IMG/VR virus record: IMGVR_UViG_3300023175_000005
Span: 186,001-250,000 of that record
Reading direction: 5' to 3' (one strand)
DNA: 64,000 bases
The notes beneath the pieces were generated by a model. The model was not told the origin of the DNA. It searched no databases and was given only the letters and a program-made list of their open reading frames with translations. The position numbers were made by a program, and so were the translations under genes. This document shows, in pieces, positions 1 to 64,000 of this stretch (the first letter of the stretch is position 1; each line of letters opens with the position of its first letter).

Positions 1-2
1 TA

Positions 3-716
3 CACGGAACCAAAAGAATTGGTATGAAATTGTCAGGTGGACCTGACAGTGCAATGATTCTTTATATGATTTGTAAAAAAATAACTGATGAGAATATAGA
101 TATTGAATATATTCAACCAATTACTGCTACAGCAGATGTTAAACCATACAATATAAAATTTGCCAGAAGAGTAATTGAATGGATGCGAAATAGATATCCT
201 AATATTGAAATCAAAGATACACATTGTGCTGTATGCAGATATGAAGAATATAATTCTCGACAAGAAGAATTAGTAAGGGATTTAATTTTAAACAGAGATA
301 TTGATATTACATTTGCAGGAATTACAGCAAATCCTCCCGATGAAAAAGGCAGGAATTTTTGGCCTTGCAATCCTAAATACACTAGAGCAATTGAATTAGA
401 CTTTGACGAGCATCCTGAAGACATTTCAAATGCAGATTGGAATACAAGAGCAGTTGAAAGAGACGAACCTGATGTCGAAGTTTATTGGTCTACTTGGAGA
501 GGCAAGGACGAAAAAGTTCCAATGGTAAGACCTTTTATTAATCATGATAAAAGGAAAGTAGCAGAATTATATCATCACTACGATATTATGGAATTGTTTG
601 ATATAACAAGATCTTGTGAAAACAGAGATGGTCCTGCGCTAAACGATTTCGAAGATCATTGCGAAACAGAATGTTGGTGGTGCTATGAACGTAGATGGGC
701 CTTTGGGCGAGTTTAA
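3..716 (+). CDS. QueC-like PP-loop ATP pyrophosphatase (5'-truncated; frame is open to the window edge)
   Basis: LSGGPDS PP-loop; RPFINHDK; C-terminal TRSCE...HCETECWWCYERRWAF resembles the QueC Zn site; no in-frame stop upstream of ATG 24 (HGTKRIG-MKLSGG). Confidence 0.65.
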   Translation, partial: HGTKRIGMKLSGGPDSAMILYMICKKITDENIDIEYIQPITATADVKPYNIKFARRVIEWMRNRYPNIEIKDTHCAVCRYEEYNSRQEELVRDLILNRDIDITFAGITANPPDEKGRNFWPCNPKYTRAIELDFDEHPEDISNADWNTRAVERDEPDVEVYWSTWRGKDEKVPMVRPFINHDKRKVAELYHHYDIMELFDITRSCENRDGPALNDFEDHCETECWWCYERRWAFGRV

Positions 717-1620
717 GTATACAGGCTGGCACATTGAACTAACAAACAGATGTCCACTAGCATGTCCTGCATGTATTAGAACTATGCACGGGCCTGGTTC
801 TAAGTCAGACATTGATACTAAATTACTTCTCAACTTTTTGCCTAATCCTGAAAAATATGATTACATATTTTTTCAAGGTAATTTGGGAGATCCTATATAT
901 CATCCTGATTTCCACAAAATTTCAGAACATTTTTTCCCAGCAAATGAATTACAAGTTACAACAAATGGAATGCAAACAAAAGAGTTTTGGCAAAGAGTGC
1001 TAGAAACATGGCCCGAGTCTAGTATTGTTGAACTTAGTATAGACGGCCTACAAGACACTAATAGCATATACAGAGTTAACAGTAATTGGAACAAAATACA
1101 AGAACTTTTTGAACTTATAGCAACTACTAAACGCAAATGTCAGATTATATGGAAGTATATTGTTTTTGAACACAATCATCATCAAGTTGAAGAAGCAATA
1201 GCCTTAAGTAAAAAAATAGGCATGAATGAATTTAAAATTAAAAAAAGTTGGACTATACATGATGACATGTCCAATAATGGCCAAGTTAAAGACTATTATA
1301 ATCCAGAATGGTTTGATTATGTAAAAAGAGAAACACTTGACGAATTAGCACCTTTCTGTTATACTGGAGACATGCATTATATAAATTCGCAAGGTAACTA
1401 TTATCCTTGTTGTTGGATAGATAACGACATAAGTTCTGTAGGACACATATCAGAAGGTTTAGATAGTATTAAAGATAAATTTTTAAACTTTAGTAACTTA
1501 TTAATTTGGAGTAAATGTCCTAAAGTATGCAGAAAAATGTGTTGTAAAATTAGTGATAACGATAAAGAAATGATTACACCTAACAACGTTGTTGATAGAA
1601 AAATAATAGTAAATGATTGA
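685..1620 (+). CDS. Radical SAM protein with C-terminal twitch/SPASM-like Cys cluster
   Basis: CPLACPAC (CxxxCxxC), GNLGDP, TNG, SIDG; C-terminal PFC...YYPCC...CPKVCRKMC. Confidence 0.85.
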   Translation: MNVDGPLGEFKYTGWHIELTNRCPLACPACIRTMHGPGSKSDIDTKLLLNFLPNPEKYDYIFFQGNLGDPIYHPDFHKISEHFFPANELQVTTNGMQTKEFWQRVLETWPESSIVELSIDGLQDTNSIYRVNSNWNKIQELFELIATTKRKCQIIWKYIVFEHNHHQVEEAIALSKKIGMNEFKIKKSWTIHDDMSNNGQVKDYYNPEWFDYVKRETLDELAPFCYTGDMHYINSQGNYYPCCWIDNDISSVGHISEGLDSIKDKFLNFSNLLIWSKCPKVCRKMCCKISDNDKEMITPNNVVDRKIIVND

Positions 1621-2902
1621 ATTAGGAATTTGGAGTGGTATCGGTTTACTAACTGGTCTTTTAGCCGGGTTAGTGCCAGGTGCTGGTCCATTTGTTGCTA
1701 TTGGTGTCTTATACCCGTTTTTAGCGTCAACTAGTGCGGTTAATATTATGGCGTGTTATGTTGCTATACTCATTACCACTAACTATACTAATAGTGTTAC
1801 AGCAATCTTATACGGTATACCCGGAGATGCTACTGCAATTAGCACAGCAAGATACGGACATAAAATGTTTCAAAAAGGCGCAGGCGGCCTTGCTGTAACA
1901 AGTAACGCAATTAGTAGCACCGTTGGTGTAGCATTTGCAATGTGTTTGTTTTTAGTTGCCTTGCCTAGTATTATGCATGTATTCAAATTTTATAACAGTA
2001 TTATACAAACAATTGTAATACTAGTTGCAATATGTATGATTACATTTTTTACAAAACAGAATAAACTTTTGACATTATTACTGTTTTGTTTTGGAGGATT
2101 AATATCACATCAAGGAATTGATCCGATTACATTTGATCAGTTTCTTGTTTTTAACAATTTTTATCTTAGTTTAGGAATACCTTTTGCAAGTGTAATGATT
2201 GGATTGTATCTGTTTCCTGAGATACTAAAAATTCATAACATTTCTATTTCCCAACCTAGCAAGATAAGTAAGTATGCAATAGGAAAAGGCACATTTGGTC
2301 CAAGCCTGTTAGGTAGCTTTATTGGATTTTGGTGCGGTCTTATTCCTGGCATAACGAATATTCTTGGTAGTTATGCTAGTGCAGGCATTGTAAAACGCTT
2401 TTTTAAAAAGCCTGTACTTAAAAGCATTGCTGCCGCAGAGGCTGCTAACAATAGTGGAGCATTATCCAGTTTGTTGCCTTTGCTAATCCTTGCTATACCT
2501 ATTACGGGTAGTGAAGTAATTGTGTACTACTTGATGTTAGAAAGTGGTTATCAATTTAATATAGAAAACACAGTAGACAAACTGTCTTCTATACTTTACT
2601 TTATACCGGTAGTGACATTAATATGTTTACTTTTAAGTTGGTATGGTTTTAACCTGTTAGGTCAAATAGTGTATCTTTATAAACAATATAGAGTATATGC
2701 AAATACGTTGATCCTAACTACTATAAGTGTAATAAGTGTCGTTATCTTTCCTATACACGAATGGATGGTAGCATGTATACTGATTGCAATGGTACTAGGA
2801 TATTTTCTACGAAATTACGATACGAGCCCAGTCATTTATGGATATTTCCTTAGTGACTTGTTCTATGAAAGTTTTGTAAGGACTGTTATAATATTATCTT
2901 AG
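1613..2902 (+). CDS. tctA: Tripartite tricarboxylate transporter large membrane subunit, TctA family
   Basis: Polytopic hydrophobic protein with GLVPG, YGIPGDATA, GLIPG and AAAEAANNSGA motifs typical of TctA. Confidence 0.8.
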   Translation: MIELGIWSGIGLLTGLLAGLVPGAGPFVAIGVLYPFLASTSAVNIMACYVAILITTNYTNSVTAILYGIPGDATAISTARYGHKMFQKGAGGLAVTSNAISSTVGVAFAMCLFLVALPSIMHVFKFYNSIIQTIVILVAICMITFFTKQNKLLTLLLFCFGGLISHQGIDPITFDQFLVFNNFYLSLGIPFASVMIGLYLFPEILKIHNISISQPSKISKYAIGKGTFGPSLLGSFIGFWCGLIPGITNILGSYASAGIVKRFFKKPVLKSIAAAEAANNSGALSSLLPLLILAIPITGSEVIVYYLMLESGYQFNIENTVDKLSSILYFIPVVTLICLLLSWYGFNLLGQIVYLYKQYRVYANTLILTTISVISVVIFPIHEWMVACILIAMVLGYFLRNYDTSPVIYGYFLSDLFYESFVRTVIILS

Positions 2903-2910
2903 GAGAAAAA

Positions 2911-3678
2911 ATGAAAAAATTTATCACAGCACTAACAGCAATGTTTATTGCAACATCTGCAAACGCAGAAATTTTAATTGTAAATCCAGGTTCAGAAGAG
3001 GGTGCTTTTAGACAAGTATTGACTGAAATTGGAAACAAAATTGATCATCAATTTGTACAGGCAAATAATCCTGTAACAGCATCAACCTATTTAGCAAAAG
3101 GCAATGCACTTACTATTTGGAGTAGTGAATGGCCTGGAGATCCTAAAATGCCATCAGTAGAAGTAAGTGAAGACACACTTGTTGCTCTAATGACATATGA
3201 AACTATGATGTGTAGTAGAGAATTTACAACACTAGAAGATCTTAACGGACAGGAAGTAAAGATTGCAACATGGGGTAGCGCACCAGTAGCGAAATTCTTA
3301 GGAAACTTAGAACAAGCAACAGGAGCAACATTTACAGTTGTACCATTTGGTGGTAGTGGTAGTACAACAAAAGGTTATCTTGCAGGTGATGCAGATACAG
3401 TGTTTACTATTACAACTAGACAAACTGCTATCGAAGAAGATGCAAACACAACATGTTTTGCATTTAGTGAAACAGGCGATCTAGGTTTCCGTTTTGTTGA
3501 TGCAATCAACACAGTTTGGCTAGACAACAACACTACAACAGAACTTCGTGCAATTGTTGGTAATTTGTCTATGACACCAGAATGGCAAGATAAGTTTTCA
3601 GGCACAAAAACTTATATTGGCGGAACACCAACAAATGTTGCTATGTTTGAAGAAGCGGTAGAAAACTTCTCACAATGA
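2911..3678 (+). CDS. TctC/Bug-like periplasmic substrate-binding protein
   Basis: Sec signal ending ANA; VPFGGSGSTTKGYLAGDAD resembles the TctC VPYxGGxxA...GxxD motif; follows tctA with SD AGGAG. Confidence 0.7.
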   Translation: MKKFITALTAMFIATSANAEILIVNPGSEEGAFRQVLTEIGNKIDHQFVQANNPVTASTYLAKGNALTIWSSEWPGDPKMPSVEVSEDTLVALMTYETMMCSREFTTLEDLNGQEVKIATWGSAPVAKFLGNLEQATGATFTVVPFGGSGSTTKGYLAGDADTVFTITTRQTAIEEDANTTCFAFSETGDLGFRFVDAINTVWLDNNTTTELRAIVGNLSMTPEWQDKFSGTKTYIGGTPTNVAMFEEAVENFSQ

Positions 3679-4196
3679 ACTTCGAAATTAGACGCCTTTA
3701 TGTAGATAATCTACCTAGTCAGATATATGACTTTATGCAGTCGTGTGCTGAACAAGGATTAGAAAACAATGTTTCAAAGGTGTCTATGAAGTTTGGTAAA
3801 TGGAAAGATGAAGCGTGGTGGTGTACTTGGGTTGACAATAAAATTGTTAGCATAAGCGGCTGCCACGCTTTTGACGATTATATACCAGATAGTTACAGAG
3901 TTTGTTTGCGCACTGCAACACTTAAAGAATACAGAGGAAAAGCACCAGGAAGTATAAAAAAGATGCATAATGATTTTAATTGGGGTCATATACTTCCTTA
4001 TCAAATTGAGTATGCTAAAAGCAAAGGTGCTAAAAGAATAGTTTTTACAACAAATAGTGAAGTTGACAAAAGTCCAAACAGTTTTAGGACCAACAGGGTT
4101 GTTGAAAAAGTTTTCATTCCGCAAGGATTGTGTAGACTTGTTGAAAAAGATGCAGAAGTCTTCTATACGAAGCAAAATATTTGGGAAGTGATATGA
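3675..4196 (+). CDS. GNAT-fold acetyltransferase-like protein
   Basis: RTATLKEYRG motif A-like segment; ATGA coupling on both sides. Confidence 0.5.
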   Translation: MNFEIRRLYVDNLPSQIYDFMQSCAEQGLENNVSKVSMKFGKWKDEAWWCTWVDNKIVSISGCHAFDDYIPDSYRVCLRTATLKEYRGKAPGSIKKMHNDFNWGHILPYQIEYAKSKGAKRIVFTTNSEVDKSPNSFRTNRVVEKVFIPQGLCRLVEKDAEVFYTKQNIWEVI

Positions 4197-4834
4197 ACGA
4201 ACAATTGATTGCAATGCAAAGATTAGCCATGATGGGAGATTGGTTAGAATTAGATGTTTTTCATCATGATAATCTTATGAAAGAAATTGAACCATTCAAA
4301 GATGATTGGAAACCATACAATACTAGAAAACCTAACAATAGATGGGGATTAAGTGTTACTAGTTTAGATGGTGGTTTGAGCGGCATTCCTGACTTAGACA
4401 GTCTTTCAGAATACAATAAAAAATATAATACTAATATTACCAATCATGACATAGACAAGCCTACACCTGTATATGAGGCTAGTCCTACATTGCAAAGCAT
4501 TTTAGAACCTTTTAAACCATGGCTAGGACGCTGTCATTTTTTAAAATTAGATGAAGGTGGCTTTTTTCCTGAACACTATGATATTAATAAAACAACATAT
4601 GATTACGATGAAATAAGATTGATTGGTTTTGTTCATAACTGTAATAAACATTTTTTAAAATTTGTTTATGAAGATACAATACCACAGTATGATGATAGTA
4701 ATTTATTCTACTTCAATGCTAATAAAAGACACACTGTTTTTAGCACAGTTGATGATTGTATTATGCTTGTTGTTTGTTTAAAATTTGATACAGGATGTTA
4801 TAAAGCTTTACTTGACCAATATATTTGCTCGTAG
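4193..4834 (+). CDS. 2OG-Fe(II) oxygenase, aspartyl/asparaginyl beta-hydroxylase-like
   Basis: FLKLDEGGFFPEHYD (HxD) and distal His in NKRHTVFS; start moved to ATG 4193 (ATGA overlap). Confidence 0.7.
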   Translation: MNEQLIAMQRLAMMGDWLELDVFHHDNLMKEIEPFKDDWKPYNTRKPNNRWGLSVTSLDGGLSGIPDLDSLSEYNKKYNTNITNHDIDKPTPVYEASPTLQSILEPFKPWLGRCHFLKLDEGGFFPEHYDINKTTYDYDEIRLIGFVHNCNKHFLKFVYEDTIPQYDDSNLFYFNANKRHTVFSTVDDCIMLVVCLKFDTGCYKALLDQYICS

Positions 4835-6127
4835 TTTATTGTTTACTGAATTATAATTATCAAATAATTCTTTTTCATTTGTTCCTGTAATATCTAAATT
4901 TACATTAAAATTTTTATCTTGTAAATTTTGAAATGCAGGAATGCGTATGCCTGTCTTTATTTCAGTGTTTTGTTTATTTAGATATGGTGTAATATTTTCT
5001 AAATTTTTTACTTCTTTAATTTTTCCAGGTTGTAATACAGCACATCCCCATAATAGTCTTTTTTGTAAATTTATTTCTTTTCCTTGCAACATATTACTAA
5101 TAATTTTGCCATCGTTCATTCTGTCTAAAATGTTAACAAATTGTCCTGGTCTTGGATTAAAGTCAATAGCAACCTTTCTACCATTGTTAAAATGAAAGTC
5201 AGGACCTGCAAAAAACATATCTTTGATTGCAAGTTTATCTACAATAGTTTGCAAGAAGAATTGACATAATCCTGGAAAATCTGTAGGAACTTCATCTGCG
5301 GTTACAATCCATACTGCACGTTCTCTAACAATATCACTTTTTTTACTTTTACTATGACTTTCTATTGGATTGCTATTATGATCTAATTCGTCGCCATATT
5401 TTATCTTACTATTTTTTACATAGAATGCAATGTTTACTTTTCCATCTTTTACATATCCGTAAGGACTAATACTAGGTTCTTCGCTCCAAATATATTCTTG
5501 AAACATAATTTTACACGGTTTAAAATTAAAACGTTGTGTATGTATACCTTGTCTGTTAAGATCAAAAAATTCATTGTGTATATTCTTAGATTTAATATGA
5601 TCTAAGAAATGATGCATGTTATTCCATCTTCTATATTCTATTACAGGATTGCTTGCATCGTCACCTGGATAAAAGACGTTACTTCCTGTACCAATGTCTG
5701 GTTTACTAAACATTTCTTTGTTTTTAAATGCTTTTAGTTGGTTGTAAAATGTAGGAGTAATACTTTTTGGTACTAGTACATCCATACCAACTTGTCTACA
5801 AAAGTCATCAAACTTCTGTTTGTTGCTCAATATTTCTGCTGCAAATGCACTTATATTTTTAATGCCGTAAAATGATTCTAGTTGTGCTTGAATAGGAAGT
5901 AAGTTTTCGCTAATAGTATAAATTCTGTCTACACAACTGAAACGTTTTGTAATTTCAAGAATGTCAAACCCTTTACAAATAAACACTTCTTGTGGTAGAT
6001 CTATAAAATGTTCATGATCTGGTGCAGGTTCAAAATCAGTTACAATACTACAATTTTTTCTTAATGCTGTAACAAGGCCTTCGCATTTGTTTAAACTTCG
6101 TTCATGTGCTATTATTAGTGTTTTCAT
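4808..6127 (-). CDS. ATP-grasp fold ligase
   Basis: NKQKFDDFC, KPDIGTGS, FQEYI, IDFNPRPG motifs. Confidence 0.7.
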   Translation of the reverse strand: MKTLIIAHERSLNKCEGLVTALRKNCSIVTDFEPAPDHEHFIDLPQEVFICKGFDILEITKRFSCVDRIYTISENLLPIQAQLESFYGIKNISAFAAEILSNKQKFDDFCRQVGMDVLVPKSITPTFYNQLKAFKNKEMFSKPDIGTGSNVFYPGDDASNPVIEYRRWNNMHHFLDHIKSKNIHNEFFDLNRQGIHTQRFNFKPCKIMFQEYIWSEEPSISPYGYVKDGKVNIAFYVKNSKIKYGDELDHNSNPIESHSKSKKSDIVRERAVWIVTADEVPTDFPGLCQFFLQTIVDKLAIKDMFFAGPDFHFNNGRKVAIDFNPRPGQFVNILDRMNDGKIISNMLQGKEINLQKRLLWGCAVLQPGKIKEVKNLENITPYLNKQNTEIKTGIRIPAFQNLQDKNFNVNLDITGTNEKELFDNYNSVNNKLRANILVK

Positions 6128-6761
6128 TTATATCATGCTTTATCATATTCATACACATTATATACGCATTTTCAGAATATTGCAACCTAATTTTTTCTTC
6201 TTTGTACGGATATTTTTGTATAGTTTTTGACATGTTAAATGTATTTTGTCTAGTATCTTCTTCTAATGGAATTATTGGCTTGATAACTTCAAATGAATTA
6301 TTTTTGTTCATAAAGCCGTGATAGCAATTTGCAAGCCTAATATGGCTGATGTTTTTTGCTTGATCGCAAAATTCAGTTATGTTATCACACCAATTGTCTA
6401 GTTCTGCACTGTAGACTGTAGTGTTTGAATAATCTTTTGATAAAGTTTCTTTTGTAAAACCTAGCATACCTGGATAAAATATATGATTACTAACAAACTT
6501 TTCTGAATGAACTAACCCTAAATATCCACCTAAACTTAATCCAATGTGTATGCATTCGTCCGGAAAAGGAATATCATAGATCATTTCTTGTAGTGTAACA
6601 TCATGTTCATCTTCTAATGTCCAGTACAAGCAATCTATACCGTGCGGGCTAAAGTAATCATTTAAGATTACTTCATGCCCTAATTCTTCAAATTCTTTTT
6701 TAAGTTTTAACTCACAATTACCAATGCCCCCACTTCCGTGAGATATTACAATTGGTAACAA
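6102..6761 (-). CDS. Dienelactone-hydrolase-like alpha/beta hydrolase
   Basis: HGSGG, GLSLGG nucleophile elbow, LD and HGF catalytic motifs. Confidence 0.7.
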   Translation of the reverse strand: MLPIVISHGSGGIGNCELKLKKEFEELGHEVILNDYFSPHGIDCLYWTLEDEHDVTLQEMIYDIPFPDECIHIGLSLGGYLGLVHSEKFVSNHIFYPGMLGFTKETLSKDYSNTTVYSAELDNWCDNITEFCDQAKNISHIRLANCYHGFMNKNNSFEVIKPIIPLEEDTRQNTFNMSKTIQKYPYKEEKIRLQYSENAYIMCMNMIKHDINENTNNST

Positions 6762-8738
6762 TTATGCAGCCGTACCATCGTCTAAATTAATCCAAGCACC
6801 GTTTTGATAACCTTGGAATCTGTCTACTGATTCGTTGTAAATAACCATGCCGTTGACAGCAGTTAATGCATTTCTATTTGCTGTTGTGTATTGACCAAAC
6901 TGTATGTAGCCACCTGATGTGATAGTATTTTCTACAGCATCTACTATAATTGTAGAATCGTCAGCAACTAAACTACCTTTAAACGCCGACGCTGTAACAT
7001 CACCCTCAAAAATACCTGAACCATTAACATCTAATTCTGCACTAACAGTTGCTTTACCAATACCTACTTTGATTTGATCTGAATCGTTTGTTGTAAACAT
7101 AACAAACTTTTCGTCAATTGTCAAATCGTTGTTTTTAGCAACACCTATGAATAATGCATCGTGTCCAGCTGTAATTTTGGAACTATTGATATCCCCGTCA
7201 ATATCTGATATTGCGCCAAATTTTATTTCGCCTCTGATATCATAAACTCCGTCATCTAGTGCTGCATCTGCTTTATTCTTTTTGAGATCTAATTGCATTC
7301 TTCCTTCAAAAGAATTAAATTGAATAACTTGATCACCTGTTGTTTGCGATCTGTTTTCAAATAAAACTGTTAAATCATTTGGCAACCATCTAGTAAAGTG
7401 CATTTCTGATAGTTCTACTGATGTTAAACTAACAGATGCTTCGTCGTATAAGTCACCGAATGTATTACCAAATAAATCACCTTGGAAAACTCCTGTCGGT
7501 GAACATTCAAAAGCACCTATAAATAAATTTCCTGTAAAAGTTTTATCCGCTGCATTTACTATTACTGCTGAATCATCTGCAATAACATTACCTTGCACGT
7601 TACCATTAAGTTGATTACTTACACCATCAACAAGTATTGTAGAATCTTCGCCGATTAGATTACCTTGTACATCAATGGTATATGTTTGTCCGTCAACAAT
7701 ACCAATAGTAGGAGGAAAATTAAACAATCCGCTTGCATCACCCGTTACTCTATCAAAGTTACCAGTTGTTGCGTTAACTTCTTCAAACTTTGTTCCTACT
7801 CTACCAATTTTACCTGTTCCGCTAACAACAGGGACAACATCTTTGTTGTTTAAAAAGTTTACACCGTTGACGTTAACAGAGCCACTTGGTGCAGTAATAT
7901 CTATGTTTTGATCTGGTGATGTAATAACACCACTGCCTGTGTATTCTGTATCTGCTCTTAATTTTCCTGCAACAGAATCTACCATTACAAAACTACTGTC
8001 TGAGAAAATACTACCTGTAACGTCACCATCTAACGGACCAAAAATTTGATCAGCTTCTATATTACCGTTGAAGAATGAATTTCCGGTAATTGTTAATCCT
8101 AAACCAGCAAACGTTTGATTTGTTGCATCTAACAATAATGTGCTATCATCAGCAACAATGTTGATATTATAGTTACCACCACCTACAACACCTTCACCGC
8201 CACCTCCGCCAGTACTTGGAAGATTTGTTAAAAGACTACCGTCACCTACAAAAAAGTTTGCTGTTACTGTTTTAGAGAACGTATCAACCATAATAGTTGA
8301 ATCATCTGCTACTACATCACCTGTAATACTAATATCATATGTTTGGCCTTCGAGGATGCCTGTGCCTCCTCCTCCTCCGCCTGTTACTGGTAAGTTTGTA
8401 AGTCCGCTACCGTCACCTACAAATGACCCTGCGGTAACAGAACCAGTTGCTGTCATTGTATTTGCGCTAACATTAGCAGCAGCAGCAACTGATGTAGGAC
8501 TAATAGTACCACCGATTGTGATATTACCTGTACCTACAATGTCAAAGTTATTAAGATCTAAATTTTGGCTTAGTACTGCTGGGGAACCACTTACACTACC
8601 TGTAACTCTGATACCGCCTAGTGTGCTGCCATCGCCCACGTAAATTTCTTGTGTATCAGTTGTGTAAACTAGTTCGCCTTCTGCAAACGTAACGCCCAAC
8701 CTTTCAAGGTTTGTTCCGCGGCGAAGTCTCAATGTCAT
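6762..8738 (-). CDS. Tail fibre/structural protein with internal repeats
   Basis: MTLRLRRGT N-terminus common in phage fibres; Gly/Thr/Asp-rich; six (V/I)ADDS-type repeats and three GD(G/A)SxLxNxP blocks. Confidence 0.65.
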   Translation of the reverse strand: MTLRLRRGTNLERLGVTFAEGELVYTTDTQEIYVGDGSTLGGIRVTGSVSGSPAVLSQNLDLNNFDIVGTGNITIGGTISPTSVAAAANVSANTMTATGSVTAGSFVGDGSGLTNLPVTGGGGGGTGILEGQTYDISITGDVVADDSTIMVDTFSKTVTANFFVGDGSLLTNLPSTGGGGGEGVVGGGNYNINIVADDSTLLLDATNQTFAGLGLTITGNSFFNGNIEADQIFGPLDGDVTGSIFSDSSFVMVDSVAGKLRADTEYTGSGVITSPDQNIDITAPSGSVNVNGVNFLNNKDVVPVVSGTGKIGRVGTKFEEVNATTGNFDRVTGDASGLFNFPPTIGIVDGQTYTIDVQGNLIGEDSTILVDGVSNQLNGNVQGNVIADDSAVIVNAADKTFTGNLFIGAFECSPTGVFQGDLFGNTFGDLYDEASVSLTSVELSEMHFTRWLPNDLTVLFENRSQTTGDQVIQFNSFEGRMQLDLKKNKADAALDDGVYDIRGEIKFGAISDIDGDINSSKITAGHDALFIGVAKNNDLTIDEKFVMFTTNDSDQIKVGIGKATVSAELDVNGSGIFEGDVTASAFKGSLVADDSTIIVDAVENTITSGGYIQFGQYTTANRNALTAVNGMVIYNESVDRFQGYQNGAWINLDDGTAA

Positions 8739-8746
8739 TTTATGTT

Positions 8747-8792
8747 CTCCTAAGGTGATAATAGTATTTGTATGTATTTATCACCTTAGGAG
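8747..8792 (-). promoter_or_regulatory. 15-bp perfect hairpin sequestering the SD of the fibre gene, with late promoter TAAATAC at the loop edge
   Basis: 8747-8761 CTCCTAAGGTGATAA is the reverse complement of 8778-8792; minus-strand SD AGGAG at 8747-8751; TAAATA at 8775-8780. Confidence 0.8.
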
Positions 8793-8799
8793 GTTTTGT

Positions 8800-9150
8800 T
8801 TATCGATTTAGTTTAAGGAATTTATGAACTCTTTTAGCAAGATCGCTTTTTAGTTGTTTAGTATCTAGCCTAAAATCTACGATATCAATTTGGTCTTCGT
8901 ATTGCATAAACAAATTATCAAGGGTCTCTTCGATTTGGTCAATAGTTTGTTTTTTCTTACTATCGTCAACATCGATGTCCCATTGTGTACCGTTATGAAA
9001 CTTAATTACAATTCTACTGAGGTATTCAATAGGCAGTACTTCCATTTCAATGGATTCGAATATGTCATCCCAGTGTGTTTCCGTATCTGCTTCGTAATCA
9101 ATAAGTTTCTTAGGCACTTGTTGTTGTTTTTTTCTTTTTGGTAGGAACAA
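8800..9150 (-). CDS. Hypothetical protein
   Basis: 116-aa ORF in tightly packed minus-strand run. Confidence 0.6.
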   Translation of the reverse strand: MFLPKRKKQQQVPKKLIDYEADTETHWDDIFESIEMEVLPIEYLSRIVIKFHNGTQWDIDVDDSKKKQTIDQIEETLDNLFMQYEDQIDIVDFRLDTKQLKSDLAKRVHKFLKLNR

Positions 9151-9718
9151 GTTCTTCTGCTTGTTCTCTTAAGGCTTTGGCTTCTTTAAAAAGCCTATCT
9201 GCTTGTGATCTATAACTTGCTGCTAGATCTTCATCAGATAATACACTATCTGCTGGCGCAGAGGTCTGTTGTGCAACAGGTTCTTGTACATAATCATCTG
9301 CTGGCGCTGCTTGTGTTTTTGCTTCTTTGAACTCGGGCTTAATAGCAATATCGTCTAATGCTACACCTTGTTGTTCAGCAATAATCCTATTAAGTTCATC
9401 TAACATAATCGATGTTGATCTGTCAGGAACCATCTCAATTTCATTTGTTGGAAATTTATTTAATCTTCCCGTTGAATGAAATGCTGCAAGCATATTTCTG
9501 CCATCTGGCAAAGTATCGCGAGCCATTGCTTCTGCAAGTTCGTTTGAGGTTTGACCTGCTGGTGATTCAACAAGTCTCATTAGTGCATCATGTTCGTCTG
9601 ATGGTAGTGATTCGGTCATAACAACTAAACAATTTTCAACGTCATTTGGAATTGTTCTATATGCTACTACCACAGACTTCTTATTTTTTGCAAGTCTTCC
9701 TACGTGTTTAAGTGGCAT
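9110..9718 (-). CDS. Hypothetical protein
   Basis: 202-aa ORF overlapping neighbours. Confidence 0.65.
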   Translation of the reverse strand: MPLKHVGRLAKNKKSVVVAYRTIPNDVENCLVVMTESLPSDEHDALMRLVESPAGQTSNELAEAMARDTLPDGRNMLAAFHSTGRLNKFPTNEIEMVPDRSTSIMLDELNRIIAEQQGVALDDIAIKPEFKEAKTQAAPADDYVQEPVAQQTSAPADSVLSDEDLAASYRSQADRLFKEAKALREQAEELVPTKKKKTTTSA

Positions 9719-9971
9719 CTTCTTCTACTTCCTTTTCTGGTTTTGGCGCATCTGGATCAGGTGCGTCTCCTTGTTCAGCCTGTGCTGCTTTTTGCTGTTC
9801 TTCAACATTTTTTAAGAACGCTTCTAATTTGTTGTATACTGTACCTACAGCAGCCATCTCTCCTGGTTTAAATGAACCACGCTCACTAGCGATGTCAATA
9901 ATACCTTTCATAACTGCTAGATCTTGAATGTTTAGATCCATAGGATTTGGTTGTTGTTCTTGTTCAGACAT
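9708..9971 (-). CDS. Small acidic hypothetical protein
   Basis: SD AAAGGAG upstream; 87 aa. Confidence 0.65.
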   Translation of the reverse strand: MSEQEQQPNPMDLNIQDLAVMKGIIDIASERGSFKPGEMAAVGTVYNKLEAFLKNVEEQQKAAQAEQGDAPDPDAPKPEKEVEEDAT

Positions 9972-10007
9972 ATTCGGAATCTCCTTTATAATGTAATTAT
10001 TTGATGT

Positions 10008-10289
10008 CTAGTTTCTATATTTTAAAAGTGGACAAGCAAGTGCAAAATAACTTAGTTCTTTTGATTCTTCAAACGCTATTTTAACTTTACTTGCTAACGG
10101 TTGTTCTGCTTCATAAACAACTTCTTTATCGATATAATATCTTCCTTTAAGATTTGTTTGCACCCATTCTTCTAGTGCCTTTTGAATATTATATTTTTGG
10201 GGAATAACCATACATTCCCAATAGGGTGGACAAAAATCCACCCGTCTAATATCAAAAACGTTTAAAGGGTTAATTTTGATTTTATCCAT
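10008..10289 (-). CDS. Hypothetical protein
   Basis: 93 aa, overlaps the VWA gene stop. Confidence 0.6.
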   Translation of the reverse strand: MDKIKINPLNVFDIRRVDFCPPYWECMVIPQKYNIQKALEEWVQTNLKGRYYIDKEVVYEAEQPLASKVKIAFEESKELSYFALACPLLKYRN

Positions 10290-11601
10290 TTAATTCTTCG
10301 TAATGTGCAGTAAGACCAAATGGTGCTTCTAGTCCTTTATCATGGTGTCCATGGATAATAAAAATAGTATCACAGTAATCTGGATCACCCCAGCTACCGA
10401 AAGGATAGCCATCTGTAAACATAATAAACTTCTTAGGCGTAATATCGTTTGCTTTCATGTAGGTCCAGTTAGCATCAAAGTCAGTGCCACCGCCTCCCAT
10501 AACTTCGTAGTCGGTGAGACTTTCGCCGCAATCGGCACTAAAATCTTGTTCATTGTATACTTTAGTATCAAAGCACCACAATTTAATATTGTAATCTTTG
10601 AATTGGTCCATAATGCCTTGTACTTCGCTTAGAAAAATGTTTGCTTGTTCGTTTCCAATGGAGCCTGACATGTCAACACCAATACAAACATCAATAGTTT
10701 CTTGAAAGTTCATGCCTGGCAAAATAACACCAGTATGCCAGCCTTTGCGTGAAGGACGCATAAATGTAAAATCATTTTTTACGGTGCTTTGGATTTGCTG
10801 ACGGATGATTTCACCCCAGTTCATTTTAGGCTCAGTAAGGTCTTTAATAATTCTTGCAATTTCGCCCGGAGTGTTACCAGCGCCTGCGGCATTTGCTGCT
10901 GAAATCATGCTCTCTTTGATTTCGTCACGAATTTGTTTCATTTCTTCTTTTGAATATTTAGGTGCTTTACCCTTACCTTCGCCTTCTTCGTCTCCGTCAT
11001 CTCCTTCTAAATCAAGGTGTTCGTCTAGCATCTCTCCTAATTGTTTTAGGAATTCTTGGCCTTGTTTTTCAAACTCTGGAAACAGATCATCGTATACTTC
11101 TTCCGAAGTCCACCCTTCGTATTTAAAGTCTTGAAAACAATCAACGATGCTGGGTTTAACACCAATACGATCGCGAACAAGTAAATTGTTAACAATATAA
11201 TCTGCTGAAATATTATAAAGCATAGGATGACGATCATCTCTACGACCTAAGTGATCAAATACACAGTGTAGAATTTCGTGTGCAATTACAAACTCAATTT
11301 CTTTATTATCCATTGCATTAAAGAATTGAGTGTTAAAATACAAATTACGACCATCTACAGCGGCAGTCGGAATCCAGTCGTCAGCAGCAACAATTTTAAG
11401 ACGTGTTGCCATATTACCAAAAAATGGATGACGGAGTAGCAAACCTACTCGTGCAACAATGATACGATCTAATACTTCTTCACGCATCACAGAAAGAGCA
11501 TCTTCTGTAATATCTAGATCAGGTTGCCAATTTTTAAGTTTACTTGCAGTCTTGTCTGTAGACATTTGCATTGCAACGTATTGCGGTAAAAAATCTAACA
11601 T
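10282..11601 (-). CDS. DUF2201-type metallopeptidase plus VWA domain protein
   Basis: AHEILH zincin motif; DMSGS MIDAS, GGGGTDF, TDG. Confidence 0.85.
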   Translation of the reverse strand: MLDFLPQYVAMQMSTDKTASKLKNWQPDLDITEDALSVMREEVLDRIIVARVGLLLRHPFFGNMATRLKIVAADDWIPTAAVDGRNLYFNTQFFNAMDNKEIEFVIAHEILHCVFDHLGRRDDRHPMLYNISADYIVNNLLVRDRIGVKPSIVDCFQDFKYEGWTSEEVYDDLFPEFEKQGQEFLKQLGEMLDEHLDLEGDDGDEEGEGKGKAPKYSKEEMKQIRDEIKESMISAANAAGAGNTPGEIARIIKDLTEPKMNWGEIIRQQIQSTVKNDFTFMRPSRKGWHTGVILPGMNFQETIDVCIGVDMSGSIGNEQANIFLSEVQGIMDQFKDYNIKLWCFDTKVYNEQDFSADCGESLTDYEVMGGGGTDFDANWTYMKANDITPKKFIMFTDGYPFGSWGDPDYCDTIFIIHGHHDKGLEAPFGLTAHYEELNG

Positions 11602-11631
11602 GTCATTCCTCTTATATCAGTGCCTATATTT

Positions 11632-11659
11632 AATATAACATATTTAAGTTTTTTGTCAA
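11632..11659 (-). promoter_or_regulatory. Sigma70-type promoter with embedded late element
   Basis: TTGACA-N16-TATATT (TG-extended); TAAATA at 11641-11646. Confidence 0.65.
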
Positions 11660-11665
11660 CCATTA

Positions 11666-11702
11666 AAAAGAAAAAATGGGCAGAGTATATACCCTGCCCA
11701 TT
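11666..11702 (-). terminator. Rho-independent terminator after the MoxR gene
   Basis: AATGGGCAG/CTGCCCATT stem followed by a T-rich tract on the minus strand. Confidence 0.8.
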
Positions 11703-11714
11703 CCTGTGGCACAC

Positions 11715-12803
11715 TTACTGTTGTGCTGCCTTAATATACTTTCCATAACGATCATGGAACTCATCAAAACACTCAACAGCATCTGGATCGATTGGAAGAC
11801 TGTATTGAGTAAGAGCAAGTTTGATACCCATAACAACCAATTCCGTATCGAAATTATCCATTGCAAAACGCAAAAAGTTATTCACCTTAGCATCAAACTT
11901 TTTATCATTTTTTGCATCTGCATCTTGAAGTTCGTAACAAAGTGAAACAGTCAAGGAATACATGGCACTGATTTCTTTTGTGTTCAACTCTTTTACTTTA
12001 CCATCTAAGATGTCTGATGGATTTGGCATACTCGATGCAACTTTACGGTGTGCCATAAACTTAACAGCAAGTCCTTCGCCAACCGAACCCGCTACAAGAT
12101 CTGTAATAACTTCTTGATCATCTTCATCGTCAAGCAATTCGCTCACAAACGTCCATGTTCGTGGTGTTGCAAACGAACGACTTGGACTACGAGGATCAAA
12201 GTCAAACAAATCTTTTTTTGCAAACTGAAGATAACCAACTACATCTTTGTGTATCTTGTTAGCAACAGCCCACTCAAACCAGTCATTGAAATCAACAGCC
12301 AGTTCCAAGTGTACAAAACGGTTAGCAAGCGGAGCAGGCATGCGGTAAGTAACACCTTTGTCTGCTTCGCGGTTACCAGCCGCAATGATTACTACATTGT
12401 CAGGTAGTACATATGTACCAACCTTACGGTTAAGAATAAGTTGATATGCAGCCGCTTGTACAGCAGGTGCCGCTGAGTTCAACTCATCTAAAAACAAATA
12501 AATTGTCGAGAATTTTTTAGCAAATTCTTCGCTTGGAAGTTCTACAGGAGGAGCCCATTTCATTGTGTTATCATTTGCACTGTAGTAGGGCATACCTTTG
12601 ATATCTGTAGGTTCCCAAAGTGACAAACGAACGTCAATGAGATATGAATTAGGTGTTGAAGTTTGAATCTGTTCAACAATTTCGGATTTACCAATACCTG
12701 GAGGCCCCCACAGGAAGATTGGACGTTTTTTAGCAATTGCTCGCTGAATTCGTGATTTAGCCTTGTTAGGGCTTACAGTACGTGTAATTTCTGCAACACT
12801 CAT
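11715..12803 (-). CDS. MoxR-like AAA+ ATPase
   Basis: Walker A GPPGIGKS, Walker B LFLDE, AAGN sensor, LANRF arginine finger. Confidence 0.85.
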   Translation of the reverse strand: MSVAEITRTVSPNKAKSRIQRAIAKKRPIFLWGPPGIGKSEIVEQIQTSTPNSYLIDVRLSLWEPTDIKGMPYYSANDNTMKWAPPVELPSEEFAKKFSTIYLFLDELNSAAPAVQAAAYQLILNRKVGTYVLPDNVVIIAAGNREADKGVTYRMPAPLANRFVHLELAVDFNDWFEWAVANKIHKDVVGYLQFAKKDLFDFDPRSPSRSFATPRTWTFVSELLDDEDDQEVITDLVAGSVGEGLAVKFMAHRKVASSMPNPSDILDGKVKELNTKEISAMYSLTVSLCYELQDADAKNDKKFDAKVNNFLRFAMDNFDTELVVMGIKLALTQYSLPIDPDAVECFDEFHDRYGKYIKAAQQ

Positions 12804-12843
12804 CTGTGTATTCCTTTCAATGTTAATCAGTGCCTATACAACT

Positions 12844-12871
12844 AATATAGCACCAAACAAGAAAGTGTCAA
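12844..12871 (-). promoter_or_regulatory. Sigma70-type promoter for the MoxR gene
   Basis: TTGACA-N16-TATATT with TG extension. Confidence 0.7.
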
Positions 12872-13263
12872 CCACTATTTTCTATTTTTTTTGATCTTTT
12901 TAAAGCTTTTGCTAAACCGTATTTTCTTATATCTCCTGAGAAAAGAGTAAGTTCGACTGCTTTCTTTTCATTTGTTACGTACACTGCTCTTGATGTAAGG
13001 TAATATGGACAATCTATAAAATGATCCAGCCAAATTATAATTTGTGTTGTGATAGGCATGTCTAACGGAAAAGGTATCTCATAGTTTGCTAGTTCAATAC
13101 TTTGTACTACATTCCATCCTTCATCAGTTAAACGTAGTCCGCCTTCGTCTTTTTCTCTAGTATTTTTCCACCATATAGGCAAATGTATTTTTACATTACT
13201 AGAAGAATCTGCTTCTCCTATTTGTTTTAAAAATATCTTTGTATATGCTTCTTTCCATTTCAT
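12868..13263 (-). CDS. Hypothetical protein (probable leaderless start MKWKEAY)
   Basis: TAAATAC-CAT-ATG at 13261-13273. Confidence 0.6.
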   Translation of the reverse strand: MKWKEAYTKIFLKQIGEADSSSNVKIHLPIWWKNTREKDEGGLRLTDEGWNVVQSIELANYEIPFPLDMPITTQIIIWLDHFIDCPYYLTSRAVYVTNEKKAVELTLFSGDIRKYGLAKALKRSKKIENSG

Positions 13264-13270
13264 ATGGTAT

Positions 13271-14182
13271 TTAATCGTAATCTGCAAATCTATTGTGCAA
13301 TAAGAATGCTTGATTGTATTCTATTATTTTGCTTATATCAGGCCAAATAGTTTGCCAATCTAATTTACAGATATAATCTATAGTTTCTACAATCTTTTGT
13401 AGTCTTTTTTCTTGATCTATTTCTTTATCATAATCTTCTGACCAGAAATTATTAAATGTTTTAAATCCTAATTTATGTAAACTTTTTAAACTATTATTTT
13501 TGCCTACAATGACAAAAGGATGTGCAGCAAGAATAGTTTTAAATATTTTTTCTGAATGAAACATTGCATCTTCATTAAAGAAAGTTTCATTTACAACACT
13601 AAACCATGTGTTAAGAAAAATATCTCTATTGAAATTGTTAGCCCAGTTTACATCAAAATCTTTTCTATCAACCACAAGGGGACTGTTTTCTAATTCTTCG
13701 TGCTCTGGATAACTAACAAGGTTGTTTTTTATAAGGCCTAGTTTTTTTAGTTTAATAATTATACTTAATCTGTGCTGTCTATTTTGCCTGTTTAAACAAT
13801 TAAACAAATGTTTTCTTGTATTGTTGTATTCTTTAATTGGAATAGGAACATGATCAGTTTTTACACGCTCTGCCCAAACAGGTTGTGCAATTATATTAAT
13901 AGGTGTTGTAAATTGACTTTGTGCCTTGAACCATCTTTTGTATCTTTTTTGTTCGTACAAATTGCTAGTAATTATATAAAGAGGTTTACCTCTAGGTATT
14001 TTATTGTGAATATATTTGTAGTGGTTATGTAGAGGAAATGCTTCTGACATTTGATCAATTACAAGGCGAGATCTATTCCAATGATCAATTAATTTATCTA
14101 TCCATTCGTAAGGTCCTTCACTAAGCGTATATCCACCTAATGGTTGTGCAGAAAGAACGGTACTATTCTGATACAACTTCAC
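13271..14182 (-). CDS. GT10/GT-B glycosyltransferase-like protein
   Basis: NCLNR..R.HR; FSVVNET...SEKIFK resembles the fucosyltransferase FEN..TEK motif; paralog at 36375-37241. Confidence 0.45.
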   Translation of the reverse strand: MKLYQNSTVLSAQPLGGYTLSEGPYEWIDKLIDHWNRSRLVIDQMSEAFPLHNHYKYIHNKIPRGKPLYIITSNLYEQKRYKRWFKAQSQFTTPINIIAQPVWAERVKTDHVPIPIKEYNNTRKHLFNCLNRQNRQHRLSIIIKLKKLGLIKNNLVSYPEHEELENSPLVVDRKDFDVNWANNFNRDIFLNTWFSVVNETFFNEDAMFHSEKIFKTILAAHPFVIVGKNNSLKSLHKLGFKTFNNFWSEDYDKEIDQEKRLQKIVETIDYICKLDWQTIWPDISKIIEYNQAFLLHNRFADYD

Positions 14183-14450
14183 CTTGTGTCAACTTTATTA
14201 CTACAAATTTATCTGTTTTAAATTGTTGATTTAATCTTTTTGCAAGATTATGTGCATGTCCTGGATTAGAAAAACTTGTTTTCTTATACTTAGGACCTGG
14301 ATAGTTTGTAATTGAATTACTACTTTTTAAATTAAAAGGCTTGCCGTCGTAGAATACTGCCCAGATTGCATCTGCATCTAAAATTTGCTCACATTTGTAC
14401 GTTGCACTATTTGTAAATTCTAACAGTATTGTAGGCTTTGGTCTTGACAT
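14163..14450 (-). CDS. Hypothetical protein
   Basis: SD AAGGA; late promoter TAAATA at 14479-14484. Confidence 0.7.
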   Translation of the reverse strand: MSRPKPTILLEFTNSATYKCEQILDADAIWAVFYDGKPFNLKSSNSITNYPGPKYKKTSFSNPGHAHNLAKRLNQQFKTDKFVVIKLTQGEVVSE

Positions 14451-14489
14451 ATACGTATCCTTTTAAAAACTACGTATATATTTATCTTT

Positions 14490-14732
14490 TTACCAACCAG
14501 TTCCGGCGTCTATATCAACTTTTATTACCTGATCTCCGAGTCCGCCGCTGTTTTCTTTTACATATTTTTCCATGTCGCCTTGTAATCTAGACATTACAAT
14601 GCCCATAGTAAAAGCCAAGTTTTTTGCAGTAGTAATATCTAAACGCAAATCCTTGGCTCTACTATTCTCAGCAGCCTGTACTTGTTTAATAAATTGCTGT
14701 ATAGGTTGTGTATTAAGAGGTTCTGTTGACAT
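14490..14732 (-). CDS. Hypothetical protein
   Basis: 80-aa ORF overlapping upstream gene. Confidence 0.6.
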   Translation of the reverse strand: MSTEPLNTQPIQQFIKQVQAAENSRAKDLRLDITTAKNLAFTMGIVMSRLQGDMEKYVKENSGGLGDQVIKVDIDAGTGW

Positions 14733-15186
14733 TGCTTAACATTAATTTCATTTCTAATTCAGTTTTGTATGGACCCATATACTTATTTCGCTCAAGTGTA
14801 ATTAACTTAGGGCAAAAACTTTTTAACCAGTTTTTGTTAAATTTAATTAGATAGTATCCTGCACAATATACACTTTTAGATTTTTCACTTTTTGTAAAAA
14901 GCGGCAAGTTTCTGCTTATATCAAACATACTGTTATAAGGTTTGTTTTTTGTAGGAAAGCCGTGTATTTCTCTTGTGTCTTCATCTACATCGGGTGTTGT
15001 AATTTTTGCTGTTAAGAAACTTTTGCCAAATTCTTGTTTAATTTGTGTTTCACTATGAAATGTAACTACGCCTTTTTTTGTATAGATAAATTTATCTTCG
15101 TCTTTAGTAAGTGTACCTATACGGATGCCTTCATCCTCAACAATCCAAAATTTATCTTTTAATACTGGTTTTACATTCATTGTCAT
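14713..15186 (-). CDS. Hypothetical protein
   Basis: 157 aa, coupled to rnh. Confidence 0.65.
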   Translation of the reverse strand: MTMNVKPVLKDKFWIVEDEGIRIGTLTKDEDKFIYTKKGVVTFHSETQIKQEFGKSFLTAKITTPDVDEDTREIHGFPTKNKPYNSMFDISRNLPLFTKSEKSKSVYCAGYYLIKFNKNWLKSFCPKLITLERNKYMGPYKTELEMKLMLSNVNRTS

Positions 15187-16166
15187 TTAATATACCTCGC
15201 TTGTAAAGGTTCTGCAAATGTTGCTGCTTGATCTGCTACACGTTGCATATCCCACTTTGCACAGAATTTCATAAGGCGCATGCCTACTTGTGAAATATTT
15301 TTAGATTCTACAGTTTGAATAGTCGTATCAATTTGTTCTCTAATATCATCTGGTTGTGCTGTAAGATCACACAATGTAACATTGCGGTTGTAATCATCTA
15401 GCACACGATGTTCTGCACCTTCATGATCTACCCAACGTTGTAACATCATGTTGTTCCAGTTGAAGCCTTTTGTGTCTTTGTCAGCAAACGCTTCTAACAA
15501 ACCTACTTTGTTCTTTGTGCCTTTTTTGCGTACACCTGGATATGCACTAAACACGTTGTCACTAGTGTCACCACGCATACATTTTTCAAACAACATAAAT
15601 TCAGGGTCAGGAGCAGCCTTTGCTTCACCCGTTTTCTTATCAACTACCGCATGACCTTTATCGTCAAAGTAGCCTTTGTATGTAATAGTTGTGTTGCTCA
15701 CACCGTTGTACTGTTGTACATTATGAGCAATAAGTTGTGCAAAGTCACCGTCTGTTGAAATAATAATATGTTTGTCGTTGGGATGATTTTGTATCCAGCC
15801 TGCAATTAAGTCGTCTGCTTCTAGTACAGAATTGTGTAACACAGTGCAGTTTGTTTTTGTATCTACAAACTGTTTAAAGTCGTCAAACACTTCAAAAAAG
15901 ATTTTATCTTCTTCTGCTTCACGTGGACTCATTGCATCTCGGTGTTCTTTGCGATTACGTTTGTAAGGCTCATAATAGTCCTTACGCCAACTGCGTCCTT
16001 CTAAACAAAACACAACATGATCTGCGTCAAAGTCACGCCATGCTTTCTTTACACTGTTAAGTGTAATGTGTAGTGCCATACCGACTTTAGTATCGATGTC
16101 GCCACGCACAACATGACGAGCACGAAAGAATGTGTTAAGTGTGTCTACTAGTACATAGGTTGCCAT
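15183..16166 (-). CDS. rnh: T4-type RNase H / 5'-3' exonuclease
   Basis: LVDTLN, EADDLIA, STDGDFAQL, GDTSDNV helix-hairpin motifs. Confidence 0.85.
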   Translation of the reverse strand: MATYVLVDTLNTFFRARHVVRGDIDTKVGMALHITLNSVKKAWRDFDADHVVFCLEGRSWRKDYYEPYKRNRKEHRDAMSPREAEEDKIFFEVFDDFKQFVDTKTNCTVLHNSVLEADDLIAGWIQNHPNDKHIIISTDGDFAQLIAHNVQQYNGVSNTTITYKGYFDDKGHAVVDKKTGEAKAAPDPEFMLFEKCMRGDTSDNVFSAYPGVRKKGTKNKVGLLEAFADKDTKGFNWNNMMLQRWVDHEGAEHRVLDDYNRNVTLCDLTAQPDDIREQIDTTIQTVESKNISQVGMRLMKFCAKWDMQRVADQAATFAEPLQARYIK

Positions 16167-16369
16167 TAAAAAGCCTCTTCATATCCTTCATTACTAATAG
16201 CATTATAATACAATTCTGTGCCTTTGTCAAGATCTGTTTCAATCGTTTGATCAAATTTATAATCTTTATAACAATCAATAGTTACACGGTTATGTTTACG
16301 ACTTACAGCAAATGCCATCGAATCTTTGTTTTTTGTTATAATCATATTCTTTGCAACTAGTTTAGCCAT
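16166..16369 (-). CDS. Small hypothetical protein
   Basis: MAKLVAK start overlaps the methylase stop; TAATG coupling to rnh. Confidence 0.45.
   Translation of the reverse strand: MAKLVAKNMIITKNKDSMAFAVSRKHNRVTIDCYKDYKFDQTIETDLDKGTELYYNAISNEGYEEAF
16202..16230 (-). promoter_or_regulatory. Consensus sigma70 promoter upstream of rnh
   Basis: TTGACA-N17-TATAAT. Confidence 0.8.
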
Positions 16370-17234
16370 TGTCAACCTCAAATAAATCATTGTCTAGTTC
16401 TGCTTTACGTTGTGCTCTTTTGTTTGCCCAGCCTTCACGCATTTTGTTACGCTTTGCAAGTTCTTCTGGACTAGGATCGATTGGAATAGGATCATCTTTT
16501 GGAGTAATTTGATCTAGTGTGGGTAAAAATGCATCATATGCATTTTTGTTTAATTCAAAGCCGATAAAGTTTCTACCATAACGTAATGCAGTACGTGCAG
16601 TTGTAAAGCCGCCACAGAACGGATCCATTACAGTTTCTTCTCTGTTACTACTGTATAAAACAAATTTTTCAATAAAGTCTTCACTCAATTGATTTTTGTT
16701 TTTTATTTGACCTGGCTTGTAATCACGTGGCATATCTTGTACAGTTAATCTATCATGATAACTGTCTTTTTGATCTGAGTAATATACGTTTGTATTAAAT
16801 GTACGTTTTTGTTTACCTCTATTTGGCTTTTGCCAAAACAACACATGATAGTGACTGCTTACCCATTTCTTTTTAGTGCTTACACCAAATGAATACTTTG
16901 CAATTATATGATTAATTTCTTGTAAGTCTGTTGCGTGTAGTGCGTTCAATACATGGTGTAGGTTAGTATATCCGCTTACAATATAAATGCTACCACCTGG
17001 TCGTAAACATCTAGCACACTCTGAAATCCACTCTTTGCTGAATGTATCGTATGTTTCTAATGGAACTTCTACATAACCTGGAACTACATTGCTTTCATCT
17101 CTGTGATAAACAACATCAAGTTTATCTCCTTCGATGCCATAAGGAGGATCAGTGAATATCAAATCCACTGATCCATCTGCTATATGTTCACGCATACCAG
17201 AAATACAATCCTGGTTGTAAACTTTATAAGTCAT
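16362..17234 (-). CDS. DNA N6-adenine/N4-cytosine methyltransferase, beta class
   Basis: Motif IV DPPY near the N-terminus; motif I DPFCGGFTT near the C-terminus. Confidence 0.88.
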   Translation of the reverse strand: MTYKVYNQDCISGMREHIADGSVDLIFTDPPYGIEGDKLDVVYHRDESNVVPGYVEVPLETYDTFSKEWISECARCLRPGGSIYIVSGYTNLHHVLNALHATDLQEINHIIAKYSFGVSTKKKWVSSHYHVLFWQKPNRGKQKRTFNTNVYYSDQKDSYHDRLTVQDMPRDYKPGQIKNKNQLSEDFIEKFVLYSSNREETVMDPFCGGFTTARTALRYGRNFIGFELNKNAYDAFLPTLDQITPKDDPIPIDPSPEELAKRNKMREGWANKRAQRKAELDNDLFEVDNG

Positions 17235-18286
17235 TAATAGTCCTTTGTGTCTACTAATTTGTCACCTTCTAGTGCATGTCTATCTTTAATCTGCGGAACT
17301 GCACCTAGTATTTTCCACGGACGTTCGTCGCCTACTTTGCTTAGTGTCATTCCAATCTTTTCAAAAATTGACGTAGTTATCATATTATACGACAACTTGT
17401 ATAAAGATTCAAGTGTTTTTTCGAAGTTTCTTACACCATCTCTTGCTTTTTTAGGATTGTATGAATTTGTAAACAATATAATTTCAACTGGGTCAAACTT
17501 TTTATTACATGCATCTAAAATATGAGAAAATGTTCGTAACGGGTATGTATCGTTATCTACACTTACAAGAATTCTGCTTTTATTGTTTATATCAAATCCA
17601 CTACTTTTACACCAGTCTTCCCAGCCTTTGCGATTTTGTGTTCTAACAAGTCCTAAATCTTGTCCTGCTTCATATCCTGAAATAATATTATTGATGATTT
17701 TTGTAATGTTTCCGCTCTTGTTATTAAAAAACTTTTCAATATCTACATCGTTATATAACCACCATTCGATTTCTTCTGAGATAGGTTTTAATTCTCCCAA
17801 TCTACAAAGCTCAATTCCTGCTGTCTCAAAGTCTTTTCTAAGTGTAGGAACTGCCGGAGGGTGCTCGTTAGCAATAAGTCCGTTAGTAACATAGTTACGT
17901 TCACTATCGTCTTCGTAATCATATACTGCTACTGGGAGCCATTTTTCTTCGTTGCGTTTTGCTGCAATTACACGACCTCTACCGTCTCTAAACTTGCCAT
18001 CTGTGCCATAACATGGCGGTGCATACTTTGTTGAAAAGCCGTGGTAGAAAAAACTAGCCTGAATACTTTCGATACGCTCCTCTGTATTCTGCTCTTGTCT
18101 AATCGACATATTCCAAAGATCTGGATTGGTTTCGTCGACTGTATCTAAATCTAAAAATGTAAAATGTTGGAACTCAGCATTTTTTTGCTGACGGATATGT
18201 TCAAATCCGTATTCTCTTAAATTAATTGTTCCGTGATTGTTGAATCCTGTCACCGTTGAGGTGCCTGCGATTTCTGGTGTCGCCAT
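17234..18286 (-). CDS. Hypothetical protein with ParB-like N-terminal domain
   Basis: PP..G.DGKFRDGRGRVIAA resembles the ParB DGxxR motif; late promoter at 18358-18363. Confidence 0.4.
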   Translation of the reverse strand: MATPEIAGTSTVTGFNNHGTINLREYGFEHIRQQKNAEFQHFTFLDLDTVDETNPDLWNMSIRQEQNTEERIESIQASFFYHGFSTKYAPPCYGTDGKFRDGRGRVIAAKRNEEKWLPVAVYDYEDDSERNYVTNGLIANEHPPAVPTLRKDFETAGIELCRLGELKPISEEIEWWLYNDVDIEKFFNNKSGNITKIINNIISGYEAGQDLGLVRTQNRKGWEDWCKSSGFDINNKSRILVSVDNDTYPLRTFSHILDACNKKFDPVEIILFTNSYNPKKARDGVRNFEKTLESLYKLSYNMITTSIFEKIGMTLSKVGDERPWKILGAVPQIKDRHALEGDKLVDTKDY

Positions 18287-18381
18287 AGTATATCTCCTTC
18301 ATTGCTCTATGCGTTTGGGTAAACAGAATTTGCCTAAGCGTTTACTGTCTACATAACTATTTATCATTTTGCAATTAACTA

Positions 18382-18939
18382 TCAAATACTTTCGATTAAT
18401 GCTCTTTGCATTGCACGTTTTTGATCTTTATAAGAAACTTCTACTAGATTATTAGGTTTAATCTTAGAAAAAACAAATTCTACTGCACTAAATGGAATAT
18501 GTGCTTCAATGCCATCTGGCACTGCAACTAGATATTGTTTTATGTCTTTACCGCTAATAATTGCAATACTATCTTGTTGCCCTAGTAGGTAAAAATCTGC
18601 AGGATTTTCAATCTCTACACCTTTGTTCTTACCTAAACTGTTTTTAAGTTTTACTTTGATAAATGCTTTTTCTTTGCCTGTTTTTGTAAACAGACCATTT
18701 GCCATATATTTAAATTCTAAATCTAAACCTGTTTTAACATCATGATGATCTCTACCAATATCGTCTACCCATTGTAGACGTCCTTGTGTATAAACTTCTA
18801 GAGATTGTTCAATAATGTCTGCTTTATCAAATCGATCCTTACGATCATTAAGTTGATCGCCTACACTTGCTATTAGTTTAGCATATCGATTAGATTGTAT
18901 TACTTCGCTAAGTACTTTCGCATAAGTTTGTGTGTTCAT
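18382..18939 (-). CDS. Putative PD-(D/E)xK endonuclease-like protein
   Basis: E...GRD-x9-EFK arrangement; own sigma70 promoter. Confidence 0.35.
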   Translation of the reverse strand: MNTQTYAKVLSEVIQSNRYAKLIASVGDQLNDRKDRFDKADIIEQSLEVYTQGRLQWVDDIGRDHHDVKTGLDLEFKYMANGLFTKTGKEKAFIKVKLKNSLGKNKGVEIENPADFYLLGQQDSIAIISGKDIKQYLVAVPDGIEAHIPFSAVEFVFSKIKPNNLVEVSYKDQKRAMQRALIESI

Positions 18940-18972
18940 TGTTGTGCCTCTATTGCATTATTAACTATTAAT

Positions 18973-19001
18973 AATATAACACACAAACACCCAAATGTCA
19001 A
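18973..19001 (-). promoter_or_regulatory. Sigma70-type promoter
   Basis: TTGACA-N17-TATATT. Confidence 0.75.
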
Positions 19002-20233
19002 TCTTTTAAAAAACCAAATTCAGGATAAAGATCTAAGAATTTTGTTGCTCTTGTACTGTCAAAATAATCCAACATGTATCTAAAATAATCACGTTGTTTA
19101 TCTGATAAAGTTTTTTGTGGCTCCGTTTTAATCCAATCTAACCAGTTGTAGTCGTCTATTAGGTTTAAAGTTTTTAACTCTGGTAAGAAAGTTTCAATTT
19201 TTTTTACAATTTCAATTCTGTAATCAATGGGTGAGTTGGCAAAATGTAATGGCTCTGGCCAATCTAAAAATGTTGTATTAAAAGGAAACTTATTTTGTTT
19301 AATAAAGTCAAGCAAATTTGGCAAATCTTTTAGATTTAGCAATTGTATTGTAGGCTCTAAGGTAATTTGAAAATTCTCATATTGGTCGCATATTTTTTTA
19401 GATCTTAAAATCTTGCTTTCCAATGCAGACCAAGAACTAGGGTATCGAACATATTCTAAAACTTTTCCAGTAGCATCCAAACTTATTGATAAGTTTACAT
19501 GCTTAAACTTTGTAAGGTATTTTTCTATCCATGATTCTTTGATAATTGTGCCATTTGAAATTATGTGTACCTTTATATGACCGCTTTCTTTTCTATTCAC
19601 TAATTCTTCTATCAAAGATGTAAATCCCTTCATCACAAACGGCTCGCCGCCGACTGCCATAATCTCTTGAGTTCTTTTTGCATTTTCAAGTATATGGTCA
19701 ACAAATCGCTGGTTGAAATTATTAGATGATGTAGAAAGAACTTCTAGGTCTTTACTATTGGTATAAGGATTGCTTTTGCCGAATTTATTATATTCTAGCA
19801 TGTTCTTTGCAATTTGATTGCTCAATGTAGGGTTACACATCACGCACTGCAAGTTACATTCGTTGCTCATTCTCAAATCAAAACTCAGAGGACTAGGAAC
19901 AACTGTATGGGCATTTTTATAATAATAATCGGCTAATGATTTCCATTTATGATTTTCATACTGTCGGTTTGAAATGATTCCCTGTTCTTCACTTTCAATA
20001 CAACTTTTACAGATATTTTTAGGGATGATTCTTTGATTGAATTTGTGTCTTAATTTTTGTAAAGTCTTGCTGTTCCATACTTCATCGACATCCTTGCCTA
20101 GAATATTAATATCGTCTGAATCTAATTGTTTTGCATAACAACAGGCTTTCATATGCCCTGTTGTTGTCACAAACATTTTAACAAAAGGATGGACACAAAA
20201 ATTTTTGTATAAATCTTCTATTTCATTCGTCAT
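18998..20233 (-). CDS. Radical SAM protein with N-terminal twitch/SPASM domain
   Basis: CVHPF...KACC...CKSC; CNLQCVMC; GGEP; SNGT; SLDA. Confidence 0.85.
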   Translation of the reverse strand: MTNEIEDLYKNFCVHPFVKMFVTTTGHMKACCYAKQLDSDDINILGKDVDEVWNSKTLQKLRHKFNQRIIPKNICKSCIESEEQGIISNRQYENHKWKSLADYYYKNAHTVVPSPLSFDLRMSNECNLQCVMCNPTLSNQIAKNMLEYNKFGKSNPYTNSKDLEVLSTSSNNFNQRFVDHILENAKRTQEIMAVGGEPFVMKGFTSLIEELVNRKESGHIKVHIISNGTIIKESWIEKYLTKFKHVNLSISLDATGKVLEYVRYPSSWSALESKILRSKKICDQYENFQITLEPTIQLLNLKDLPNLLDFIKQNKFPFNTTFLDWPEPLHFANSPIDYRIEIVKKIETFLPELKTLNLIDDYNWLDWIKTEPQKTLSDKQRDYFRYMLDYFDSTRATKFLDLYPEFGFLKD

Positions 20234-20239
20234 GCACTA

Positions 20240-20629
20240 TTATGATACTTCACTTCTTCCTTTATCTATAGGTACAACATTAATATAGCCTGCACCTCTG
20301 TCTGTATCTAAACCTTCATCTACAAGCATATTGTAAACAATATCTTTAAACCATCTATCAACAATTTCTTCTTCAGGATCAACATCTGTTCCATAACCTG
20401 CTTCTAAAAGTTGTTTAATAAAATATTCATTCCAATCTAGTTCAAAGAATCCGTTACGAATATTTTCTTCATTCACTTGCACATCTAAAACACTTACCCA
20501 TGGCTCTTTTCTTTTTGTTGCATATTCTTTTGGATCTTTCTTTTTTAGAAACTCGAGTTTTTCTTTTTCAAACTTTGCCTTTTCTTCTTCGGCTTTTTTG
20601 TCTCTAACAATTTTATTCCACCATCCCAT
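20240..20629 (-). CDS. Hypothetical protein
   Basis: 129 aa ORF. Confidence 0.65.
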   Translation of the reverse strand: MGWWNKIVRDKKAEEEKAKFEKEKLEFLKKKDPKEYATKRKEPWVSVLDVQVNEENIRNGFFELDWNEYFIKQLLEAGYGTDVDPEEEIVDRWFKDIVYNMLVDEGLDTDRGAGYINVVPIDKGRSEVS

Positions 20630-20698
20630 TATAAGTGTTTCCTTAGTTTTTTGTATTGTTCTTCAGTGACTATCCCACTAGCGTACTTACTAATTTCC

Positions 20699-21592
20699 TT
20701 ATGTTCCCCAGGCATTTCCGAATAGGCTAATGTGGAGTCTTGGAGTGAACCTCCAGCCTCGTTCCATACAGAGCTTCGCCACCTCTTGTACCGTGATGTT
20801 GTACCCTTCCGAGCGACCGCCAAGCGGCATAAGATAGACAGGGCATTCCACACCCGCTGAACGATATTCACTAACTGCTCTACTAACTTCATCAACATCA
20901 TCCATATCAGCAACAACAAATTTAAGATACACAGAACTGCTGTCACAACGAGCGTAATCACGCAAGACGTCAGGTTTGATAGCTGAATCCCAAGTTTCTC
21001 CGCTGACGGATAACTTAGGAGAACAACTAAATGTCCATTCAATTCTGTCATTGTTGTTGATGTAATTGAACAAATCATCATGTAAAAATTGTGTAGTGTT
21101 TGTTTCAAACGTGACATTTTTTAAATCTTTCATTTTCGGATGTTCAAACAACTCTACGTAGAGTCGTTGCCATGCAAGTAATGGTTCACCGCCTGTCATA
21201 ATCAAATGAATATCTTGTCCATTATCTTGTGTCCATTTGCCTTCCGGCAATAAACTAATCAAATGATCTACAACTTCGTCTACTTCTGCAAGTTTGTTAA
21301 AGTGTTTAAACTCTGGATAGATACTAGCATATGTATCACAACCTGTGTGAATAATAGGTAAATCTTCAAATTTTTCTGTAGTTTCGTGTACGCCTGCGTC
21401 AAGTAGTGCCTTTACTTCTGGATTGTAACGATTGCCTTCTGCGTGTTGTTCCCAACGATTCTTGTCTTTTGGTAAGCCAAAATTCATACAACGAAAGTTG
21501 CAACCAAATGTACGTAAAAATACGCTAGGTACTCCTACGTATTTACCCTCACCTTGTACACTATAAAATGCTTCACTGTAACGTAATTTCAT
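20699..21592 (-). CDS. queE: 7-carboxy-7-deazaguanine synthase (radical SAM)
   Basis: EAFYSVQGEG, VFLRTFGCNFRC...GCDT, TGGEP, FETN, SPK, RLH motifs. Confidence 0.88.
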   Translation of the reverse strand: MKLRYSEAFYSVQGEGKYVGVPSVFLRTFGCNFRCMNFGLPKDKNRWEQHAEGNRYNPEVKALLDAGVHETTEKFEDLPIIHTGCDTYASIYPEFKHFNKLAEVDEVVDHLISLLPEGKWTQDNGQDIHLIMTGGEPLLAWQRLYVELFEHPKMKDLKNVTFETNTTQFLHDDLFNYINNNDRIEWTFSCSPKLSVSGETWDSAIKPDVLRDYARCDSSSVYLKFVVADMDDVDEVSRAVSEYRSAGVECPVYLMPLGGRSEGYNITVQEVAKLCMERGWRFTPRLHISLFGNAWGT

Positions 21593-22211
21593 GTGTCTGT
21601 TCCTTTATATAATTTGCAATATTTGTACCAAACTCTTTATGCACTCCGTAACCTGGATGACGTTTGTCTTTTGCCAAATCACTATCTTTTCTTCTTCTCA
21701 TAGTATCAATGTCTTCTACTGCAATAAAATCTATGTTATTCCATTTTTCGTGTTGAAAGTGCCAAGGTTTTGCATTAGCATGGTAATTGATTATGTTATG
21801 CTCGTCTAAGTAAGATTTTGCTACTCTCATGTATAAGTTAGTTGTCCAATTAGAATCATAATCTGTATAAAGATTTTTAAAATATGATTTAATTGCTTTA
21901 TCGCCTTTCATACCCCACATCTTTACTTGTACTGAATTCATTGATATTTCGTCAGTTAGTATTGCATGTCTGTTATGAAATGTCCATAAACAAATAACTG
22001 TGTCACCTTCTTGGTATTCAAATGTCAACAAGTCGTTAAGTATTTCTTTATTTGAATAACCACTCATTCCTTTGTTAATGCATTCTAAATTTAACAATTT
22101 AGAAACAACAGAAGGCCAAGCAAGTTTGCTCGGCTCTTCATTGTGCGGCCATATATCTTTTAAATTATCACCGTATGTCAAACTACAACCAAATGCAATT
22201 AACCTTGCCAT
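21573..22211 (-). CDS. SGNH/GDSL-like hydrolase
   Basis: FGCSLTYG block I; DKRHPG block V. Confidence 0.55.
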   Translation of the reverse strand: MARLIAFGCSLTYGDNLKDIWPHNEEPSKLAWPSVVSKLLNLECINKGMSGYSNKEILNDLLTFEYQEGDTVICLWTFHNRHAILTDEISMNSVQVKMWGMKGDKAIKSYFKNLYTDYDSNWTTNLYMRVAKSYLDEHNIINYHANAKPWHFQHEKWNNIDFIAVEDIDTMRRRKDSDLAKDKRHPGYGVHKEFGTNIANYIKEQTHEITLQ

Positions 22212-22318
22212 TCTGCTTTTGCCTTGATAAATCTTTCTGCTAGATCGTATTTAAGTTGCAGATTAAAAATGGTTGTAGTGTTATAAGGTTGTGTAAAAGA
22301 ATAATTAATTTCAAACAT
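22199..22318 (-). CDS. Unannotated 39-aa bridging ORF (MFEINYSFTQPY...AEWQG)
   Basis: ATG overlaps the folE stop (TAATG); end overlaps the next gene start. Confidence 0.45.
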   Translation of the reverse strand: MFEINYSFTQPYNTTTIFNLQLKYDLAERFIKAKAEWQG

Positions 22319-23001
22319 TAGCAAGCAAATTCCTGTTGTAGTTTGATGTTGTCAAAGAACTCTTTCTTAGTTGTAGGATCATCTTTAAAACTACCTCTTA
22401 GCACAGTTGTTTGTGTAAGTGAACTATGTGCCATAATTCCGCGATTCTCGCAGCAGCCGTGTGTTGCTTGAATGTATACACCTAAGTGCTCGGCACCTGT
22501 CGCTTTTTGAATCTCACGTGCAATATCATTTGCAAGTTCTTCTTGCAGTGTGCCGCGTCTTGCACACCACTGTGCAATTCGTGTATATTTAGAAAGACCA
22601 ATTAATTTTTCAGCAGCAATAATACCAATGTATGCAGTGCCAACAACAGGCTGGTGATGATGTGAACACATTGATTTAAGTTCACTGCGTACTACTAGCA
22701 TACCTTCATAACGGTCTTCCGAATCATTTGGAAATGCTGTTGCATCAGGCTTAGGATCATAACGTCCTGCCATAATTTCATTTATATACATTTTTGCTAG
22801 ACGTCTGCCTGTATCCTTTGAATTAGGATCATTTACAATGTCAATACAAAGACTTTCAAGAACGCTTTCGAACTTAGGTGTAAGTTCTTCTATAAGGGCT
22901 TCTTTGTCACCTTTTTGCATAACATATGATATGTTATCGCCAGCCCAGTAACGTTTACCAGCATCTTCTAATCGTTGTTTTAGTTCTAAACTTTTTGTCA
23001 T
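22318..23001 (-). CDS. folE: GTP cyclohydrolase I
   Basis: SMCSHHHQP, GLSKYTR, LQEELA, HGCCENRG. Confidence 0.92.
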   Translation of the reverse strand: MTKSLELKQRLEDAGKRYWAGDNISYVMQKGDKEALIEELTPKFESVLESLCIDIVNDPNSKDTGRRLAKMYINEIMAGRYDPKPDATAFPNDSEDRYEGMLVVRSELKSMCSHHHQPVVGTAYIGIIAAEKLIGLSKYTRIAQWCARRGTLQEELANDIAREIQKATGAEHLGVYIQATHGCCENRGIMAHSSLTQTTVLRGSFKDDPTTKKEFFDNIKLQQEFAC

Positions 23002-23040
23002 TTATTTCTCCGAGTTATAGACGAGGATGTCTATTAATTT

Positions 23041-23069
23041 AATATACCATGTATTTAGGTTTTTGTCAA
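23041..23069 (-). promoter_or_regulatory. Composite sigma70 and late promoter for folE
   Basis: TTGACA-N17-TATATT with TAAATAC in the spacer (23051-23057). Confidence 0.75.
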
Positions 23070-23317
23070 GATATTTCTTCAATATCTGTTACATCACTAA
23101 AAGGAACTACACGTTTGATAAATTGTTTCTCAGCATCTTTAATTTCGTACAGTTCTCTTTTGCTATCTTGAGATAATAGAACACCTTCTCTTTCTAGTTC
23201 GACATATGCATTAACCGGAAGATCTGCCATGCTATACATTCCACCAAGTCTGCCAAATTTGTCTACAGGCCATTCTGCTTTATACTTGCATTTATATTCT
23301 TTATATTCAGTACTCAC
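23066..23317 (-). CDS. Hypothetical protein
   Basis: 83 aa ORF. Confidence 0.55.
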   Translation of the reverse strand: MSTEYKEYKCKYKAEWPVDKFGRLGGMYSMADLPVNAYVELEREGVLLSQDSKRELYEIKDAEKQFIKRVVPFSDVTDIEEIS

Positions 23318-23906
23318 TTACATTCTCCCAAGGATAAACTAACCAAACATCTTCTTCTGCTTTATTGATTTCGTGTGCGTAATAACGAACTAATCCGCAG
23401 TCACTTGCTAAATTTTCAGTTAAAGTTGCGAAACGAACGTTTTGGTCCCAAACTCTGTTCCATCGATCATGATCGGGTAAACAACCACTAGTCCAGTCTT
23501 TTACAATCCAGTTAAATGTTGTACCAGTGTCGTTAATATCGTCTACAATAAGAATATTACTTTTGTTTTCAATAGTAATAATATCAACACCTGCACTTGC
23601 TTGAATGTCTTGATTATGAGTTTGAATTTTCATATCTTCATATCCAAATGCATCTTCTGCCATCCAACAGTTGCTTTCGTTTCCGTAACCTTCATTGTCA
23701 TCACGCAAACTAACCTTTAGTGCTTCGCAACGAATACCAGTCATGTTAGAAATAATAGTTGCAGGAATGTTACCACCTCGTGTAATACCTACAATGTAAT
23801 CAGGACGCCAATTATCTTTATACATCTGCATGACAATACTTGCACACATCTTTTCTACGTCTTGCCACGAATAATAATGTTTCTTAATCATTCTTTTTCC
23901 ACTCAT
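23307..23906 (-). CDS. Type I purine phosphoribosyltransferase (Gpt-like)
   Basis: VGITRGG; PRPP loop LIVDDINDTGTT; WLVYPWE. Confidence 0.85.
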   Translation of the reverse strand: MSGKRMIKKHYYSWQDVEKMCASIVMQMYKDNWRPDYIVGITRGGNIPATIISNMTGIRCEALKVSLRDDNEGYGNESNCWMAEDAFGYEDMKIQTHNQDIQASAGVDIITIENKSNILIVDDINDTGTTFNWIVKDWTSGCLPDHDRWNRVWDQNVRFATLTENLASDCGLVRYYAHEINKAEEDVWLVYPWENVSEY

Positions 23907-24111
23907 CCATTTCAGTTTTTATATCAGTAATTTGTTCGTTTGCAATACCAGCAGCCATTGATTGAACTTGTTCTAGTAAGTGCCTACAAGTAGATTCGTC
24001 ATATTGTTTATAACTAATTTCAGCAAATTCATTACGAATACGATGTGCTTGTATACACAAATCTTTCATTGCATTTATACGTCTAATCCATTCTTCAATT
24101 GGATGTTGCAT
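23884..24111 (-). CDS. Hypothetical protein
   Basis: 75 aa, coupled. Confidence 0.55.
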   Translation of the reverse strand: MQHPIEEWIRRINAMKDLCIQAHRIRNEFAEISYKQYDESTCRHLLEQVQSMAAGIANEQITDIKTEMDEWKKND

Positions 24112-24527
24112 TAAAATGGTACCTCTGCTTCTGGTTCGTGATTACCTTTATAGTCTTGATGAACCATTTTGTAAATTGATTCAAAGTTTTTAAAAGCTTT
24201 TTCTAAACCGGGATAATGTTGACACATATCTTTAATTTTATTTAATGAAGGCATTGTATCTACAAATTCAGTTTGTTCCCAAGTAATATTGTCACTCCAG
24301 TGTGTATCATCAATTGTGATGGTTAAATTACCATCACTAATAGTACTGGCATTATTAATATTAATGTCTGATATATTAAATGTTAAATCTTCGTCAGAAA
24401 TAATGTCTATAGTTGCTGTTGTGATATCACTTATACTAGTTGAATATGTGTGGTCTGTACTTGTACCAAAAATAATATCATCATCATTACCCATCTGCAA
24501 TATTCCTGTATAGTTCGGTTCCGTCAA
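24111..24527 (-). CDS. Hypothetical protein (Thr/Asp/Ile-rich)
   Basis: 138 aa, coupled. Confidence 0.55.
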   Translation of the reverse strand: MTEPNYTGILQMGNDDDIIFGTSTDHTYSTSISDITTATIDIISDEDLTFNISDININNASTISDGNLTITIDDTHWSDNITWEQTEFVDTMPSLNKIKDMCQHYPGLEKAFKNFESIYKMVHQDYKGNHEPEAEVPF

Positions 24528-25545
24528 AAAATTCTTTGTTAAGTTTAGTGCGCTGTTTTTCTAAACTTATAAGATAGTCATCGTAGTTTTCCATATAGTC
24601 AACAATCTTGGCAGCAATGTCTCCTCTATGTTTTCTATATGCACTATAATCTTCAGTCCATTGACTAGGATATTTAAATTCGGGCAATGCCATTTCTGAA
24701 TAACTTAATCTATCAGGTACCATAGGAATAGCATCTACTAGAGCGCCTTCGTACCAACTGATACCTAGTGTTTCTTGTAAGTTAGCACTAAACACAAGTT
24801 TTGCTTCTCCTAACAAGTTGTGATATTCATTTTTAGTAAGCGTTTGCTCTTGACATACAACAAATTCATATTCGGGTAGTTGTTGTTTTAAATCATGGAA
24901 TATATCAACTTGTTTTTCTGGAGCAATACGATGCGGGAAAAGAATTAGATCACGCTTCTCCATACCTTTGTATTGATCTAAACTGCTACGTAAATATTCC
25001 ATAGGCCAACCTACACGATGTGTTTTATCTATATCAACTTGATAATCTTCACCTAATGTATCTGCAAACATTTCAATATGAAAGTCAGTTGCAAAAAAGT
25101 TATCATCATAACATTCAAACATTGACATTTCAGCATGTCTTACCCAGGGCTTATCTCCAATCAACCTGCCAAGAAAGTCATGAGGGTCATAACTACCAGC
25201 ATGCCAAAGCCCGCCGATGCTAACATCAACGTCCAAGAGTTCTGCCATATAACGTAACTGAATAACAGTAGGGTTCCAAGCATCGGTATATAAGAAATAA
25301 TCTCCATTTTGAATTTGCCCTTTACAAAACATTTCGCCTATGATTTCTAGTTGTTTTGATTTGTAAACATTGGTTCCGCCAAAATTGAGAAATGCCCCAG
25401 GCGTTGTTGCCTGAGGCGTCTCGCCACCACTGATGACTTTTACATTTTCGTTTGTAGATCGTGATAGTTGCTTTGGAAGGTAATCTTTCCATTGCTTAGT
25501 GTAGCGTGTATCAACTGCTTCAATATCTACAATATAAATTGTCAT
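24487..25545 (-). CDS. GT-B glycosyltransferase
   Basis: FPHRIAPEKQ and ETLGISWYEG match the GT-B R/K and ExFGxxxxE donor-binding motifs. Confidence 0.8.
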   Translation of the reverse strand: MTIYIVDIEAVDTRYTKQWKDYLPKQLSRSTNENVKVISGGETPQATTPGAFLNFGGTNVYKSKQLEIIGEMFCKGQIQNGDYFLYTDAWNPTVIQLRYMAELLDVDVSIGGLWHAGSYDPHDFLGRLIGDKPWVRHAEMSMFECYDDNFFATDFHIEMFADTLGEDYQVDIDKTHRVGWPMEYLRSSLDQYKGMEKRDLILFPHRIAPEKQVDIFHDLKQQLPEYEFVVCQEQTLTKNEYHNLLGEAKLVFSANLQETLGISWYEGALVDAIPMVPDRLSYSEMALPEFKYPSQWTEDYSAYRKHRGDIAAKIVDYMENYDDYLISLEKQRTKLNKEFFDGTELYRNIADG

Positions 25546-25757
25546 TAATGTCTCCGATTGTTAAAACTTCGACTTGCGTTACGTGACTTAGCACGTAAAT
25601 AATTTTGATATTTAATATAAGATTGCCAAATAGGCGCATCTTTTTTATACAAATCAGCCTCGTTAAAGACTTTACCTTCAAAGCGACAATAGTCGCGGAA
25701 CTTATCCAAATCATTAAACACTTTTGTATAAGCGTCACGATTGAACTTAATAGTCAT
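25545..25757 (-). CDS. Hypothetical protein
   Basis: 70 aa, TAATG coupling. Confidence 0.6.
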   Translation of the reverse strand: MTIKFNRDAYTKVFNDLDKFRDYCRFEGKVFNEADLYKKDAPIWQSYIKYQNYLRAKSRNASRSFNNRRH

Positions 25758-25775
25758 TTACCTAATTCCTTTTTA

Positions 25776-26243
25776 CTATGGGTAAACAATTTGACAGCCA
25801 TTTTCGCCATCTTCGGCGACATCAATAACAACAAAGCGGCCGGGATACTTTGCGTTAATCTGTGTGTACAAGTCATCTGCGATCATTTCGCACGACTTGT
25901 GATTTAGTTCAATAACCTTGTCGTCATAAAGACTTTCTAGCCAACGCTTGAACTGAATAAATTCAATGTCACGATCATTATGTGTAACTTGAATTTGTAC
26001 CTTAAAATGAAAGATGTGTCTATGAGCCACACCTAAAAAACTTACGTCATCCCAGCCACCTGTTGCTAGTGCTGGATCGTCTTTTGCCGCAGGATAAAGA
26101 TGGATACCTTCTTTACGGAATGTTACCCAAATACTACGTTTTGCATTTTCTAATCTGTGTGAAATACTCAATTTTTTATCTTCCTGTCGCATTTTCCAAA
26201 GCATCCAATCATAATAACGCTTAGGTTCTTTGTCTCTACTCAT
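25776..26243 (-). CDS. queD: 6-carboxy-tetrahydropterin synthase-like (T-fold)
   Basis: EGIHLYP, HRHIFHFKV Zn His motif, SCEMIAD, VAEDGENG. Confidence 0.75.
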   Translation of the reverse strand: MSRDKEPKRYYDWMLWKMRQEDKKLSISHRLENAKRSIWVTFRKEGIHLYPAAKDDPALATGGWDDVSFLGVAHRHIFHFKVQIQVTHNDRDIEFIQFKRWLESLYDDKVIELNHKSCEMIADDLYTQINAKYPGRFVVIDVAEDGENGCQIVYP

Positions 26244-26790
26244 TTACTATAGTACCATTTTCAATACTTGTCAACTCGATAATTTCATCAGATCCATAAT
26301 TAGACCAGTCAGTAAATTTTTTCCTATCCATTAAGTCGTGTAAACTATGACACCAAACACCTGGATTAGTTGCCTTAAAATCTTTATCATCAATTTTCAA
26401 CATAGTGTTATAATTCCATAGTTTGATATATGGAATAGGAACTCTTAGTTGCGGAATAAAATTTTCGTATTCTGTTAAACCACTTTCTAGAAATGCTTCT
26501 GCAAGTGCAATAGGAATATCTAAACTGCAATAATAGTCTTCATTTAGACAATCCTTGATCATTGATTCCCACCATTCCCAGTCTTCATCTGTATCAGGAT
26601 TAAAACTATGATTAGCACCAAAAAACAAATGCTTAATTTTATTCAAATTAGCAATGCCCTTGATTTCTTCTAAAGGCTGTTTGCCTGTAATAAACAAAGT
26701 TTTTAAACCAAATGCAGGTGTACGTTCTACTTCGTTACCAATGAAGTAAACAGCATCATCTGCTGAACCTGTAGCATAATCTCTATTCAT
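26236..26790 (-). CDS. Hypothetical protein in the deazaguanine cluster
   Basis: TAATG coupling; FIGNEVERTPA, HLFFGANHSF. Confidence 0.65.
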   Translation of the reverse strand: MNRDYATGSADDAVYFIGNEVERTPAFGLKTLFITGKQPLEEIKGIANLNKIKHLFFGANHSFNPDTDEDWEWWESMIKDCLNEDYYCSLDIPIALAEAFLESGLTEYENFIPQLRVPIPYIKLWNYNTMLKIDDKDFKATNPGVWCHSLHDLMDRKKFTDWSNYGSDEIIELTSIENGTIVNE

Positions 26791-27104
26791 TAATATTGAG
26801 CCTCCCATTCGTTGCCGCCGTTACCATATTGAAGAACTTCTACTTTTTTAACACGATCATATCTAAAACTTCTAAAACCGTTTGATTCAATAGCCCATAC
26901 AACAACATTTTTTTCATGTTTTTGTGTTGTATCTTTCTTTGGGTCTGGAAAGAAAGACGGCATAAGAGTACAAGGCATCACTCTTTCAGTGCCGTCTAAT
27001 TTGTTAAAAGTTACTTCAACTACTTCTTTTTCTAATAGCGCAACTAATTCATCTTTTGTAGGAATACCCTTTAGGGCTGCTACTGTTTCTTCAACTTTTG
27101 CCAT
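26790..27104 (-). CDS. WYL-like/SH3-fold protein (DUF2693-like)
   Basis: VTFNKLDGTERVM...W...FRSFRYD. Confidence 0.55.
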   Translation of the reverse strand: MAKVEETVAALKGIPTKDELVALLEKEVVEVTFNKLDGTERVMPCTLMPSFFPDPKKDTTQKHEKNVVVWAIESNGFRSFRYDRVKKVEVLQYGNGGNEWEAQY

Positions 27105-27267
27105 TTTTAACCTTATACATCTCGTTCCAAATGTCCCAACGTTTTTTATTGTACTCATTTATTTGTTCATTAGTATAATTGTTTTTATGCATACTGTCAA
27201 TGATTTTTTCAATTTCTTCTAAAGCCATTTCTAATGCTTCTAATCTAAGTTCTTTTTCCGAGCGCAA
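27091..27267 (-). CDS. Unannotated 58-aa ORF (TTG start, MRSEKELRLEALE...)
   Basis: SD GGAG upstream; fills the gap and overlaps both neighbours. Confidence 0.5.
   Translation of the reverse strand: MRSEKELRLEALEMALEEIEKIIDSMHKNNYTNEQINEYNKKRWDIWNEMYKVKNGKS
27172..27200 (-). promoter_or_regulatory. Sigma70-type promoter
   Basis: TTGACA-N17-TATACT. Confidence 0.7.
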
Positions 27268-27433
27268 TGATATTCTCCAGTCTGTGTATTTCGTCTTTAT
27301 ACCAAAGTTTTTTTGTTTTTAATTTCCTAATTGCGTCATCTACAATGTATGATTTTTCAAGTTCAATAATTTCTTCATCTAGTTTTCTGTGCTTTCTTTT
27401 CAGTTCGACTAAATGTTCTTCATGTCCCATCAT
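27245..27433 (-). CDS. DUF465/YdcH-like coiled-coil protein
   Basis: HLVELKRKHRKLDEEI..LK.KKL..KDEI. Confidence 0.7.
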   Translation of the reverse strand: MMGHEEHLVELKRKHRKLDEEIIELEKSYIVDDAIRKLKTKKLWYKDEIHRLENIIALGKRT

Positions 27434-28890
27434 TACAATTCCTCGAATAGATTGTTAAATTGCGTTTGAGCATTTACAATACGCTTGCCTGTATTGCCTC
27501 TAGTACCTATAATACTATCCCAGTATCTAGAAAATTCTAAAATGACAGCCTCGGCTTTTTGTCTGTCATCAGTTTCAAAAATTGCATCAACAACATCTCT
27601 AAACGCAATTCTATCAAATTTTTCTTGTATCAACATATTAGGAATAATACCTGCGTCATATTGACGGTTTGCTTCTTGTACAGCATTAATGTGCATCCAT
27701 ACATTGTGACCCATCATAATTGCATACGAGAAACTATCCCATGAAGTTTTTCCTTCTTTACCGATCTTATTTAGATCGCCCGGACCGTATATACAAATTT
27801 CTTTTGCTTGTAGTCCTGTTGTTATAGGCGAATCTAAGAAACTAGGATGTTTTCCTTCTCTAACAAAAGCTTGTCCAAAAGCAGTTGTATCATTTGCAAG
27901 TGCTTTGTCGTCGATACTAGGTACCATTCTATATACCCACTTGCTTCTATCTTCTGTTTCTAGTTCACAGTAAATCTGTCCATTAGCAGTTGCAAGGAAA
28001 GGCGAAGCACAATCAAATGTAATAGTAAAGTTTTCGTTATGATATTTGCGCACTGCTCTTTGAATGTCAGTGAGCAGTGTAGCCCACTCTAGTTTTGAAG
28101 TTCCTAAGAAGTGCATGAAATCATGTTTGCCTTTTTCAAGCAATCCGTCAAAACGTAACGCAACAACACGTTTAAGTGCTAGGTGTACATCGCACATATT
28201 TTGTCCACCCATTGACCATCCGTTGAAATGATCTTCATATTTTTTAGGATCACAGTAGTCTTTCATTTGATCGTACCAGTCATCTGCGTCTGCATGATTC
28301 TCGCCTTGTAGTACGTTCAAAAACTTACAAGCACCTGTACGATGCTTCATCCAGTAGTCATTATTAATACGTGTTGCTTTAACTGCTTCTTGGTAAGTTG
28401 AAATGCCAGTTGCTTTTGCACCTGCAGGCGAACGTGCAACCCATGCCGGAATATCAAGGATCATACCGTAGTCCATATAAGCATCCATCCAACGCAGTAC
28501 GCCATCACGTTTCTTTTGTGCCTTTGGACAGTTTGGATCTTTCCAGTCACCTTCCCAAACACCCTTACCAATCTGGAAGCCACCTGAGTCGCCAAGTAGC
28601 CAAGTGTTTGCTCTGTCTCTGTTACGCACCATATCTTCCTTAGGTGCATGTTTTGTAGTATCTAAGTCAGCATGTCCTGCTGAGTATAATGTCCACTTAT
28701 ATTGAAACTGTCCTTGATCTTTATTTAGATAGTTAAGACTTTCAACACCATTATTTAAATTACTAGGTATTCTAGCAGGGTCGACATAGTTTTCAAAACG
28801 CTGTTTGCCTACGTAAGTAGCATAAAAGCCACTCAACGCGGGCAGAAAAACAGCATAGTCATTTTGTGTTGCAGTTAAATTTGTATTCAT
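27433..28890 (-). CDS. dpdA: TGT-family deazaguanine DNA transglycosylase (DpdA-like)
   Basis: LGDSGGFQ catalytic Asp motif, MILD, VLQG, HFLG, DCAS; clustered with folE/queD/queE. Confidence 0.75.
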   Translation of the reverse strand: MNTNLTATQNDYAVFLPALSGFYATYVGKQRFENYVDPARIPSNLNNGVESLNYLNKDQGQFQYKWTLYSAGHADLDTTKHAPKEDMVRNRDRANTWLLGDSGGFQIGKGVWEGDWKDPNCPKAQKKRDGVLRWMDAYMDYGMILDIPAWVARSPAGAKATGISTYQEAVKATRINNDYWMKHRTGACKFLNVLQGENHADADDWYDQMKDYCDPKKYEDHFNGWSMGGQNMCDVHLALKRVVALRFDGLLEKGKHDFMHFLGTSKLEWATLLTDIQRAVRKYHNENFTITFDCASPFLATANGQIYCELETEDRSKWVYRMVPSIDDKALANDTTAFGQAFVREGKHPSFLDSPITTGLQAKEICIYGPGDLNKIGKEGKTSWDSFSYAIMMGHNVWMHINAVQEANRQYDAGIIPNMLIQEKFDRIAFRDVVDAIFETDDRQKAEAVILEFSRYWDSIIGTRGNTGKRIVNAQTQFNNLFEEL

Positions 28891-29618
28891 TATTTACTTT
28901 GTGCTGGCAGGATATAGTCATACTTGGCCATACCACTGTCTACTGTAATCATCATAGCACCTTGATCTGTGATGCTAATTTTCTTATCGCCATCTAGCCC
29001 TAAAATAGAAATAGTTTGCGCAACTGGCCATGCCCAAGTATGTTGTAAGTTTCCGCCAACATCATGTTGGAATGTAAACTTACCCGCATGTGTATTCAAG
29101 TCACCAAAGTAAAAATTAAGATTTCCATCTTCTGTCTTAACTTGGAATACAGGTTCTTCTGAATGAGCACCGGCCATTAGTTTCATACGTGCAATTGCTG
29201 CAACACTTGGTTGAAATTCTACATCCCATGTGCTACCTTTAAATTTTACACTTTTTAGTTTTTCTTCAATAATCGCTTTGTTCATAAAGCGATAATCATT
29301 TTGGAAGTCTCCACCTTCATTTTCAAAATGAATGTGTGTTGGAATAGTTTCACCATTCCGATCTTCTTGCACTACGTCAATTTTTGCTTTATCTTGATAT
29401 TCTGGGTTCTTCAAATGATATGCAAGTTTGTTAAGATCTGGCATACCAAATGTACCTACAAATTCTGACACTGGCGAATGTGTTGTAGCACTAAGTACAA
29501 CACTTCTATCTTCCGCCATACTTTCAATACTTGTCTCTTGTTCTGCTACAACTTTTAATGTTGTAATAAAGCCGAGACTATGTGTGTGCGACACAACATC
29601 TTGTAAGATATCTTTCAT
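28890..29618 (-). CDS. DNA polymerase sliding clamp (gp45-like)
   Basis: 242 aa, beta/alpha repeat pattern, terminal YxLPA; polB and clamp loader in the same genome segment. Confidence 0.6.
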   Translation of the reverse strand: MKDILQDVVSHTHSLGFITTLKVVAEQETSIESMAEDRSVVLSATTHSPVSEFVGTFGMPDLNKLAYHLKNPEYQDKAKIDVVQEDRNGETIPTHIHFENEGGDFQNDYRFMNKAIIEEKLKSVKFKGSTWDVEFQPSVAAIARMKLMAGAHSEEPVFQVKTEDGNLNFYFGDLNTHAGKFTFQHDVGGNLQHTWAWPVAQTISILGLDGDKKISITDQGAMMITVDSGMAKYDYILPAQSK

Positions 29619-30391
29619 ACTGTTTCTCCATTGTTAAGTTCTATTATATTGCCTAGTGTGTTGTTTGTCAATAGTTTTTCTATCGAGTATTTAGGTTTAA
29701 AGCCTAATGTTTTAATTTTTTCCATATTTGCACAAGTCCATTGTCTTTCATTTGGGGTATTTAGACGGATGGGCAAATCTTCTGCAAAGTCACGGACACG
29801 AAAAGGATGTCCTGTACCTATATCAATTTCTCCTTTATACTTGCTATTCATGCACAATTCTATTGCATCACATACATCTTCAATATGTATAAAATCTCTA
29901 TAATGATTTGTAACATATTCAAGTTCTCCGTCTAGATACTTTTGCATAAACATTCCTTTGCGTGGAATATCTGAATACACTGTATGAAATCTCATGCATA
30001 GTGTATTTGAATAACATGATGCTGCTTCTTCTACAATATATTTGCTGGCTGCATATGGATTTAGATGTGGTTCATATGCTGAACTAGAACTTGCAATCAA
30101 CATACGTGTATCTGGATAGCGTTCTAAAAGTCTTTTGGTAACTTCTACATTATTTTGCCAATAGCCTGCAGGATCATTCATTGATTCACGAACACCACTT
30201 TTTCCTGCTAGGTGTATAATTAAATCAAATTCTTCTTTCAATTCACAAGTTGTCAGATCTTGACTGTTGTTAAGTTTGTCTCTATCCCAACCGTCCTTAA
30301 GATCAAACCCTACAACACTATGTTTTTTTGTAAGTCTTTTTAGTAAATGACTTCCAATAAAGCCTCTATGGCCTGTTAACATAACTTTCAT
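29615..30391 (-). CDS. NAD-dependent NDP-sugar epimerase/dehydratase
   Basis: TGHRGFIGS Rossmann motif, HLAG, ASSSS, YAASK (YxxxK), RDFIH. Confidence 0.9.
   Translation of the reverse strand: MKVMLTGHRGFIGSHLLKRLTKKHSVVGFDLKDGWDRDKLNNSQDLTTCELKEEFDLIIHLAGKSGVRESMNDPAGYWQNNVEVTKRLLERYPDTRMLIASSSSAYEPHLNPYAASKYIVEEAASCYSNTLCMRFHTVYSDIPRKGMFMQKYLDGELEYVTNHYRDFIHIEDVCDAIELCMNSKYKGEIDIGTGHPFRVRDFAEDLPIRLNTPNERQWTCANMEKIKTLGFKPKYSIEKLLTNNTLGNIIELNNGETV
29643..29671 (-). promoter_or_regulatory. Consensus sigma70 promoter for the clamp gene
   Basis: TTGACA-N17-TATAAT. Confidence 0.8.
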
Positions 30392-31082
30392 TTAAGATCT
30401 CCATTGTATCCTTCCAGTCTTTGACATGATAGGATTTACCATTGCCTCTTTTGGCAATTGCAGTTGATAATGGTTCGTCATTACCACCAGGTTCTTGTTT
30501 ATCGCCAAAAAAGATTAGTTTGTCATGGTCGTTAAAATCATTAATAATTTGTGATTTGTCACAACCTGTAGGATAGATATCAATACCTGTTTCTCCTCCT
30601 ACTTTTGCTGTAATGTTTTCAAATTCTGTGTTAATTTGATAAGCAATACTTTCACGTTCTCTACTTTCGAGATCGTGTTTAATATATAATTTACGTTCGC
30701 CTAGTGTGCAATTACGCCCTACAATTGAAAAGTTTACACAACCTGGACGTACTTCGATATGGTTTCCTGTGCGTAAAGGAAAATTACTTGCTTGTAGCCA
30801 TCCATTCATTAAATCCATAAGTTCTTTTGGTGCCGTCCAGTCGTTAGTTTTTACATTTACACCGTGACTCCAAACATCATTACCAGAACAATTATAAACA
30901 ACTTTTGCTGTGTTAAACAAAACATTTCCAATTTGTTCAACTGTTTTATCTTTGTCACTACCGGTAATCAGATAAACATCGTTAGTTGTTACAAAATCAA
31001 AAAAGAATTTGTTAAACTCAGGATCAATAGTTTGTCTACTAGGAGTTAGTGTTCCGTCGACATCAAAAATAAACTTATTCAT
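30366..31082 (-). CDS. Eukaryote-type HAD phosphomannomutase
   Basis: FDVDGTLTPSRQ, NFSIVGR, GGETGIDIYP.G.DK, FFGDK..GGND. Confidence 0.85.
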   Translation of the reverse strand: MNKFIFDVDGTLTPSRQTIDPEFNKFFFDFVTTNDVYLITGSDKDKTVEQIGNVLFNTAKVVYNCSGNDVWSHGVNVKTNDWTAPKELMDLMNGWLQASNFPLRTGNHIEVRPGCVNFSIVGRNCTLGERKLYIKHDLESRERESIAYQINTEFENITAKVGGETGIDIYPTGCDKSQIINDFNDHDKLIFFGDKQEPGGNDEPLSTAIAKRGNGKSYHVKDWKDTMEILNESYVNRP

Positions 31083-31236
31083 TTATGCATACCGCCTTTT
31101 CTCCTTCTGTAAACAATGCTTCAAGAACTGCTGCATTTATACTGCATTGCTGCTGTGTATTATACTCGTTAAATTTTGTAACTTTATATTCATCAATATC
31201 TACAAGTGAACTAATTATCAATAGTGTCCACATCAT
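31075..31236 (-). CDS. Unannotated 53-aa ORF with hydrophobic N-terminus (MMWTLLIISS...)
   Basis: Overlaps PMM start; upstream GAGG SD. Confidence 0.5.
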   Translation of the reverse strand: MMWTLLIISSLVDIDEYKVTKFNEYNTQQQCSINAAVLEALFTEGEKAVCINE

Positions 31237-31366
31237 CTTTTTCCTCTCTTATTATAAAGTGTACTTTTACAATACCTTTCTTTTCTTTTTTGATATAAAA
31301 TTCTAACCCATTCTCTATAAAAATTTTTCTAAGTTCATTAAGTGTTGGATCGGTATCTCGTATCAT
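31211..31366 (-). CDS. Unannotated 51-aa ORF (MIRDTDPTLNELRK...)
   Basis: SD-like AAGG; fills the gap. Confidence 0.5.
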   Translation of the reverse strand: MIRDTDPTLNELRKIFIENGLEFYIKKEKKGIVKVHFIIREEKDDVDTIDN

Positions 31367-31378
31367 CCTTGTTGCGCC

Positions 31379-31807
31379 TTATGCATTTGATTCCCTTTCG
31401 CATACTCGTTTTCTTAAATCGCTGCTTGAGAAGCGGTGATCTCTTTTGTTGAAATGTAGCTGGATACCCCGCTTCTTGCAAATATCCTTGCCAGTAAAAT
31501 CCTTTTCACGATACTCTTCACCTAGTATTCTAACATCAATATGATACATTGTCAAGATATCTTCTAGGTCCTGTTCAGTTGCATAAGGAATTATTTCATC
31601 TACATAACTCACTCCTTTGAGTTGTGTATAACGTTCCACTATAGTTTGTACAGGTGGATTCTTCTCTGGCCTATCTACACTGGGATCCATTTGCAATCCG
31701 CATATAAGATAGTCACATTGTTCTTTTGCTTCACGTAGCATTTGTACATGTCCTGCATGTAACAAATCAAATGTTGAACAAGTAAATCCTACTTTCATTC
31801 GTACCAA
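31379..31807 (-). CDS. Glycerol-3-phosphate cytidylyltransferase-like (TagD family)
   Basis: STFDLLHAGH (HxGH), ER...L, RDHRFSSS. Confidence 0.85.
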   Translation of the reverse strand: MVRMKVGFTCSTFDLLHAGHVQMLREAKEQCDYLICGLQMDPSVDRPEKNPPVQTIVERYTQLKGVSYVDEIIPYATEQDLEDILTMYHIDVRILGEEYREKDFTGKDICKKRGIQLHFNKRDHRFSSSDLRKRVCERESNA

Positions 31808-32064
31808 TGCCTCCTTTTTCTATTAAAACCCATTTCTTCATCATACTTTTTTATTGCATGATTTATTATTGTCCATTTTACCCAACTTTCCCAACAGTGA
31901 TCATTATTTCTAAATATTATATTAATAATATACACTAGATTTATTTTATTGTCACGTTTTCTTTGCCAGTTCCTTGCACTAAATGTTTGGTTAATTCTGC
32001 CTCCAAGTATAACATTTATAAAAATACTAAATGCTATAGAAAGTCTTTTAAGATACTTCTTCAT
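31795..32064 (-). CDS. Hypothetical protein
   Basis: NVILGG..NQTFSAR..DHC. Confidence 0.55.
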   Translation of the reverse strand: MKKYLKRLSIAFSIFINVILGGRINQTFSARNWQRKRDNKINLVYIINIIFRNNDHCWESWVKWTIINHAIKKYDEEMGFNRKRRHWYE

Positions 32065-32299
32065 TGCTCCCTAAAAGTTTATCGTCATTATTTGCTAACA
32101 TGTTATCTTTAATATCATAAATCTGTTCATGTTTAATCATAGTTATTATAGTATTAGTTAGGTCGACTTCTCTACGCAAGTATCCAATCTTAGTTTGTAA
32201 TTTTTGTAGTTCTTCCAAATAATACTCTAATTCTTTTTCTTTGCGTAACTTTTGTTCTATAAAGTCTGTGATAAGAATAAGTTTTTGTTCTTCACTCAT
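32048..32299 (-). CDS. Hypothetical coiled-coil protein
   Basis: 83 aa. Confidence 0.55.
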   Translation of the reverse strand: MSEEQKLILITDFIEQKLRKEKELEYYLEELQKLQTKIGYLRREVDLTNTIITMIKHEQIYDIKDNMLANNDDKLLGSNEEVS

Positions 32300-32588
32300 T
32301 TAATAAAGTACTCCATTTTTTTAATTTTTCACGTTTTTTGTTGGAACGTTCAGCAACTTCAACATGAGTAACAATTCCATGATCAATCATAAGTTCGATC
32401 ATACACTGCACATCGCCAATTTCTTCCATCAATTTAACACGCTGATCTTCTTCAATTAATTTAGTTGTAGCGTATTTCCGCATAATCTTACTACAACGTT
32501 GTGTAAGTTCTCCACATTCTTCCATAGTAATTGTCATTAGTTGTTGTAATTTGTTAATAGGACTTTCCATATTATACTCCAAATTCAA
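32292..32588 (-). CDS. MazG-like NTP pyrophosphohydrolase
   Basis: EECGEL...EEIGDV. Confidence 0.65.
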   Translation of the reverse strand: MNLEYNMESPINKLQQLMTITMEECGELTQRCSKIMRKYATTKLIEEDQRVKLMEEIGDVQCMIELMIDHGIVTHVEVAERSNKKREKLKKWSTLLNE

Positions 32589-35268
32589 ATAGACTGTTAA
32601 ATGTAGTGTGCTGTTTTGTATCTTCTAGTGGATAGTTTAGCACACCGATTAAATTGTCTAGTTTGTTGTCAATAATAGTTTCTGCCATTGCTGCATCATC
32701 AAATGGCAAGTCTTTAAACCATTCTGGGATACGCAATTCGTCTGTTGGATACGCAACACTTGTATAACCTAGCGGATTCTGTTTTAATTTGCATACGATA
32801 ACCTTCATACCATCTACAATTTCCTGCGAATACTTGTCGCCATTCATACGTTTAAGTGTATTCCAATTAATACTTGCTCTCACATGTCCGGGCATGTTTG
32901 CTTTGCCTTGCTTTTCTTCAAGACGCTGATAGTGTCCGATCTTGTTTGCACGTTTAGGAGCACCCTTTTCCCATCCTGGACGTTCTGAAAATTCTTTTCT
33001 AAATTCAGTAATACGATCAAGAATTTCTTTTTGAGTTTTTTCTTGAAGTACCATCATAAGAATTTCTTTCAAAAAATCTTGCATGTATACCGGAGTATCT
33101 GATCTACGCAAATCTAAGCCCATTGCTTTTACTTTGCCCGGCTTGCCATCTGTGTCGCTTCTAAAGCCTTCTACGTCATACACAAGTGCTGCGTAACGCT
33201 TCTTAGTAATATATAAGCCAGACTCTGCAACAATTTCTCTACCTGCTGCAATAACGTCTGAGCGGCTCTTAGGGCAATGGAATGCTTGCATCATAAAATC
33301 TGGAAACGTTGCATTTGCTGCTTCGCACACTTGATCATACAGTGTAATTACATTGTCTTTGCTCCAAGGAATATTACCCGCATCAATTTCTTTACGTAGT
33401 GTTGGATATGCACTAAAGTAACAAGAGTCAGTATCACCATATATCATTGCTTCGCCGACATGATCATATTCACCTGTAATTACTTTGTTTACTTCTGCAC
33501 TCATGTGCTTAACAATAGTACGACCAGTAAGGGTAGTTGATTGGCCAATACGTTTATCAAAGAATCTACAACCTGGATTCAAAATAGCACCGTACAAACT
33601 ATTCAAGTTAATTTTTTTAACAAGTTGTCGTTTATCCCAGTATTCAATTTCTGCTTCGTTTTCTGCTTCTTTTGCTTTCTTAAGCATCTTTTGCATATCT
33701 TTGCGTTCTGCATACCAACGCTTTAGGATACCAGGAATAACGCCTTCAAACTCTGTAGTAAAAATAGTACCGTTTGAACTTAGCATCCAAGGCATGTTTG
33801 AATCAAAAACAAGTTTATGTATTTCAGCAGCACTTAATACATCTGAACGACCATCTTCCCAATCAACTGTTAGTGCAACATCTTTACGTTGATCCATGAC
33901 TGCTTCATATTCTTCTGTACTAAAGCGACCTTCCCAACTACCTGCAAATGACTTTTTCTTTAGCCCCATATCTTCAGTAACACGAGCTTCACTTATTTCT
34001 GGACGTATTTGCCCTATGATAGTTTCTGGAGCCATGTTCAATGCACGAATCACACTTGGATACAGACTGTTTAAGTCCATTGAGCCAATCCATTTGTGTA
34101 CACCTTTTTTAGGAAACGCAACATACGCACCTGCTGCCTGTGTGTTTTCGTCATCACGTTTTGGACGATTAGGAACACGTAGATCTCTGTTGTGTGCTTC
34201 GTTAATAATGCCTTGTTCTGTAACAGCAACCGCACCCATAGTTGTTTGCAGTAGCACAGTGTTTTCGTGTGCAACTGTGTTGCTTAGATCGATAAAACGT
34301 AATTTCTTATCTAGTTTGTCAAGTAGTGCAACGTCTTGTCTATTATATTCGATAAATGTTTCAAAGTCTTGATTATACAATTGATCAAGTGTACCTTCAT
34401 AAACAGTTTTGTTTTCGCCTACTTCAATTTCACCAATTGCATCTAGTCGATAAGTGTGTCTTTCTTCATATGTGTACTTGCGATACAGTTCAAGACTGTC
34501 TAAATGCACACGACCTACAAAGTCATATGTTTCTGACGTTTTACCAAATTTTTCATATTCACGCTTCTTGGGCATTTGCCCCCAAAGACAAAAGCGTCTG
34601 CAATCGTCATTACTTAATACACGTTTGATTCTATTTACAGTATAAGGAACATCATAGCCTTCTGAGTTCCAACCACTTTGTACATCTGCATCTTCAAGTA
34701 AATCCAAAAAAGTTAGCAACATCTGACGTTCGCCGTCACCGTCTTTGTCGTTAGTGAAAAGTATTACTTCGTCTCCCCAACGTTCTTTACACATAGCAAC
34801 AGCATCTTCATGCTTCATACCTTTAGGCGGAACAGCAAGTGTAATTAGCGCACTGTCTAGCCACTGTAAACATACAGTGATAGCAGTGATCGGCATAAAC
34901 GGATCTTCTACCGGAGCAAAGCCTCGCTCTGGATCAAAGTCAGTCTCAATATCCCAAAATGCAATGTTTAGTTTAGGTGCGTCTTGGTTAAGATAGTTTT
35001 CACTGAGACATTGGAAGATTGGATTAATGTCGCTTTCAAACAAGTTCTTGCCTTTGTTAATAGCAACTTCTTTTCGAAAGTCTTTTGTGTTTTTACACAC
35101 AATACGTGTAAGAGGATCTCCATAAACACTTTTGTATTTGCCTCTTTGATCTTCATAATAAAATGTATATTTTGCTTGATATTCGTGGAAATGTCGCTTT
35201 CCATCTTTGCGTTCTACAACACGAATGATATCTTGATCACGGTCAAAGAATGCATCTACATAACTCAT
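32572..35268 (-). CDS. polB: Family B DNA polymerase (gp43-like)
   Basis: ExoI DIET, GWNSEGYDVPY, DLNSLYPS, KINLNSLYG, YGDTDS, KKRY. Confidence 0.97.
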   Translation of the reverse strand: MSYVDAFFDRDQDIIRVVERKDGKRHFHEYQAKYTFYYEDQRGKYKSVYGDPLTRIVCKNTKDFRKEVAINKGKNLFESDINPIFQCLSENYLNQDAPKLNIAFWDIETDFDPERGFAPVEDPFMPITAITVCLQWLDSALITLAVPPKGMKHEDAVAMCKERWGDEVILFTNDKDGDGERQMLLTFLDLLEDADVQSGWNSEGYDVPYTVNRIKRVLSNDDCRRFCLWGQMPKKREYEKFGKTSETYDFVGRVHLDSLELYRKYTYEERHTYRLDAIGEIEVGENKTVYEGTLDQLYNQDFETFIEYNRQDVALLDKLDKKLRFIDLSNTVAHENTVLLQTTMGAVAVTEQGIINEAHNRDLRVPNRPKRDDENTQAAGAYVAFPKKGVHKWIGSMDLNSLYPSVIRALNMAPETIIGQIRPEISEARVTEDMGLKKKSFAGSWEGRFSTEEYEAVMDQRKDVALTVDWEDGRSDVLSAAEIHKLVFDSNMPWMLSSNGTIFTTEFEGVIPGILKRWYAERKDMQKMLKKAKEAENEAEIEYWDKRQLVKKINLNSLYGAILNPGCRFFDKRIGQSTTLTGRTIVKHMSAEVNKVITGEYDHVGEAMIYGDTDSCYFSAYPTLRKEIDAGNIPWSKDNVITLYDQVCEAANATFPDFMMQAFHCPKSRSDVIAAGREIVAESGLYITKKRYAALVYDVEGFRSDTDGKPGKVKAMGLDLRRSDTPVYMQDFLKEILMMVLQEKTQKEILDRITEFRKEFSERPGWEKGAPKRANKIGHYQRLEEKQGKANMPGHVRASINWNTLKRMNGDKYSQEIVDGMKVIVCKLKQNPLGYTSVAYPTDELRIPEWFKDLPFDDAAMAETIIDNKLDNLIGVLNYPLEDTKQHTTFNSLFEFGV

Positions 35269-35273
35269 TTATT

Positions 35274-35297
35274 CTCCTTCGTTGTTTCTGGCCAACG
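35274..35297 (-). promoter_or_regulatory. Hairpin abutting the polB SD (candidate autogenous translational operator)
   Basis: CGUUG/CAACG 5-bp stem, 8-nt loop GCCAGAAA, directly followed by AAGGAG. Confidence 0.45.
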
Positions 35298-35340
35298 GAC
35301 CTTCTACATGCTCGTAATGTGAGCGACTCATTATTATATA

Positions 35341-35622
35341 TTACAGCAAGAATAATTGCACCATTGCTATTGAGTTCATTACAACGAACCATGCACATAA
35401 TACTATTGCAAATGCTGCTTTACGAATTACAGTGCTAATAACTCCAAGTATACTTCCGATTAAATACATCGGAATAAAAATCTCTGTTGCTGGATCTAAC
35501 ACTGTAAATGTAAGTACAGCACTTGCAGAAATTAAAATTAATGTTTCTGCCATTTCGCAATAAAATGCTAGTGGAGAAAGTCTATAACTTTCTTTACAGA
35601 AATCAATTATAGATTTAATCAT
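35341..35622 (-). CDS. Small membrane protein
   Basis: Three hydrophobic segments. Confidence 0.65.
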   Translation of the reverse strand: MIKSIIDFCKESYRLSPLAFYCEMAETLILISASAVLTFTVLDPATEIFIPMYLIGSILGVISTVIRKAAFAIVLCAWFVVMNSIAMVQLFLL

Positions 35623-35879
35623 TTATCTTTACCAACAGTAACAACAAGTGTTTCGAGATCTTCAAACTCGTCTTGGTGTTTATCCCAATCTCCTTTTTGT
35701 GCAACTTTAATTGCCTTGTTGATTAAACTTGGCTTAATGTTAAGTTCTTCTGCTACTGCTTTTACTGTGTCTTTTAAACCTGCTTGTAAGTCTTCAATTT
35801 CTTGAAGCACAGTCACACCTTCATTAACTAGGCGTTCTAGTTTTTGCTTTTCTTCAGAACCATATACTCGATCACTCAT
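35619..35879 (-). CDS. GapR/T4 DsbA-like dsDNA-binding protein
   Basis: Helical pattern L..L..E...EIEDL...LKD...A.EE..IKP..INKAIK; own promoter at 35900-35927. Confidence 0.5.
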   Translation of the reverse strand: MSDRVYGSEEKQKLERLVNEGVTVLQEIEDLQAGLKDTVKAVAEELNIKPSLINKAIKVAQKGDWDKHQDEFEDLETLVVTVGKDK

Positions 35880-35899
35880 AAGACTTCTCCTTTATTTGT

Positions 35900-35927
35900 A
35901 TTATACAGTTTATAAGGAAAAAGTCAA
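35900..35927 (-). promoter_or_regulatory. Sigma70-type promoter
   Basis: TTGACT-N16-TATAAT. Confidence 0.6.
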
Positions 35928-35934
35928 GAGGTAA

Positions 35935-36153
35935 TTACCACTTTAATGATGTTCTTTTTTTGTAATCTTGTTGAGCACGGATGGCATTTATACATCGAAG
36001 GATTCTATTTTTCTTTTCACCAGGACGATGATAGTTATTTTTTTGTTCCCAAGTTTTGTCTCTTTCGAGTTCTTTGGCAAATTGCTCGCCTAATAGTTTT
36101 TCTAAATACGTCAAGTCGTCGTTACTAAGTTCTTGTATCTTCTTTGAAACCAT
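35935..36153 (-). CDS. Hypothetical protein (MVSKKIQEL...)
   Basis: C-terminal part of track ORF 35935-36333; start overlaps upstream gene. Confidence 0.55.
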   Translation of the reverse strand: MVSKKIQELSNDDLTYLEKLLGEQFAKELERDKTWEQKNNYHRPGEKKNRILRCINAIRAQQDYKKRTSLKW

Positions 36154-36343
36154 TTTGTCTGTCTTTCCATGCTTGTTCAAACTGTTCACTGTAGTCATAC
36201 AAAGGAGCGCCATCGGCACCATCATACCAAAGGCGTTTGAAATAACCTTCAGCACTTTGTACAACTGTTTCAGGGGATGCGTCAAGATGACCCTTGACCA
36301 TGTAAAATAATCTGTATTCTTCTTTGAGATCATTTCTTAACAT
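36125..36343 (-). CDS. Hypothetical protein, probable leaderless late gene
   Basis: TAAATAC-AGT-ATG. Confidence 0.55.
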   Translation of the reverse strand: MLRNDLKEEYRLFYMVKGHLDASPETVVQSAEGYFKRLWYDGADGAPLYDYSEQFEQAWKDRQNGFKEDTRT

Positions 36344-36374
36344 ACTGTATTTACATATTTGTTACAATAGAGCG

Positions 36375-37241
36375 CTAACATAGTATTTTATTCAATCTGT
36401 TTTGTTGTATATGTTTAATTTCATTTTCCGGCATTCTAGCAATGACATCCAAATAAAATTGCGGAACAAGTGATTTATTTTTAATAATGTTATATACTAA
36501 ATTTTTATTGTAGTCAATCTCTTTTTGATCAATTTCTTTAGGAAAATTTTCAATACTTTCTATAAAAAGATCAACCCTGTTGTCAACATCTTCGTCATAT
36601 CTATAATCTACTCCAGTGTATGGTTTGAATCCTAGAGATTGTAAAAATTTATTGAATCCTGGTGCAGCAAATGTAATGAAAGGTTTGCTACAAAGTAAAG
36701 GTCTAACGGTCTTTTCTGTAATAAAAATTCTCTCTACAGATGTTTCTAATACAACATCAAATCTTGATCTTAAATATTGCATAGGTAAACTATATTGCTT
36801 ATCGATATCTGTCCATCCTTTATGAAAAGTTAGAAATGCATTATTATGCAAATTTTTACTTTTTATTTTGTCTATAATTTCGATTCTATGTGGCCTTGCT
36901 ATATTATTCATGCAAGCAAAATTATATTTTATTGGTTGTTTAGAAATTCTATCTACCAATCGATAGGCTGTGTAATTAAACCAATATGTTGGCCAATAGT
37001 ATATATTCATATTTTTTATAGGATATAATTTTGTATAATCGTACCCAGGTGCAGATCCTAATACAATATATACTTCTATGTTATTATCATTAATTATTTG
37101 GCAACAGTTTTTATATTCTAACCAACATTGATCCTCATGTTGGGCAAATATTACAATATGCTTTGGCAACTTTTTATTGTTAAGTAGGTATACAATCCTA
37201 TCAATATCAAAGTCGTGCCAAACATCAAAAAACCATGTCAA
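36375..37241 (-). CDS. GT10/GT-B glycosyltransferase-like protein
   Basis: FDVVLETS...FITEKT; paralog of 13271-14182. Confidence 0.45.
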   Translation of the reverse strand: MTWFFDVWHDFDIDRIVYLLNNKKLPKHIVIFAQHEDQCWLEYKNCCQIINDNNIEVYIVLGSAPGYDYTKLYPIKNMNIYYWPTYWFNYTAYRLVDRISKQPIKYNFACMNNIARPHRIEIIDKIKSKNLHNNAFLTFHKGWTDIDKQYSLPMQYLRSRFDVVLETSVERIFITEKTVRPLLCSKPFITFAAPGFNKFLQSLGFKPYTGVDYRYDEDVDNRVDLFIESIENFPKEIDQKEIDYNKNLVYNIIKNKSLVPQFYLDVIARMPENEIKHIQQNRLNKILC

Positions 37242-38307
37242 TACAAGTACCTCTGAATTTATCTAAATGTTTTTGGTAACTCATGCCTTGTTCAAAGTGT
37301 TTTATATTACGTTCTCGAGTAACTGCCGGTAAGCTTCTTTTAAGATCTTTATACACATCGCATAAGTCTATATAAATTTGTTTATGATCATCAGGTGCAT
37401 GACACGGTGCAAATTCTTTAGGACTGTTCACAGGATAAACTTCCCATCTTTCAAAATTATTTGACATAATCCATTCACCTAGTGATTCCATATGTTTTAC
37501 GTTAATCCAACTTACAGTTGTACAGACATCACTTGTACCAATTTGTTGTGCTTTTGCAATGTTTTTTATAATTTTATCCCAATTGCTAGGATACCTAATA
37601 TATTCATTTATTTCTTTATAACCGTCAATGCTAAAATGCCACTCCACATCAAATTTTTCTAAAATTGAAAGTAGTTTAGTGGGTAAATTGTTTCCGTTTG
37701 TAGTTATACGTAAACTAGGTTTGCTATCATATACTAAAAGATATTCGCAAAACTTTTGAAGGTAATTGTTTACAGTTGGTTCTCCACCTGTGAAACGTAT
37801 TTCATCTCTATCGTGTAAAAATTCAGCAAGTTTTTGTAAATTGTTTTCGTCTTCATACCATACATCAAACGAATACTTGTGTCTTTGTATTAGTTTATGT
37901 TGTATACCTTGGCTATCTAGTTTTGTAAGTTCTGCATCTATAAGACTGCTGTTCACAGGACCGCACATTGAACACGAAAGATTACATTTGTTTCCAAATT
38001 TTATTTCAGCGTCTTTACGATTGTTTCTATACTTTCTTTCGCTTTGCAATCGTAAACTTTCAAAGCCGTAAGATTCTTCTTCTTTACAATCTCTACATCC
38101 TTCGGGAAATATTCCATTATCAAGATCTTTCTTAACACTTGCTAAAAAGTCACTGTCTTTGTATTTTTCAATATCTGAAACTTTTACAAGATCTTTTCTG
38201 TCGCGGTCGTCCCAATTACAGCAAGGGCGTAAATTACCCAAAGTATCCATGCTGATGTGATTATCTAGCCATTTACACTTCTTCGGAGAGTTCGAAGAGT
38301 TTGTCAA
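37225..38307 (-). CDS. Radical SAM/twitch protein (TTG start inferred)
   Basis: CKW...RPCC...CRDC; CNLSCSMC; TGGEP; TTNG; SIDG. Confidence 0.85.
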   Translation of the reverse strand: MTNSSNSPKKCKWLDNHISMDTLGNLRPCCNWDDRDRKDLVKVSDIEKYKDSDFLASVKKDLDNGIFPEGCRDCKEEESYGFESLRLQSERKYRNNRKDAEIKFGNKCNLSCSMCGPVNSSLIDAELTKLDSQGIQHKLIQRHKYSFDVWYEDENNLQKLAEFLHDRDEIRFTGGEPTVNNYLQKFCEYLLVYDSKPSLRITTNGNNLPTKLLSILEKFDVEWHFSIDGYKEINEYIRYPSNWDKIIKNIAKAQQIGTSDVCTTVSWINVKHMESLGEWIMSNNFERWEVYPVNSPKEFAPCHAPDDHKQIYIDLCDVYKDLKRSLPAVTRERNIKHFEQGMSYQKHLDKFRGTCIDMVF

Positions 38308-39394
38308 TTTCTCTGACTTTTCCACAGGATTTTCCGCACTGGACCCAGCATTGACTGATTGATTTTGATTGCCAACTGTCTGAATAAACTGCAAGTACGC
38401 CTCCGTCTATAATTTGATCAAGTCTATGATGATGTAAATTGTTAGCATCACCTAGTGCTTTTTGTAGTGTTTGCATTTCTCTTGCTTCAGGAACATATCT
38501 AGGACCTTGCATTTTATTTCCTATAAAGCAACAAGGATGAACTCTTCCCAATGCATCTATATATAGTTCAACCATTGGTTCTTCATGGTATGGATATGGC
38601 AAAGTTCTAAAACTATTACAGGCAATAACGCCTTCTTCTTTAACAGGTTCTGGCAAATCTGCTTCCCAACCTAATGGAGCAGGTGTATAATGGTCATGTC
38701 CGTAATCAGTAGCATGTTCTAACACATATTCTAAGTTATAGTCTTTGTCGTATGCAGGCATACCTGTTCCATCTACACCAAATGGATTTTTTAACACAAA
38801 ATTGATACCATTTTCTTCTGCAATTTTTCTACTGAGTTCAACTTGATGTTTGTTGTGTTTAAATTGTAAAAAGTCCCAATCAGTATGCGCACCTGTATAT
38901 GCATAGGCAATCATGTTATTCCATGCTTTATCCCAAATAACATTTCTTCTGTATATATGGTTAGTATCTTCTAAGCCGTCTATACTAAATGTAATTTTAC
39001 GCATTGGTTTTGGATCTAAACCATTTGTTGTTTCTATAAACAGTTCTCCTATTGCACGGAAATGATCCGGAGTACGCAAACCACCATTTGTGTTAATTTG
39101 TATAGTTGCTATACTGTTAGAGCATATATAATCTAATATATCATATATGTCATTACAGGCCAATGGATCTCCATGTGTTCCGCAAAATATCCAACTTTTA
39201 GATTTTTGTACAAGATCTAGTGGAAACCATCTTTTAAACAAATCAATTGTAATATCAGTCTGCACAACTTCCGGATCGACATTAGTGCTATTACGTAAGA
39301 ATCTTGGACAGCCTGGACACGCTGCGTTACAACGTGTACTTAATTCTACGTGGAAAGCATTTAAATCGTTATAATTCCATGCATTATACTTCAT
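38273..39394 (-). CDS. Radical SAM/SPASM protein
   Basis: CNAACPGC; CGTHGDP; TNG; SIDG; HPCC...CWVQC; TAAATAC-TAT-ATG start. Confidence 0.85.
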   Translation of the reverse strand: MKYNAWNYNDLNAFHVELSTRCNAACPGCPRFLRNSTNVDPEVVQTDITIDLFKRWFPLDLVQKSKSWIFCGTHGDPLACNDIYDILDYICSNSIATIQINTNGGLRTPDHFRAIGELFIETTNGLDPKPMRKITFSIDGLEDTNHIYRRNVIWDKAWNNMIAYAYTGAHTDWDFLQFKHNKHQVELSRKIAEENGINFVLKNPFGVDGTGMPAYDKDYNLEYVLEHATDYGHDHYTPAPLGWEADLPEPVKEEGVIACNSFRTLPYPYHEEPMVELYIDALGRVHPCCFIGNKMQGPRYVPEAREMQTLQKALGDANNLHHHRLDQIIDGGVLAVYSDSWQSKSISQCWVQCGKSCGKVREIDKLFELSEEV

Positions 39395-39420
39395 ATAGTA
39401 TTTATCATAAAGTGCGTATA

Positions 39421-39855
39421 TTATGAAAACGCTAAATGACTATCTAAAGTAATGTGTTCAAAGCCTTGTAGTTCTTGTTTATAGGAATACAAATCTCCCA
39501 GTATCAAATAATTTAATCCTTGATCTCGAAAATAAGCACATTCGCTACGCAAGGATCTGTATCCTAATTTTAATTTTGGTGTTTTATAATTCCATGCAAA
39601 TTGATCGGCATGTGCTGTGCTCTTACTAGGATAAACCATATAGCAACTCCATGCTGCTAGTTCATCATTATCGTAATAACCAAAAACTGTACTCCTATCC
39701 CAGTCTTCTTTGAATATAGGATAAATTGTATCAAATTTTTTATATATTATATATTGTTTGTAAATTTGTTCACATTCTGCAAAGTGTGAACTGTCTAGTA
39801 GTTTAAAATCAATTGTTTTGTATTTTGTATTTTGTAAATCTATTCTACTTGTCAT
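39421..39855 (-). CDS. GNAT-fold protein resembling the ATE/Bpt aminoacyl-tRNA-protein transferase C-domain
   Basis: GYYD.DEL.A...FAWNY...KLG..SL..E...R..GLNYLILG..Y pattern. Confidence 0.4.
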   Translation of the reverse strand: MTSRIDLQNTKYKTIDFKLLDSSHFAECEQIYKQYIIYKKFDTIYPIFKEDWDRSTVFGYYDNDELAAWSCYMVYPSKSTAHADQFAWNYKTPKLKLGYRSLRSECAYFRDQGLNYLILGDLYSYKQELQGFEHITLDSHLAFS

Positions 39856-40367
39856 TCACCCACAACTTCGTTATAATAACCTTGGTCCCAATTCACGTAA
39901 TAGTTTTGTTTACGTAAAGACTTTCGTGCAAGTTCAAGTTTATCTTTTTGCTGCAAGAAACTTACAGCGTATTTACCGTTATTAAGAACTGTATTTTGTA
40001 CCTGTTCTTTTTCATTTGGATGATCTTCTAAAGCAATAAATCCTCTATTGTGTAGGAATTGGTCGTTTGCATGACCAACTGCACGTGATAGTTCTTCTGA
40101 TGAAATTAAAGTAGGGTCACAACCTAATATAACAACTTCTGTATTTTTAGGCCAATGATAAGAAAAATTTTCAAGTTCTGCTATAAAATAAGAACTCATA
40201 CTTATATTATAAATATCTTTTAATTCTACACACTTAATCTTGTCTTCTAGCATTGCTTGTTTAGCAAACGGACAAGGAGGAAGGTTATTAAATGTTTTAG
40301 AAGGTATGCTGAGAAAAGTTTCTATCCAGTTTTGTATATGTTGTTCAAACATAACATTACTTTGCAC
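39852..40367 (-). CDS. DUF1415-like protein
   Basis: WIETF...PCPFAK; EDHP; FLQ. Confidence 0.45.
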   Translation of the reverse strand: MQSNVMFEQHIQNWIETFLSIPSKTFNNLPPCPFAKQAMLEDKIKCVELKDIYNISMSSYFIAELENFSYHWPKNTEVVILGCDPTLISSEELSRAVGHANDQFLHNRGFIALEDHPNEKEQVQNTVLNNGKYAVSFLQQKDKLELARKSLRKQNYYVNWDQGYYNEVVGE

Positions 40368-40542
40368 CTTTAGTCATTGACTTTTTGCGGATAGTGGCAT
40401 AGTAAACATTTTCCCAATCTTTACCATACTGTTTTTTCATATTCTTTTTCATATCACCGTCGTCATACTTTTTCTTAAGTTTTGTTTCCTTAGACTTTTC
40501 AGCCCCGGTCATTTTACGTTCAGTGAATTCGTGAATACGCAT
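40357..40542 (-). CDS. Small basic probable internal head protein
   Basis: MRIHEFTE CTS-like N-terminus; Lys-rich. Confidence 0.5.
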   Translation of the reverse strand: MRIHEFTERKMTGAEKSKETKLKKKYDDGDMKKNMKKQYGKDWENVYYATIRKKSMTKGAK

Positions 40543-40544
40543 TA

Positions 40545-41441
40545 TTAATCACATTTACATGAGCCTGGTTCACCGCGTGGTACGCCTGCTACTTTACGAC
40601 AACCTTTCCAGCATTTATCATAAATTTTACTGTTGCCGTGACGCTTACCTTCTGGCAGATTTGCTAGTTCTTTTTTCTCTTGAGCAGTAAGCATTGTCTT
40701 GCCACATTCGTTACAAGTTTGTTCTTTCATTTTTTCAGCAAGCGTTGTTTTATAATCAGCTTTTGCTGCTTCGTCCATATTGCCTTTGAATGTTTTCTTT
40801 GACTCTCCCATCATATCATAATCTAGTGTATGATATACTGAGCCCATATAGTCTGCTGCTTTTGTGATTTTGCTTTGCATCCAACCTTCGATGCCCTCTG
40901 CCTCTGAAACACCTTTTAGCATTTCGTGTAGTTTAATTGCATACTTTGCAATTTTATAAAGTTCTGCACGAGCCATTTGTACTTCGTGATCACGTTCTGC
41001 AACACCTGCCATATCAGCCAAACCTTCTGTAACTGCATTGCAATTACAGTGTTTGCATGTTGGAGGACATGTGCAGTCTTCTGCTTTTACGTCTGAACCG
41101 CAGCATTTATCTGAACAATGTGTATCTTTTGCTTCAATCATGCCTTCGCTAGTACCACCTTTAGCAAGAGCAACTAATTCTTTAAAACGATCTACAGTAA
41201 ACTCACCTTGATCACGCATTGTTGTATATTCACTCATCGCATCTAGCAACTCTCTTGCGGTTGATACTTGCTGATTAGCAATTAGTGATCCCATATGATC
41301 TAATTGATTAAAATCAACATCATTCATAGGTGCGTTCTTGACGTTTTGAATACGTCTGCGAATCATTGGAAGCAGTGTCTTTGTCATTTGAGCGAACTGC
41401 ATCTGTGCTTTGTTTTTTGCTGCTTTATTCATTGTAGGCAT
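40545..41441 (-). CDS. Probable internal head polyprotein with Cys-rich modules
   Basis: Late promoter 41469-41474; repeated xxE/(A,G,S) junctions; HCSDKCC..CTCPPTCKHCNC. Confidence 0.5.
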   Translation of the reverse strand: MPTMNKAAKNKAQMQFAQMTKTLLPMIRRRIQNVKNAPMNDVDFNQLDHMGSLIANQQVSTARELLDAMSEYTTMRDQGEFTVDRFKELVALAKGGTSEGMIEAKDTHCSDKCCGSDVKAEDCTCPPTCKHCNCNAVTEGLADMAGVAERDHEVQMARAELYKIAKYAIKLHEMLKGVSEAEGIEGWMQSKITKAADYMGSVYHTLDYDMMGESKKTFKGNMDEAAKADYKTTLAEKMKEQTCNECGKTMLTAQEKKELANLPEGKRHGNSKIYDKCWKGCRKVAGVPRGEPGSCKCD

Positions 41442-41471
41442 CGGTGGCTCCGTTTTCTCTTGTTGTAGTAT

Positions 41472-41654
41472 TTATCGTTTCAGCAGTGATCCGCCAAATA
41501 ATGATACACCTTTCATATCCAATGCATTATCAGTTGGCTTTTGTTTTTTAGGTTTTCTTTTAGATTTTGCAACAGTTGGATTTACCACTGTTGATACACT
41601 TGATGTTCCCATTCCTGTTGCAACTTCATTTACTATAACATCTTTTATCTTCAT
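41472..41654 (-). CDS. Small basic probable internal head protein
   Basis: MKIKDVIVNE. Confidence 0.5.
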   Translation of the reverse strand: MKIKDVIVNEVATGMGTSSVSTVVNPTVAKSKRKPKKQKPTDNALDMKGVSLFGGSLLKR

Positions 41655-41656
41655 TG

Positions 41657-41926
41657 TCAAGTCCCTCCTACTAACTTTCCTCTTAAAGGATGTTTTGTTG
41701 TAGGACCTTTACCCGGCTTTGATTTCTTAGGCATTGGATCTTTGCCTTTAGCATGATCAGCATGTTTATATTCTTCATATGCCTTGCCTTTATGCTTTTC
41801 TTTCCGAGGTAGTACTTTCTTTTTATCTTTGTGAGCACCTGCTGCACCACTTTTGCGAATATCCTGCATAGTTTTACTGCTAGGATCTCTCTGTTTCACT
41901 GCTTCTAAAATATCTTGCATCTTCAT
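41657..41926 (-). CDS. Small basic probable internal head protein
   Basis: MKMQDILEA; KQ...GAGAHKDKK. Confidence 0.5.
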   Translation of the reverse strand: MKMQDILEAVKQRDPSSKTMQDIRKSGAAGAHKDKKKVLPRKEKHKGKAYEEYKHADHAKGKDPMPKKSKPGKGPTTKHPLRGKLVGGT

Positions 41927-42111
41927 TTGGCTCTCCTGAGGTCTGTAATGCCTGCGTTTTTACCGTATTGAGCATAAATGATGTTACGTGCTTCTCTGTT
42001 ATTTCTTGCGCTAACTTGGACAGGTATCCATTGTGTGTATGTACGCTGGCGCACTCGGACATTTGCTATCCAAACAGAAAATTGACTCTTTTTGACTTCT
42101 CTTATTAGCAT
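41923..42111 (-). CDS. Small basic protein, probable leaderless late gene
   Basis: MLIREV; TAAATAC-ATT-ATG. Confidence 0.55.
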   Translation of the reverse strand: MLIREVKKSQFSVWIANVRVRQRTYTQWIPVQVSARNNREARNIIYAQYGKNAGITDLRRAK

Positions 42112-42118
42112 AATGTAT

Positions 42119-42952
42119 TTATCTTAAACCTTTTAAGTTCTTCACAGTTCTTTCAAACTTGTGATCTTTGTGTTTAAAGCCGATGCCGCCTGCTTCAGAC
42201 CATTTGTTAATGTTAACACCATAATCGTCGATTAGAATATTTGCAGAACCGTCTGAGTTCGTAGCATACTGTGCTTTGTCGTGTGTTAAAAATATTCTTC
42301 TAGGTGGAAAAAATGACAAATTTTTCTTGATCCATTCCTTTTTATGTGGAATACTTTTAGGATCATCAGCAAGCGGACTGCTTAATATATTATAACTGCC
42401 TTTGACACGCTTGATTAACATTAACAAAGGCTTTGCATTTTTTGTAAGAGGTAAATTTAACCAAAAATCATCTACTGTTTTAATTTTATTAATTGCATTA
42501 GCAGGATCTTCGATATCAGTCCAGTGTTTTTTGTTCATTAATTTAGCCCAATCGCCAAAAAAGTCAGCAAGTACACCGTCCATGTCTACGTAAATTTCAG
42601 TATTAGGACCTATATTTTCTAGTTCTTCTACTAGTTCATTGTTATATGCAAGCCATGCGATTTCACTTCCGTGTCCTTTTGGCCATGAATGTTCTTCCGG
42701 TAGGCTATGCCCGCCCTCCATCAGTGCAAGTTCATATGCACTATAGGTTTTTTCTGCTAGTCCTAAATTAAAAAGTACGTTAGTAGATTTACCTTTTACT
42801 TTAGTTGATAGTGTAGGTGGACGTCCGTTTTTATCTACAGTATTACCAAATTTTGCTGCTTGCTTTGGTATTTCGTCTACGTCTACATCAGGAGTAGTGT
42901 TAACTCCTTTTACAATACGTCCATCTTCTTTTAAAAATTCAAATAGTTTCAT
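42119..42952 (-). CDS. HAD 5'(3')-deoxyribonucleotidase (NT5C-like) fused to a CTS-like leader
   Basis: MKLFEFLKE; YVDMDGVLADF; K..WI; LIDD. Confidence 0.75.
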   Translation of the reverse strand: MKLFEFLKEDGRIVKGVNTTPDVDVDEIPKQAAKFGNTVDKNGRPPTLSTKVKGKSTNVLFNLGLAEKTYSAYELALMEGGHSLPEEHSWPKGHGSEIAWLAYNNELVEELENIGPNTEIYVDMDGVLADFFGDWAKLMNKKHWTDIEDPANAINKIKTVDDFWLNLPLTKNAKPLLMLIKRVKGSYNILSSPLADDPKSIPHKKEWIKKNLSFFPPRRIFLTHDKAQYATNSDGSANILIDDYGVNINKWSEAGGIGFKHKDHKFERTVKNLKGLR

Positions 42953-43059
42953 TCACAATTACACTTCGTACATACATCGTTTACACAGTCTTTACAATCG
43001 GGTTGATAGCAATGGCATTTATGCCCACAACTTTTGCAAGTTCTTCTTTCGCCCTTCAT
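42949..43059 (-). CDS. Unannotated 36-aa Cys-rich peptide (9 Cys, 2 His)
   Basis: MKGERRTCKSCGHKCHCYQPDCKDCVNDVCTKCNCE; ATGA overlaps at both ends. Confidence 0.7.
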   Translation of the reverse strand: MKGERRTCKSCGHKCHCYQPDCKDCVNDVCTKCNCE

Positions 43060-43268
43060 TTCTTTCTCCCTCTAAATTGCACGGGACCTGTCATATAAGG
43101 TTTTGAAAACCATAGTTTAAACCAATCTTCGTCTCCTGGCTTAAGACCCATTTCGCGTTCTTTCTTTTTTAGAGCAGCCGCAGTTTTATCTGGACTTTCT
43201 ATTTTATATTCTGTATAGCCTTGGAATTCATTAATTCCTGCCAGCTTCTTTAGATCTTCTATGTTCAT
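43056..43268 (-). CDS. Small probable internal head protein
   Basis: MNIEDLKKLAGINE. Confidence 0.55.
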   Translation of the reverse strand: MNIEDLKKLAGINEFQGYTEYKIESPDKTAAALKKKEREMGLKPGDEDWFKLWFSKPYMTGPVQFRGRKK

Positions 43269-43461
43269 CCCAGTATTTGTTTCTTTCGTTTGTGCTTGTT
43301 CTGTTTTCTTCGTGTTGTTTATATTTGGCTATATAGTGTGCCCATTCTATGTCATCGATACTCATATCTTCGTGTTCTCTCCACGTTTTGCTATACCCAT
43401 CTGGGTATTCTTCTGCCCAGTCTATTTTTTCTTTTTGCCCGACTTCATGTTTGCGCACCAA
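43231..43461 (-). CDS. Hypothetical protein
   Basis: 76 aa, overlaps neighbours. Confidence 0.45.
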   Translation of the reverse strand: MVRKHEVGQKEKIDWAEEYPDGYSKTWREHEDMSIDDIEWAHYIAKYKQHEENRTSTNERNKYWDEHRRSKEAGRN

Positions 43462-45506
43462 TGATACATCCTCGCTTTTTCACCACTACTATTTTTAGCC
43501 CTCTTGCGTAGTGCTGTAACACTACCATTACAACTAGCACCTGAACGCTTTACACGCCCTGGTCTGCTTTTGCCTTTTACTTTACCATCAGCAAAGTTTT
43601 CATTCATTCCAAGTTGATCAACCATTATTTCTAACGCTGAATCTACATCATTTAAACCATTTTCTTCTTTTGTTTTCTCATACCAACTTCTTACAAAGTT
43701 TGATGCTGCGTGTCCATAAGTATCTGGCGCCATCATCATTTGATAAAGAACTTGATCAGGTGCTTCTCGTTGAGACCTAACAAATTTTCTAAGACTATCT
43801 AAGTCTGTACTTTCATTATATGCTATATTTGTTGCTGCTTTTGCTTTTGCACCGTGTGGATGTTTAGGATTTATACCCACAGGTTCGCCATTTATAAGTT
43901 GTGAAATATCTACACTCTTGCCTAGTCTATCTAGCAGTTGATGTAATTTGTCAGTGGGATCGTAATTACCGCTTTCATAACCACTTTTACCACGCACTTC
44001 GGTACGTTTACCTGTAGCAGTATCTACAATGTGTAGTATCATTAGATCGCCGTCACGTTCTAATGTTAGTTTGTAACCTTCAGTAATTTTTTTTTTGGGT
44101 TTTGTCTTTTTTGGCTTTTCGTCTGAACTATGACCAAAATACTTGTGAACTAATTTGTCTAGTTTTCTATGGAATTCATCTTCTTCATCCGGAGAAGCAT
44201 CTTCAGATATGTCAATTGATTCGTCGGCCATCTTTTTAACAAGTTCGTCACCTTTTTTCGTAAAGAATTTTTGTAGGGCAACACCTCCTAAGATCAATAT
44301 TACTGCCATCATAATACTAAACTTGTTTGCAACAAGGAATTTAACCATTTCAGCACCAAGTATACTTTCAACCCAGTCCCATCCTTTTTTAGCATAATAT
44401 GCCGCTGTGCCGCCTATTGCTATTTTGCCGCCATGCCGTCTAATTGCCCATTTGACTACAGGAACTGCGCCTCTCCTTGCAGCCCATCCTAAAACCCAAC
44501 CTGCTGCTTTTGCACCTGCCCATAATACTGCTGGTGCAATTTCATTAACTTGTTGTTCATTGACATTATCTGCCATTCTGATACTGTGTTTTATGCCAAT
44601 ATTGTTAAAAAGTTTACTTGCATTTTGCACACTTGTTAGTGCTCTTTTCATTCTATCTTGATATTTAGGATTGTTATCAAACTTTGAAATAAATTTCTTT
44701 GCTTCATCAGGTTTAACATATATAAGTTTGCCACTCCATGCAGCACCTTTCCTATAAAAACTTAAAAAATGTTCTTTACCGTCTGCGCGATCTGCAATCC
44801 AACTTAGTACTTTAATTTTATTAGGATCTTGGCTTTTTATACTTGTATTATCGTTACCTAAACCAAATAATTCTTTAACACTTTCTTCTGCTGGTGCTTC
44901 AGTATCTCCTAATGCTTGATTAAGTAGTTTTACAGCAACAGGAGCACCATTACCGTACATAAGTTTTGCGGCTTTTAATTTATCTTCGTCTGACATTTCA
45001 GGCCATGTTGCTCTAAGTTCACTAGCACTCTTAATTTGTATACCTGAAAAACCAAAATCTATAGTAGGACCATAGGCCATATAGCCCATTTCATCACTAG
45101 TTCTAAGATTTTTTCCTTTGTATGACCTTAAATAACCAGGCTCACCATTCTTCTTTGTTTGATCTGGCAACGGTTGTTCGCCTTTGTCTTTTAGACTTCG
45201 TACAAATACTATTGCTGCATCGTCTCCTAACATGTCTTTATAACTGTTTAAGTTAAAAGGTGACTTGACTTGTATAAAACGCTCTGCAGGAACTCCTGCC
45301 ATACTAGCAAGTTTCTTTTTTACATCGAAAGGAAATGGTCTAGTTTTAGTGTCTGCTGTTGCAGCAACATATACATTTTCACTGCCAAATGTTTTTGTTG
45401 CCCAATCATATAAACTTTTGTGACCAGGATGAAAAGGATGAAATCCTCCAGGCATAATTGCAACAATTCGTCTTGCCTGTGCTTCAAATAGGTCACGGAC
45501 GAACAT
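43422..45506 (-). CDS. Modular probable internal head polyprotein with N-terminal HIGH-type nucleotidyltransferase domain
   Basis: MFVRDLFEA start (TAATG); PGGFHPFHPGH and SASELR; several xNE/xTE junctions. Confidence 0.6.
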   Translation of the reverse strand: MFVRDLFEAQARRIVAIMPGGFHPFHPGHKSLYDWATKTFGSENVYVAATADTKTRPFPFDVKKKLASMAGVPAERFIQVKSPFNLNSYKDMLGDDAAIVFVRSLKDKGEQPLPDQTKKNGEPGYLRSYKGKNLRTSDEMGYMAYGPTIDFGFSGIQIKSASELRATWPEMSDEDKLKAAKLMYGNGAPVAVKLLNQALGDTEAPAEESVKELFGLGNDNTSIKSQDPNKIKVLSWIADRADGKEHFLSFYRKGAAWSGKLIYVKPDEAKKFISKFDNNPKYQDRMKRALTSVQNASKLFNNIGIKHSIRMADNVNEQQVNEIAPAVLWAGAKAAGWVLGWAARRGAVPVVKWAIRRHGGKIAIGGTAAYYAKKGWDWVESILGAEMVKFLVANKFSIMMAVILILGGVALQKFFTKKGDELVKKMADESIDISEDASPDEEDEFHRKLDKLVHKYFGHSSDEKPKKTKPKKKITEGYKLTLERDGDLMILHIVDTATGKRTEVRGKSGYESGNYDPTDKLHQLLDRLGKSVDISQLINGEPVGINPKHPHGAKAKAATNIAYNESTDLDSLRKFVRSQREAPDQVLYQMMMAPDTYGHAASNFVRSWYEKTKEENGLNDVDSALEIMVDQLGMNENFADGKVKGKSRPGRVKRSGASCNGSVTALRKRAKNSSGEKARMYHWCANMKSGKKKK

Positions 45507-45859
45507 TAGTACTCTCCGTTGCGGAAGTTTTCTATTTCGCCTCTTAGTATTTGATCGATTACCATCATCTTTTCTTCTCTTGTACACATCTCTTCGGGCA
45601 TTTTTTTGATTTTAAATTTATTAACATATTCTTTTATAGCACATTCGACAGTAGGAAGTAAAGACTTTTTATCGTATCTTTTGCCTTTTTTTACAACTTC
45701 TTGTACATCACACATTTTTGGATATAACTGGCGTCTATAAAATTCAGGATCATTCTTCATATACACCACTAAATCGTCAACAACGTTAAACGGAAGTTTA
45801 TCTCCCGTTTTTGTATCCATGTCTTGGCTAAGATCGTGAAACTCGTTGATTTTTACCAT
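45506..45859 (-). CDS. Hypothetical protein
   Basis: MVKINEFH; coupled at both ends. Confidence 0.6.
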   Translation of the reverse strand: MVKINEFHDLSQDMDTKTGDKLPFNVVDDLVVYMKNDPEFYRRQLYPKMCDVQEVVKKGKRYDKKSLLPTVECAIKEYVNKFKIKKMPEEMCTREEKMMVIDQILRGEIENFRNGEY

Positions 45860-46611
45860 TTGCGGCAACTCCAGTAACGTGCTTTTGTTCTTGGTCCTGG
45901 ATTATCACAGTTATGTCTAGCACGGAATGAACGTCTACGTGCTGGGTTAGACTTTTTGATCTTCATGTTTGGATCACCAAAGTTAACTTTCTTAATATTT
46001 TTAGTCTTTGGATCTCTTACATATACTTTGAACTTTTTAACATCGCCGCGCATAGGTTTGCCAAGTTTAACTTTGCGTCCTTGATATTCAGCTTCGTCCA
46101 TTGATTTTCTATCACGTCTTAATTCTAAATATTTTGTTCCACTAGTTGCTACCATACCCATTGCTTTTGCATCGTTTTGTGCTTGCATTTTATTTGTTAT
46201 TGGATAGCTTTTTTTAACTTCTAGTGTTCCTGGATCATAGACAATATACATATTTCTATATTTTTCAAACTCTGATCTTTCTTCTAAACCTTCATCTTCA
46301 TCTTCGTTGAACCACATGACACCGTAGTTTTCAAAAAACTCGTCGCCGTCATATGTTTCTTCAATATCTGAAATTTCTTCGTTAGCAGATATTTCAATAT
46401 CAAAGTCGTCATAACCTTGTTCAAACATATAATTTGCTAGGTGCTCTGCATATCCATCTGCTTCTTCTTCTGATAATTCCCTAGATAGAGGAATTTCAAA
46501 AACTGTTGCACCCTGTTCTGATTCAAAAATGTCGTTGCCTGGAAAAATTGACTCATCTAACTTTTCAGCAATATCAGTTTTTTCCATGACTACTCGGATA
46601 AAATGTTCCAT
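45853..46611 (-). CDS. Probable late/head protein, acidic N-half and basic C-terminal module
   Basis: Late promoter 46640-46645; MDEAEYQGRKV...RYWSCRKW. Confidence 0.55.
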   Translation of the reverse strand: MEHFIRVVMEKTDIAEKLDESIFPGNDIFESEQGATVFEIPLSRELSEEEADGYAEHLANYMFEQGYDDFDIEISANEEISDIEETYDGDEFFENYGVMWFNEDEDEGLEERSEFEKYRNMYIVYDPGTLEVKKSYPITNKMQAQNDAKAMGMVATSGTKYLELRRDRKSMDEAEYQGRKVKLGKPMRGDVKKFKVYVRDPKTKNIKKVNFGDPNMKIKKSNPARRRSFRARHNCDNPGPRTKARYWSCRKW

Positions 46612-46638
46612 GATCGATCCTTTGTAAATTTACTAATA

Positions 46639-47337
46639 CTATTTATCTAGATCGTGTTTGTAAATTAGTTTATCGATCCTTGAAATATTACCACCTGCAA
46701 GTAGTTCAAACAATGTAAGTGCTTTGTCGTTCTTAATATAAACGTATTGCCCTTTTATCCAGTTTTTGTTTTTTATTTTTTGTAACAGTTTAGTGCCGCA
46801 TTTGCATAAATTAGGATTTTTTACAATCCAATTAGCCATTTCAGGATTAACATTCTTGCCACCAAATGTAACTTTATAATCAAACTCTGTTTCTTTGTTA
46901 ACAATAATTACATTTTTATTATTTTGCAAATATTCTATCATATCAGGACTCGGCTTCCAAACTTTAATGTAGTCTGCTGATAAAGTATTGGCTAATTTGT
47001 CTATCAAACTCTCGTTGTTTGAATAAATGTTTAAGAAACTTTGCTCTATTCTAACAGTATAGTCTGTTTCATGCATTAGATTGGTAATGATTCTTTCGAC
47101 ATCTAATATCTCATTAGTATCAATAGAAATATGTGAGTGACCAAATCTTGCGTTTACTTGAAATGTTTTACTTCCAGGAAAAATTCTTGCTTTAAATGAA
47201 TTAAGTTCTCGTCTTGCGTACTGAAAGTTTTTCCCGTGCTGTATTTCAGTACGCAATATATGTGCTATATAAAGTCTTGTTTCTAATTTATATAGATATT
47301 TGTTATAATGTAGTTTTGTAGTCTCAGCTTGTTGCAA
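46639..47337 (-). CDS. Hypothetical protein
   Basis: 232 aa, coupled to clpA. Confidence 0.6.
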   Translation of the reverse strand: MQQAETTKLHYNKYLYKLETRLYIAHILRTEIQHGKNFQYARRELNSFKARIFPGSKTFQVNARFGHSHISIDTNEILDVERIITNLMHETDYTVRIEQSFLNIYSNNESLIDKLANTLSADYIKVWKPSPDMIEYLQNNKNVIIVNKETEFDYKVTFGGKNVNPEMANWIVKNPNLCKCGTKLLQKIKNKNWIKGQYVYIKNDKALTLFELLAGGNISRIDKLIYKHDLDK

Positions 47338-49573
47338 TTACAGTACTCTCAACATTTAAGACGATGTCTTTGCCTTTTGCGTTGATTGATAGTTTACCAC
47401 CGTCTTTCAAATCACCAAACAATAGCATTCTTGACAAAGGACGTTTAATATCTTTGTCAATAACACGCTGTAATGGTCTTGCACCCATTTTACGATCAAA
47501 GCCTTTGTCTACTAACAAATCTAATGCTTCGTCTGTAACAGAAACTTCTACGTTTTTATCCGCAACTTGATCTTTAAGTTCTTTTAAGAACTTGCCAACA
47601 ATTTTTAACATCACAGGCTTACCAAGTTTAGCAAACGTAATAACGCCATCTAGCCTATTTCTAAACTCTGGTGCAAAGAATTTTTTCAATTCGCCATCTT
47701 CGTAGTCAGAACCGTCTGATTCTTCACCAAATCCGATAGCATTTTTCTCTGCTTCTCTTGCACCAAGATTTGTTGTTAGGATTAGGATACTGTTACGTGC
47801 ATCTGCTTCCTTACCGTTGCTGCCAGTGATCATACCGTTGTCCATAAGTTGCAATAAAACATTACTTACATCTGGGTGTGCTTTTTCAATTTCATCTAGC
47901 AACAACACACAGTTGGGATTTTCTTGCAGTTTGATAATCAACTGTCCTGCATCGTCTTCAAATCCTACATAACCTGGAGGTGCACCGATAAACTTTGCAA
48001 CACTATGCTTCTCTTGATATTCACTCATATCAAATCGTACAAGTTGTACACCTAAATGATGTGCAAGTTGTTTTGCTGTTTCTGTTTTACCTGTACCTGT
48101 CGGACCCATAAACACAAATGATCCAATCGGTTTATCTTCTGGTTTAAGTCCTGCTTGCGAAACAAGTATTTTATCAACAATACCTTCGATTGCTTCGTCT
48201 TGACCGTAAACACTACCTTTCATATTAGTTTCTAAATTAGCAAGATTTTCTGTCTCACGTTCTGCAACTTGCTCTTTTGGTATTTTAACCATTTTTGCAA
48301 GTTCAAATTGAATACTTTCTTCTGTGACAATTTTATTTTCTGTCTGATTATTGACCTTGAACCTACTACATGCAACATCAATAACATCAATTGCTTTGTC
48401 AGGTAGTTTTTTATCTGCTTGATATTTGATTGTAAGTTTTACTGCTGCTTCAATTGCTTCATCTGTAATTTCTACAGTATGAAATTCTTCATAATATTTC
48501 TTAATACCATGTAAAATATCTTTTGTAATTTCTGCACTCGGCTCGTCAACAGTTACACGCTGGAATCTTCTCATAAGCGCACGATCTGATTCGAAGTACT
48601 TGCGGTACTCTTCCCAAGTAGTTGAAGCAACAACTTTGATATTACCTTTAGACAATGCAGGTTTTAACATATTTGCTAAATCATTTGCACTATTACTTCC
48701 ACCTGCGCCAGCGCCACTAATCATGTGTGCTTCGTCAATAAACATAATAGTTTTGCCTTTTTTCTGTAGTGCAGATAACACAAGTTTAAAGCGTTCTTCA
48801 AAGTCGCCGCGGTATTTTGAACCTGCAAGCATACTGCCGATATCAAGTGCATAAACATTGTATTCTTTTAAAAACTCTGGAACATCGTTGTTTACAATTT
48901 TCCATGCTAAACCTTCAGCAATAGCAGTTTTACCCACACCTGGATCGCCGACCATAAGCACATTTGATTTTGTGCGGCGTCCTAGTGCAAGTGCTAGTGA
49001 TTCTATTTCGTCTTCCCGTCCGATAACAGGATCTATACGACCTTTTTTAACATCGGCATTGAGATCGTCAGTAAATGCTTTTAATGCTTTGTTAGCAATA
49101 CCAGCATTTTCCATGTCTTCGTCTGCTACTATATCTAATTCAAGTTCTGCACTCATATATTGGATAAACTTATCTTTCTGAATGCCTGCTTGTTGACATG
49201 CAAAGAACGCATAACTTCTTTTTTCGCTTAATGTACTAATAAAAACATCAGTAATTTCGATTTGATTGCGTCCTTGAAATAATACTTGTGCAAAAGCTCG
49301 ATTTAAAACCCGCTCAACAGTGCCTGTCTTAACAGGTTTATATTTTTTTGCTTCTGTTTTAATTTCGTTTAATTTTGTTTTGAGATAATTTTCTACATTC
49401 TTTTTCAATAGGTCTACATCTGTATCAAACCCTTTTAATGCTGTAGAAAATTGTTCTTCACACAGCATTGCAAACAGAAGATGTTCAAGAGTAACATATT
49501 CATGCTGTAATTTCTTTGCGTCTTTAACTGCCTTATCAAATACTACTTGTAATGCTTGGCTAGGTTCTACCAT
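47324..49573 (-). CDS. clpA: ATP-dependent Clp protease ATP-binding subunit
   Basis: N-domain EHLL; GDPGVGKT; FIDEAH; GPTGTGKT; LLLDEIEKAH; IGF ClpP-docking loop; GARPL. Confidence 0.93.
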   Translation of the reverse strand: MVEPSQALQVVFDKAVKDAKKLQHEYVTLEHLLFAMLCEEQFSTALKGFDTDVDLLKKNVENYLKTKLNEIKTEAKKYKPVKTGTVERVLNRAFAQVLFQGRNQIEITDVFISTLSEKRSYAFFACQQAGIQKDKFIQYMSAELELDIVADEDMENAGIANKALKAFTDDLNADVKKGRIDPVIGREDEIESLALALGRRTKSNVLMVGDPGVGKTAIAEGLAWKIVNNDVPEFLKEYNVYALDIGSMLAGSKYRGDFEERFKLVLSALQKKGKTIMFIDEAHMISGAGAGGSNSANDLANMLKPALSKGNIKVVASTTWEEYRKYFESDRALMRRFQRVTVDEPSAEITKDILHGIKKYYEEFHTVEITDEAIEAAVKLTIKYQADKKLPDKAIDVIDVACSRFKVNNQTENKIVTEESIQFELAKMVKIPKEQVAERETENLANLETNMKGSVYGQDEAIEGIVDKILVSQAGLKPEDKPIGSFVFMGPTGTGKTETAKQLAHHLGVQLVRFDMSEYQEKHSVAKFIGAPPGYVGFEDDAGQLIIKLQENPNCVLLLDEIEKAHPDVSNVLLQLMDNGMITGSNGKEADARNSILILTTNLGAREAEKNAIGFGEESDGSDYEDGELKKFFAPEFRNRLDGVITFAKLGKPVMLKIVGKFLKELKDQVADKNVEVSVTDEALDLLVDKGFDRKMGARPLQRVIDKDIKRPLSRMLLFGDLKDGGKLSINAKGKDIVLNVESTVIATS

Positions 49574-50084
49574 TTTTGTTCCTTTTTGCTTGCTTTTTTA
49601 AACCCATGTTAAGTTTTAGTCTGCTAACTCTATTAATGAATTGTATTCCTTGTAAGTGATCATATTCGTGTAAAAATATTCTACTGTCAATATCATTAAA
49701 TTTTGTCTCTACATGTATAACATCTTTATAGTCATTTGTCAACGTATCAAATTCAACAACACAACTAATTGGACGTCTTACTTTAAGTGTCAACCCCGGA
49801 TGGCTTAAACACCCTTCAATTCCTTCTTCTAATTCTTTACTAATACCTTTAATGTGCGGATTTATTACAACGATTGTATCGCCGTATTTTTTATTTAACA
49901 AACATTTCATAACAAATATCTGCCCATTTATTCCCACTTGATTTGCTGATAATCCTAACCCTCCTTCCTTTTGCATTAATTCAATCATTTCAAATGCAAG
50001 AGGTCTTGGATTGTCTGTAGCCAAATCAAACTTTGGAACAGGATTTTCTAGTCTTGTATCAGGCGCTACGATTAATTGCATCAT
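49560..50084 (-). CDS. def: Peptide deformylase
   Basis: [21 protein letters not shown]. Confidence 0.93.
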
Positions 50085-50889
50085 TTATTAATTTTACCTT
50101 TTCTAGCATATTAGGATCTTTTATTTTTGGTGTAATACCTTTCAACTTTACATATAAATTTCCTGTACGTCCTGTATTAAGTTCTGGCAAACCTTTTCCA
50201 GATATACTTAATATAGTACCTGGGTTTGTTCCTGCAGGGATATTCAATCTAACCATGCCTCCTTCTAGAGTTGGAATGTTTTTAGTTGTACCTGCTATAA
50301 ATTCCAATAAATTGACCTTTTCTTCAATATGTAAGTGTGCATTATCCCTTCTAAACCTAGGATGTTTAACAATGGCTATTTGCATAATCAAGTCACCTCT
50401 AGGTAAACTATGTGCAGAGTGATCTCCTAATCCTCTGTATCTCATTAATTGACCATCCATTACACCAGGAGCAATTCTAATACTTGCACTTGTTTCTACA
50501 CCATTCAACATATTATAAGTTGCAAGAAAATCTTTACCTCGTAAAACATCTTCTAGTGTGAGACTTACCCGCAACCTAATATCTTTGTTTCTGACTGCAC
50601 GATGTTGTTGTGCAAAACCTTGTCCAAACATACTGCCAAAAATATCATTAAAATTACCGAAGTTATCAGTAAACGCATTACCTTGAAAATTATTATTAGT
50701 TGCAGGATTGTCATACAACGATCTTTTTTCAGGATCTTTTAACGTATCATATGCTTCGTTAATTTGAGCGAACTTTTTGCCATCACCACCCTTGTCAGGA
50801 TGGTGTTGCATTGCAAGTTTTCTATATGCTTTCTTTAATTCGTCTGACGTGGCGTCTTTGTTTACACCCAGTACGCTGTAATAGTCCAT
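50059..50889 (-). CDS. DnaJ-class II/CbpA-like chaperone (no Zn finger)
   Basis: J-domain with HPD, G/F-rich linker, DnaJ C-terminal domains. Confidence 0.9.
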
Positions 50890-50912
50890 ACTATTACTTA
50901 TTTACTACTTTG

Positions 50913-51308
50913 TTATTTTTTGCTAGTTCCGGTGTATAGTCCAAACCATGCTGCGCCAGCACCTACAATTACGGAAATTAGTGCAGACTGATTCATGCTA
51001 GGATCAGGTAGTTCCATATACCATAAAACTGTTTTGTAAAGCAAAAAGATATAAACTGTTAGGAATGCTCTTGGAAAAATCCTCCATGCATCTACTGCTT
51101 TTGCTAAATGTATAAGTTTAGCATAAGGATTTGGTCCTAGATCTTTTACAGTTGTATCAACTTCCAAATCAAGTTTTACTTTCTTTGTTGCTCCTTCAGA
51201 ACTTGCTGGAACTGCTACTGTAGAATCATATGTAGGCATTTCAGTCATTTGTTCTGCTTTTGCTTTAGGTGCTGCTGGTTTTAAATCTTCTGGTTTTTTA
51301 CGCGGCAT
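50913..51308 (-). CDS. Two-TM membrane protein
   Basis: DAWRIFPR...; two hydrophobic helices. Confidence 0.6.
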   Translation of the reverse strand: MPRKKPEDLKPAAPKAKAEQMTEMPTYDSTVAVPASSEGATKKVKLDLEVDTTVKDLGPNPYAKLIHLAKAVDAWRIFPRAFLTVYIFLLYKTVLWYMELPDPSMNQSALISVIVGAGAAWFGLYTGTSKK

Positions 51309-52041
51309 TCTTAAGCCCTCCTTTTAAGTAATCAAACATTTGTTCCGCTATACGTTTATGTCCTTGAGGACTAGGGTGCGGATCTTGTTTTCCTATTATA
51401 TCATAACTCATCGTTGGCATGATGTCTATGTCTTTATATAATTCTCGGTATTCTGGTGGATATTGTTTTGGTACAGATCCGAACTGCATCCACCAATAAG
51501 TTTTAACATTAAAACTTTTAAATATCCTATCTAATGATAAAACATGGCTGATACTTTCGTACATTCCTTGCACTTCGGTAAATGATCTTGTTCTGGCTTC
51601 GTGTATTGTTTTATTTGATGGAGGTAACGACTTATGAAAATCGTTACCCCATACGTTTACCCTAACCCATTTTTTATCATCGTGTGTATAAGTATAATCT
51701 TTTCTTTTCCAAAAACGTCCATCTTCAAACGGTACTTTAGTTTCTACATATTCATCCTTGCCTGTGTAATATTCCATCCTGAATGCTTCTGTAGTCTGTA
51801 AAACTGCAATTGTATTATCTAAGATTACTTGAGGTGTATTGACTAACCAGTCTATACTTGTCCTTACCATCCTTTGATTACTACCACAACCTTTAGCATG
51901 TTGAATCGGAGTTCTGTCTAACAATTGTGCTAGATAGTAAGGCCAAACTAGTTTTTCTCTATCGGCTTCTTTGTATCCGTGGTCTTCGTTAATACCGCCT
52001 CCCCATGTAAAACTACATCCGTTAGTGTAAAGATATTTCAA
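51298..52041 (-). CDS. SGNH/GDSL-like hydrolase
   Basis: NGCSFTWG; DPHPSPQGH. Confidence 0.55.
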   Translation of the reverse strand: MKYLYTNGCSFTWGGGINEDHGYKEADREKLVWPYYLAQLLDRTPIQHAKGCGSNQRMVRTSIDWLVNTPQVILDNTIAVLQTTEAFRMEYYTGKDEYVETKVPFEDGRFWKRKDYTYTHDDKKWVRVNVWGNDFHKSLPPSNKTIHEARTRSFTEVQGMYESISHVLSLDRIFKSFNVKTYWWMQFGSVPKQYPPEYRELYKDIDIMPTMSYDIIGKQDPHPSPQGHKRIAEQMFDYLKGGLKNAA

Positions 52042-52787
52042 TCCATGTTTCCTATGTGTTTAATATATTCAGTCATTGAATGATCGCCAAAGTTGTCAAT
52101 TTTGCCCTGTTTGAGTCCCATCCACATACCGCGCCAACGATCTTTAGTACGTTGCCAAGGTGTTAATGGACGAAACTTGCCATATGCGTTTATGTAATGT
52201 TCTGTACCGTGATGTTTGTAAGCCATAACTGCTAATGGAACTCTTGTTACAATATCGTTATTATTAACAAATCTATGATGCTCTACACATAAACTTTTAC
52301 AATAACCTTTCCAACCCACACGTGGAGAACCGAATGTGTAAAGTTCTTCTACTGGATTAATGCCTTCGTACAAATGGCATCTGCTTGCCATAATAGTTGC
52401 CATTGCTGCACCTAAACTATGTCCACAGAACCATAATTTTTTCTTTTCATTTGCTTTGCGATCAATATCTTCTAGTACCATTGGCCAAAGTTCGTCAACT
52501 TCTGCTTTAAAGCCTCTGTGTACTCTTGATACTGTTTCTGCCATTACAGGCATTGCTTTTAAATCTGCCTTAATATCATTAAATTCGCTCGGCTGTGTTC
52601 CCCGGCAAGCAATAACTAAATCTTCTTTATTCATGAAGCGCCAAGCTTGTGCGCCATCTTTATTATAAAACTCTGTTGTTGTAAAGCCTAGTTTTTTGGC
52701 TTCTTTCGTTGCATCATCTAAATATGCTATACTTGCTAAACGTGCAAAAAGGAGACTGCGCTCCTTAAAATTCATTTCACTTATCAT
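52038..52787 (-). CDS. Lipase class 3
   Basis: ACRGT, CGHSLGAA (GxSxG), NNNDIVTRVP, DH. Confidence 0.85.
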   Translation of the reverse strand: MISEMNFKERSLLFARLASIAYLDDATKEAKKLGFTTTEFYNKDGAQAWRFMNKEDLVIACRGTQPSEFNDIKADLKAMPVMAETVSRVHRGFKAEVDELWPMVLEDIDRKANEKKKLWFCGHSLGAAMATIMASRCHLYEGINPVEELYTFGSPRVGWKGYCKSLCVEHHRFVNNNDIVTRVPLAVMAYKHHGTEHYINAYGKFRPLTPWQRTKDRWRGMWMGLKQGKIDNFGDHSMTEYIKHIGNMD

Positions 52788-53073
52788 TTTTGCCCTCCAA
52801 ATCTGCTAAACGTTTTTCAATGCTATCAATTTTTGCAGTTATTTTTGGATATTTTTTACGCCAAGCATCTTCCGGTTGTTCTAACCAAGTAAGGCCCCAC
52901 CGTTCTACCAGATAATCTATTGCTCTATCTACTTGAGCATATCCCCATAACCCTATACGAGTTGTGCTTATGTATGCAACAAAAATTGCACCAAAAACTG
53001 ACCCTGCTAGTGCTGTGTATATCCACAGCCTATCACTGGCCATCCTTTCTATCATTTCCCACATCGTTAACAC
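52777..53073 (-). CDS. Small membrane protein, holin candidate
   Basis: TM segment plus charged C-terminus within lysis cassette. Confidence 0.4.
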   Translation of the reverse strand: MLTMWEMIERMASDRLWIYTALAGSVFGAIFVAYISTTRIGLWGYAQVDRAIDYLVERWGLTWLEQPEDAWRKKYPKITAKIDSIEKRLADLEGKNDK

Positions 53074-53608
53074 CCTCTATTAACTGTGTGTATTTATACC
53101 TACGTATACCTAAAGCATGTTTAGGATTGTATAAATCATATCTAACTTCGTTTTTTTGATTTCCGCCTAGTATTACCCAATACGTTTGTCCGTTTACTGT
53201 CTGTGTTTCAGTGTAAAAACCTACATGTCCTTGCCAACCTCTATCGCCTCTAGGAAATATTACAACGTCACCACGTTGAATATTTTCAGGTTCTACTGGA
53301 TCGCCCCAAGTTAAAAAACTTCGTGCCATTAGAGGAACATCACTTACGCTTTCGCTGCCAGGTATACCGTCTAGTTCAAGTACAGCATTTACAAATGCCG
53401 CACACCATTCTGTACGAACAGGATCAACACCTACAAATTCTTTGATTTGTTTCCTATCTTGACGTTCTTCTAAACCTATGAAAGGCTGTGCTGATACTAC
53501 TGGATCCGGTTGAGATGCATTACATCCTGCTAAGACGCTCGTAAAACTAATCGTCCACAATAACTGCTTTATCAAGTGCCTGTTCTGCCTCTTTATAATA
53601 ACCTTCAT
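53033..53608 (-). CDS. NlpC/P60-CHAP (TIGR02594-like) peptidase with lipobox
   Basis: LAGC lipobox; WCAAFVN; GHVGF; LGGNQ. Confidence 0.75.
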   Translation of the reverse strand: MKVIIKRQNRHLIKQLLWTISFTSVLAGCNASQPDPVVSAQPFIGLEERQDRKQIKEFVGVDPVRTEWCAAFVNAVLELDGIPGSESVSDVPLMARSFLTWGDPVEPENIQRGDVVIFPRGDRGWQGHVGFYTETQTVNGQTYWVILGGNQKNEVRYDLYNPKHALGIRRYKYTQLIEGVNDVGNDRKDGQ

Positions 53609-53963
53609 AGGCTGCTATAATTGCTTGTTGTTGTTGAACCAACGCCCGTATATCTGAGAAGTTCAATCCTAGGTTACCGTAGCCTTCGCCCGTAAGTGCA
53701 TACAGAGCAAATGCTTTGCCTTCGCTGTTTAGTTTGGCAATTACTGCGTCTACATTATTTTCATTGAGGACAATCCATTCAACATTCCGCATATTGAGTT
53801 CGTCAACAGGAGGAAGTTCCAGTGTTGGTTTTTCAACTGGTGATGTGGTTATTTCAATCTGCTGTGGTTTCGTTGAGCAGGCCGCGAGACTTATAAGTAT
53901 CGTAAAGCCAAGGACACTCTTTGTTAAAAGCGATGCCATTTTCAGCGTTCCTTTCTTTGTCAT
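53547..53963 (-). CDS. o-spanin (Rz1-like) lipoprotein
   Basis: LAAC lipobox, Pro-rich, overlaps 3' end of i-spanin. Confidence 0.65.
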   Translation of the reverse strand: MTKKGTLKMASLLTKSVLGFTILISLAACSTKPQQIEITTSPVEKPTLELPPVDELNMRNVEWIVLNENNVDAVIAKLNSEGKAFALYALTGEGYGNLGLNFSDIRALVQQQQAIIAAYEGYYKEAEQALDKAVIVDD

Positions 53964-54342
53964 TCAATTCTGCCCCCGAAAGCAATTCAAAACATCTGCC
54001 AGCATTTACAGTTCCTCTATTTACAGCACGTTCAATACTTTCAGCATTTGCTATTGCTGCTGCTGTTAAATCAATTTCCTGTAATTTGTCTGCTAGTCTT
54101 TGGTTTTGTCTACGTATAGCAGTGTATGCTTCGTTTAAACTAGCAAGTTCACTAGATGCTTTTTCATAGTCTTGTTCTAGTGAACTTATAGTTTGTTCAT
54201 TTAATTCAACTGCGGTGTTAAGTTTAGCATTGTTTTCTTGTAGGATAGCCATACGTTCTTGTGTATCGTTATAATACCAATAACCTATACCGCCTGCTCC
54301 TAAGAGCAACATGAACATAACAATAGCTAATTTAGCACCCAT
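53854..54342 (-). CDS. i-spanin (Rz-like)
   Basis: N-terminal TM then long coiled coil, directly after endolysin. Confidence 0.65.
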   Translation of the reverse strand: MGAKLAIVMFMLLLGAGGIGYWYYNDTQERMAILQENNAKLNTAVELNEQTISSLEQDYEKASSELASLNEAYTAIRRQNQRLADKLQEIDLTAAAIANAESIERAVNRGTVNAGRCFELLSGAELNDKERNAENGIAFNKECPWLYDTYKSRGLLNETTAD

Positions 54343-54347
54343 ACCAC

Positions 54348-55205
54348 CTACCCTAGTAATTTTCCCAATGTTTTGGGTCCTACTATGCCATCAGCAACAA
54401 GTCCATTTGCACTTTGCCATTTTTTTATAATGCGCTCTGTACCAGGACCAAAAATACCGTCTGCTGGAGAAATATCAAGTTTTTCTTGTACTTCTGCAAC
54501 TAGTGGTCCTCTGCTGCCTTTACGTATAGTTTGATTTAGATTTAATTCTTTTTCTTCAGGCTCTTCAAAATCACCACCTAACACATCCATTGCATGTAGA
54601 TAATGTTTTTTACGATCGTCTAAACCAATTGTACCACCGTTGATACGTTTTGTAGCGCCTACTACATCCATATCGTCACAATATTTGTTAATGTTGTTTG
54701 TATCCCAAAACCAGCAAGCACTATCTAATGCACCTTTTTTAGTGCGTACATAGTCGACTGCTTCTTCTGGTGACATGTCTACTTCTTTACCAAATTTTGT
54801 GTAGTTGTAACGTCCAGTAAGCTGAAGTATGCCGCCTCCGCGAAAACGCCAACCATCACCGCTTTCTGGACTTCCGTTATCCATACGATTTGCATAAATG
54901 ACGTTAGCAATCTTTTCAGGCTGTCTATGATAATCATTTGCATCTCTTCCTGCTCTTTTAAAATACTTTGGGAAAATTGTGTTTAATGCTTTTGCACTAT
55001 AATTTAAGTTTTCGCTTAACACTCTAAAGCCGCCACTTTCGTGTCCACATTGAGCAACAAACATTGCTACACGTTCAATAGTGTCTACTTCCCATAAAGG
55101 AAGAATTTCACACATTGCTTCGTACCATTCTTCCCAGTCATCTCGGTGGATCAGTTCTTCTGCCATCCACGGTTCAAAATCAAATTTAAAATTTTCAGCG
55201 CCCAT
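54348..55205 (-). CDS. GH19 endolysin with C-terminal PG_binding_1 domain
   Basis: AQCGHESG, FRGGGILQLTGRYNY, INGG..GL.DR; DGIFGPGT..DGIVGPKT. Confidence 0.92.
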   Translation of the reverse strand: MGAENFKFDFEPWMAEELIHRDDWEEWYEAMCEILPLWEVDTIERVAMFVAQCGHESGGFRVLSENLNYSAKALNTIFPKYFKRAGRDANDYHRQPEKIANVIYANRMDNGSPESGDGWRFRGGGILQLTGRYNYTKFGKEVDMSPEEAVDYVRTKKGALDSACWFWDTNNINKYCDDMDVVGATKRINGGTIGLDDRKKHYLHAMDVLGGDFEEPEEKELNLNQTIRKGSRGPLVAEVQEKLDISPADGIFGPGTERIIKKWQSANGLVADGIVGPKTLGKLLG

Positions 55206-55351
55206 TACTTTTCCTTATTTGGCTGGCAATCATTGCAGCGACAACAATCACAGACTTTTATAGCGTAAATTCTATTATCGTAATCTTTTTCATCACGATA
55301 GAGGGGAGTGTTACAATGTGCAGTATGTCCACAATTTTGACAATAGGTCAT
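55205..55351 (-). CDS. Unannotated 48-aa Cys-rich peptide
   Basis: MTYCQNCGHTAHC...VCDCCRCNDC; TAATG coupling at both ends. Confidence 0.65.
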   Translation of the reverse strand: MTYCQNCGHTAHCNTPLYRDEKDYDNRIYAIKVCDCCRCNDCQPNKEK

Positions 55352-56067
55352 TATAATCTTTCTACTACTAGTGTATGTCCCTCGTTTTCAAAAGTTAAAG
55401 TTTTAGATCCATATTTCATAATATTATAATCACCGATATATTTTGTTAAAAACAAAATTTCTGCATAATCATTCATATTTACTTTTTCGTTAATACTTTC
55501 TTGTATTTGCTGACTTGGACCAAAGTCTTTGATAGCAAAACCTATTGGATCTGCATATGCTTTTTTGAGAATTAGATCTTCGTATTCATCTAAGTCACAT
55601 TCTTCTAAATAACTTTTGTTAAAAAAGTTTTTAAAATTATTCATATTTGCTTCATTAACAGTTGCTTCGTATGCTTCATTATCTGCTGGAATAGTTGCTG
55701 CCAAACTTTCTAGTGTTGCAGGCTCGCTTTGAAATCCTTTGTAGTATCTATATCTAAAATTTGTTCCTGTAAGTTTGCCTACACCATCTAGCATCTCAAC
55801 AATCTGTTCAGGTACATCTGAGTTTCTTTCCATCTCTACATATACTCTGTACATTCCGTCGCTTTGCTCGCCTGCTGTAACATCTGCATCTAATACAAAG
55901 CCGTAACCTTTTTCAATAAAATTAACTAAGTCTTCACCGATTGCTTTTTCATTTACTGAAAAACTTACTACAACGATCTCCGAATCACTGCCCATTTTAC
56001 TTTTGTAAGCATCTACTTCAAATACTGGATAAATCATATCTTTTAAATCATTTGCTTCTAATGTCAT
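55351..56067 (-). CDS. Hypothetical protein
   Basis: 238 aa, coupled. Confidence 0.65.
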   Translation of the reverse strand: MTLEANDLKDMIYPVFEVDAYKSKMGSDSEIVVVSFSVNEKAIGEDLVNFIEKGYGFVLDADVTAGEQSDGMYRVYVEMERNSDVPEQIVEMLDGVGKLTGTNFRYRYYKGFQSEPATLESLAATIPADNEAYEATVNEANMNNFKNFFNKSYLEECDLDEYEDLILKKAYADPIGFAIKDFGPSQQIQESINEKVNMNDYAEILFLTKYIGDYNIMKYGSKTLTFENEGHTLVVERL

Positions 56068-56597
56068 ACTTCTGTATCCAATGTCTCATCTGGCGCAGGT
56101 GCTGCGGCTTGTTGTACTTGTGCTTGTTGTTGCTGTAATTGTTCATCTGGTTGTGCTTCTGGTTCTAAATTTTCAGCACTTGCAGCATAAAAATCCATTA
56201 ACATTTTTTTAGGTACTGCAATCTCTACAACCCAAATAGGGTTTCTATCTAATTTACCAAATTTTGTGCCAGGACGTAAATCTTCTTTCTTTGTAACTTT
56301 GCGTGGTTTTAGCAAAGACATTTTTTGATAGTTAACTTTGCAATCATAATCAAGAAGTCTCTTTGCACCCATTGGATCTGGCATTGTTTCTCTTGGCCAC
56401 ATAAACTTTGCAGTCACCCAATGCCTGTCAATATTAGGTCCTTCAGCAAGTTCACCGTCGCTCCAATTTTTGTAAACATATAGATCTAGTTCGTCTATAA
56501 TACGCTCAAAGTCTTTTAGCACATTGAATGCTGTGTTACTTTCGTACATGTTTTCAATGTTCTTAATTACATCAATTTCATCTAGGATATTGGCCAT
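56064..56597 (-). CDS. Hypothetical protein
   Basis: 177 aa; composite promoter 56619-56646. Confidence 0.65.
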   Translation of the reverse strand: MANILDEIDVIKNIENMYESNTAFNVLKDFERIIDELDLYVYKNWSDGELAEGPNIDRHWVTAKFMWPRETMPDPMGAKRLLDYDCKVNYQKMSLLKPRKVTKKEDLRPGTKFGKLDRNPIWVVEIAVPKKMLMDFYAASAENLEPEAQPDEQLQQQQAQVQQAAAPAPDETLDTEV

Positions 56598-56618
56598 TAA
56601 AAAAATCCTTTTTTGTTA

Positions 56619-56658
56619 ATAGTATTTAGTCGATTTCGATTGTCAAAAGGTTAAATAC
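56619..56658. promoter_or_regulatory. Divergent promoter pair
   Basis: Minus: TTGACA-N16-TACTAT overlapping TAAATAC; plus: TAAATAC at 56652-56658. Confidence 0.65.
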
Positions 56659-56717
56659 TGTTGCAGGGAATGCTTCCTGCGTTGGAACATTCCCATTATC
56701 CATACAAGGAGGACTAC

Positions 56718-57440
56718 ATGGGTGCTAAAAGGGCCAAACGGCACAACATTTCAAACGGCAATAATATTGTAAAACTTAATTCATTCCTTCCAAAAAAACA
56801 AAAAACAGTAAATATTCTACCTAGAAATTACAATCAAGAAAATTACGTTATCAAACTACTTGACTCTGATAAGAGTATTGTATTTGGTATTGGACCTGCA
56901 GGTACAGGTAAAACTCTACTTGCTTGTCAAGTAGCAGTTAAGAAATTTCTTGAAGGAGAAGTAGAAAAAATTATTGTTACTCGTCCAGCAGTAAGTGCAG
57001 ATGAAGATATTGGATTCTTACCAGGTACACTAGAACAAAAAATGGCACCTTGGACAAGACCTATTTTTGATGTATTTAGAGACTATTTTTATGCTAACGA
57101 GATCGAAGGCATGATTGCAGAAGGTGTGATTGAAATTTCTCCATTAGCATATATGCGTGGTAGAACTTTCAAGGACAGTTTCATCATTGCTGATGAAATG
57201 CAAAACGCAACCCCAAACCAGATGAAAATGCTACTAACAAGAATTGGTACTGGTAGCAAAATGGTGGTAACTGGAGATCTTAATCAAGCAGATAGGTTAA
57301 AAGAAAATGGATTAATTGAATTTACTAAATTACTATCCAAGCATAACAGTCATAGGATAGACATTGTAAATTTTGTCAGCAAGGACATCGAACGGCATCA
57401 AGCGGTAAAAGAAGTTTTACAAGTATACGGCGAAGTCTAA
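56718..57440 (+). CDS. phoH: PhoH-like ATPase
   Basis: GPAGTGKT, GFLPG, YMRGRTF, DEMQN, GDLNQAD; SD AAGGAGG before ATG 56718. Confidence 0.92.
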   Translation: MGAKRAKRHNISNGNNIVKLNSFLPKKQKTVNILPRNYNQENYVIKLLDSDKSIVFGIGPAGTGKTLLACQVAVKKFLEGEVEKIIVTRPAVSADEDIGFLPGTLEQKMAPWTRPIFDVFRDYFYANEIEGMIAEGVIEISPLAYMRGRTFKDSFIIADEMQNATPNQMKMLLTRIGTGSKMVVTGDLNQADRLKENGLIEFTKLLSKHNSHRIDIVNFVSKDIERHQAVKEVLQVYGEV

Positions 57441-57447
57441 ACATTCA

Positions 57448-57476
57448 GTAAGGGCTATTGAGCCCTTACACTTTTA
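57448..57476 (+). terminator. Terminator-like hairpin after phoH
   Basis: GTAAGGGCT-ATTG-AGCCCTTAC 9-bp stem then ACTTTT. Confidence 0.6.
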
Positions 57477-57727
57477 AATACAGGTGCTCCTAAGGGGTGC
57501 TGGTACTTATTTTCGTCTTGTTTTAACAAGTACATTAGATACTCATTTTCAGTATAAATGAGTTTCCAACTTTTCTCTTTGATTGGCGGTCGACCCATTG
57601 CGTCATAATAAATTTCACCAACGTGATACTTTTTAAACCATATACGTTTTTTACTCCAACTACTGCGTACAGGCCACCATGCGTAGTATTCATTCCACTC
57701 TATGTCTACTTCAATTGTTGCTGGCAT
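57455..57727 (-). CDS. Hypothetical protein
   Basis: AWWPVR...IWFKKY. Confidence 0.55.
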   Translation of the reverse strand: MPATIEVDIEWNEYYAWWPVRSSWSKKRIWFKKYHVGEIYYDAMGRPPIKEKSWKLIYTENEYLMYLLKQDENKYQHPLGAPVFKSVRAQ

Positions 57728-58590
57728 TATATTATTTCACCCGCCCTTTGTCCTTTCGGCCCAATTATTTCATTTTGATGCCAATGTAAATTTTGATTTA
57801 TTTTTCCTGGATCTATATCCATATACTTTTTTACCAGTCCTATGGTTTTATCATGCACGCCTTTTACATATTCTTTTGTGGTTTCTTTCATTTGGTAGTC
57901 AAAAGTTTCTGTTAAAAATTTATAATGCTCACCAGGCAAAGGGTGAGTATCCCAAAATAAATCATGAATATGTTTTTTATTCCAATTCACTTTCCAAGTA
58001 AGATTATCTCTCCACAATGTATCGTAAAAACTTTTTCTCATCTCTTGTAATGCTGGTTTATAAAATCTAAGAAATTTATTATCGACTTTAAGTCTTTGGT
58101 CCATTCCAAGATGTGCTGTTTCATGCTGTTGATCAAACCATCTAGACAAATCTAACATTTGCAAAAAATGTACATTTGTTTTTAACTTTAACATTTCATG
58201 AACAGGTTGAATATATGCCATGTCACGTAGTAATAAATCTGTTTGATCAATTTTCTTCAAATATTTGCGACTGTAATTTTCGTTGTTAAAAATATTACCA
58301 TTTAAATGCCACCTATCTTCTGTTGAATCATATCTATCTATTCTTGCAACATTAGTCCAACACACTATTACTAAATCATTTTTTGTAAATTTATGTTTTA
58401 CATCGGCCATACCAACTCTAGTGGCAATAAATCTATTGCCAGCTCCGGATGCAGCATAATTATAAAAAGGAACTTGTAGGTCTAGGGCAAGAATATTTGC
58501 CCAAGTCATCCAGCAGTATTCTGTGAAACTACAACCAAATACAAAAAGTCTTTCTGGTTTATTTTTGTATAACTTAATTCTCTTCGCCAT
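57727..58590 (-). CDS. SGNH/GDSL-like hydrolase
   Basis: FGCSFTEY; ASGAGN; DTHPLP. Confidence 0.55.
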   Translation of the reverse strand: MAKRIKLYKNKPERLFVFGCSFTEYCWMTWANILALDLQVPFYNYAASGAGNRFIATRVGMADVKHKFTKNDLVIVCWTNVARIDRYDSTEDRWHLNGNIFNNENYSRKYLKKIDQTDLLLRDMAYIQPVHEMLKLKTNVHFLQMLDLSRWFDQQHETAHLGMDQRLKVDNKFLRFYKPALQEMRKSFYDTLWRDNLTWKVNWNKKHIHDLFWDTHPLPGEHYKFLTETFDYQMKETTKEYVKGVHDKTIGLVKKYMDIDPGKINQNLHWHQNEIIGPKGQRAGEII

Positions 58591-59269
58591 ATGTTACTGC
58601 TAGTGGAAAAATTTCTGCTATAACTTTTGCACATTCATGTGCAATATCCATGTGTTCTTTTTGTGTACCATTTGCACCACGTAATTCAATGTAGTGTACC
58701 CAACTACGTAAAGTACCGTTCATATATAAACGTGTTTTGGTAAGTCCTTCTGGCAACACTTTGCGAGCAACTTCTTTAGCAATACCTTGTTTAATTGCCC
58801 AGTCATATGCTTTACCTGCTGTAAAACAAACATCTTGCTGTAGTTCTTCCCATTTTGTAACAAGTTCAGCAGCACCTTCTTGCCCTAGATCGATTTCAAT
58901 AGAGTTTTGCCTATTTTTATGATCCTGTAAACGGGCTTCACTTGTAATAAAAATCTCGCCCATTTCACCCGGCTCGGCATAACGTTGTGAGAACTCTTGG
59001 AATGCAAAACTACGATGACGCACAATTTGATGTGCAATATCACGTGTAGTATCAATCTCCATACACACGTTTACCATTTCGAGCGGGCTCCAGTGTGCAT
59101 GTTTAATAAGATATTTTACAAGTTTTTCACTTGTTTCTGAATTCATTTGATTAGCAGGATTTGAAACCCTTGCACAAAATGCTACAAGATCTAATAAATC
59201 ATTGTCAGCAATGCCTTCGTTTACAAATTCTTCTGTTGGTTTAGTGTAACTTACTAAGCGAACGGCCAT
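58574..59269 (-). CDS. thyX: Flavin-dependent thymidylate synthase
   Basis: HWSPLE, RHRSFAFQEFSQRY ThyX motif, TQKEH. Confidence 0.93.
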   Translation of the reverse strand: MAVRLVSYTKPTEEFVNEGIADNDLLDLVAFCARVSNPANQMNSETSEKLVKYLIKHAHWSPLEMVNVCMEIDTTRDIAHQIVRHRSFAFQEFSQRYAEPGEMGEIFITSEARLQDHKNRQNSIEIDLGQEGAAELVTKWEELQQDVCFTAGKAYDWAIKQGIAKEVARKVLPEGLTKTRLYMNGTLRSWVHYIELRGANGTQKEHMDIAHECAKVIAEIFPLAVTYGEEN

Positions 59270-59439
59270 CCCGTTATTTCTCCTTTTAAATTAGAAAGTC
59301 TTTGACTCAAGAAACTTATTGTTGTGTTAATGTGTCCTGTGTCATGGGGTTGTAGTAATGTTTTGTAATATTCTATTTCTTCTTCTAGTACGTTTATACG
59401 TACAATATCATTTATCAGTTTTTTATTTTTAGTCACCAC
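59254..59439 (-). CDS. Hypothetical protein
   Basis: 61 aa, HDTGHI.T.I..L. Confidence 0.5.
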
Positions 59440-59770
59440 GGCCGGGCTCCTCTGAAAAATATTGCATTTTATTTTCTACGCCTTCCCATTCCTTTGCATC
59501 TGATGGAACATCTTCTGGACGCATTTCTGTAATATTTGGCCACACTTCACTCCATTTTCTATTGAAGTCTACCCACTGTTCTGTGCCCTCTACTGTGTCT
59601 GGTAAAATTGCATCAGCAGGACACTCTGGTTCGCATACACCACAGTCAATGCATTCATCAGGGTGAATAACCAACATGTTCTCACCTTCATAAAAACAAT
59701 CCACAGGACACACTTCTACACAATCCATGTGTTTACACCTAATACAGGCGTCATTTACAATATAAGTCAT
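59429..59770 (-). CDS. fdxA: 7Fe ferredoxin (FdxA-like)
   Basis: [21 protein letters not shown]...[14 protein letters not shown]. Confidence 0.92.
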
Positions 59771-60681
59771 AATGATCCTAATCTGATTAATGTTGCTGCA
59801 AGGTTAATTTCTGGATCAACAACTAGCGTATGATCTACTAAACCTTGCTTAATAATTAGCACTGCTTTGTCTTGTTGTTCCTCATCTCCGAACAATTCTA
59901 TATTGTCATAAAGCCAACGATAGATTTCTTCCATTTCTTCTGCTCGCACAGTACCACATAATAATTTACGTGCATCTTGAATCTTACCTGCTTTGAACAG
60001 TTCTACCATATCCAGTTTCCAGTCTGCTTCACCTGAGTCACCTTCTGTTGGTGAAACAAGTTTACCGTCTACACTATTCATTTGCACCATGTTGATACAT
60101 TTGCGCAAGTCTGGATATGTTGCTTTTACATATGTATCAAGTGTATCCAAGTCTGGAGTTACGCCTTCAGTAATTAGAATTTGGGCAACTCTTGCTGTAA
60201 ACTCAGTTTGATCAATTTTTGCAATATGAAAACCTTGACATCTACTATGTATTGCTGGAATGATCCTATTTGGATAATTACAAGTAAGAATAAAACGTGC
60301 AGTTGTATGATATTCTTCCATAACGCCACGTAATGCTGCTTGTGCGTTTGGCGACAAGTAATCAGCCTCATCTAGTAACACAACCTTGAAGTCACCAAAT
60401 GGAATCATTTGCACAAACGCAACAATCTTGTCTCGCACATCATCTACTGAGTTTGTGCGACTTGCGTTGATTTCTAATATGTCTAATGGATTTACATCAA
60501 GTTCATTAAAAAGTAATTTAGCAAGAGTAGTTTTACCAATGCCAGCATTGCCACTAAAAAGCAAATGCGGAATAGTTTTATCTTTGATCCATGTTTTAAC
60601 TTGGTTTCTTTGTGCGTCATCTCTAAATACATAACCGTCCACTGTGTTTGGACGATACTTCTCTACCCATAGTTCTTTCAT
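59767..60681 (-). CDS. Clamp loader AAA+ subunit (gp44/RFC-like)
   Basis: [23 protein letters not shown]. Confidence 0.9.
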
Positions 60682-60872
60682 TCTTCTTCCTGTTCCCAAT
60701 AGCGACTATACTTACTTGCTACATCTAACATACTATCTGGATATCCATTTTCTGTCAAGTATTTTCTAAATTCCATATCATTGCCTATACACTTTTTCGG
60801 AATAGGTTTAGGAAAGCCGTAGCGCCAACCGCTAGGTGGATCAAACATTATAACTTTCATTTTGTTAACCAT
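60678..60872 (-). CDS. Small hypothetical protein
   Basis: DPPSGWRYGFPK; ATGA coupling to clamp loader. Confidence 0.55.
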   Translation of the reverse strand: MVNKMKVIMFDPPSGWRYGFPKPIPKKCIGNDMEFRKYLTENGYPDSMLDVASKYSRYWEQEEE

Positions 60873-61651
60873 CCTGCGTCTTCCAATCCAGGTATCAACC
60901 ATTCTTTTACAAGATGTTCGTAACATTCATCAGACAAATGGTCGCCATCACTTAAAGCTTTATTACCATATTCTCTTATGTAATATTCTTGTGCTCCTTG
61001 TGGAATATCTAAATAATGTGCAGATTCCATTCCTCCTAAACTTTCTTTAAGAGATGTATCTTTCAGCCTTCTGTACTCCCAAAGCAAAACATTAATATCT
61101 AACTGCTCTGCTAGTTCTAATGTCCAATATATTTTTTCTAGTGTCCAAAAGTTCCAACTATGCATGTCTTCCATAACTTTGAATTTAACATAAGGCATTA
61201 GCCAATCTTTTTTAATACCAGGTATAGTTATATCCCAAACAGGATCTGTTTCTGATGGATCTCTATAACATGCAATGCTTTTTGTAATTTTCCTTAGTTC
61301 ATGAGGATCGGTTGCAATCTTGTATAGATCTTCTGTATCTAAACAATCATATTTCAACAAGTCATCATAAACGTCTTCATTATCTGGCATTCTTGATATA
61401 ATTTGACTACGGTCACTACACATTTCAAGCACAACTGTATCAATACCAAGTTTGGCTGCTCGTATAATCGATTTGTGATATTCTTCGCTGCCTCTTCCTG
61501 GTATAGCAAAGTTATGCACTTCTACATCTGCATGTTTTTCAAACCATTTATCGATAGGCTGACAATGCTCTCCAACATTGTCTAGTAACGGATTTGTAAT
61601 TTTATGACTTCCGCTACTATAACTGCTACCAATGATTCCTAATCTTAACAT
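60857..61651 (-). CDS. SGNH-like hydrolase
   Basis: IGSSYSSG; AIPGRG; DGDHLS. Confidence 0.45.
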   Translation of the reverse strand: MLRLGIIGSSYSSGSHKITNPLLDNVGEHCQPIDKWFEKHADVEVHNFAIPGRGSEEYHKSIIRAAKLGIDTVVLEMCSDRSQIISRMPDNEDVYDDLLKYDCLDTEDLYKIATDPHELRKITKSIACYRDPSETDPVWDITIPGIKKDWLMPYVKFKVMEDMHSWNFWTLEKIYWTLELAEQLDINVLLWEYRRLKDTSLKESLGGMESAHYLDIPQGAQEYYIREYGNKALSDGDHLSDECYEHLVKEWLIPGLEDAGWLTK

Positions 61652-62166
61652 AGTCCAAGTTCCTTGTATGCCATTTGCACACCTTTTGCTTGAAAATATG
61701 CATCTGCAAGTGCATTGTGTAAATCACTTTGCATTGCTTTGCGTGGATCTACTTTACAACAAGCAAACAATGTTCTGCTGTCACGCACTTGCCAAAATTG
61801 CCATGGAATAGGCTTGCCACGCTGTCGTAACATATCTTCAATAATAGTAATGTCAAAGCCATAACCATGACCCCAAAGCACATCAACACCTACCATCCAT
61901 TTGGGCAAACTGTCTAAGAATACGTCAACATGTTCACGCCCTTCTGCACCGAACGCTTCTTCTTGTACTTTAGGATCTTGTTGTCCCCACCATGCGATTG
62001 TATCATCGCTTACTGCACGATCTTGCGTATCTAAATCTAGTTTATAGTAAAACTCTCCATAAGGTTCGCTATTGCTTTTTGGATCGAACTTTACACCCCC
62101 GACTGTAAGGACTGCTGCTTGAGGTGTAGTGTGCAGTGTTTCTAAGTCGATCATTGCATGGATCAT
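61645..62166 (-). CDS. DEDD 3'-5' exonuclease (DUF5051/Rv2179c-like)
   Basis: MIDLETL, GFDITI, RDSRT, HNALADA. Confidence 0.8.
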   Translation of the reverse strand: MIHAMIDLETLHTTPQAAVLTVGGVKFDPKSNSEPYGEFYYKLDLDTQDRAVSDDTIAWWGQQDPKVQEEAFGAEGREHVDVFLDSLPKWMVGVDVLWGHGYGFDITIIEDMLRQRGKPIPWQFWQVRDSRTLFACCKVDPRKAMQSDLHNALADAYFQAKGVQMAYKELGLC

Positions 62167-62167
62167 T

Positions 62168-62758
62168 TTATTCCTCGCTGTTAGTAATAAGATTATAAAT
62201 TTGCTGCCAGTTTTCAACCACAGTCACATCTGCTTCGACAAAGTCTAGATTATAGTCGTGTTGTATCAAAATAGGCTTGTGGCCTGCATAAAGTCCTGCC
62301 ATTGCATTTTCAGGCTTATCTTCAATCCACCAATGACTATGTTCATAGGCTTTTAAATACTCATCTTTGTCTGCACCAGTTGCTATACATTGCACTCTAC
62401 GCATTGCGCCTCTGCCAAACCAATGTTCTAAGTTCATTTCTCGTAATCGTGCAGCATAAGGATCATCTGACAAACTAGTGATACATTCAAAATGCCAACC
62501 TTCTGATACTAGTTTATGTACCCAATCTACAGCATCACGCAAAGGATTTAAATATCCAATCCATGCACTGTTATTAAAAATTCCTACTAGATGATCAGCA
62601 GTGTGTTGTTCAATACCATATTTGATTGACATTTTATATTGGGCTGGTGCTGCAATTTCATATCCTCGTGCAGACATCCAACGTTCAAATGCTTCTTCCC
62701 AATTAAGAAAAACACCATCAACATCTGCTAGGATCTTGCGATCCTTGTTATAATTCAT
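62168..62758 (-). CDS. HAD-family 5'-nucleotidase-like protein
   Basis: ADVDGVFLNW, CITS, WIEDK. Confidence 0.7.
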   Translation of the reverse strand: MNYNKDRKILADVDGVFLNWEEAFERWMSARGYEIAAPAQYKMSIKYGIEQHTADHLVGIFNNSAWIGYLNPLRDAVDWVHKLVSEGWHFECITSLSDDPYAARLREMNLEHWFGRGAMRRVQCIATGADKDEYLKAYEHSHWWIEDKPENAMAGLYAGHKPILIQHDYNLDFVEADVTVVENWQQIYNLITNSEE

Positions 62759-62786
62759 AGTTGAACCTCGTTGTTAATTATGCTTA

Positions 62787-62815
62787 AACATAACACAAAA
62801 CGTACACGATGTCAA
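62787..62815 (-). promoter_or_regulatory. Sigma70-type promoter
   Basis: TTGACA-N17-TATGTT. Confidence 0.65.
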
Positions 62816-62820
62816 GTAAA

Positions 62821-63504
62821 TTATTCTCTATTACCTAATAGTGCTAATAAGAATTGGAACAAGTTCACAAAGTCAAGATATAAACTCAATGCCATTTGGA
62901 CACCATATTTGTCTGCAACTTCCATATTAGGAGCAGAAAGAAATAAATTTTTTGCTGTTTGCGTATCCCATGCTGTCATACCGACAAAAATTAGTACACC
63001 GATAATACTAATTGCAAATGCAAATGCTGAACTTGCTAGAAAGATGTTTACAATACTAGCAATAATAATGCCAATTAATCCTACAATAAGAAAACTACCC
63101 ATTGCGGTTAGATCACGTTTAGTTGTATATCCATATAAACTTGCTGCTGCAAATGTTGCACTTGTAATAAAAAATACCTGTGCAATACTTGTCATTGTAT
63201 ATACAACAAATATTGTACTCATACTAATTCCCATTACTGCTGTAAATGCGTAATAGAATCTTGTGATGCCTTGTAGTGTCCAATTGCCGCCTGCAAAACT
63301 ATAATATAAAATCATACCTAGCGGCGCAAACATAACCACAAGACCTAATAATCCAGTTGGAATAAATCCTGTTGTGTAACATAGATATGCAACAAATCCA
63401 CTTACTGCTAATCCTAGAGCAGTGTGATTGTACATATTAATCATAAATTTACGCAAGCCTTCATCATAAGCTCGACTTGCAACATTAGCAGTTCTTGCTA
63501 CCAT
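62821..63504 (-). CDS. Bax inhibitor-1/YccA family membrane protein
   Basis: Seven TM segments; YGYTTKRDL, AWDTQ, ALSLYLDFVNLF. Confidence 0.9.
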   Translation of the reverse strand: MVARTANVASRAYDEGLRKFMINMYNHTALGLAVSGFVAYLCYTTGFIPTGLLGLVVMFAPLGMILYYSFAGGNWTLQGITRFYYAFTAVMGISMSTIFVVYTMTSIAQVFFITSATFAAASLYGYTTKRDLTAMGSFLIVGLIGIIIASIVNIFLASSAFAFAISIIGVLIFVGMTAWDTQTAKNLFLSAPNMEVADKYGVQMALSLYLDFVNLFQFLLALLGNRE

Positions 63505-63505
63505 A

Positions 63506-63865
63506 TTAGTCTCCTATAAACTGTGCAAGTTCTGGAGCCTTCCAACCTTCTGGCTTCAGTACCTTGCCATCTTCACGTTTACGAACTTTGCCAGTGTCTG
63601 GATCGATCTTAGCAAAGTTTGTATCCATTACTTCTTTCCAAGCACCTTCTCCGTCCCAACCTGCGGCACGGATAGCACCCATAGTAACAACTAGAATATC
63701 AACTAGTGCGTCAAGTTGTTCTACCTTATCGTTGTCTATAATGGCTTCTTCCAGTTCGTCTGTTTCTTCTCGAATTAGATCAAGATACATTTTGTAGTTT
63801 GCTTCATTAGGCTCTTGATCACACGCTGAGCCAAAGCGTTCAATATCTGCGAATGGGTTTGTCAT
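63506..63865 (-). CDS. MazG/PRA-PH-like nucleotide pyrophosphohydrolase
   Basis: LIREE.DEL, DALVDI, SN..K...DGKVLKP. Confidence 0.7.
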   Translation of the reverse strand: MTNPFADIERFGSACDQEPNEANYKMYLDLIREETDELEEAIIDNDKVEQLDALVDILVVTMGAIRAAGWDGEGAWKEVMDTNFAKIDPDTGKVRKREDGKVLKPEGWKAPELAQFIGD

Positions 63866-63999
63866 TATGCCCCCACAAAATTTGATGGGTCTATAGTTGT
63901 TGATTCGCCATTCGCATATTCGTCACCAATGTAAACATCATTTGGCTTTTCATTACTATACCCTATAATACATTCTTGATCAATCATTCTTAGTTCTAT
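63865..63999 (-). CDS. Partial ORF (C-terminus; possibly GroES-like)
   Basis: Open frame from window end, TAATG coupling; IELRMIDQECIIG..EKP. Confidence 0.35.
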   Translation of the reverse strand: MELRMIDQECIIGYSNEKPNDVYIGDEYANGESTTIDPSNFVGA

Positions 64000-64000
64000 T

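What the first reader, a model, noticed from the sequence alone, without database searches (positions are those of the whole stretch)
40357..46611. Cluster of probable capsid-packaged internal proteins and polyproteins with CTS-like N-termini and repeated Glu cleavage junctions
Seen: N-termini MRIHEFTE, MKIKDVIVNE, MKMQDILEA, MLIREV, MKLFEFLKE, MNIEDLKKLAGINE, MFVRDLFEA, MVKINEF; three late TAAATA promoters (41469-41474, 42116-42121, 46640-46645); long ORFs built from unrelated modules joined at VNE/ITE/MDE/LEE-type sites. Established: T4 internal proteins use a capsid-targeting sequence (MKTYQEFIAE) and gp21 cuts after Glu. Inference: polyproteins processed in the head into many small effectors that are ejected on infection, a possible store of anti-defence proteins.
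Basis: partly seen in the sequence, partly recalled or inferred. Interest (0 to 1): 0.75.

Follow-up and report, generated by a model that had tools for sequence, protein, structure and literature searches.

The report
Capsid-cargo gene cluster with shared leader
An uncultured salt-marsh jumbo phage with a T4-type head carries a fast-evolving cluster of otherwise unrelated late genes that share a short N-terminal tag and are built from shuffled modules joined at Glu sites, which most likely marks proteins loaded into the capsid and cut by the head protease, though no experiment shows this yet.

Summary
The window belongs to a 256.6-kb uncultured RaK2-like jumbo myovirus that encodes a T4-type capsid protein and a gp21-family prohead protease.

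- **Shared leader.** Eight of about twelve minus-strand genes at 40357-46611 begin with M-[KR]-[IL]-x-[DE]-[LIFV]-x-E. In 79 related metagenomic loci, 37% of genes in this slot carry it, against 0.6% of genes upstream.
- **Link to head proteins.** A matrix trained on the relatives picks a head-module gene in a cultured relative. With one inserted residue allowed, it ranks T4 gp24, Alt and IPI in the top 7 of 1992 ORFs.
- **Shuffled modules.** Modules occur alone behind a leader or inside long ORFs, and their borders carry [ILVM]-x-E, the T4 gp21 cleavage motif. All seven such sites of the 694-aa ORF lie at module borders.
- **Late promoters.** Three genome-typical ATAAATA motifs precede cluster genes.

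The best reading is a hypervariable store of prohead-targeted, protease-processed cargo. Packaging, cleavage, ejection and any anti-defence role are untested. Two of the best-conserved genes lack the leader. I rate it a new variant of the T4 internal-protein system.

The parts
46640..46646 (-). late-promoter-like ATAAATA motif, 29 nt upstream of the 252-aa gene
   Evidence: G000 232640; genome-wide positional enrichment
45853..46611 (-). 252-aa gene with no cleavable leader. It has an acidic N-domain, a 65-aa insert, then [LIMV]-D-E followed by a nearly invariant basic C-terminal module (residues 174-252, phrog_7595).
   Evidence: 29 homologues; N-terminal strand inside a fold with pLDDT about 85; C-module pLDDT below 50
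45506..45859 (-). 117-aa gene. Its leader MVKINEF has T4-like spacing (compare T4 gp24 MAKINEL). Conserved in about 50 relatives.
   Evidence: rank 8 with one insertion allowed
43422..45506 (-). 694-aa multi-module ORF (ATG at 45506) with leader MFVRDLFE. Module residues: A 9-212 nucleotidyltransferase with HxGH; B 213-317; C 323-435 hydrophobic/TM; D 436-476; E 477-565; F 566-636; G 637-694 basic Cys module.
   Evidence: The only seven [ILVFM]xE sites (Glu 8, 212, 317, 322, 435, 476, 636) all fall in homology-defined border zones (P=2e-5).
43231..43365 (-). 44-aa small ORF (MSIDDIEW...), conserved in 7 relatives; overlaps the start of the next gene
43056..43268 (-). 70-aa gene with a longer leader ending I-N-E at residue 14; conserved in 33 relatives
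42949..43059 (-). 36-aa Cys-rich ORF (9 Cys); coding status uncertain, no homologue in the related loci
42119..42952 (-). 277-aa gene: leader MKLFEFLKE (1-9), module 10-67, variable linker 68-110, NT5C 5'-nucleotidase 111-277 with an invariant D-M-D-G motif
   Evidence: residues 1-112 low pLDDT, 113-271 pLDDT 82-95
42116..42122 (-). late-promoter-like ATAAATA motif, 5 nt upstream of the 62-aa gene
   Evidence: G000 228116
41923..42111 (-). 62-aa very basic gene (pI 11.5) with start MLIRE; only an I-R-E site at residue 5
41657..41926 (-). 89-aa basic gene with leader MKMQDILE; its two halves occur separately inside other proteins of relatives
41472..41654 (-). 60-aa basic gene with leader MKIKDVIVNE; the same module is C-terminal in 182- and 198-aa proteins of relatives
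41469..41475 (-). late-promoter-like ATAAATA motif, 28 nt upstream of the 298-aa gene
   Evidence: G000 227469
40545..41441 (-). 298-aa three-module ORF without leader: residues 1-103, then M-I-E; Cys module 104-139, then V-T-E; module 140-298 (GLADMA type, more than 2000 metagenomic homologues)
40357..40542 (-). 61-aa basic gene with leader MRIHEFTE, the top-scoring leader in the genome

Best explanation
The run 40357-46646 is a hyperplastic, late-transcribed locus of capsid cargo.

**Proposed mechanism.**
- Most genes start with an 8-10-residue amphipathic propeptide, M-[KR]-[IL]-x-[DE]-[LIFV]-x-E. This would act like the T4 capsid-targeting sequence: it brings the protein into the prohead core and is then cut off after the Glu by the phage's gp21-family protease.
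- Longer ORFs are strings of independently evolving modules separated by lysine-rich linkers that end in [ILVM]-x-E. The same protease would release several small, mostly basic products and a few enzymes.
- The products would stay with the DNA and enter the host at infection.

**Shown.** The leader, its locus specificity and protein-level conservation, its likeness to N-termini of known T4 packaged proteins, the protease gene, the module shuffling with Glu-site borders, and the late-promoter motifs.

**Inferred.** Targeting, cleavage, packaging and ejection. What the products do in the host is unknown.
For: 1. **T4-type head.** The genome has a gp23 capsid gene (341 bits), a gp21-family protease (PF03420, 90.6 bits against a 27-bit cut-off), a portal and a scaffold-like gene.
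2. **Locus-specific leader.** 177/484 genes against 6/1027 in 79 relatives, with 136 distinct 14-mers. It is encoded by many different codons, so selection acts on the peptide.
3. **Link to head proteins.** The relatives-trained matrix ranks the small gene between portal and protease of Vibrio phage 2.275.O first of 4039 ORFs. The own-genome counterpart starts MILRELYY.
4. **T4 test.** With one insertion allowed, the matrix ranks T4 gp24 1st, Alt 6th, IPI 7th, and IPIII and IPII 31st and 32nd of 1992 ORFs (P about 1e-9 to 3e-7).
5. **Likely protease specificity.** The capsid protein has a conserved L-x-E followed by GLNG near residue 18 in this phage and the Vibrio phage. T4 gp21 cuts after L/I-X-E (PMC9026906).
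6. **Same modules in two settings.** Modules occur stand-alone behind a leader or internally behind K-rich [ILV]-x-E. [ILVFM]xE is 3-4 fold enriched at internal homology-block starts. All 7 sites of the 694-aa ORF lie at borders.
7. **Late promoters.** Three ATAAATA motifs.
8. **Composition.** Most small products are basic, pI 9.4-11.5, as T4 internal proteins are (PMC9026906).
9. **A virion protein shares a module.** Cyanophage S-SM2 protein SSM2_109 shares one module and belongs to gene cluster T4-GC119, which was detected in S-SM1 virions.
Against: - There are no virion or cleavage data, and no cultured close relative.
- The complex prediction of protease with a leader protein gave no answer.
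- The locus lies between chaperone genes and the DNA polymerase, not in the head module.
- The 252-aa and 298-aa genes lack the leader. The 252-aa N-terminus is predicted to be a strand inside a fold.
- [ILVFM]xE is short and common (2.2% of positions) and is not depleted inside cluster proteins.
- The T4 match needs a one-residue insertion that I introduced knowing the T4 sequence. It also ranks uvsY, rI.-1 and an internal tk Met highly.
- One module is hydrophobic/TM-like, which is unusual for capsid cargo.
- NT5C and the nucleotidyltransferase could be ordinary cytoplasmic enzymes.
Confidence: 0.6

Rival explanations
1. The proteins are packaged through the leader, but they serve mainly as prohead-core or DNA-condensing filler (structural or charge-neutralising internal proteins) rather than as host-directed effectors.
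For: Most small products and modules are strongly basic. The best-conserved modules (G of the 694-aa ORF and the C-module of the 252-aa gene) are basic and predicted to be disordered. No PADLOC or known anti-defence match. T4 IPII and IPIII have no known host target (PMC9026906).
Against: The extreme turnover and shuffling of modules between close relatives is typical of conflict genes, not of structural filler. Enzyme modules with intact catalytic motifs also carry the leader.
Confidence: 0.2
2. The long ORFs are uncleaved multidomain 'polyvalent' proteins. The [ILV]-x-E motifs are only linker features, and the leader alone may be removed.
For: Polyvalent phage proteins with 2-15 domains are known and predicted to be packaged (PMC5512222). 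There is no general depletion of [ILVFM]xE inside modules. No cleavage data exist.
Against: All seven motif sites of the 694-aa ORF coincide with module borders. The Glu is kept at the same position whether the module is N-terminal behind a leader or internal. None of the hallmark polyvalent domains was found.
Confidence: 0.12
3. The leader is a recognition tag for another shared process, for example handling by the adjacent phage ClpA-like unfoldase, DnaJ and peptide deformylase block, and has nothing to do with the capsid.
For: DnaJ, deformylase, the ClpA-like gene and this cluster are syntenic in all relatives, including TARA contigs.
Against: The Vibrio phage has the ClpA-like gene without the cluster, and there the leader sits on a head-module gene. 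No ClpP gene is found in the 256 kb held. The leader resembles T4 packaged-protein N-termini.
Confidence: 0.06
4. The shared start is a by-product of translation-initiation optimisation or of a DNA recombination cassette at gene borders, with no function as a peptide.
For: Lys at position 2 and A-rich early codons are common in AT-rich phages. T4-type phages do use mobile regulatory cassettes for shuffling (PMC2839356, listed).
Against: Each leader position uses many synonymous and conservative codons. The motif is nearly absent from about 1000 neighbouring genes of the same genomes. The upstream DNA shows only an ordinary purine-rich ribosome site.
Confidence: 0.03

Closest known systems
T4 internal proteins IPI/IPII/IPIII and Alt with the capsid-targeting sequence, processed by gp21 (Mullaney & Black 1996; Repoila et al. 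1994; reviews PMC9026906, PMC3012670)
   Same: Unrelated proteins share only a roughly 10-residue N-terminal propeptide that ends in a hydrophobic-x-Glu site. A gp21-family protease is present. The genes lie outside the head module and have late expression signals. The products are basic. The locus varies between relatives.
   Different: The leader is one residue shorter in most genes and has its own consensus. There are about 10 genes per genome instead of 3-4. Many are multi-module precursors with internal junction sites. The same modules are recombined freely between relatives. The host phage is a RaK2-like jumbo phage, not a Tevenvirinae member. Nothing has been shown experimentally.
Polyvalent proteins of phages and conjugative elements (Iyer, Burroughs, Anand, de Souza, Aravind 2017, PMC5512222)
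   Same: Many unrelated small domains are strung in one phage polypeptide, predicted to be delivered with the DNA and sometimes proteolytically processed. Solo versions of the same domains exist.
   Different: None of the hallmark domains (MuF, portal fusion, MPTase peptidase, ART and others) was found by Pfam. Processing here would be by the prohead protease at short Glu sites rather than by an embedded peptidase. The locus is not next to virion genes.
Ejection / inner-body proteins of phiKZ-like giant phages (SPN3US, phiKZ), cut by their prohead protease after Glu (PMC10052503, PMC5694885)
   Same: A giant phage with many head-internal proteins trimmed after Glu. Some are cut into several fragments.
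   Different: Those phages are reported to use a small residue at P3 (my recollection of the S/A/G-X-E motif; not checked here). They have no short common N-terminal tag of this kind and belong to a different phage lineage.
Cyanomyovirus gene cluster T4-GC119 (for example S-SM2 SSM2_109), a size-variable virion protein (Sullivan et al. 2010, PMC3037559, Table S8)
   Same: It shares a module with the 298-aa gene (45% identity over 64 aa) and shows the same mosaic of small modules, many preceded by x-x-E. The cluster was detected in S-SM1 virions.
   Different: It is a single gene between gp16 and gp17 without the N-terminal leader. The member with the shared module (S-SM2) is not the one analysed by proteomics (S-SM1).

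Membership tests
T4-type CTS-bearing internal (capsid-packaged) proteins | A short N-terminal propeptide shared by otherwise unrelated proteins | tested here: met
   There is no paralogy among cluster proteins beyond the start. The leader is present in 8 of about 12 genes and in 37% of slot genes in 79 relatives.
T4-type CTS-bearing internal (capsid-packaged) proteins | The propeptide ends in the protease motif (L/I)-X-E | tested here: met
   Glu with [ILVF] at P3 is found at residues 8, 10, 8, 9, 8, 14, 6 and 5 in the eight leader genes. In the relatives, position 8 is Glu in 53 of 136 distinct leaders and position 9 in 29.
T4-type CTS-bearing internal (capsid-packaged) proteins | The genome encodes a gp21-family prohead protease and a scaffold core | tested here: met
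   PF03420 at 90.6 bits (cut-off 27) at G000 87684-88307. A scaffold-like 362-aa gene and an acidic 322-aa core-like gene lie adjacent.
T4-type CTS-bearing internal (capsid-packaged) proteins | The leader sequence is like the T4 CTS | tested here: inconclusive
   The ungapped matrix does not find T4 targets. With one insertion allowed, gp24, Alt and IPI rank 1, 6 and 7, and IPIII and IPII rank 31 and 32 of 1992. False positives include uvsY, rI.-1 and an internal tk Met.
T4-type CTS-bearing internal (capsid-packaged) proteins | Late transcription | tested here: inconclusive
   Three ATAAATA motifs of the genome's late-type consensus are present. Metatranscriptome contigs cover most of the locus with 0 mismatches, but DNA carry-over was not excluded and the contigs have no direction.
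T4-type CTS-bearing internal (capsid-packaged) proteins | Physical presence in the virion, removal of the propeptide, ejection into the host | not testable with these tools
   No cultured close relative. RaK2 virion proteomics is uninformative for this locus. The complex prediction gave no answer.
Polyvalent proteins (Iyer et al. 2017) | Several unrelated domains in one phage polypeptide, with solo versions elsewhere | tested here: met
   The 694-aa ORF has 7 modules, the 298-aa ORF has 3 and the 277-aa ORF has 2-3. Each also occurs solo or in other orders in relatives.
Polyvalent proteins (Iyer et al. 2017) | Hallmark domains (MuF or portal fusion, MPTase or other embedded peptidase, ART and others) and linkage to virion or transfer genes | tested here: not met
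   Pfam, PHROG and NCBIfam find only NT5C and a weak nucleotidyltransferase. The neighbours are DnaJ, deformylase, ClpA-like, radical SAM and DNA polymerase genes.
NT5C 5'(3')-deoxyribonucleotidase (PF06941) | Domain match above the curated cut-off and a HAD-type Asp-x-Asp motif | tested here: met
   34.8 bits against 24.8; phrog_2643 at 4e-22. D123-M-D125-G is invariant in 14 sequences. The domain folds with pLDDT 82-95.
Cytidylyl/adenylyl-transferase superfamily (PF01467, TIGR00125) | Domain match above the cut-off and an HxGH motif | tested here: inconclusive
   19.6 bits against 21 (Pfam) and 24.4 against 27.7 (TIGR00125). The best PDB sequence hits are PPAT at E=0.013. F-H-P-G-H is present at residues 23-29.

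The most novel reading that the evidence does not exclude
An abundant clade of marine and salt-marsh jumbo phages uses a plug-and-play packaging code. Any module placed behind an 8-residue leader, or between lysine-rich [ILV]-x-E linkers, becomes capsid cargo. This would let the phages shuffle well over a hundred module families (enzymes, Cys-rich and basic peptides, a membrane-active piece) into ever-new sets of injected proteins. That would be a combinatorial, protease-defined effector arsenal not described for any phage.
Probability: 0.35. Interest if true: 0.85.

Novelty: new variant of a known kind. Interest (0 to 1): 0.7.

Why it matters
If the leader and junction code is real, injected proteins of an abundant, uncultured phage clade could be read from sequence alone. 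This clade recurs in many salt-marsh and ocean metagenomes: one module family alone has more than 2000 metagenomic homologues.

It would extend the T4 capsid-targeting idea from three or four proteins in T-even phages to a large shuffled repertoire in jumbo phages. It would also give a list of candidate early-acting host-takeover or counter-defence modules, and a natural short tag plus linker for loading foreign proteins into large capsids.

The predictions are directly testable: peptides should begin after named Glu residues in viral-fraction proteomes from the same salt marsh.

Tried and rejected
**Searches and predictions that gave nothing**
- DNA search against cultured phages found no match.
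- tblastn of the 694-aa and 298-aa proteins gave only remote partial hits.
- Pfam, PHROG, NCBIfam and PADLOC gave no function except NT5C and a weak nucleotidyltransferase.
- The complex prediction of prohead protease with the 61-aa leader protein scored 0.00. The tool says this counts neither way.
- The AlphaFold model of the 252-aa protein gave no significant PDB fold match; the best E-value was 0.34, to generic ferredoxin-like folds.
- The sigma-70 promoter and terminator scan found nothing above chance.
- RaK2 and CBB virion proteomics papers say nothing on this locus or on a leader.

**Analyses that failed or came out negative**
- An alignment of module fragments to the 694-aa ORF was misplaced by MAFFT (A2), so I did not use it for a structure.
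- Projecting the leader Glu onto internal contexts, using only BLAST matches that start after the Glu, gave no signal: 3 of 54 had Glu at P1. The junction signal depends on matches that begin 0-4 residues before the Glu.
- I looked for depletion of [ILVFM]xE inside cluster proteins. The motif is in fact mildly enriched, 1.33 times against 1.13 times in control genes.

**Ideas rejected**
- TATAAATA as the late promoter: only 8 copies exist. The working consensus is ATAAATA.
- The Vibrio phage 2.275.O locus downstream of its ClpA-like gene holds tail-fibre genes, not this cluster.
- A DNA-level cassette as the source of the leader is rejected on codon diversity.


Full report
**What the sequence is.** The window is bases 186001-250000 of a 256,558-base IMG/VR virus contig estimated to be 72% complete. 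The genome encodes a T4-type major capsid protein (PF07068, 341 bits). It also encodes a gp21-family prohead protease (PF03420, 90.6 bits), a portal, a scaffold-like protein and an acidic core-like protein. Its capsid gene is closest to RaK2-like jumbo myoviruses: Vibrio phage 2.275.O, Sinorhizobium phage Phosso, Salmonella phage 7t3 and Yersinia phage fHe-Yen9-04. No cultured phage matches the finding's DNA. The same DNA occurs in many salt-marsh metagenomes, and close relatives occur in TARA ocean contigs.

**Check of the observation.**
- All genes in 40357-46611 are on the minus strand. The eight quoted N-termini are at the stated starts.
- A simple regex for the shared start hits 12 of 283 called genes in the genome, 7 of them in this run of 11 (P=9e-9).
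- The proteins show no paralogy apart from the start.
- I used the upstream ClpA-like gene as an anchor and fetched 80 related loci with 70-100% identity in ClpA. Seventy-nine of them could be analysed.
- In those, the motif is carried by 6 of 1027 genes at or upstream of the ClpA-like gene, against 177 of 484 genes at positions +4 to +13 downstream.
- There are 136 distinct leader 14-mers. The consensus is M-[KR]-[IL]-x-[ED]-[LIFV]-x-E-[EA].
- Each position is spelled by many codons and the upstream DNA shows only a normal ribosome site. Selection therefore acts on the peptide.
- A matrix trained on relatives only (identical contig L003 excluded) places 8 cluster genes in the top 10 of 2783 ATG-ORFs of this genome. 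With one insertion allowed it places 9 in the top 11.

**Promoters.** TATAAATA is rare (8 copies) and TAAATA is uninformative (217 copies). ATAAATA, mostly (G)ATAAATA(C), occurs 39 times, and 28 copies lie within about 100 nt upstream of a same-strand start. These include starts of large structural genes. One further copy lies 5 nt before a small head gene that my gene caller had missed. No sigma-70-like promoters or terminators stand out.

**Link between the leader and the head.**
- The third-best leader in the genome lies outside the window. It is a 172-aa gene at G000 96425-96943, behind two ATAAATA motifs and near the portal, tape-measure-like and baseplate-hub genes.
- The small gene between portal and protease (phrog_13986) starts MILRELYY here.
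- Its counterpart in Vibrio phage 2.275.O, NVP2275O_441, starts MKLVELFEA and is the top hit of 4039 ORFs in that genome. That phage has no cluster after its ClpA-like gene.
- The capsid protein of both phages has L-x-E followed by GLNG near residue 18, a likely maturation site.
- T4 gp21 cuts after L/I-X-E. The T4 internal proteins are targeted by 10-19-residue propeptides, with targeting residues at positions 4 and 7 and processing residues at 8 and 10 (PMC9026906). T-even internal proteins are described as diverse proteins that share only that sequence (PMC3012670).
- As a direct test I scored all 1992 ATG-ORFs of T4 with the matrix. Ungapped, it finds nothing. With one inserted residue allowed, gp24 ranks 1st, Alt 6th, IPI 7th, Alt.-1 9th, and IPIII and IPII 31st and 32nd.
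- False positives in that test are uvsY, rI.-1 and an internal Met of tk.
- I introduced the insertion knowing the T4 sequence, so I count this as support with a caveat. One cluster gene, the 117-aa MVKINEF, has the T4 spacing itself.

**Modules and junctions.** BLAST among 637 distinct proteins of the related loci shows that pieces of the long ORFs occur alone, in other orders and in other partners.

The 694-aa ORF has seven blocks:
- a nucleotidyltransferase with F-H-P-G-H (weak Pfam and TIGRFAM matches, PPAT-like);
- two blocks of unknown function;
- a hydrophobic block with one clear TM-like stretch;
- two more blocks of unknown function;
- a very conserved basic Cys block that ends many different proteins and also exists as a 67-69-aa gene behind a leader.

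Its block starting GYKL follows K-K-K-I-T-E here and follows a leader ending I-V-E in L013. The block of the 298-aa ORF starting GLADMA is preceded by [VILF]-x-E in nearly all of 31 contexts, whether internal or at a gene start. The same holds across 120 metagenomic homologues, where stand-alone forms start with an 8-residue leader such as M-R-E-K-E-I-S-E.

Over 2230 distinct internal homology-block starts, [ILVFM]xE peaks 3-4 fold at offsets 0 to +4. The 694-aa ORF has only seven such sites, and all lie in border zones defined by homology alone (P=2e-5).

In the 277-aa protein the alignment shows a leader, a conserved 58-residue module ending L-A-E, a hypervariable stretch, and then NT5C with an invariant Asp-x-Asp motif. 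In relatives, other modules are inserted into that stretch. AlphaFold gives low confidence for residues 1-112 and high confidence for 113-271.

Two of my tests did not support the idea:
- Projection from matches that start after the Glu gave no signal.
- There is no depletion of the motif inside cluster proteins.

**Genes without the leader.** The 252-aa gene is the most conserved member. Its N-terminus is predicted to be a strand inside a small fold. Its C-terminal 79 residues, behind an invariant D-E (preceded by L, I, M or V), are almost invariant in 29 relatives but are modelled with low confidence. No fold match was found. The 298-aa gene starts with a module that has no leader.

**Other evidence.**
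- The module shared with the 298-aa gene also occurs in cyanophage S-SM2 protein SSM2_109, a 708-aa mosaic with DUF192 and DUF6321. Its gene cluster T4-GC119 was detected in purified S-SM1 virions with 13 peptide counts (PMC3037559, Table S8).
- Four salt-marsh metatranscriptome runs hold zero-mismatch contigs over most of the locus. DNA carry-over cannot be excluded and the contigs have no direction.
- In those runs, contigs of relatives diverge from this sequence at 43601 and 43821. These positions lie at the borders of the last two modules of the 694-aa ORF.
- The complex prediction gave no answer.

**Interpretation.** The best-supported explanation is a T4-like capsid-targeting and processing system that has expanded into a hypervariable locus of single-module and multi-module precursors. 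I put this at about 0.6. Whether the products are effectors or mainly DNA-associated filler is open. Nothing links them to known defence or counter-defence families.

Rival readings:
- uncleaved polyvalent proteins (PMC5512222);
- a tag for the adjacent ClpA, DnaJ and deformylase block;
- a translation or DNA-cassette artefact.

These are less likely for the reasons given under each.

**Novelty.** The principle is known from T-even phages, and the multi-domain idea from polyvalent proteins. I found no description of three things in the searched literature: this leader, its use on about ten genes per genome in RaK2-like jumbo phages, and protease-site-delimited module shuffling. I rate it a new variant of a known kind.

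Noticed in passing
window 47324-50889 (minus strand): A DnaJ (276 aa), peptide deformylase (174 aa) and ClpA/ClpB-like AAA+ (749 aa) block lies directly upstream of the cluster. The order is conserved in all relatives, including TARA contigs. No ClpP gene is found in the 256 kb held.
   Followed up: partly
window 37225-39394 (minus strand); ATAAATA at window 39399: Two adjacent radical-SAM genes lie downstream of the cluster. The second is preceded, 5 nt upstream, by the same late-type promoter motif. Their substrate is unknown.
   Followed up: no
G000 96425-96943 (outside the window; L105:12425-12943, minus strand): A 172-aa gene starting MKVFEIISE has the third-best leader in the genome. It sits behind two overlapping ATAAATA motifs, near the portal, tape-measure-like and baseplate-hub genes, and has no family match.
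   Followed up: partly
G000 90159-90410 (L105:6159-6410, minus strand) and Vibrio phage 2.275.O 313256-313498: The small conserved gene between portal and prohead protease (phrog_13986) carries the leader. The Vibrio phage copy is the best leader match of 4039 ORFs in that genome. It may be the ancestral bearer of the tag.
   Followed up: partly
T4 NC_000866 18966-19130 (gene 61.1): The hypothetical 54-aa T4 protein gp61.1 starts MKTFKEFIKE, very like the IPI and IPIII targeting sequences, and ranks 3rd of 1992 ORFs. It could be an unrecognised packaged protein or a remnant of one.
   Followed up: no
window 42949-43059 (minus strand): A 36-aa ORF with 9 cysteines is wedged between the 70-aa and 277-aa genes and overlaps both. 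It has no homologue in the 79 related loci, and its coding status is unclear.
   Followed up: no
L104:4701-6827 (Synechococcus phage S-SM2, SSM2_109): This cyanophage gene between gp16 and gp17 is a 708-aa mosaic (DUF192, DUF6321 and a module shared with the 298-aa gene). Many modules are preceded by x-x-E. Its gene cluster varies from 276 to 2985 nt among cyanophages and was found in S-SM1 virions.
   Followed up: partly
window 43601 and 43821: In four salt-marsh metatranscriptome assemblies, contigs of related strains match this sequence up to these points and then run on unlike it. Both points lie at predicted module borders of the 694-aa ORF. Depth peaks over the two most conserved basic modules (43500-43699 and 45900-46099).
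   Followed up: partly
window 45856-46092 (C-terminal module of the 252-aa gene): A 79-residue basic module with over 50 invariant columns in 29 relatives (motifs KFKVYV, RRSFRARHNC, ARYWSC). It is modelled with pLDDT below 50 and has only a weak DUF5754 hit. Such strong conservation without a predicted fold suggests a nucleic-acid or partner-dependent structure.
   Followed up: partly
L003 (IMGVR_UViG_3300023108_001314, 164,766 bases): A second IMG/VR contig carries a 22-kb stretch with an identical ClpA-like gene and the same cluster gene set as the window. It is probably the same phage assembled from another sample, so it is not independent evidence.
   Followed up: no

What the first reader, a model, noticed from the sequence alone, without database searches (positions are those of the whole stretch)
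43422..45506. 694-aa cargo polyprotein combining a HIGH-motif nucleotidyltransferase, a Trp/Gly-rich membrane-active module and basic modules
Seen: PGGFHPFHPGH and SASELR (HIGH and KMSKS-like) in the N-terminal part; AVLWAGAKAAGWVLGWAARRG...MMAVILILGGVAL amphipathic/TM segment; basic C-terminal ENFADGK...HWCANMK module. Inference: an injected NMNAT/cytidylyltransferase-like enzyme could counter NAD-depleting defences, and the amphipathic module may act in ejection.
Basis: inference. Interest (0 to 1): 0.6.

Follow-up and report, generated by a model that had tools for sequence, protein, structure and literature searches.

The report
Protease-cut cargo polyprotein of jumbo phage
This 694-residue phage gene strings six swappable protein modules (an NMNAT/PPAT-like nucleotidyltransferase, a membrane-type segment, three unknown modules and a very basic tail) between short motifs matching the cutting sites of the phage's own T4-type head protease, so it is probably loaded into the capsid and cut into separate pieces like T4's internal proteins, though no protein data show this yet.

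Summary
The ORF lies on the minus strand (45506 to 43422, 694 aa) and every quoted motif is present.

The genome is a roughly 350-kb jumbo myovirus from salt-marsh metagenomes. It has a T4-type capsid protein, scaffold and prohead protease.

The protein is a mosaic:
- an 8-aa leader (MFVRDLFE)
- module A, a HIGH/ISST nucleotidyltransferase (fold ties PPAT, NadD and NadM at Z about 11)
- module B, a swappable cassette
- module C, Trp/Gly/Ala-rich with one predicted TM helix
- modules D and E, with no known fold
- module F, a 58-aa tail of pI 11.2

The protein has only eight hydrophobic-x-Glu sites. All eight lie at module borders and none of the 25 Glu inside modules has one. In relatives the same motif precedes modules D and F whatever sequence lies upstream.

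Hundreds of relatives share the leader, which resembles the T4 capsid-targeting sequence. The smallest relatives are leader plus F only.

The phage's scaffold is its most site-enriched ORF. T4 run through the same script gives the same picture.

A 92%-identical relative has B replaced and a ParB_N module inserted exactly at these junctions.

Best reading: a capsid-targeted, protease-processed cargo polyprotein. Packaging, cleavage and the enzyme's substrate are inferred. The NAD-counter-defence idea has no specific support.

The parts
43422..45506 (-). Whole ORF, 694 aa plus stop: leader, modules A-B-C, linker, modules D-E-F
   Evidence: the identical protein P0002 is on 12-13 contigs
45514..45517 (-). 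GGAG ribosome-binding site 7 nt before the ATG. The ATG overlaps the stop of upstream ORF 45506-45868 (TAATG).
45483..45506 (-). Leader, aa 1-8 (MFVRDLFE). It is a capsid-targeting-sequence-like propeptide ending in L-F-E before Ala.
   Evidence: Strict leader in 159 of 266 retrieved relatives, whatever module follows. 189 of 2685 first-Met ORFs against 18 of 6571 internal Mets in 79 related loci. T4 CTS is MKTYQEFIAE.
44871..45482 (-). Module A, aa 9-212: HIGH/ISST nucleotidyltransferase of the cytidylyltransferase-like fold. It ends in a disordered linker with V-K-E212.
   Evidence: Pfam PF01467 at 19.7-20.7 bits against a cut-off of 21. Model pLDDT 89.8. PPAT Z 11.2, NadD Z 10.9, NadM Z 10.8. 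Best PDB profile hit is NadM 2qjt, E 7e-4. Invariant G20 H23 H26 G28 H29 S160 R165.
44556..44870 (-). Module B, aa 213-317: variable cassette of unknown fold, ending V-N-E317
   Evidence: In a 92%-identical syntenic relative, window 44559-44892 is replaced by unrelated sequence. Found in 54 'AB' relatives. No Pfam or Atlas lead.
44541..44555 (-). Pentapeptide QQVNE, aa 318-322, lying between two V-N-E sites
   Evidence: distant relatives have L-D-E directly before IAPAV
44202..44540 (-). Module C, aa 323-435: Trp/Gly/Ala-rich amphipathic stretch followed by one predicted TM helix (about aa 396-414), ending I-S-E435
   Evidence: Present at 41% identity at the C-terminus of 29 'AC' relatives. 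No standalone homologues and no fold lead.
44079..44201 (-). Charged linker, aa 436-476, ending I-T-E476
43812..44078 (-). Module D, aa 477-565 (starts GYKLTLER): conserved strand-plus-helix domain with no known fold, ending Y-N-E565
   Evidence: Preceded by hydrophobic-x-E in 31 of 34 distinct contexts and by Glu in 34 of 34. Model pLDDT about 80-86. No PDB match at Z 5 or more.
43599..43811 (-). Module E, aa 566-636: acidic helical module (pI 4.5), ending M-N-E636
43425..43598 (-). Module F, aa 637-694: 58-aa very basic C-terminal module (pI 11.2), always the last module and one copy per locus. Proposed counterpart of the T4 internal proteins.
   Evidence: At least 755 clusters of 65-116-aa proteins carry it, and many are leader plus F only. 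The E/F junction is disordered in the model. The relative's ParB_N module is inserted exactly at codon 635.
42119..42952 (-). Neighbouring gene of the same system: leader MKLFEFLKE, a 'GRIVKGVNTT...NLGLAE' module, then an NT5C 5'-deoxynucleotidase
41657..41926 (-). 89-aa basic protein with leader MKMQDILE (second-best leader score in the genome)
41472..41654 (-). About 60-aa protein with leader MKIKDVIVNE. It belongs to a class seen in many related loci.
40357..40542 (-). 61-aa basic protein with leader MRIHEFTE (third-best leader score in the genome)

Best explanation
The gene encodes a precursor polyprotein of a T4-type internal-protein system in an uncultured jumbo myovirus.

Shown directly:
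- The protein is a mosaic of six independently shuffling modules behind an 8-residue leader.
- Module A is a HIGH/ISST nucleotidyltransferase.
- Its only hydrophobic-x-Glu motifs sit at the module borders.
- The same motif precedes the same modules in relatives with unrelated upstream sequence.
- The genome encodes a T4-type prohead protease, and its scaffold is packed with such motifs.
- Close relatives differ by in-frame replacement or insertion of whole modules at these borders.

Inferred:
- The leader acts like the T4 capsid-targeting sequence and brings the precursor into the prohead core.
- The prohead protease then cuts after Glu 8, 212, 317/322, 435, 476, 565 and 636.
- Cutting would release a 22-kDa nucleotidyltransferase, a 12-kDa variable module, a 12-kDa membrane-type module, two small conserved modules and a 6-kDa DNA-binding-type basic peptide (F).
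- F would be the lineage's counterpart of the basic T4 internal proteins.
- The pieces would stay with the packed DNA and enter the host with it.

Each genome keeps one F gene. Cargo modules are inserted between leader and F by in-frame recombination, or by fusion of neighbouring leader-bearing genes. The cut sites make fused and separate gene forms equivalent.

The substrate of module A is not resolved. It could be NMN/NaMN, 4'-phosphopantetheine or something else.
For: 1. Genome type. gp23-type capsid protein (E 8e-103) and Peptidase_S77 prohead protease (E 1e-26) are present. The capsid protein is 65-70% identical to those of 350-470-kb jumbo myoviruses.

2. Mosaic. Modules A to F occur in other orders and combinations in thousands of metagenomic proteins. 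At least 537 IMG/VR loci carry D or F.

3. Leader.
- Consensus M-[KR]-hydrophobic-x-[DE]-[IL]-x-E in 159 of 266 relatives, whatever follows it.
- 189 of 2685 first-Met ORFs against 18 of 6571 internal Mets carry it in 79 loci, with 1-6 such genes (mostly 2-3) in each of 76 loci; all listed examples lie on the same strand as the F gene.
- In the own genome the three best of 2243 Met positions all lie in this locus.
- Minimal proteins are leader plus F (MRAHEFVNE|NFADGK...). Compare the T4 CTS MKTYQEFIAE on highly basic internal proteins (PMC9026906).

4. Cut sites.
- Only 8 hydrophobic-x-E sites in 694 aa, all at module borders. None of 25 Glu inside modules has one (P about 3e-4; 4 of 20000 shuffles).
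- The genome-wide observed/expected ratio is 1.15.
- Module D is preceded by the motif in 31 of 34 contexts. Module F is preceded by the motif in 92 of 110 small F-bearing proteins, with Glu immediately before NF in every context listed. Module C is preceded by it in distant relatives.
- The A/B and E/F junctions are disordered in the models.

5. Protease specificity. The ORF in the scaffold position is the most motif-enriched in the genome: 31 of 49 Glu against 13.8 expected, P 3e-7. The capsid-protein propeptide has LLE, LLE and LSE sites.

6. T4 positive control with the same scripts. gp21 and gp22 are the top two enriched ORFs. IPI, IPII and IPIII have sites only in their propeptides. Alt has ITE near its N-terminus and LTE near residue 620, matching published processing at ITE-6 and LTE-619 (PMC5694885).

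7. Leader-bearing module-A homologues carry 0.56 sites against 2.31 expected. Leaderless ones carry 1.59 against 2.57.

8. Cassette exchange at the junctions in a 92%-identical relative.

9. In the cultured relative Vibrio phage 2.275.O, the 80-aa gene between portal and prohead protease (the T4 gp67/68 position) starts MKLVELFE|A.

10. Cargo repertoire in relatives: NT5C, GNAT, sigma-70 region 4, CCA/poly(A) polymerase, SLT, ParB_N, Cu/Zn SOD.
Against: - There are no protein-level data. Nothing shows that the protein is in virions or is cut.
- The gene lies 140 kb from the head module, among chaperone and nucleotide-metabolism genes. T4's ip and alt genes also lie outside the head cluster.
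- The T4 late-promoter motif is not enriched in the window: 3 found against 9 expected.
- The TM helix in module C could send the precursor to the membrane instead of the prohead.
- The D/E site (YNE565) lies inside a predicted helix.
- The leader is 8-9 residues, not 10, and is only similar to the T4 CTS.
- T4 Alt keeps about eight internal motif copies, so absence of internal sites is typical of the T4 internal proteins but not obligatory.
- Module borders were partly recognised by the sites themselves, although homology break-points place them independently.
- Cultured phages lack modules D to F, so no virion proteome can be consulted.
- The Peptidase_S77 gene was found in only 2 of 5 other large contigs, all of them fragments.
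Confidence: 0.58

Rival explanations
1. A cytoplasmic or membrane-anchored multidomain auxiliary enzyme that is never packaged or cut. Module A would work in nucleotide or cofactor metabolism while tethered to the membrane by module C and to DNA by the basic tail. The leader would be a conserved translation-start or regulatory feature, and the hydrophobic-x-Glu motifs would be a habit of linkers.
For: Neighbours are ClpA-like, DnaJ, peptide deformylase, NT5C and radical SAM genes, not structural genes. There is one predicted TM helix. Leaderless homologues of module A exist. No late-promoter motif is enriched.
Against: This reading does not explain several observations. All 8 motifs sit at borders and none at the 25 internal Glu. 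Position -3 stays hydrophobic before modules D and F while the upstream sequence is unrelated. The leader is confined to one gene class: the top three of 2243 Met positions in the genome lie in this locus, and the motif is 26-fold enriched at first Mets. The smallest family members are leader plus a 58-aa basic peptide.
Confidence: 0.2
2. The protein is packaged and cut, but it is a head-assembly component and not injected cargo. The pieces would act as core, scaffold or DNA-condensing proteins like T4 gp67, gp68 and gp22. They would be expelled or stay in the capsid with no role in the host.
For: In the cultured relative, a leader-bearing 80-aa gene sits between portal and protease in the gp67/68 position. 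Module F is a small basic peptide suited to binding packed DNA. There is one F gene per locus.
Against: The cargo modules in relatives are enzymes with no obvious assembly role: nucleotidyltransferases, NT5C, GNAT, CCA-adding enzyme, SLT, ParB_N and SOD. They are swapped between near-identical genomes. That pattern fits host-directed proteins better than essential assembly parts. T4 internal proteins and Alt are ejected (PMC9026906).
Confidence: 0.17
3. An injected NMN/NaMN adenylyltransferase that restores NAD to defeat NAD-depleting defences.
For: The best PDB sequence-profile hit is the NMNAT domain of NadM (2qjt, E 7e-4, over aa 10-74 only). NadD and NadM are among the top fold matches.
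Against: PPAT ties or beats them (Z 11.2 against 10.9 and 10.8). Identity is 12-17%. No NAMPT gene is present in the 72%-complete genome. From general knowledge, NADases yield nicotinamide and ADP-ribose, from which an NMNAT alone cannot regenerate NAD.
Confidence: 0.12

Closest known systems
[quoted passage not shown]
   Same: Both have a short N-terminal propeptide ending in hydrophobic-x-Glu (T4 MKTYQEFIAE; here MFVRDLFE, and MRAHEFVNE on the minimal F proteins). Both mature parts are small and highly basic (F has pI 11.2). Neither has protease motifs in the mature part. Both occur in genomes with a gp21-type protease and in variable loci.
   Different: Here the basic protein is at the C-terminus and up to five or more unrelated cargo modules lie between leader and basic module, each bounded by its own cut motif. 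The leader is 8-9 residues, not 10. There is no detectable sequence similarity to the T4 internal proteins. Packaging has not been shown.
T4 Alt (packaged ADP-ribosyltransferase)
   Same: Alt is an enzyme carried in the head. A short propeptide is removed from its N-terminus (ITE-6) and about 63 residues from its C-terminus (LTE-619) by gp21 (PMC5694885). This parallels leader removal and release of the 58-aa module F.
   Different: The enzyme fold differs (HIGH nucleotidyltransferase, not ART). Several internal cuts are predicted here. Alt keeps internal motif copies.
Polyvalent proteins of phages and conjugative elements (Iyer et al. 2017, PMC5512222)
   Same: Both combine many disparate domains in one polypeptide, show strong mosaicism, and are predicted to be delivered with the DNA. 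Relatives here carry ParB_N, SLT, GNAT and Pol-beta NTase domains, which are listed there.
   Different: That survey has no cytidylyltransferase-like domain. Its hub domains (zincin metallopeptidase, ArdC-N) are absent here. Here the domains are separated by motifs for the head protease, so they are probably released as separate proteins and do not act as one chain.
Ejection proteins of phiKZ and SPN3US giant phages processed by their prohead protease
   Same: Head-internal proteins are cut after Glu at a short motif by a gp21-related protease. Paralogous propeptides are shared between proteins (PMC5694885).
   Different: The motif there is S/A/G-x-E. The phage lineage differs, and no modular cassette polyproteins of this kind are described there.
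NadM/NatV-type and NadD-type NMN/NaMN adenylyltransferases; PPAT (CoaD)
   Same: The Rossmann-like HIGH fold, the GxFxPxHxGH motif and the S..R motif are shared.
   Different: Identity is only 12-17% and TM about 0.5. Module A has an extra His in the motif (GGFHPFHPGH), a family-specific RPFPF motif and an insertion at aa 105-140. Its Pfam score is just under the cut-off. No NAD- or CoA-pathway partner genes were found.

Membership tests
Cytidylyltransferase-like HIGH nucleotidyltransferases (Pfam PF01467 superfamily) | (H/T)xGH motif after the first strand | tested here: met
   GGFHPFHPGH at aa 20-29. G20, H23, H26, G28 and H29 are invariant in 56 homologues.
Cytidylyltransferase-like HIGH nucleotidyltransferases (Pfam PF01467 superfamily) | Second ISSTxxR-type motif | tested here: met
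   KSASELR at aa 159-165. S160 and R165 are invariant.
Cytidylyltransferase-like HIGH nucleotidyltransferases (Pfam PF01467 superfamily) | Rossmann-like fold matching solved members | tested here: met
   Model pLDDT 89.8. PPAT 4nah Z 11.2, NadD 3h05 Z 10.9, NadM 2qjt Z 10.8, with 147-153 residues aligned at rmsd 3.1-3.5. Foldseek gives NadD E 1e-5.
Cytidylyltransferase-like HIGH nucleotidyltransferases (Pfam PF01467 superfamily) | Score over Pfam's gathering threshold | tested here: inconclusive
   19.7-20.7 bits by hmmscan against a cut-off of 21, but 21.4 bits, just over the cut-off, in the genome search. 44 of 84 relatives match at E below 1e-3, with up to 33.5 bits.
NMN/NaMN adenylyltransferase (NadM, NadD, NadR) | Specific similarity above other HIGH transferases | tested here: inconclusive
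   The best sequence-profile hit is NadM, E 7e-4, over aa 10-74 only. By fold, PPAT ties with NadD and NadM within one Z unit.
NMN/NaMN adenylyltransferase (NadM, NadD, NadR) | Pathway partner in the genome (NAMPT) | tested here: not met
   No PF04095 match in the 256-kb record, which is 72% complete, so absence is not proven.
NMN/NaMN adenylyltransferase (NadM, NadD, NadR) | Adenylyl transfer to NMN or NaMN | not testable with these tools
   Needs an enzyme assay.
T4-type CTS-targeted internal head proteins | Short N-terminal propeptide ending in hydrophobic-x-Glu and shared by otherwise unrelated proteins | tested here: met
   The T4 CTS sequence comes from PMC8442874.
T4-type CTS-targeted internal head proteins | gp21-type prohead protease with L/I-x-E specificity in the same genome | tested here: met
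   Peptidase_S77, E 1e-26. Specificity is inferred from the scaffold-position ORF (31 of 49 Glu in the motif, P 3e-7) and the capsid-protein propeptide sites. The same statistic picks gp21 and gp22 in T4.
T4-type CTS-targeted internal head proteins | No protease motif inside the mature parts | tested here: met
   None of 25 internal Glu. T4 IPI, IPII and IPIII show the same pattern.
T4-type CTS-targeted internal head proteins | Presence in virions, removal of the propeptide, ejection into the host | not testable with these tools
   There is no cultured phage carrying modules D to F. The complex prediction of protease with a junction peptide gave no verdict.
Polyvalent proteins (Iyer et al. 2017) | Two or more domains of disparate activity in one chain, with mosaic relatives | tested here: met
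Polyvalent proteins (Iyer et al. 2017) | Hub domains such as zincin metallopeptidase or ArdC-N; a domain set listed in that survey | tested here: not met
   No such Pfam hit in this protein or in 84 relatives. No cytidylyltransferase domain appears in the survey.

The most novel reading that the evidence does not exclude
A large, uncultured group of marine and salt-marsh jumbo T4-like phages builds its injected proteome from a cassette system. Each genome has one leader-to-F 'carrier' gene, plus tandem leader-bearing genes. Any enzyme or binding module can be inserted into these genes in frame between head-protease sites. The injected arsenal could then be read straight from sequence, from the leader and the hydrophobic-x-Glu borders. 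It would evolve by module swapping, as a natural version of the engineered T4 CTS/IPIII-fusion delivery system.
Probability: 0.45. Interest if true: 0.78.

Novelty: new variant of a known kind. Interest (0 to 1): 0.64.

Why it matters
If this is right, the set of proteins a phage carries into the cell could be predicted from sequence for a very abundant but uncultured phage group. More than 3000 representative clusters (50% identity) of related proteins and at least 537 viral contigs are involved. It would also show that T4's capsid-targeting principle is used in nature to deliver multi-module polyproteins that evolve by in-frame cassette exchange. It defines several widespread domains (D, E, F and the leader) that have no annotation. 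It gives concrete cut sites that mass spectrometry can check. It also suggests a natural design for loading foreign proteins into large phage capsids in laboratory phage-host systems.

Tried and rejected
- Pfam and PHROG scans of the whole protein and of each module gave only the weak PF01467 and phrog_395 hits for module A. Modules B to F gave nothing.
- tblastn against 50,697 phage records gave two distant module-A hits and none for D to F, even at E 1.
- No paralogues of any module exist in the own genome.
- The fold search for D-E-F gave nothing at Z 5 or more.
- ESM Atlas searches for modules B and C gave no usable lead.
- A word-index search with module C alone gave no hit among proteins of 62-198 aa.
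- The T4 late-promoter motif TATAAATA is not enriched: 3 found against 9 expected.
- NAMPT was not found in the genome.
- Complex prediction with the prohead protease and the E/F junction peptide gave 'no answer'. This is no evidence either way.
The tool describes this as a filter that also trips by chance.
- An assembly artefact or chimeric ORF was considered and rejected, because the identical protein lies on 12-13 contigs and in 14 DNA runs.
- An aaRS-type KMSKS reading of SASELR was rejected in favour of the ISSTxxR-type motif of this superfamily.
- A ClpA/N-degron reading of the new N-termini was considered and dropped. Only Leu213 among the predicted new N-termini is a classical bacterial N-degron residue. 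This rests on inference from general knowledge.
Full report
OBSERVATION

The ORF is real and lies on the minus strand, from ATG at 45506 to the stop at 43422-43424, giving 694 aa. The plus-strand frame at these coordinates is full of stops. GGAG lies 7 nt before the ATG. The ATG overlaps the stop of the upstream ORF as TAATG, which indicates translational coupling.

The identical protein is recorded on 12-13 contigs. Its DNA is held by 14 salt-marsh metagenome runs, and six metatranscriptome runs hold 35-76% of its sampled words. RNA runs can carry DNA, so expression is likely but not proven.

GENOME

The window is bases 186001-250000 of a 256,558-bp viral contig that CheckV estimates as 72% complete. 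The contig has a T4-type head module:
- portal
- a small conserved gene after the portal
- an acidic protein
- a Peptidase_S77 prohead protease (E 1e-26)
- an ORF in the scaffold position
- a gp23-type capsid protein (E 8e-103)

The capsid protein is 65-70% identical to those of 350-470-kb jumbo myoviruses: Vibrio phage 2.275.O, Sinorhizobium phage Phosso, Serratia phage BF, Yersinia phage fHe-Yen9-04 and the Erwinia pEa_SNUABM phages.

The finding lies about 140 kb from the head module. It sits next to ClpA-like, peptide deformylase, DnaJ, NT5C and radical SAM genes.

MOSAIC ARCHITECTURE

An exhaustive HMMER search found 3047 representative clusters related to the protein. The matches fall on separate stretches of the query: aa 1-210, 207-313, 320-420, 470-566, 566-634 and 634-694. 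I call these modules A to F.

Among 266 retrieved relatives the combinations A, AB, AC, ADF, AF, DF, DEF, DE and EF all occur. Unrelated sequence often lies in between. A is always first and F is always last. There are no paralogues in the own genome. IMG/VR holds at least 537 loci with D or F. Each of 69 loci examined has exactly one F-bearing gene.

MODULE A

The Pfam match to CTP_transf_like falls just under the cut-off by hmmscan, at 19.7-20.7 bits against 21, and just over it, at 21.4 bits, in the genome search. An alignment of 56 homologues shows several invariant features:
- G20, H23, H26, G28 and H29 (GGFHPFHxGH)
- an RPFPF motif
- K63
- S160 and R165 (SAsELR)

The AlphaFold model built on that alignment has pLDDT 89.8. 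Residues 204-209 are disordered. Foldseek ranks NaMN adenylyltransferases first, at E about 1e-5, TM about 0.5 and 12-17% identity. The Foldseek-independent search ties PPAT (Z 11.2), NadD (10.9) and NadM (10.8). The best PDB sequence-profile hit is the NMNAT domain of NadM, at E 7e-4 over aa 10-74 only.

Membership of the HIGH/ISST nucleotidyltransferase superfamily is therefore established. The substrate is not. No NAMPT gene is present in the contig. Two canonical cytidylyltransferase-like genes lie elsewhere in the genome.

MODULES B TO F

None of these modules has a Pfam, PHROG, Atlas or PDB-fold lead.
- C has 6 Trp, 10 Gly and 14 Ala in its first 62 residues, followed by the only strongly hydrophobic segment of the protein.
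- The D-E-F model has pLDDT 77. It shows a small strand-plus-helix domain (D), a helical acidic module (E) and three short helices (F). The E/F junction, aa 636-646, is disordered.
- F has 18 K+R against 2 D+E, pI 11.2.

THE LEADER

Relatives start with M-[KR/FL]-hydrophobic-x-[DE/Q]-[L/I]-x-E, whatever module follows. The modules seen after the leader include module A, two other HIGH-type transferases, a 'GRIVKGVNTT' module, an 'ISHTSKRLHDIE' module, module D and module F. A strict pattern matches 159 of 266 relatives. Most of the rest are mis-called starts, one-residue spacing variants, or a leaderless branch of module A.

In 79 related loci (956 kb), 189 of 2685 first-Met ORFs carry the leader against 18 of 6571 internal Mets. 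Seventy-six of these loci carry 1-6 such genes, mostly 2-3, and all listed examples lie on the same strand as the F gene.

In the own genome a weight-matrix scan of 2243 Met positions puts its three best scores in this locus, at window 45506, 41926 and 40542. The NT5C gene (42952), a 60-aa gene (41654) and one gene beside the head module (genome 96943) also carry the leader.

The smallest family members are leader plus F only, 65-68 aa long. Examples are MRAHEFVNE, MRAQEFINE and MLVSEITE, each directly followed by NFADGK. At least 755 clusters of small F proteins exist, some from Tara Oceans.

The T4 capsid-targeting sequence is MKTYQEFIAE. It sits on three highly basic internal proteins, is removed by the head protease, and suffices to load foreign proteins into the head (PMC8442874; PMC9026906). 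The resemblance covers both the sequence (E-F-[I/V]-x-E) and the type of protein that follows.

CUT SITES

T4 gp21 cuts after Glu in L/I-x-E. For example, Alt is cut at ITE-6 and LTE-619 (PMC5694885).

The finding protein has only eight hydrophobic-x-Glu sites: LFE8, VKE212, VNE317, VNE322, ISE435, ITE476, YNE565 and MNE636. Every one lies at a module border. None of the 25 Glu inside modules has a hydrophobic residue at -2. The expected number is about 7 (P about 3e-4). Only 4 of 20000 within-module shuffles reach zero. The genome-wide observed/expected ratio is 1.15.

The borders are placed independently of the sites by homology break-points and by the DNA comparison described under cassette exchange.

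Across relatives:
- Module D is preceded by the motif in 31 of 34 distinct contexts, and by Glu in all 34.
- Module F is preceded by it in 92 of 110 small F-bearing proteins, and Glu stands immediately before NF in every context listed. The upstream sequences are unrelated.
- Module C is preceded by L-D-E in relatives of 41% identity.
- Leader-bearing module-A homologues carry 0.56 motifs against 2.31 expected. Leaderless ones carry 1.59 against 2.57.

These sequences are related to one another, so the counts are not independent events.

PROTEASE SPECIFICITY AND A POSITIVE CONTROL

The ORF in the scaffold position is the most motif-enriched ORF of the genome: 31 of 49 Glu against 13.8 expected, P 3e-7. 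The capsid-protein propeptide has LLE, LLE and LSE before the conserved core.

I ran the same scripts on T4 itself:
- gp21 and gp22 rank first and second for enrichment.
- IPII and IPIII have motifs only in the CTS.
- IPI has them only at positions 6 and 19, which fits a mature form 19 residues shorter. My recollection is that IPI* has 76 residues.
- Alt has ITE at its N-terminus, LTE near residue 620, and about eight internal copies.

The pattern in the finding therefore matches that of the T4 internal proteins. Alt shows that absence of internal copies is not obligatory.

CASSETTE EXCHANGE

A 236-kb relative is colinear with the window at about 92% DNA identity. Within this ORF there are two exceptions:
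- Window 44559-44892 (aa about 206-316, module B) is replaced by 292 unrelated bases.
- 361 bases encoding a ParB_N-like module are inserted exactly at window 43603/43604, which is codon 635 in the MNE|NF junction.

Other relatives carry NT5C, GNAT, sigma-70 region 4, CCA/poly(A) polymerase, SLT, ParB_N, Pol-beta NTase and Cu/Zn SOD domains in the same framework. In some loci module A, the 'GRIVKGVNTT' module and F are separate adjacent leader-bearing genes. This suggests fusion and fission of neighbouring genes, with the cut motif retained at the joint. That step is inference.

CULTURED RELATIVE

Vibrio phage 2.275.O lacks modules A and D to F. Its 80-aa gene between portal and prohead protease starts MKLVELFE followed by Ala. 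That is the position of the prohead core genes 67 and 68 in T4, a point that rests on my knowledge of the T4 map. The own genome's homologue of this gene starts MILRELYY. The Vibrio phage also has an 861-aa protein starting MKITNIFE.

MECHANISM

Most likely (0.58), the leader brings the precursor into the prohead core. The prohead protease then cuts at the borders and releases these pieces:
- the nucleotidyltransferase (22 kDa)
- B (12 kDa)
- the membrane-type module C (12 kDa)
- a charged linker
- D (10 kDa)
- E (8 kDa)
- the basic peptide F (6 kDa)

The pieces would travel with the DNA into the host.

Architecture, motifs, their statistics, the protease gene and the cassette exchange are shown. 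Targeting, cleavage, ejection and all biochemical activities are inferred.

Rival readings and my estimates:
- an unprocessed cytoplasmic or membrane enzyme (0.20)
- processed head-assembly parts that are not injected (0.17)
- within the cargo reading, the specific NMNAT counter-defence role (0.12)

COMPARISON WITH KNOWN SYSTEMS AND NOVELTY

It works like the T4 CTS/internal-protein system and like Alt. It resembles polyvalent proteins in its mosaicism. That survey has no cytidylyltransferase-like domain, and its hub domains are absent here.

I found no paper describing this family, the leader in jumbo or marine phages, or protease-delimited cargo polyproteins. The held library is incomplete, so this is not proof of novelty. 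I rate the finding a new variant of a known kind.

LIMITS

Those places were not sent to any search tool afterwards.
- The complex prediction gave no verdict.

Noticed in passing
window 40357-43268 (minus strand): A cluster of small genes carries the same N-terminal leader. Members are an 89-aa basic protein (41657-41926), a roughly 60-aa protein (41472-41654), a 61-aa basic protein (40357-40542) and the NT5C gene (42119-42952). The NT5C gene's first 67 residues form a 'GRIVKGVNTT...NLGLAE' module that is also fused to modules D and F in other phages. The 70-aa ORF at 43056-43268 carries a 'WFKLWFS' module seen in relatives. Together they look like a hyperplastic locus of the T4 internal-protein type.
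   Followed up: partly
window 40545-41441 (minus strand): A 298-aa Cys-rich protein is the third most hydrophobic-x-Glu-enriched ORF of the genome (12 of 24 Glu). It contains a 102-nt segment (41028-41129) that is replaced in the 92%-identical relative. It may be another processed head protein.
   Followed up: no
window 47324-50889 (minus strand): This is a phage-encoded proteostasis cluster. It holds a ClpA/ClpB-like double AAA+ protein of 749 aa (phrog_4871, E 2e-246), a peptide deformylase and a DnaJ. It is conserved in synteny in the 236-kb relative.
   Followed up: partly
window 45853-46611 (minus strand): A 252-aa acidic protein has a basic C-terminal domain (phrog_7595) ending in a Cys/Trp motif (...ARYWSCRKW). 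In related loci the same ending closes leader-bearing proteins, including one with a GRFHPFH-type transferase.
   Followed up: no
genome 86583-87671 (minus strand, outside the window): A 362-aa ORF lies between the prohead protease and the capsid protein. 31 of its 49 Glu sit in hydrophobic-x-Glu motifs (P 3e-7). This is the signature expected of a scaffold that the protease degrades. The same statistic singles out gp21 and gp22 in T4.
   Followed up: yes
genome 96425-96943 (minus strand, outside the window): A 172-aa basic protein with leader MKVFEIISE lies near the tape-measure-like and portal genes. It has no PHROG match.
   Followed up: partly
window 31379-31807 and genome 32082-32372: Two canonical cytidylyltransferase-like genes (PF01467, 56 and 54 bits) are present in addition to module A. 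Their roles were not examined.
   Followed up: no
window 37225-39394 (minus strand): Two adjacent or overlapping ORFs match radical SAM families weakly. Several further ORFs elsewhere in the genome start with radical-SAM-like Cys motifs.
   Followed up: no
L102:10836-13421 (Vibrio phage 2.275.O, record 219836-222421, minus strand): An 861-aa low-complexity charged protein starts with the leader MKITNIFE and has no PHROG match. It is a candidate packaged protein in a cultured phage and could be tested by virion mass spectrometry.
   Followed up: partly
They lie inside ORF 46639-47337, which has no annotation. Nothing was sent from there afterwards.
   Followed up: no
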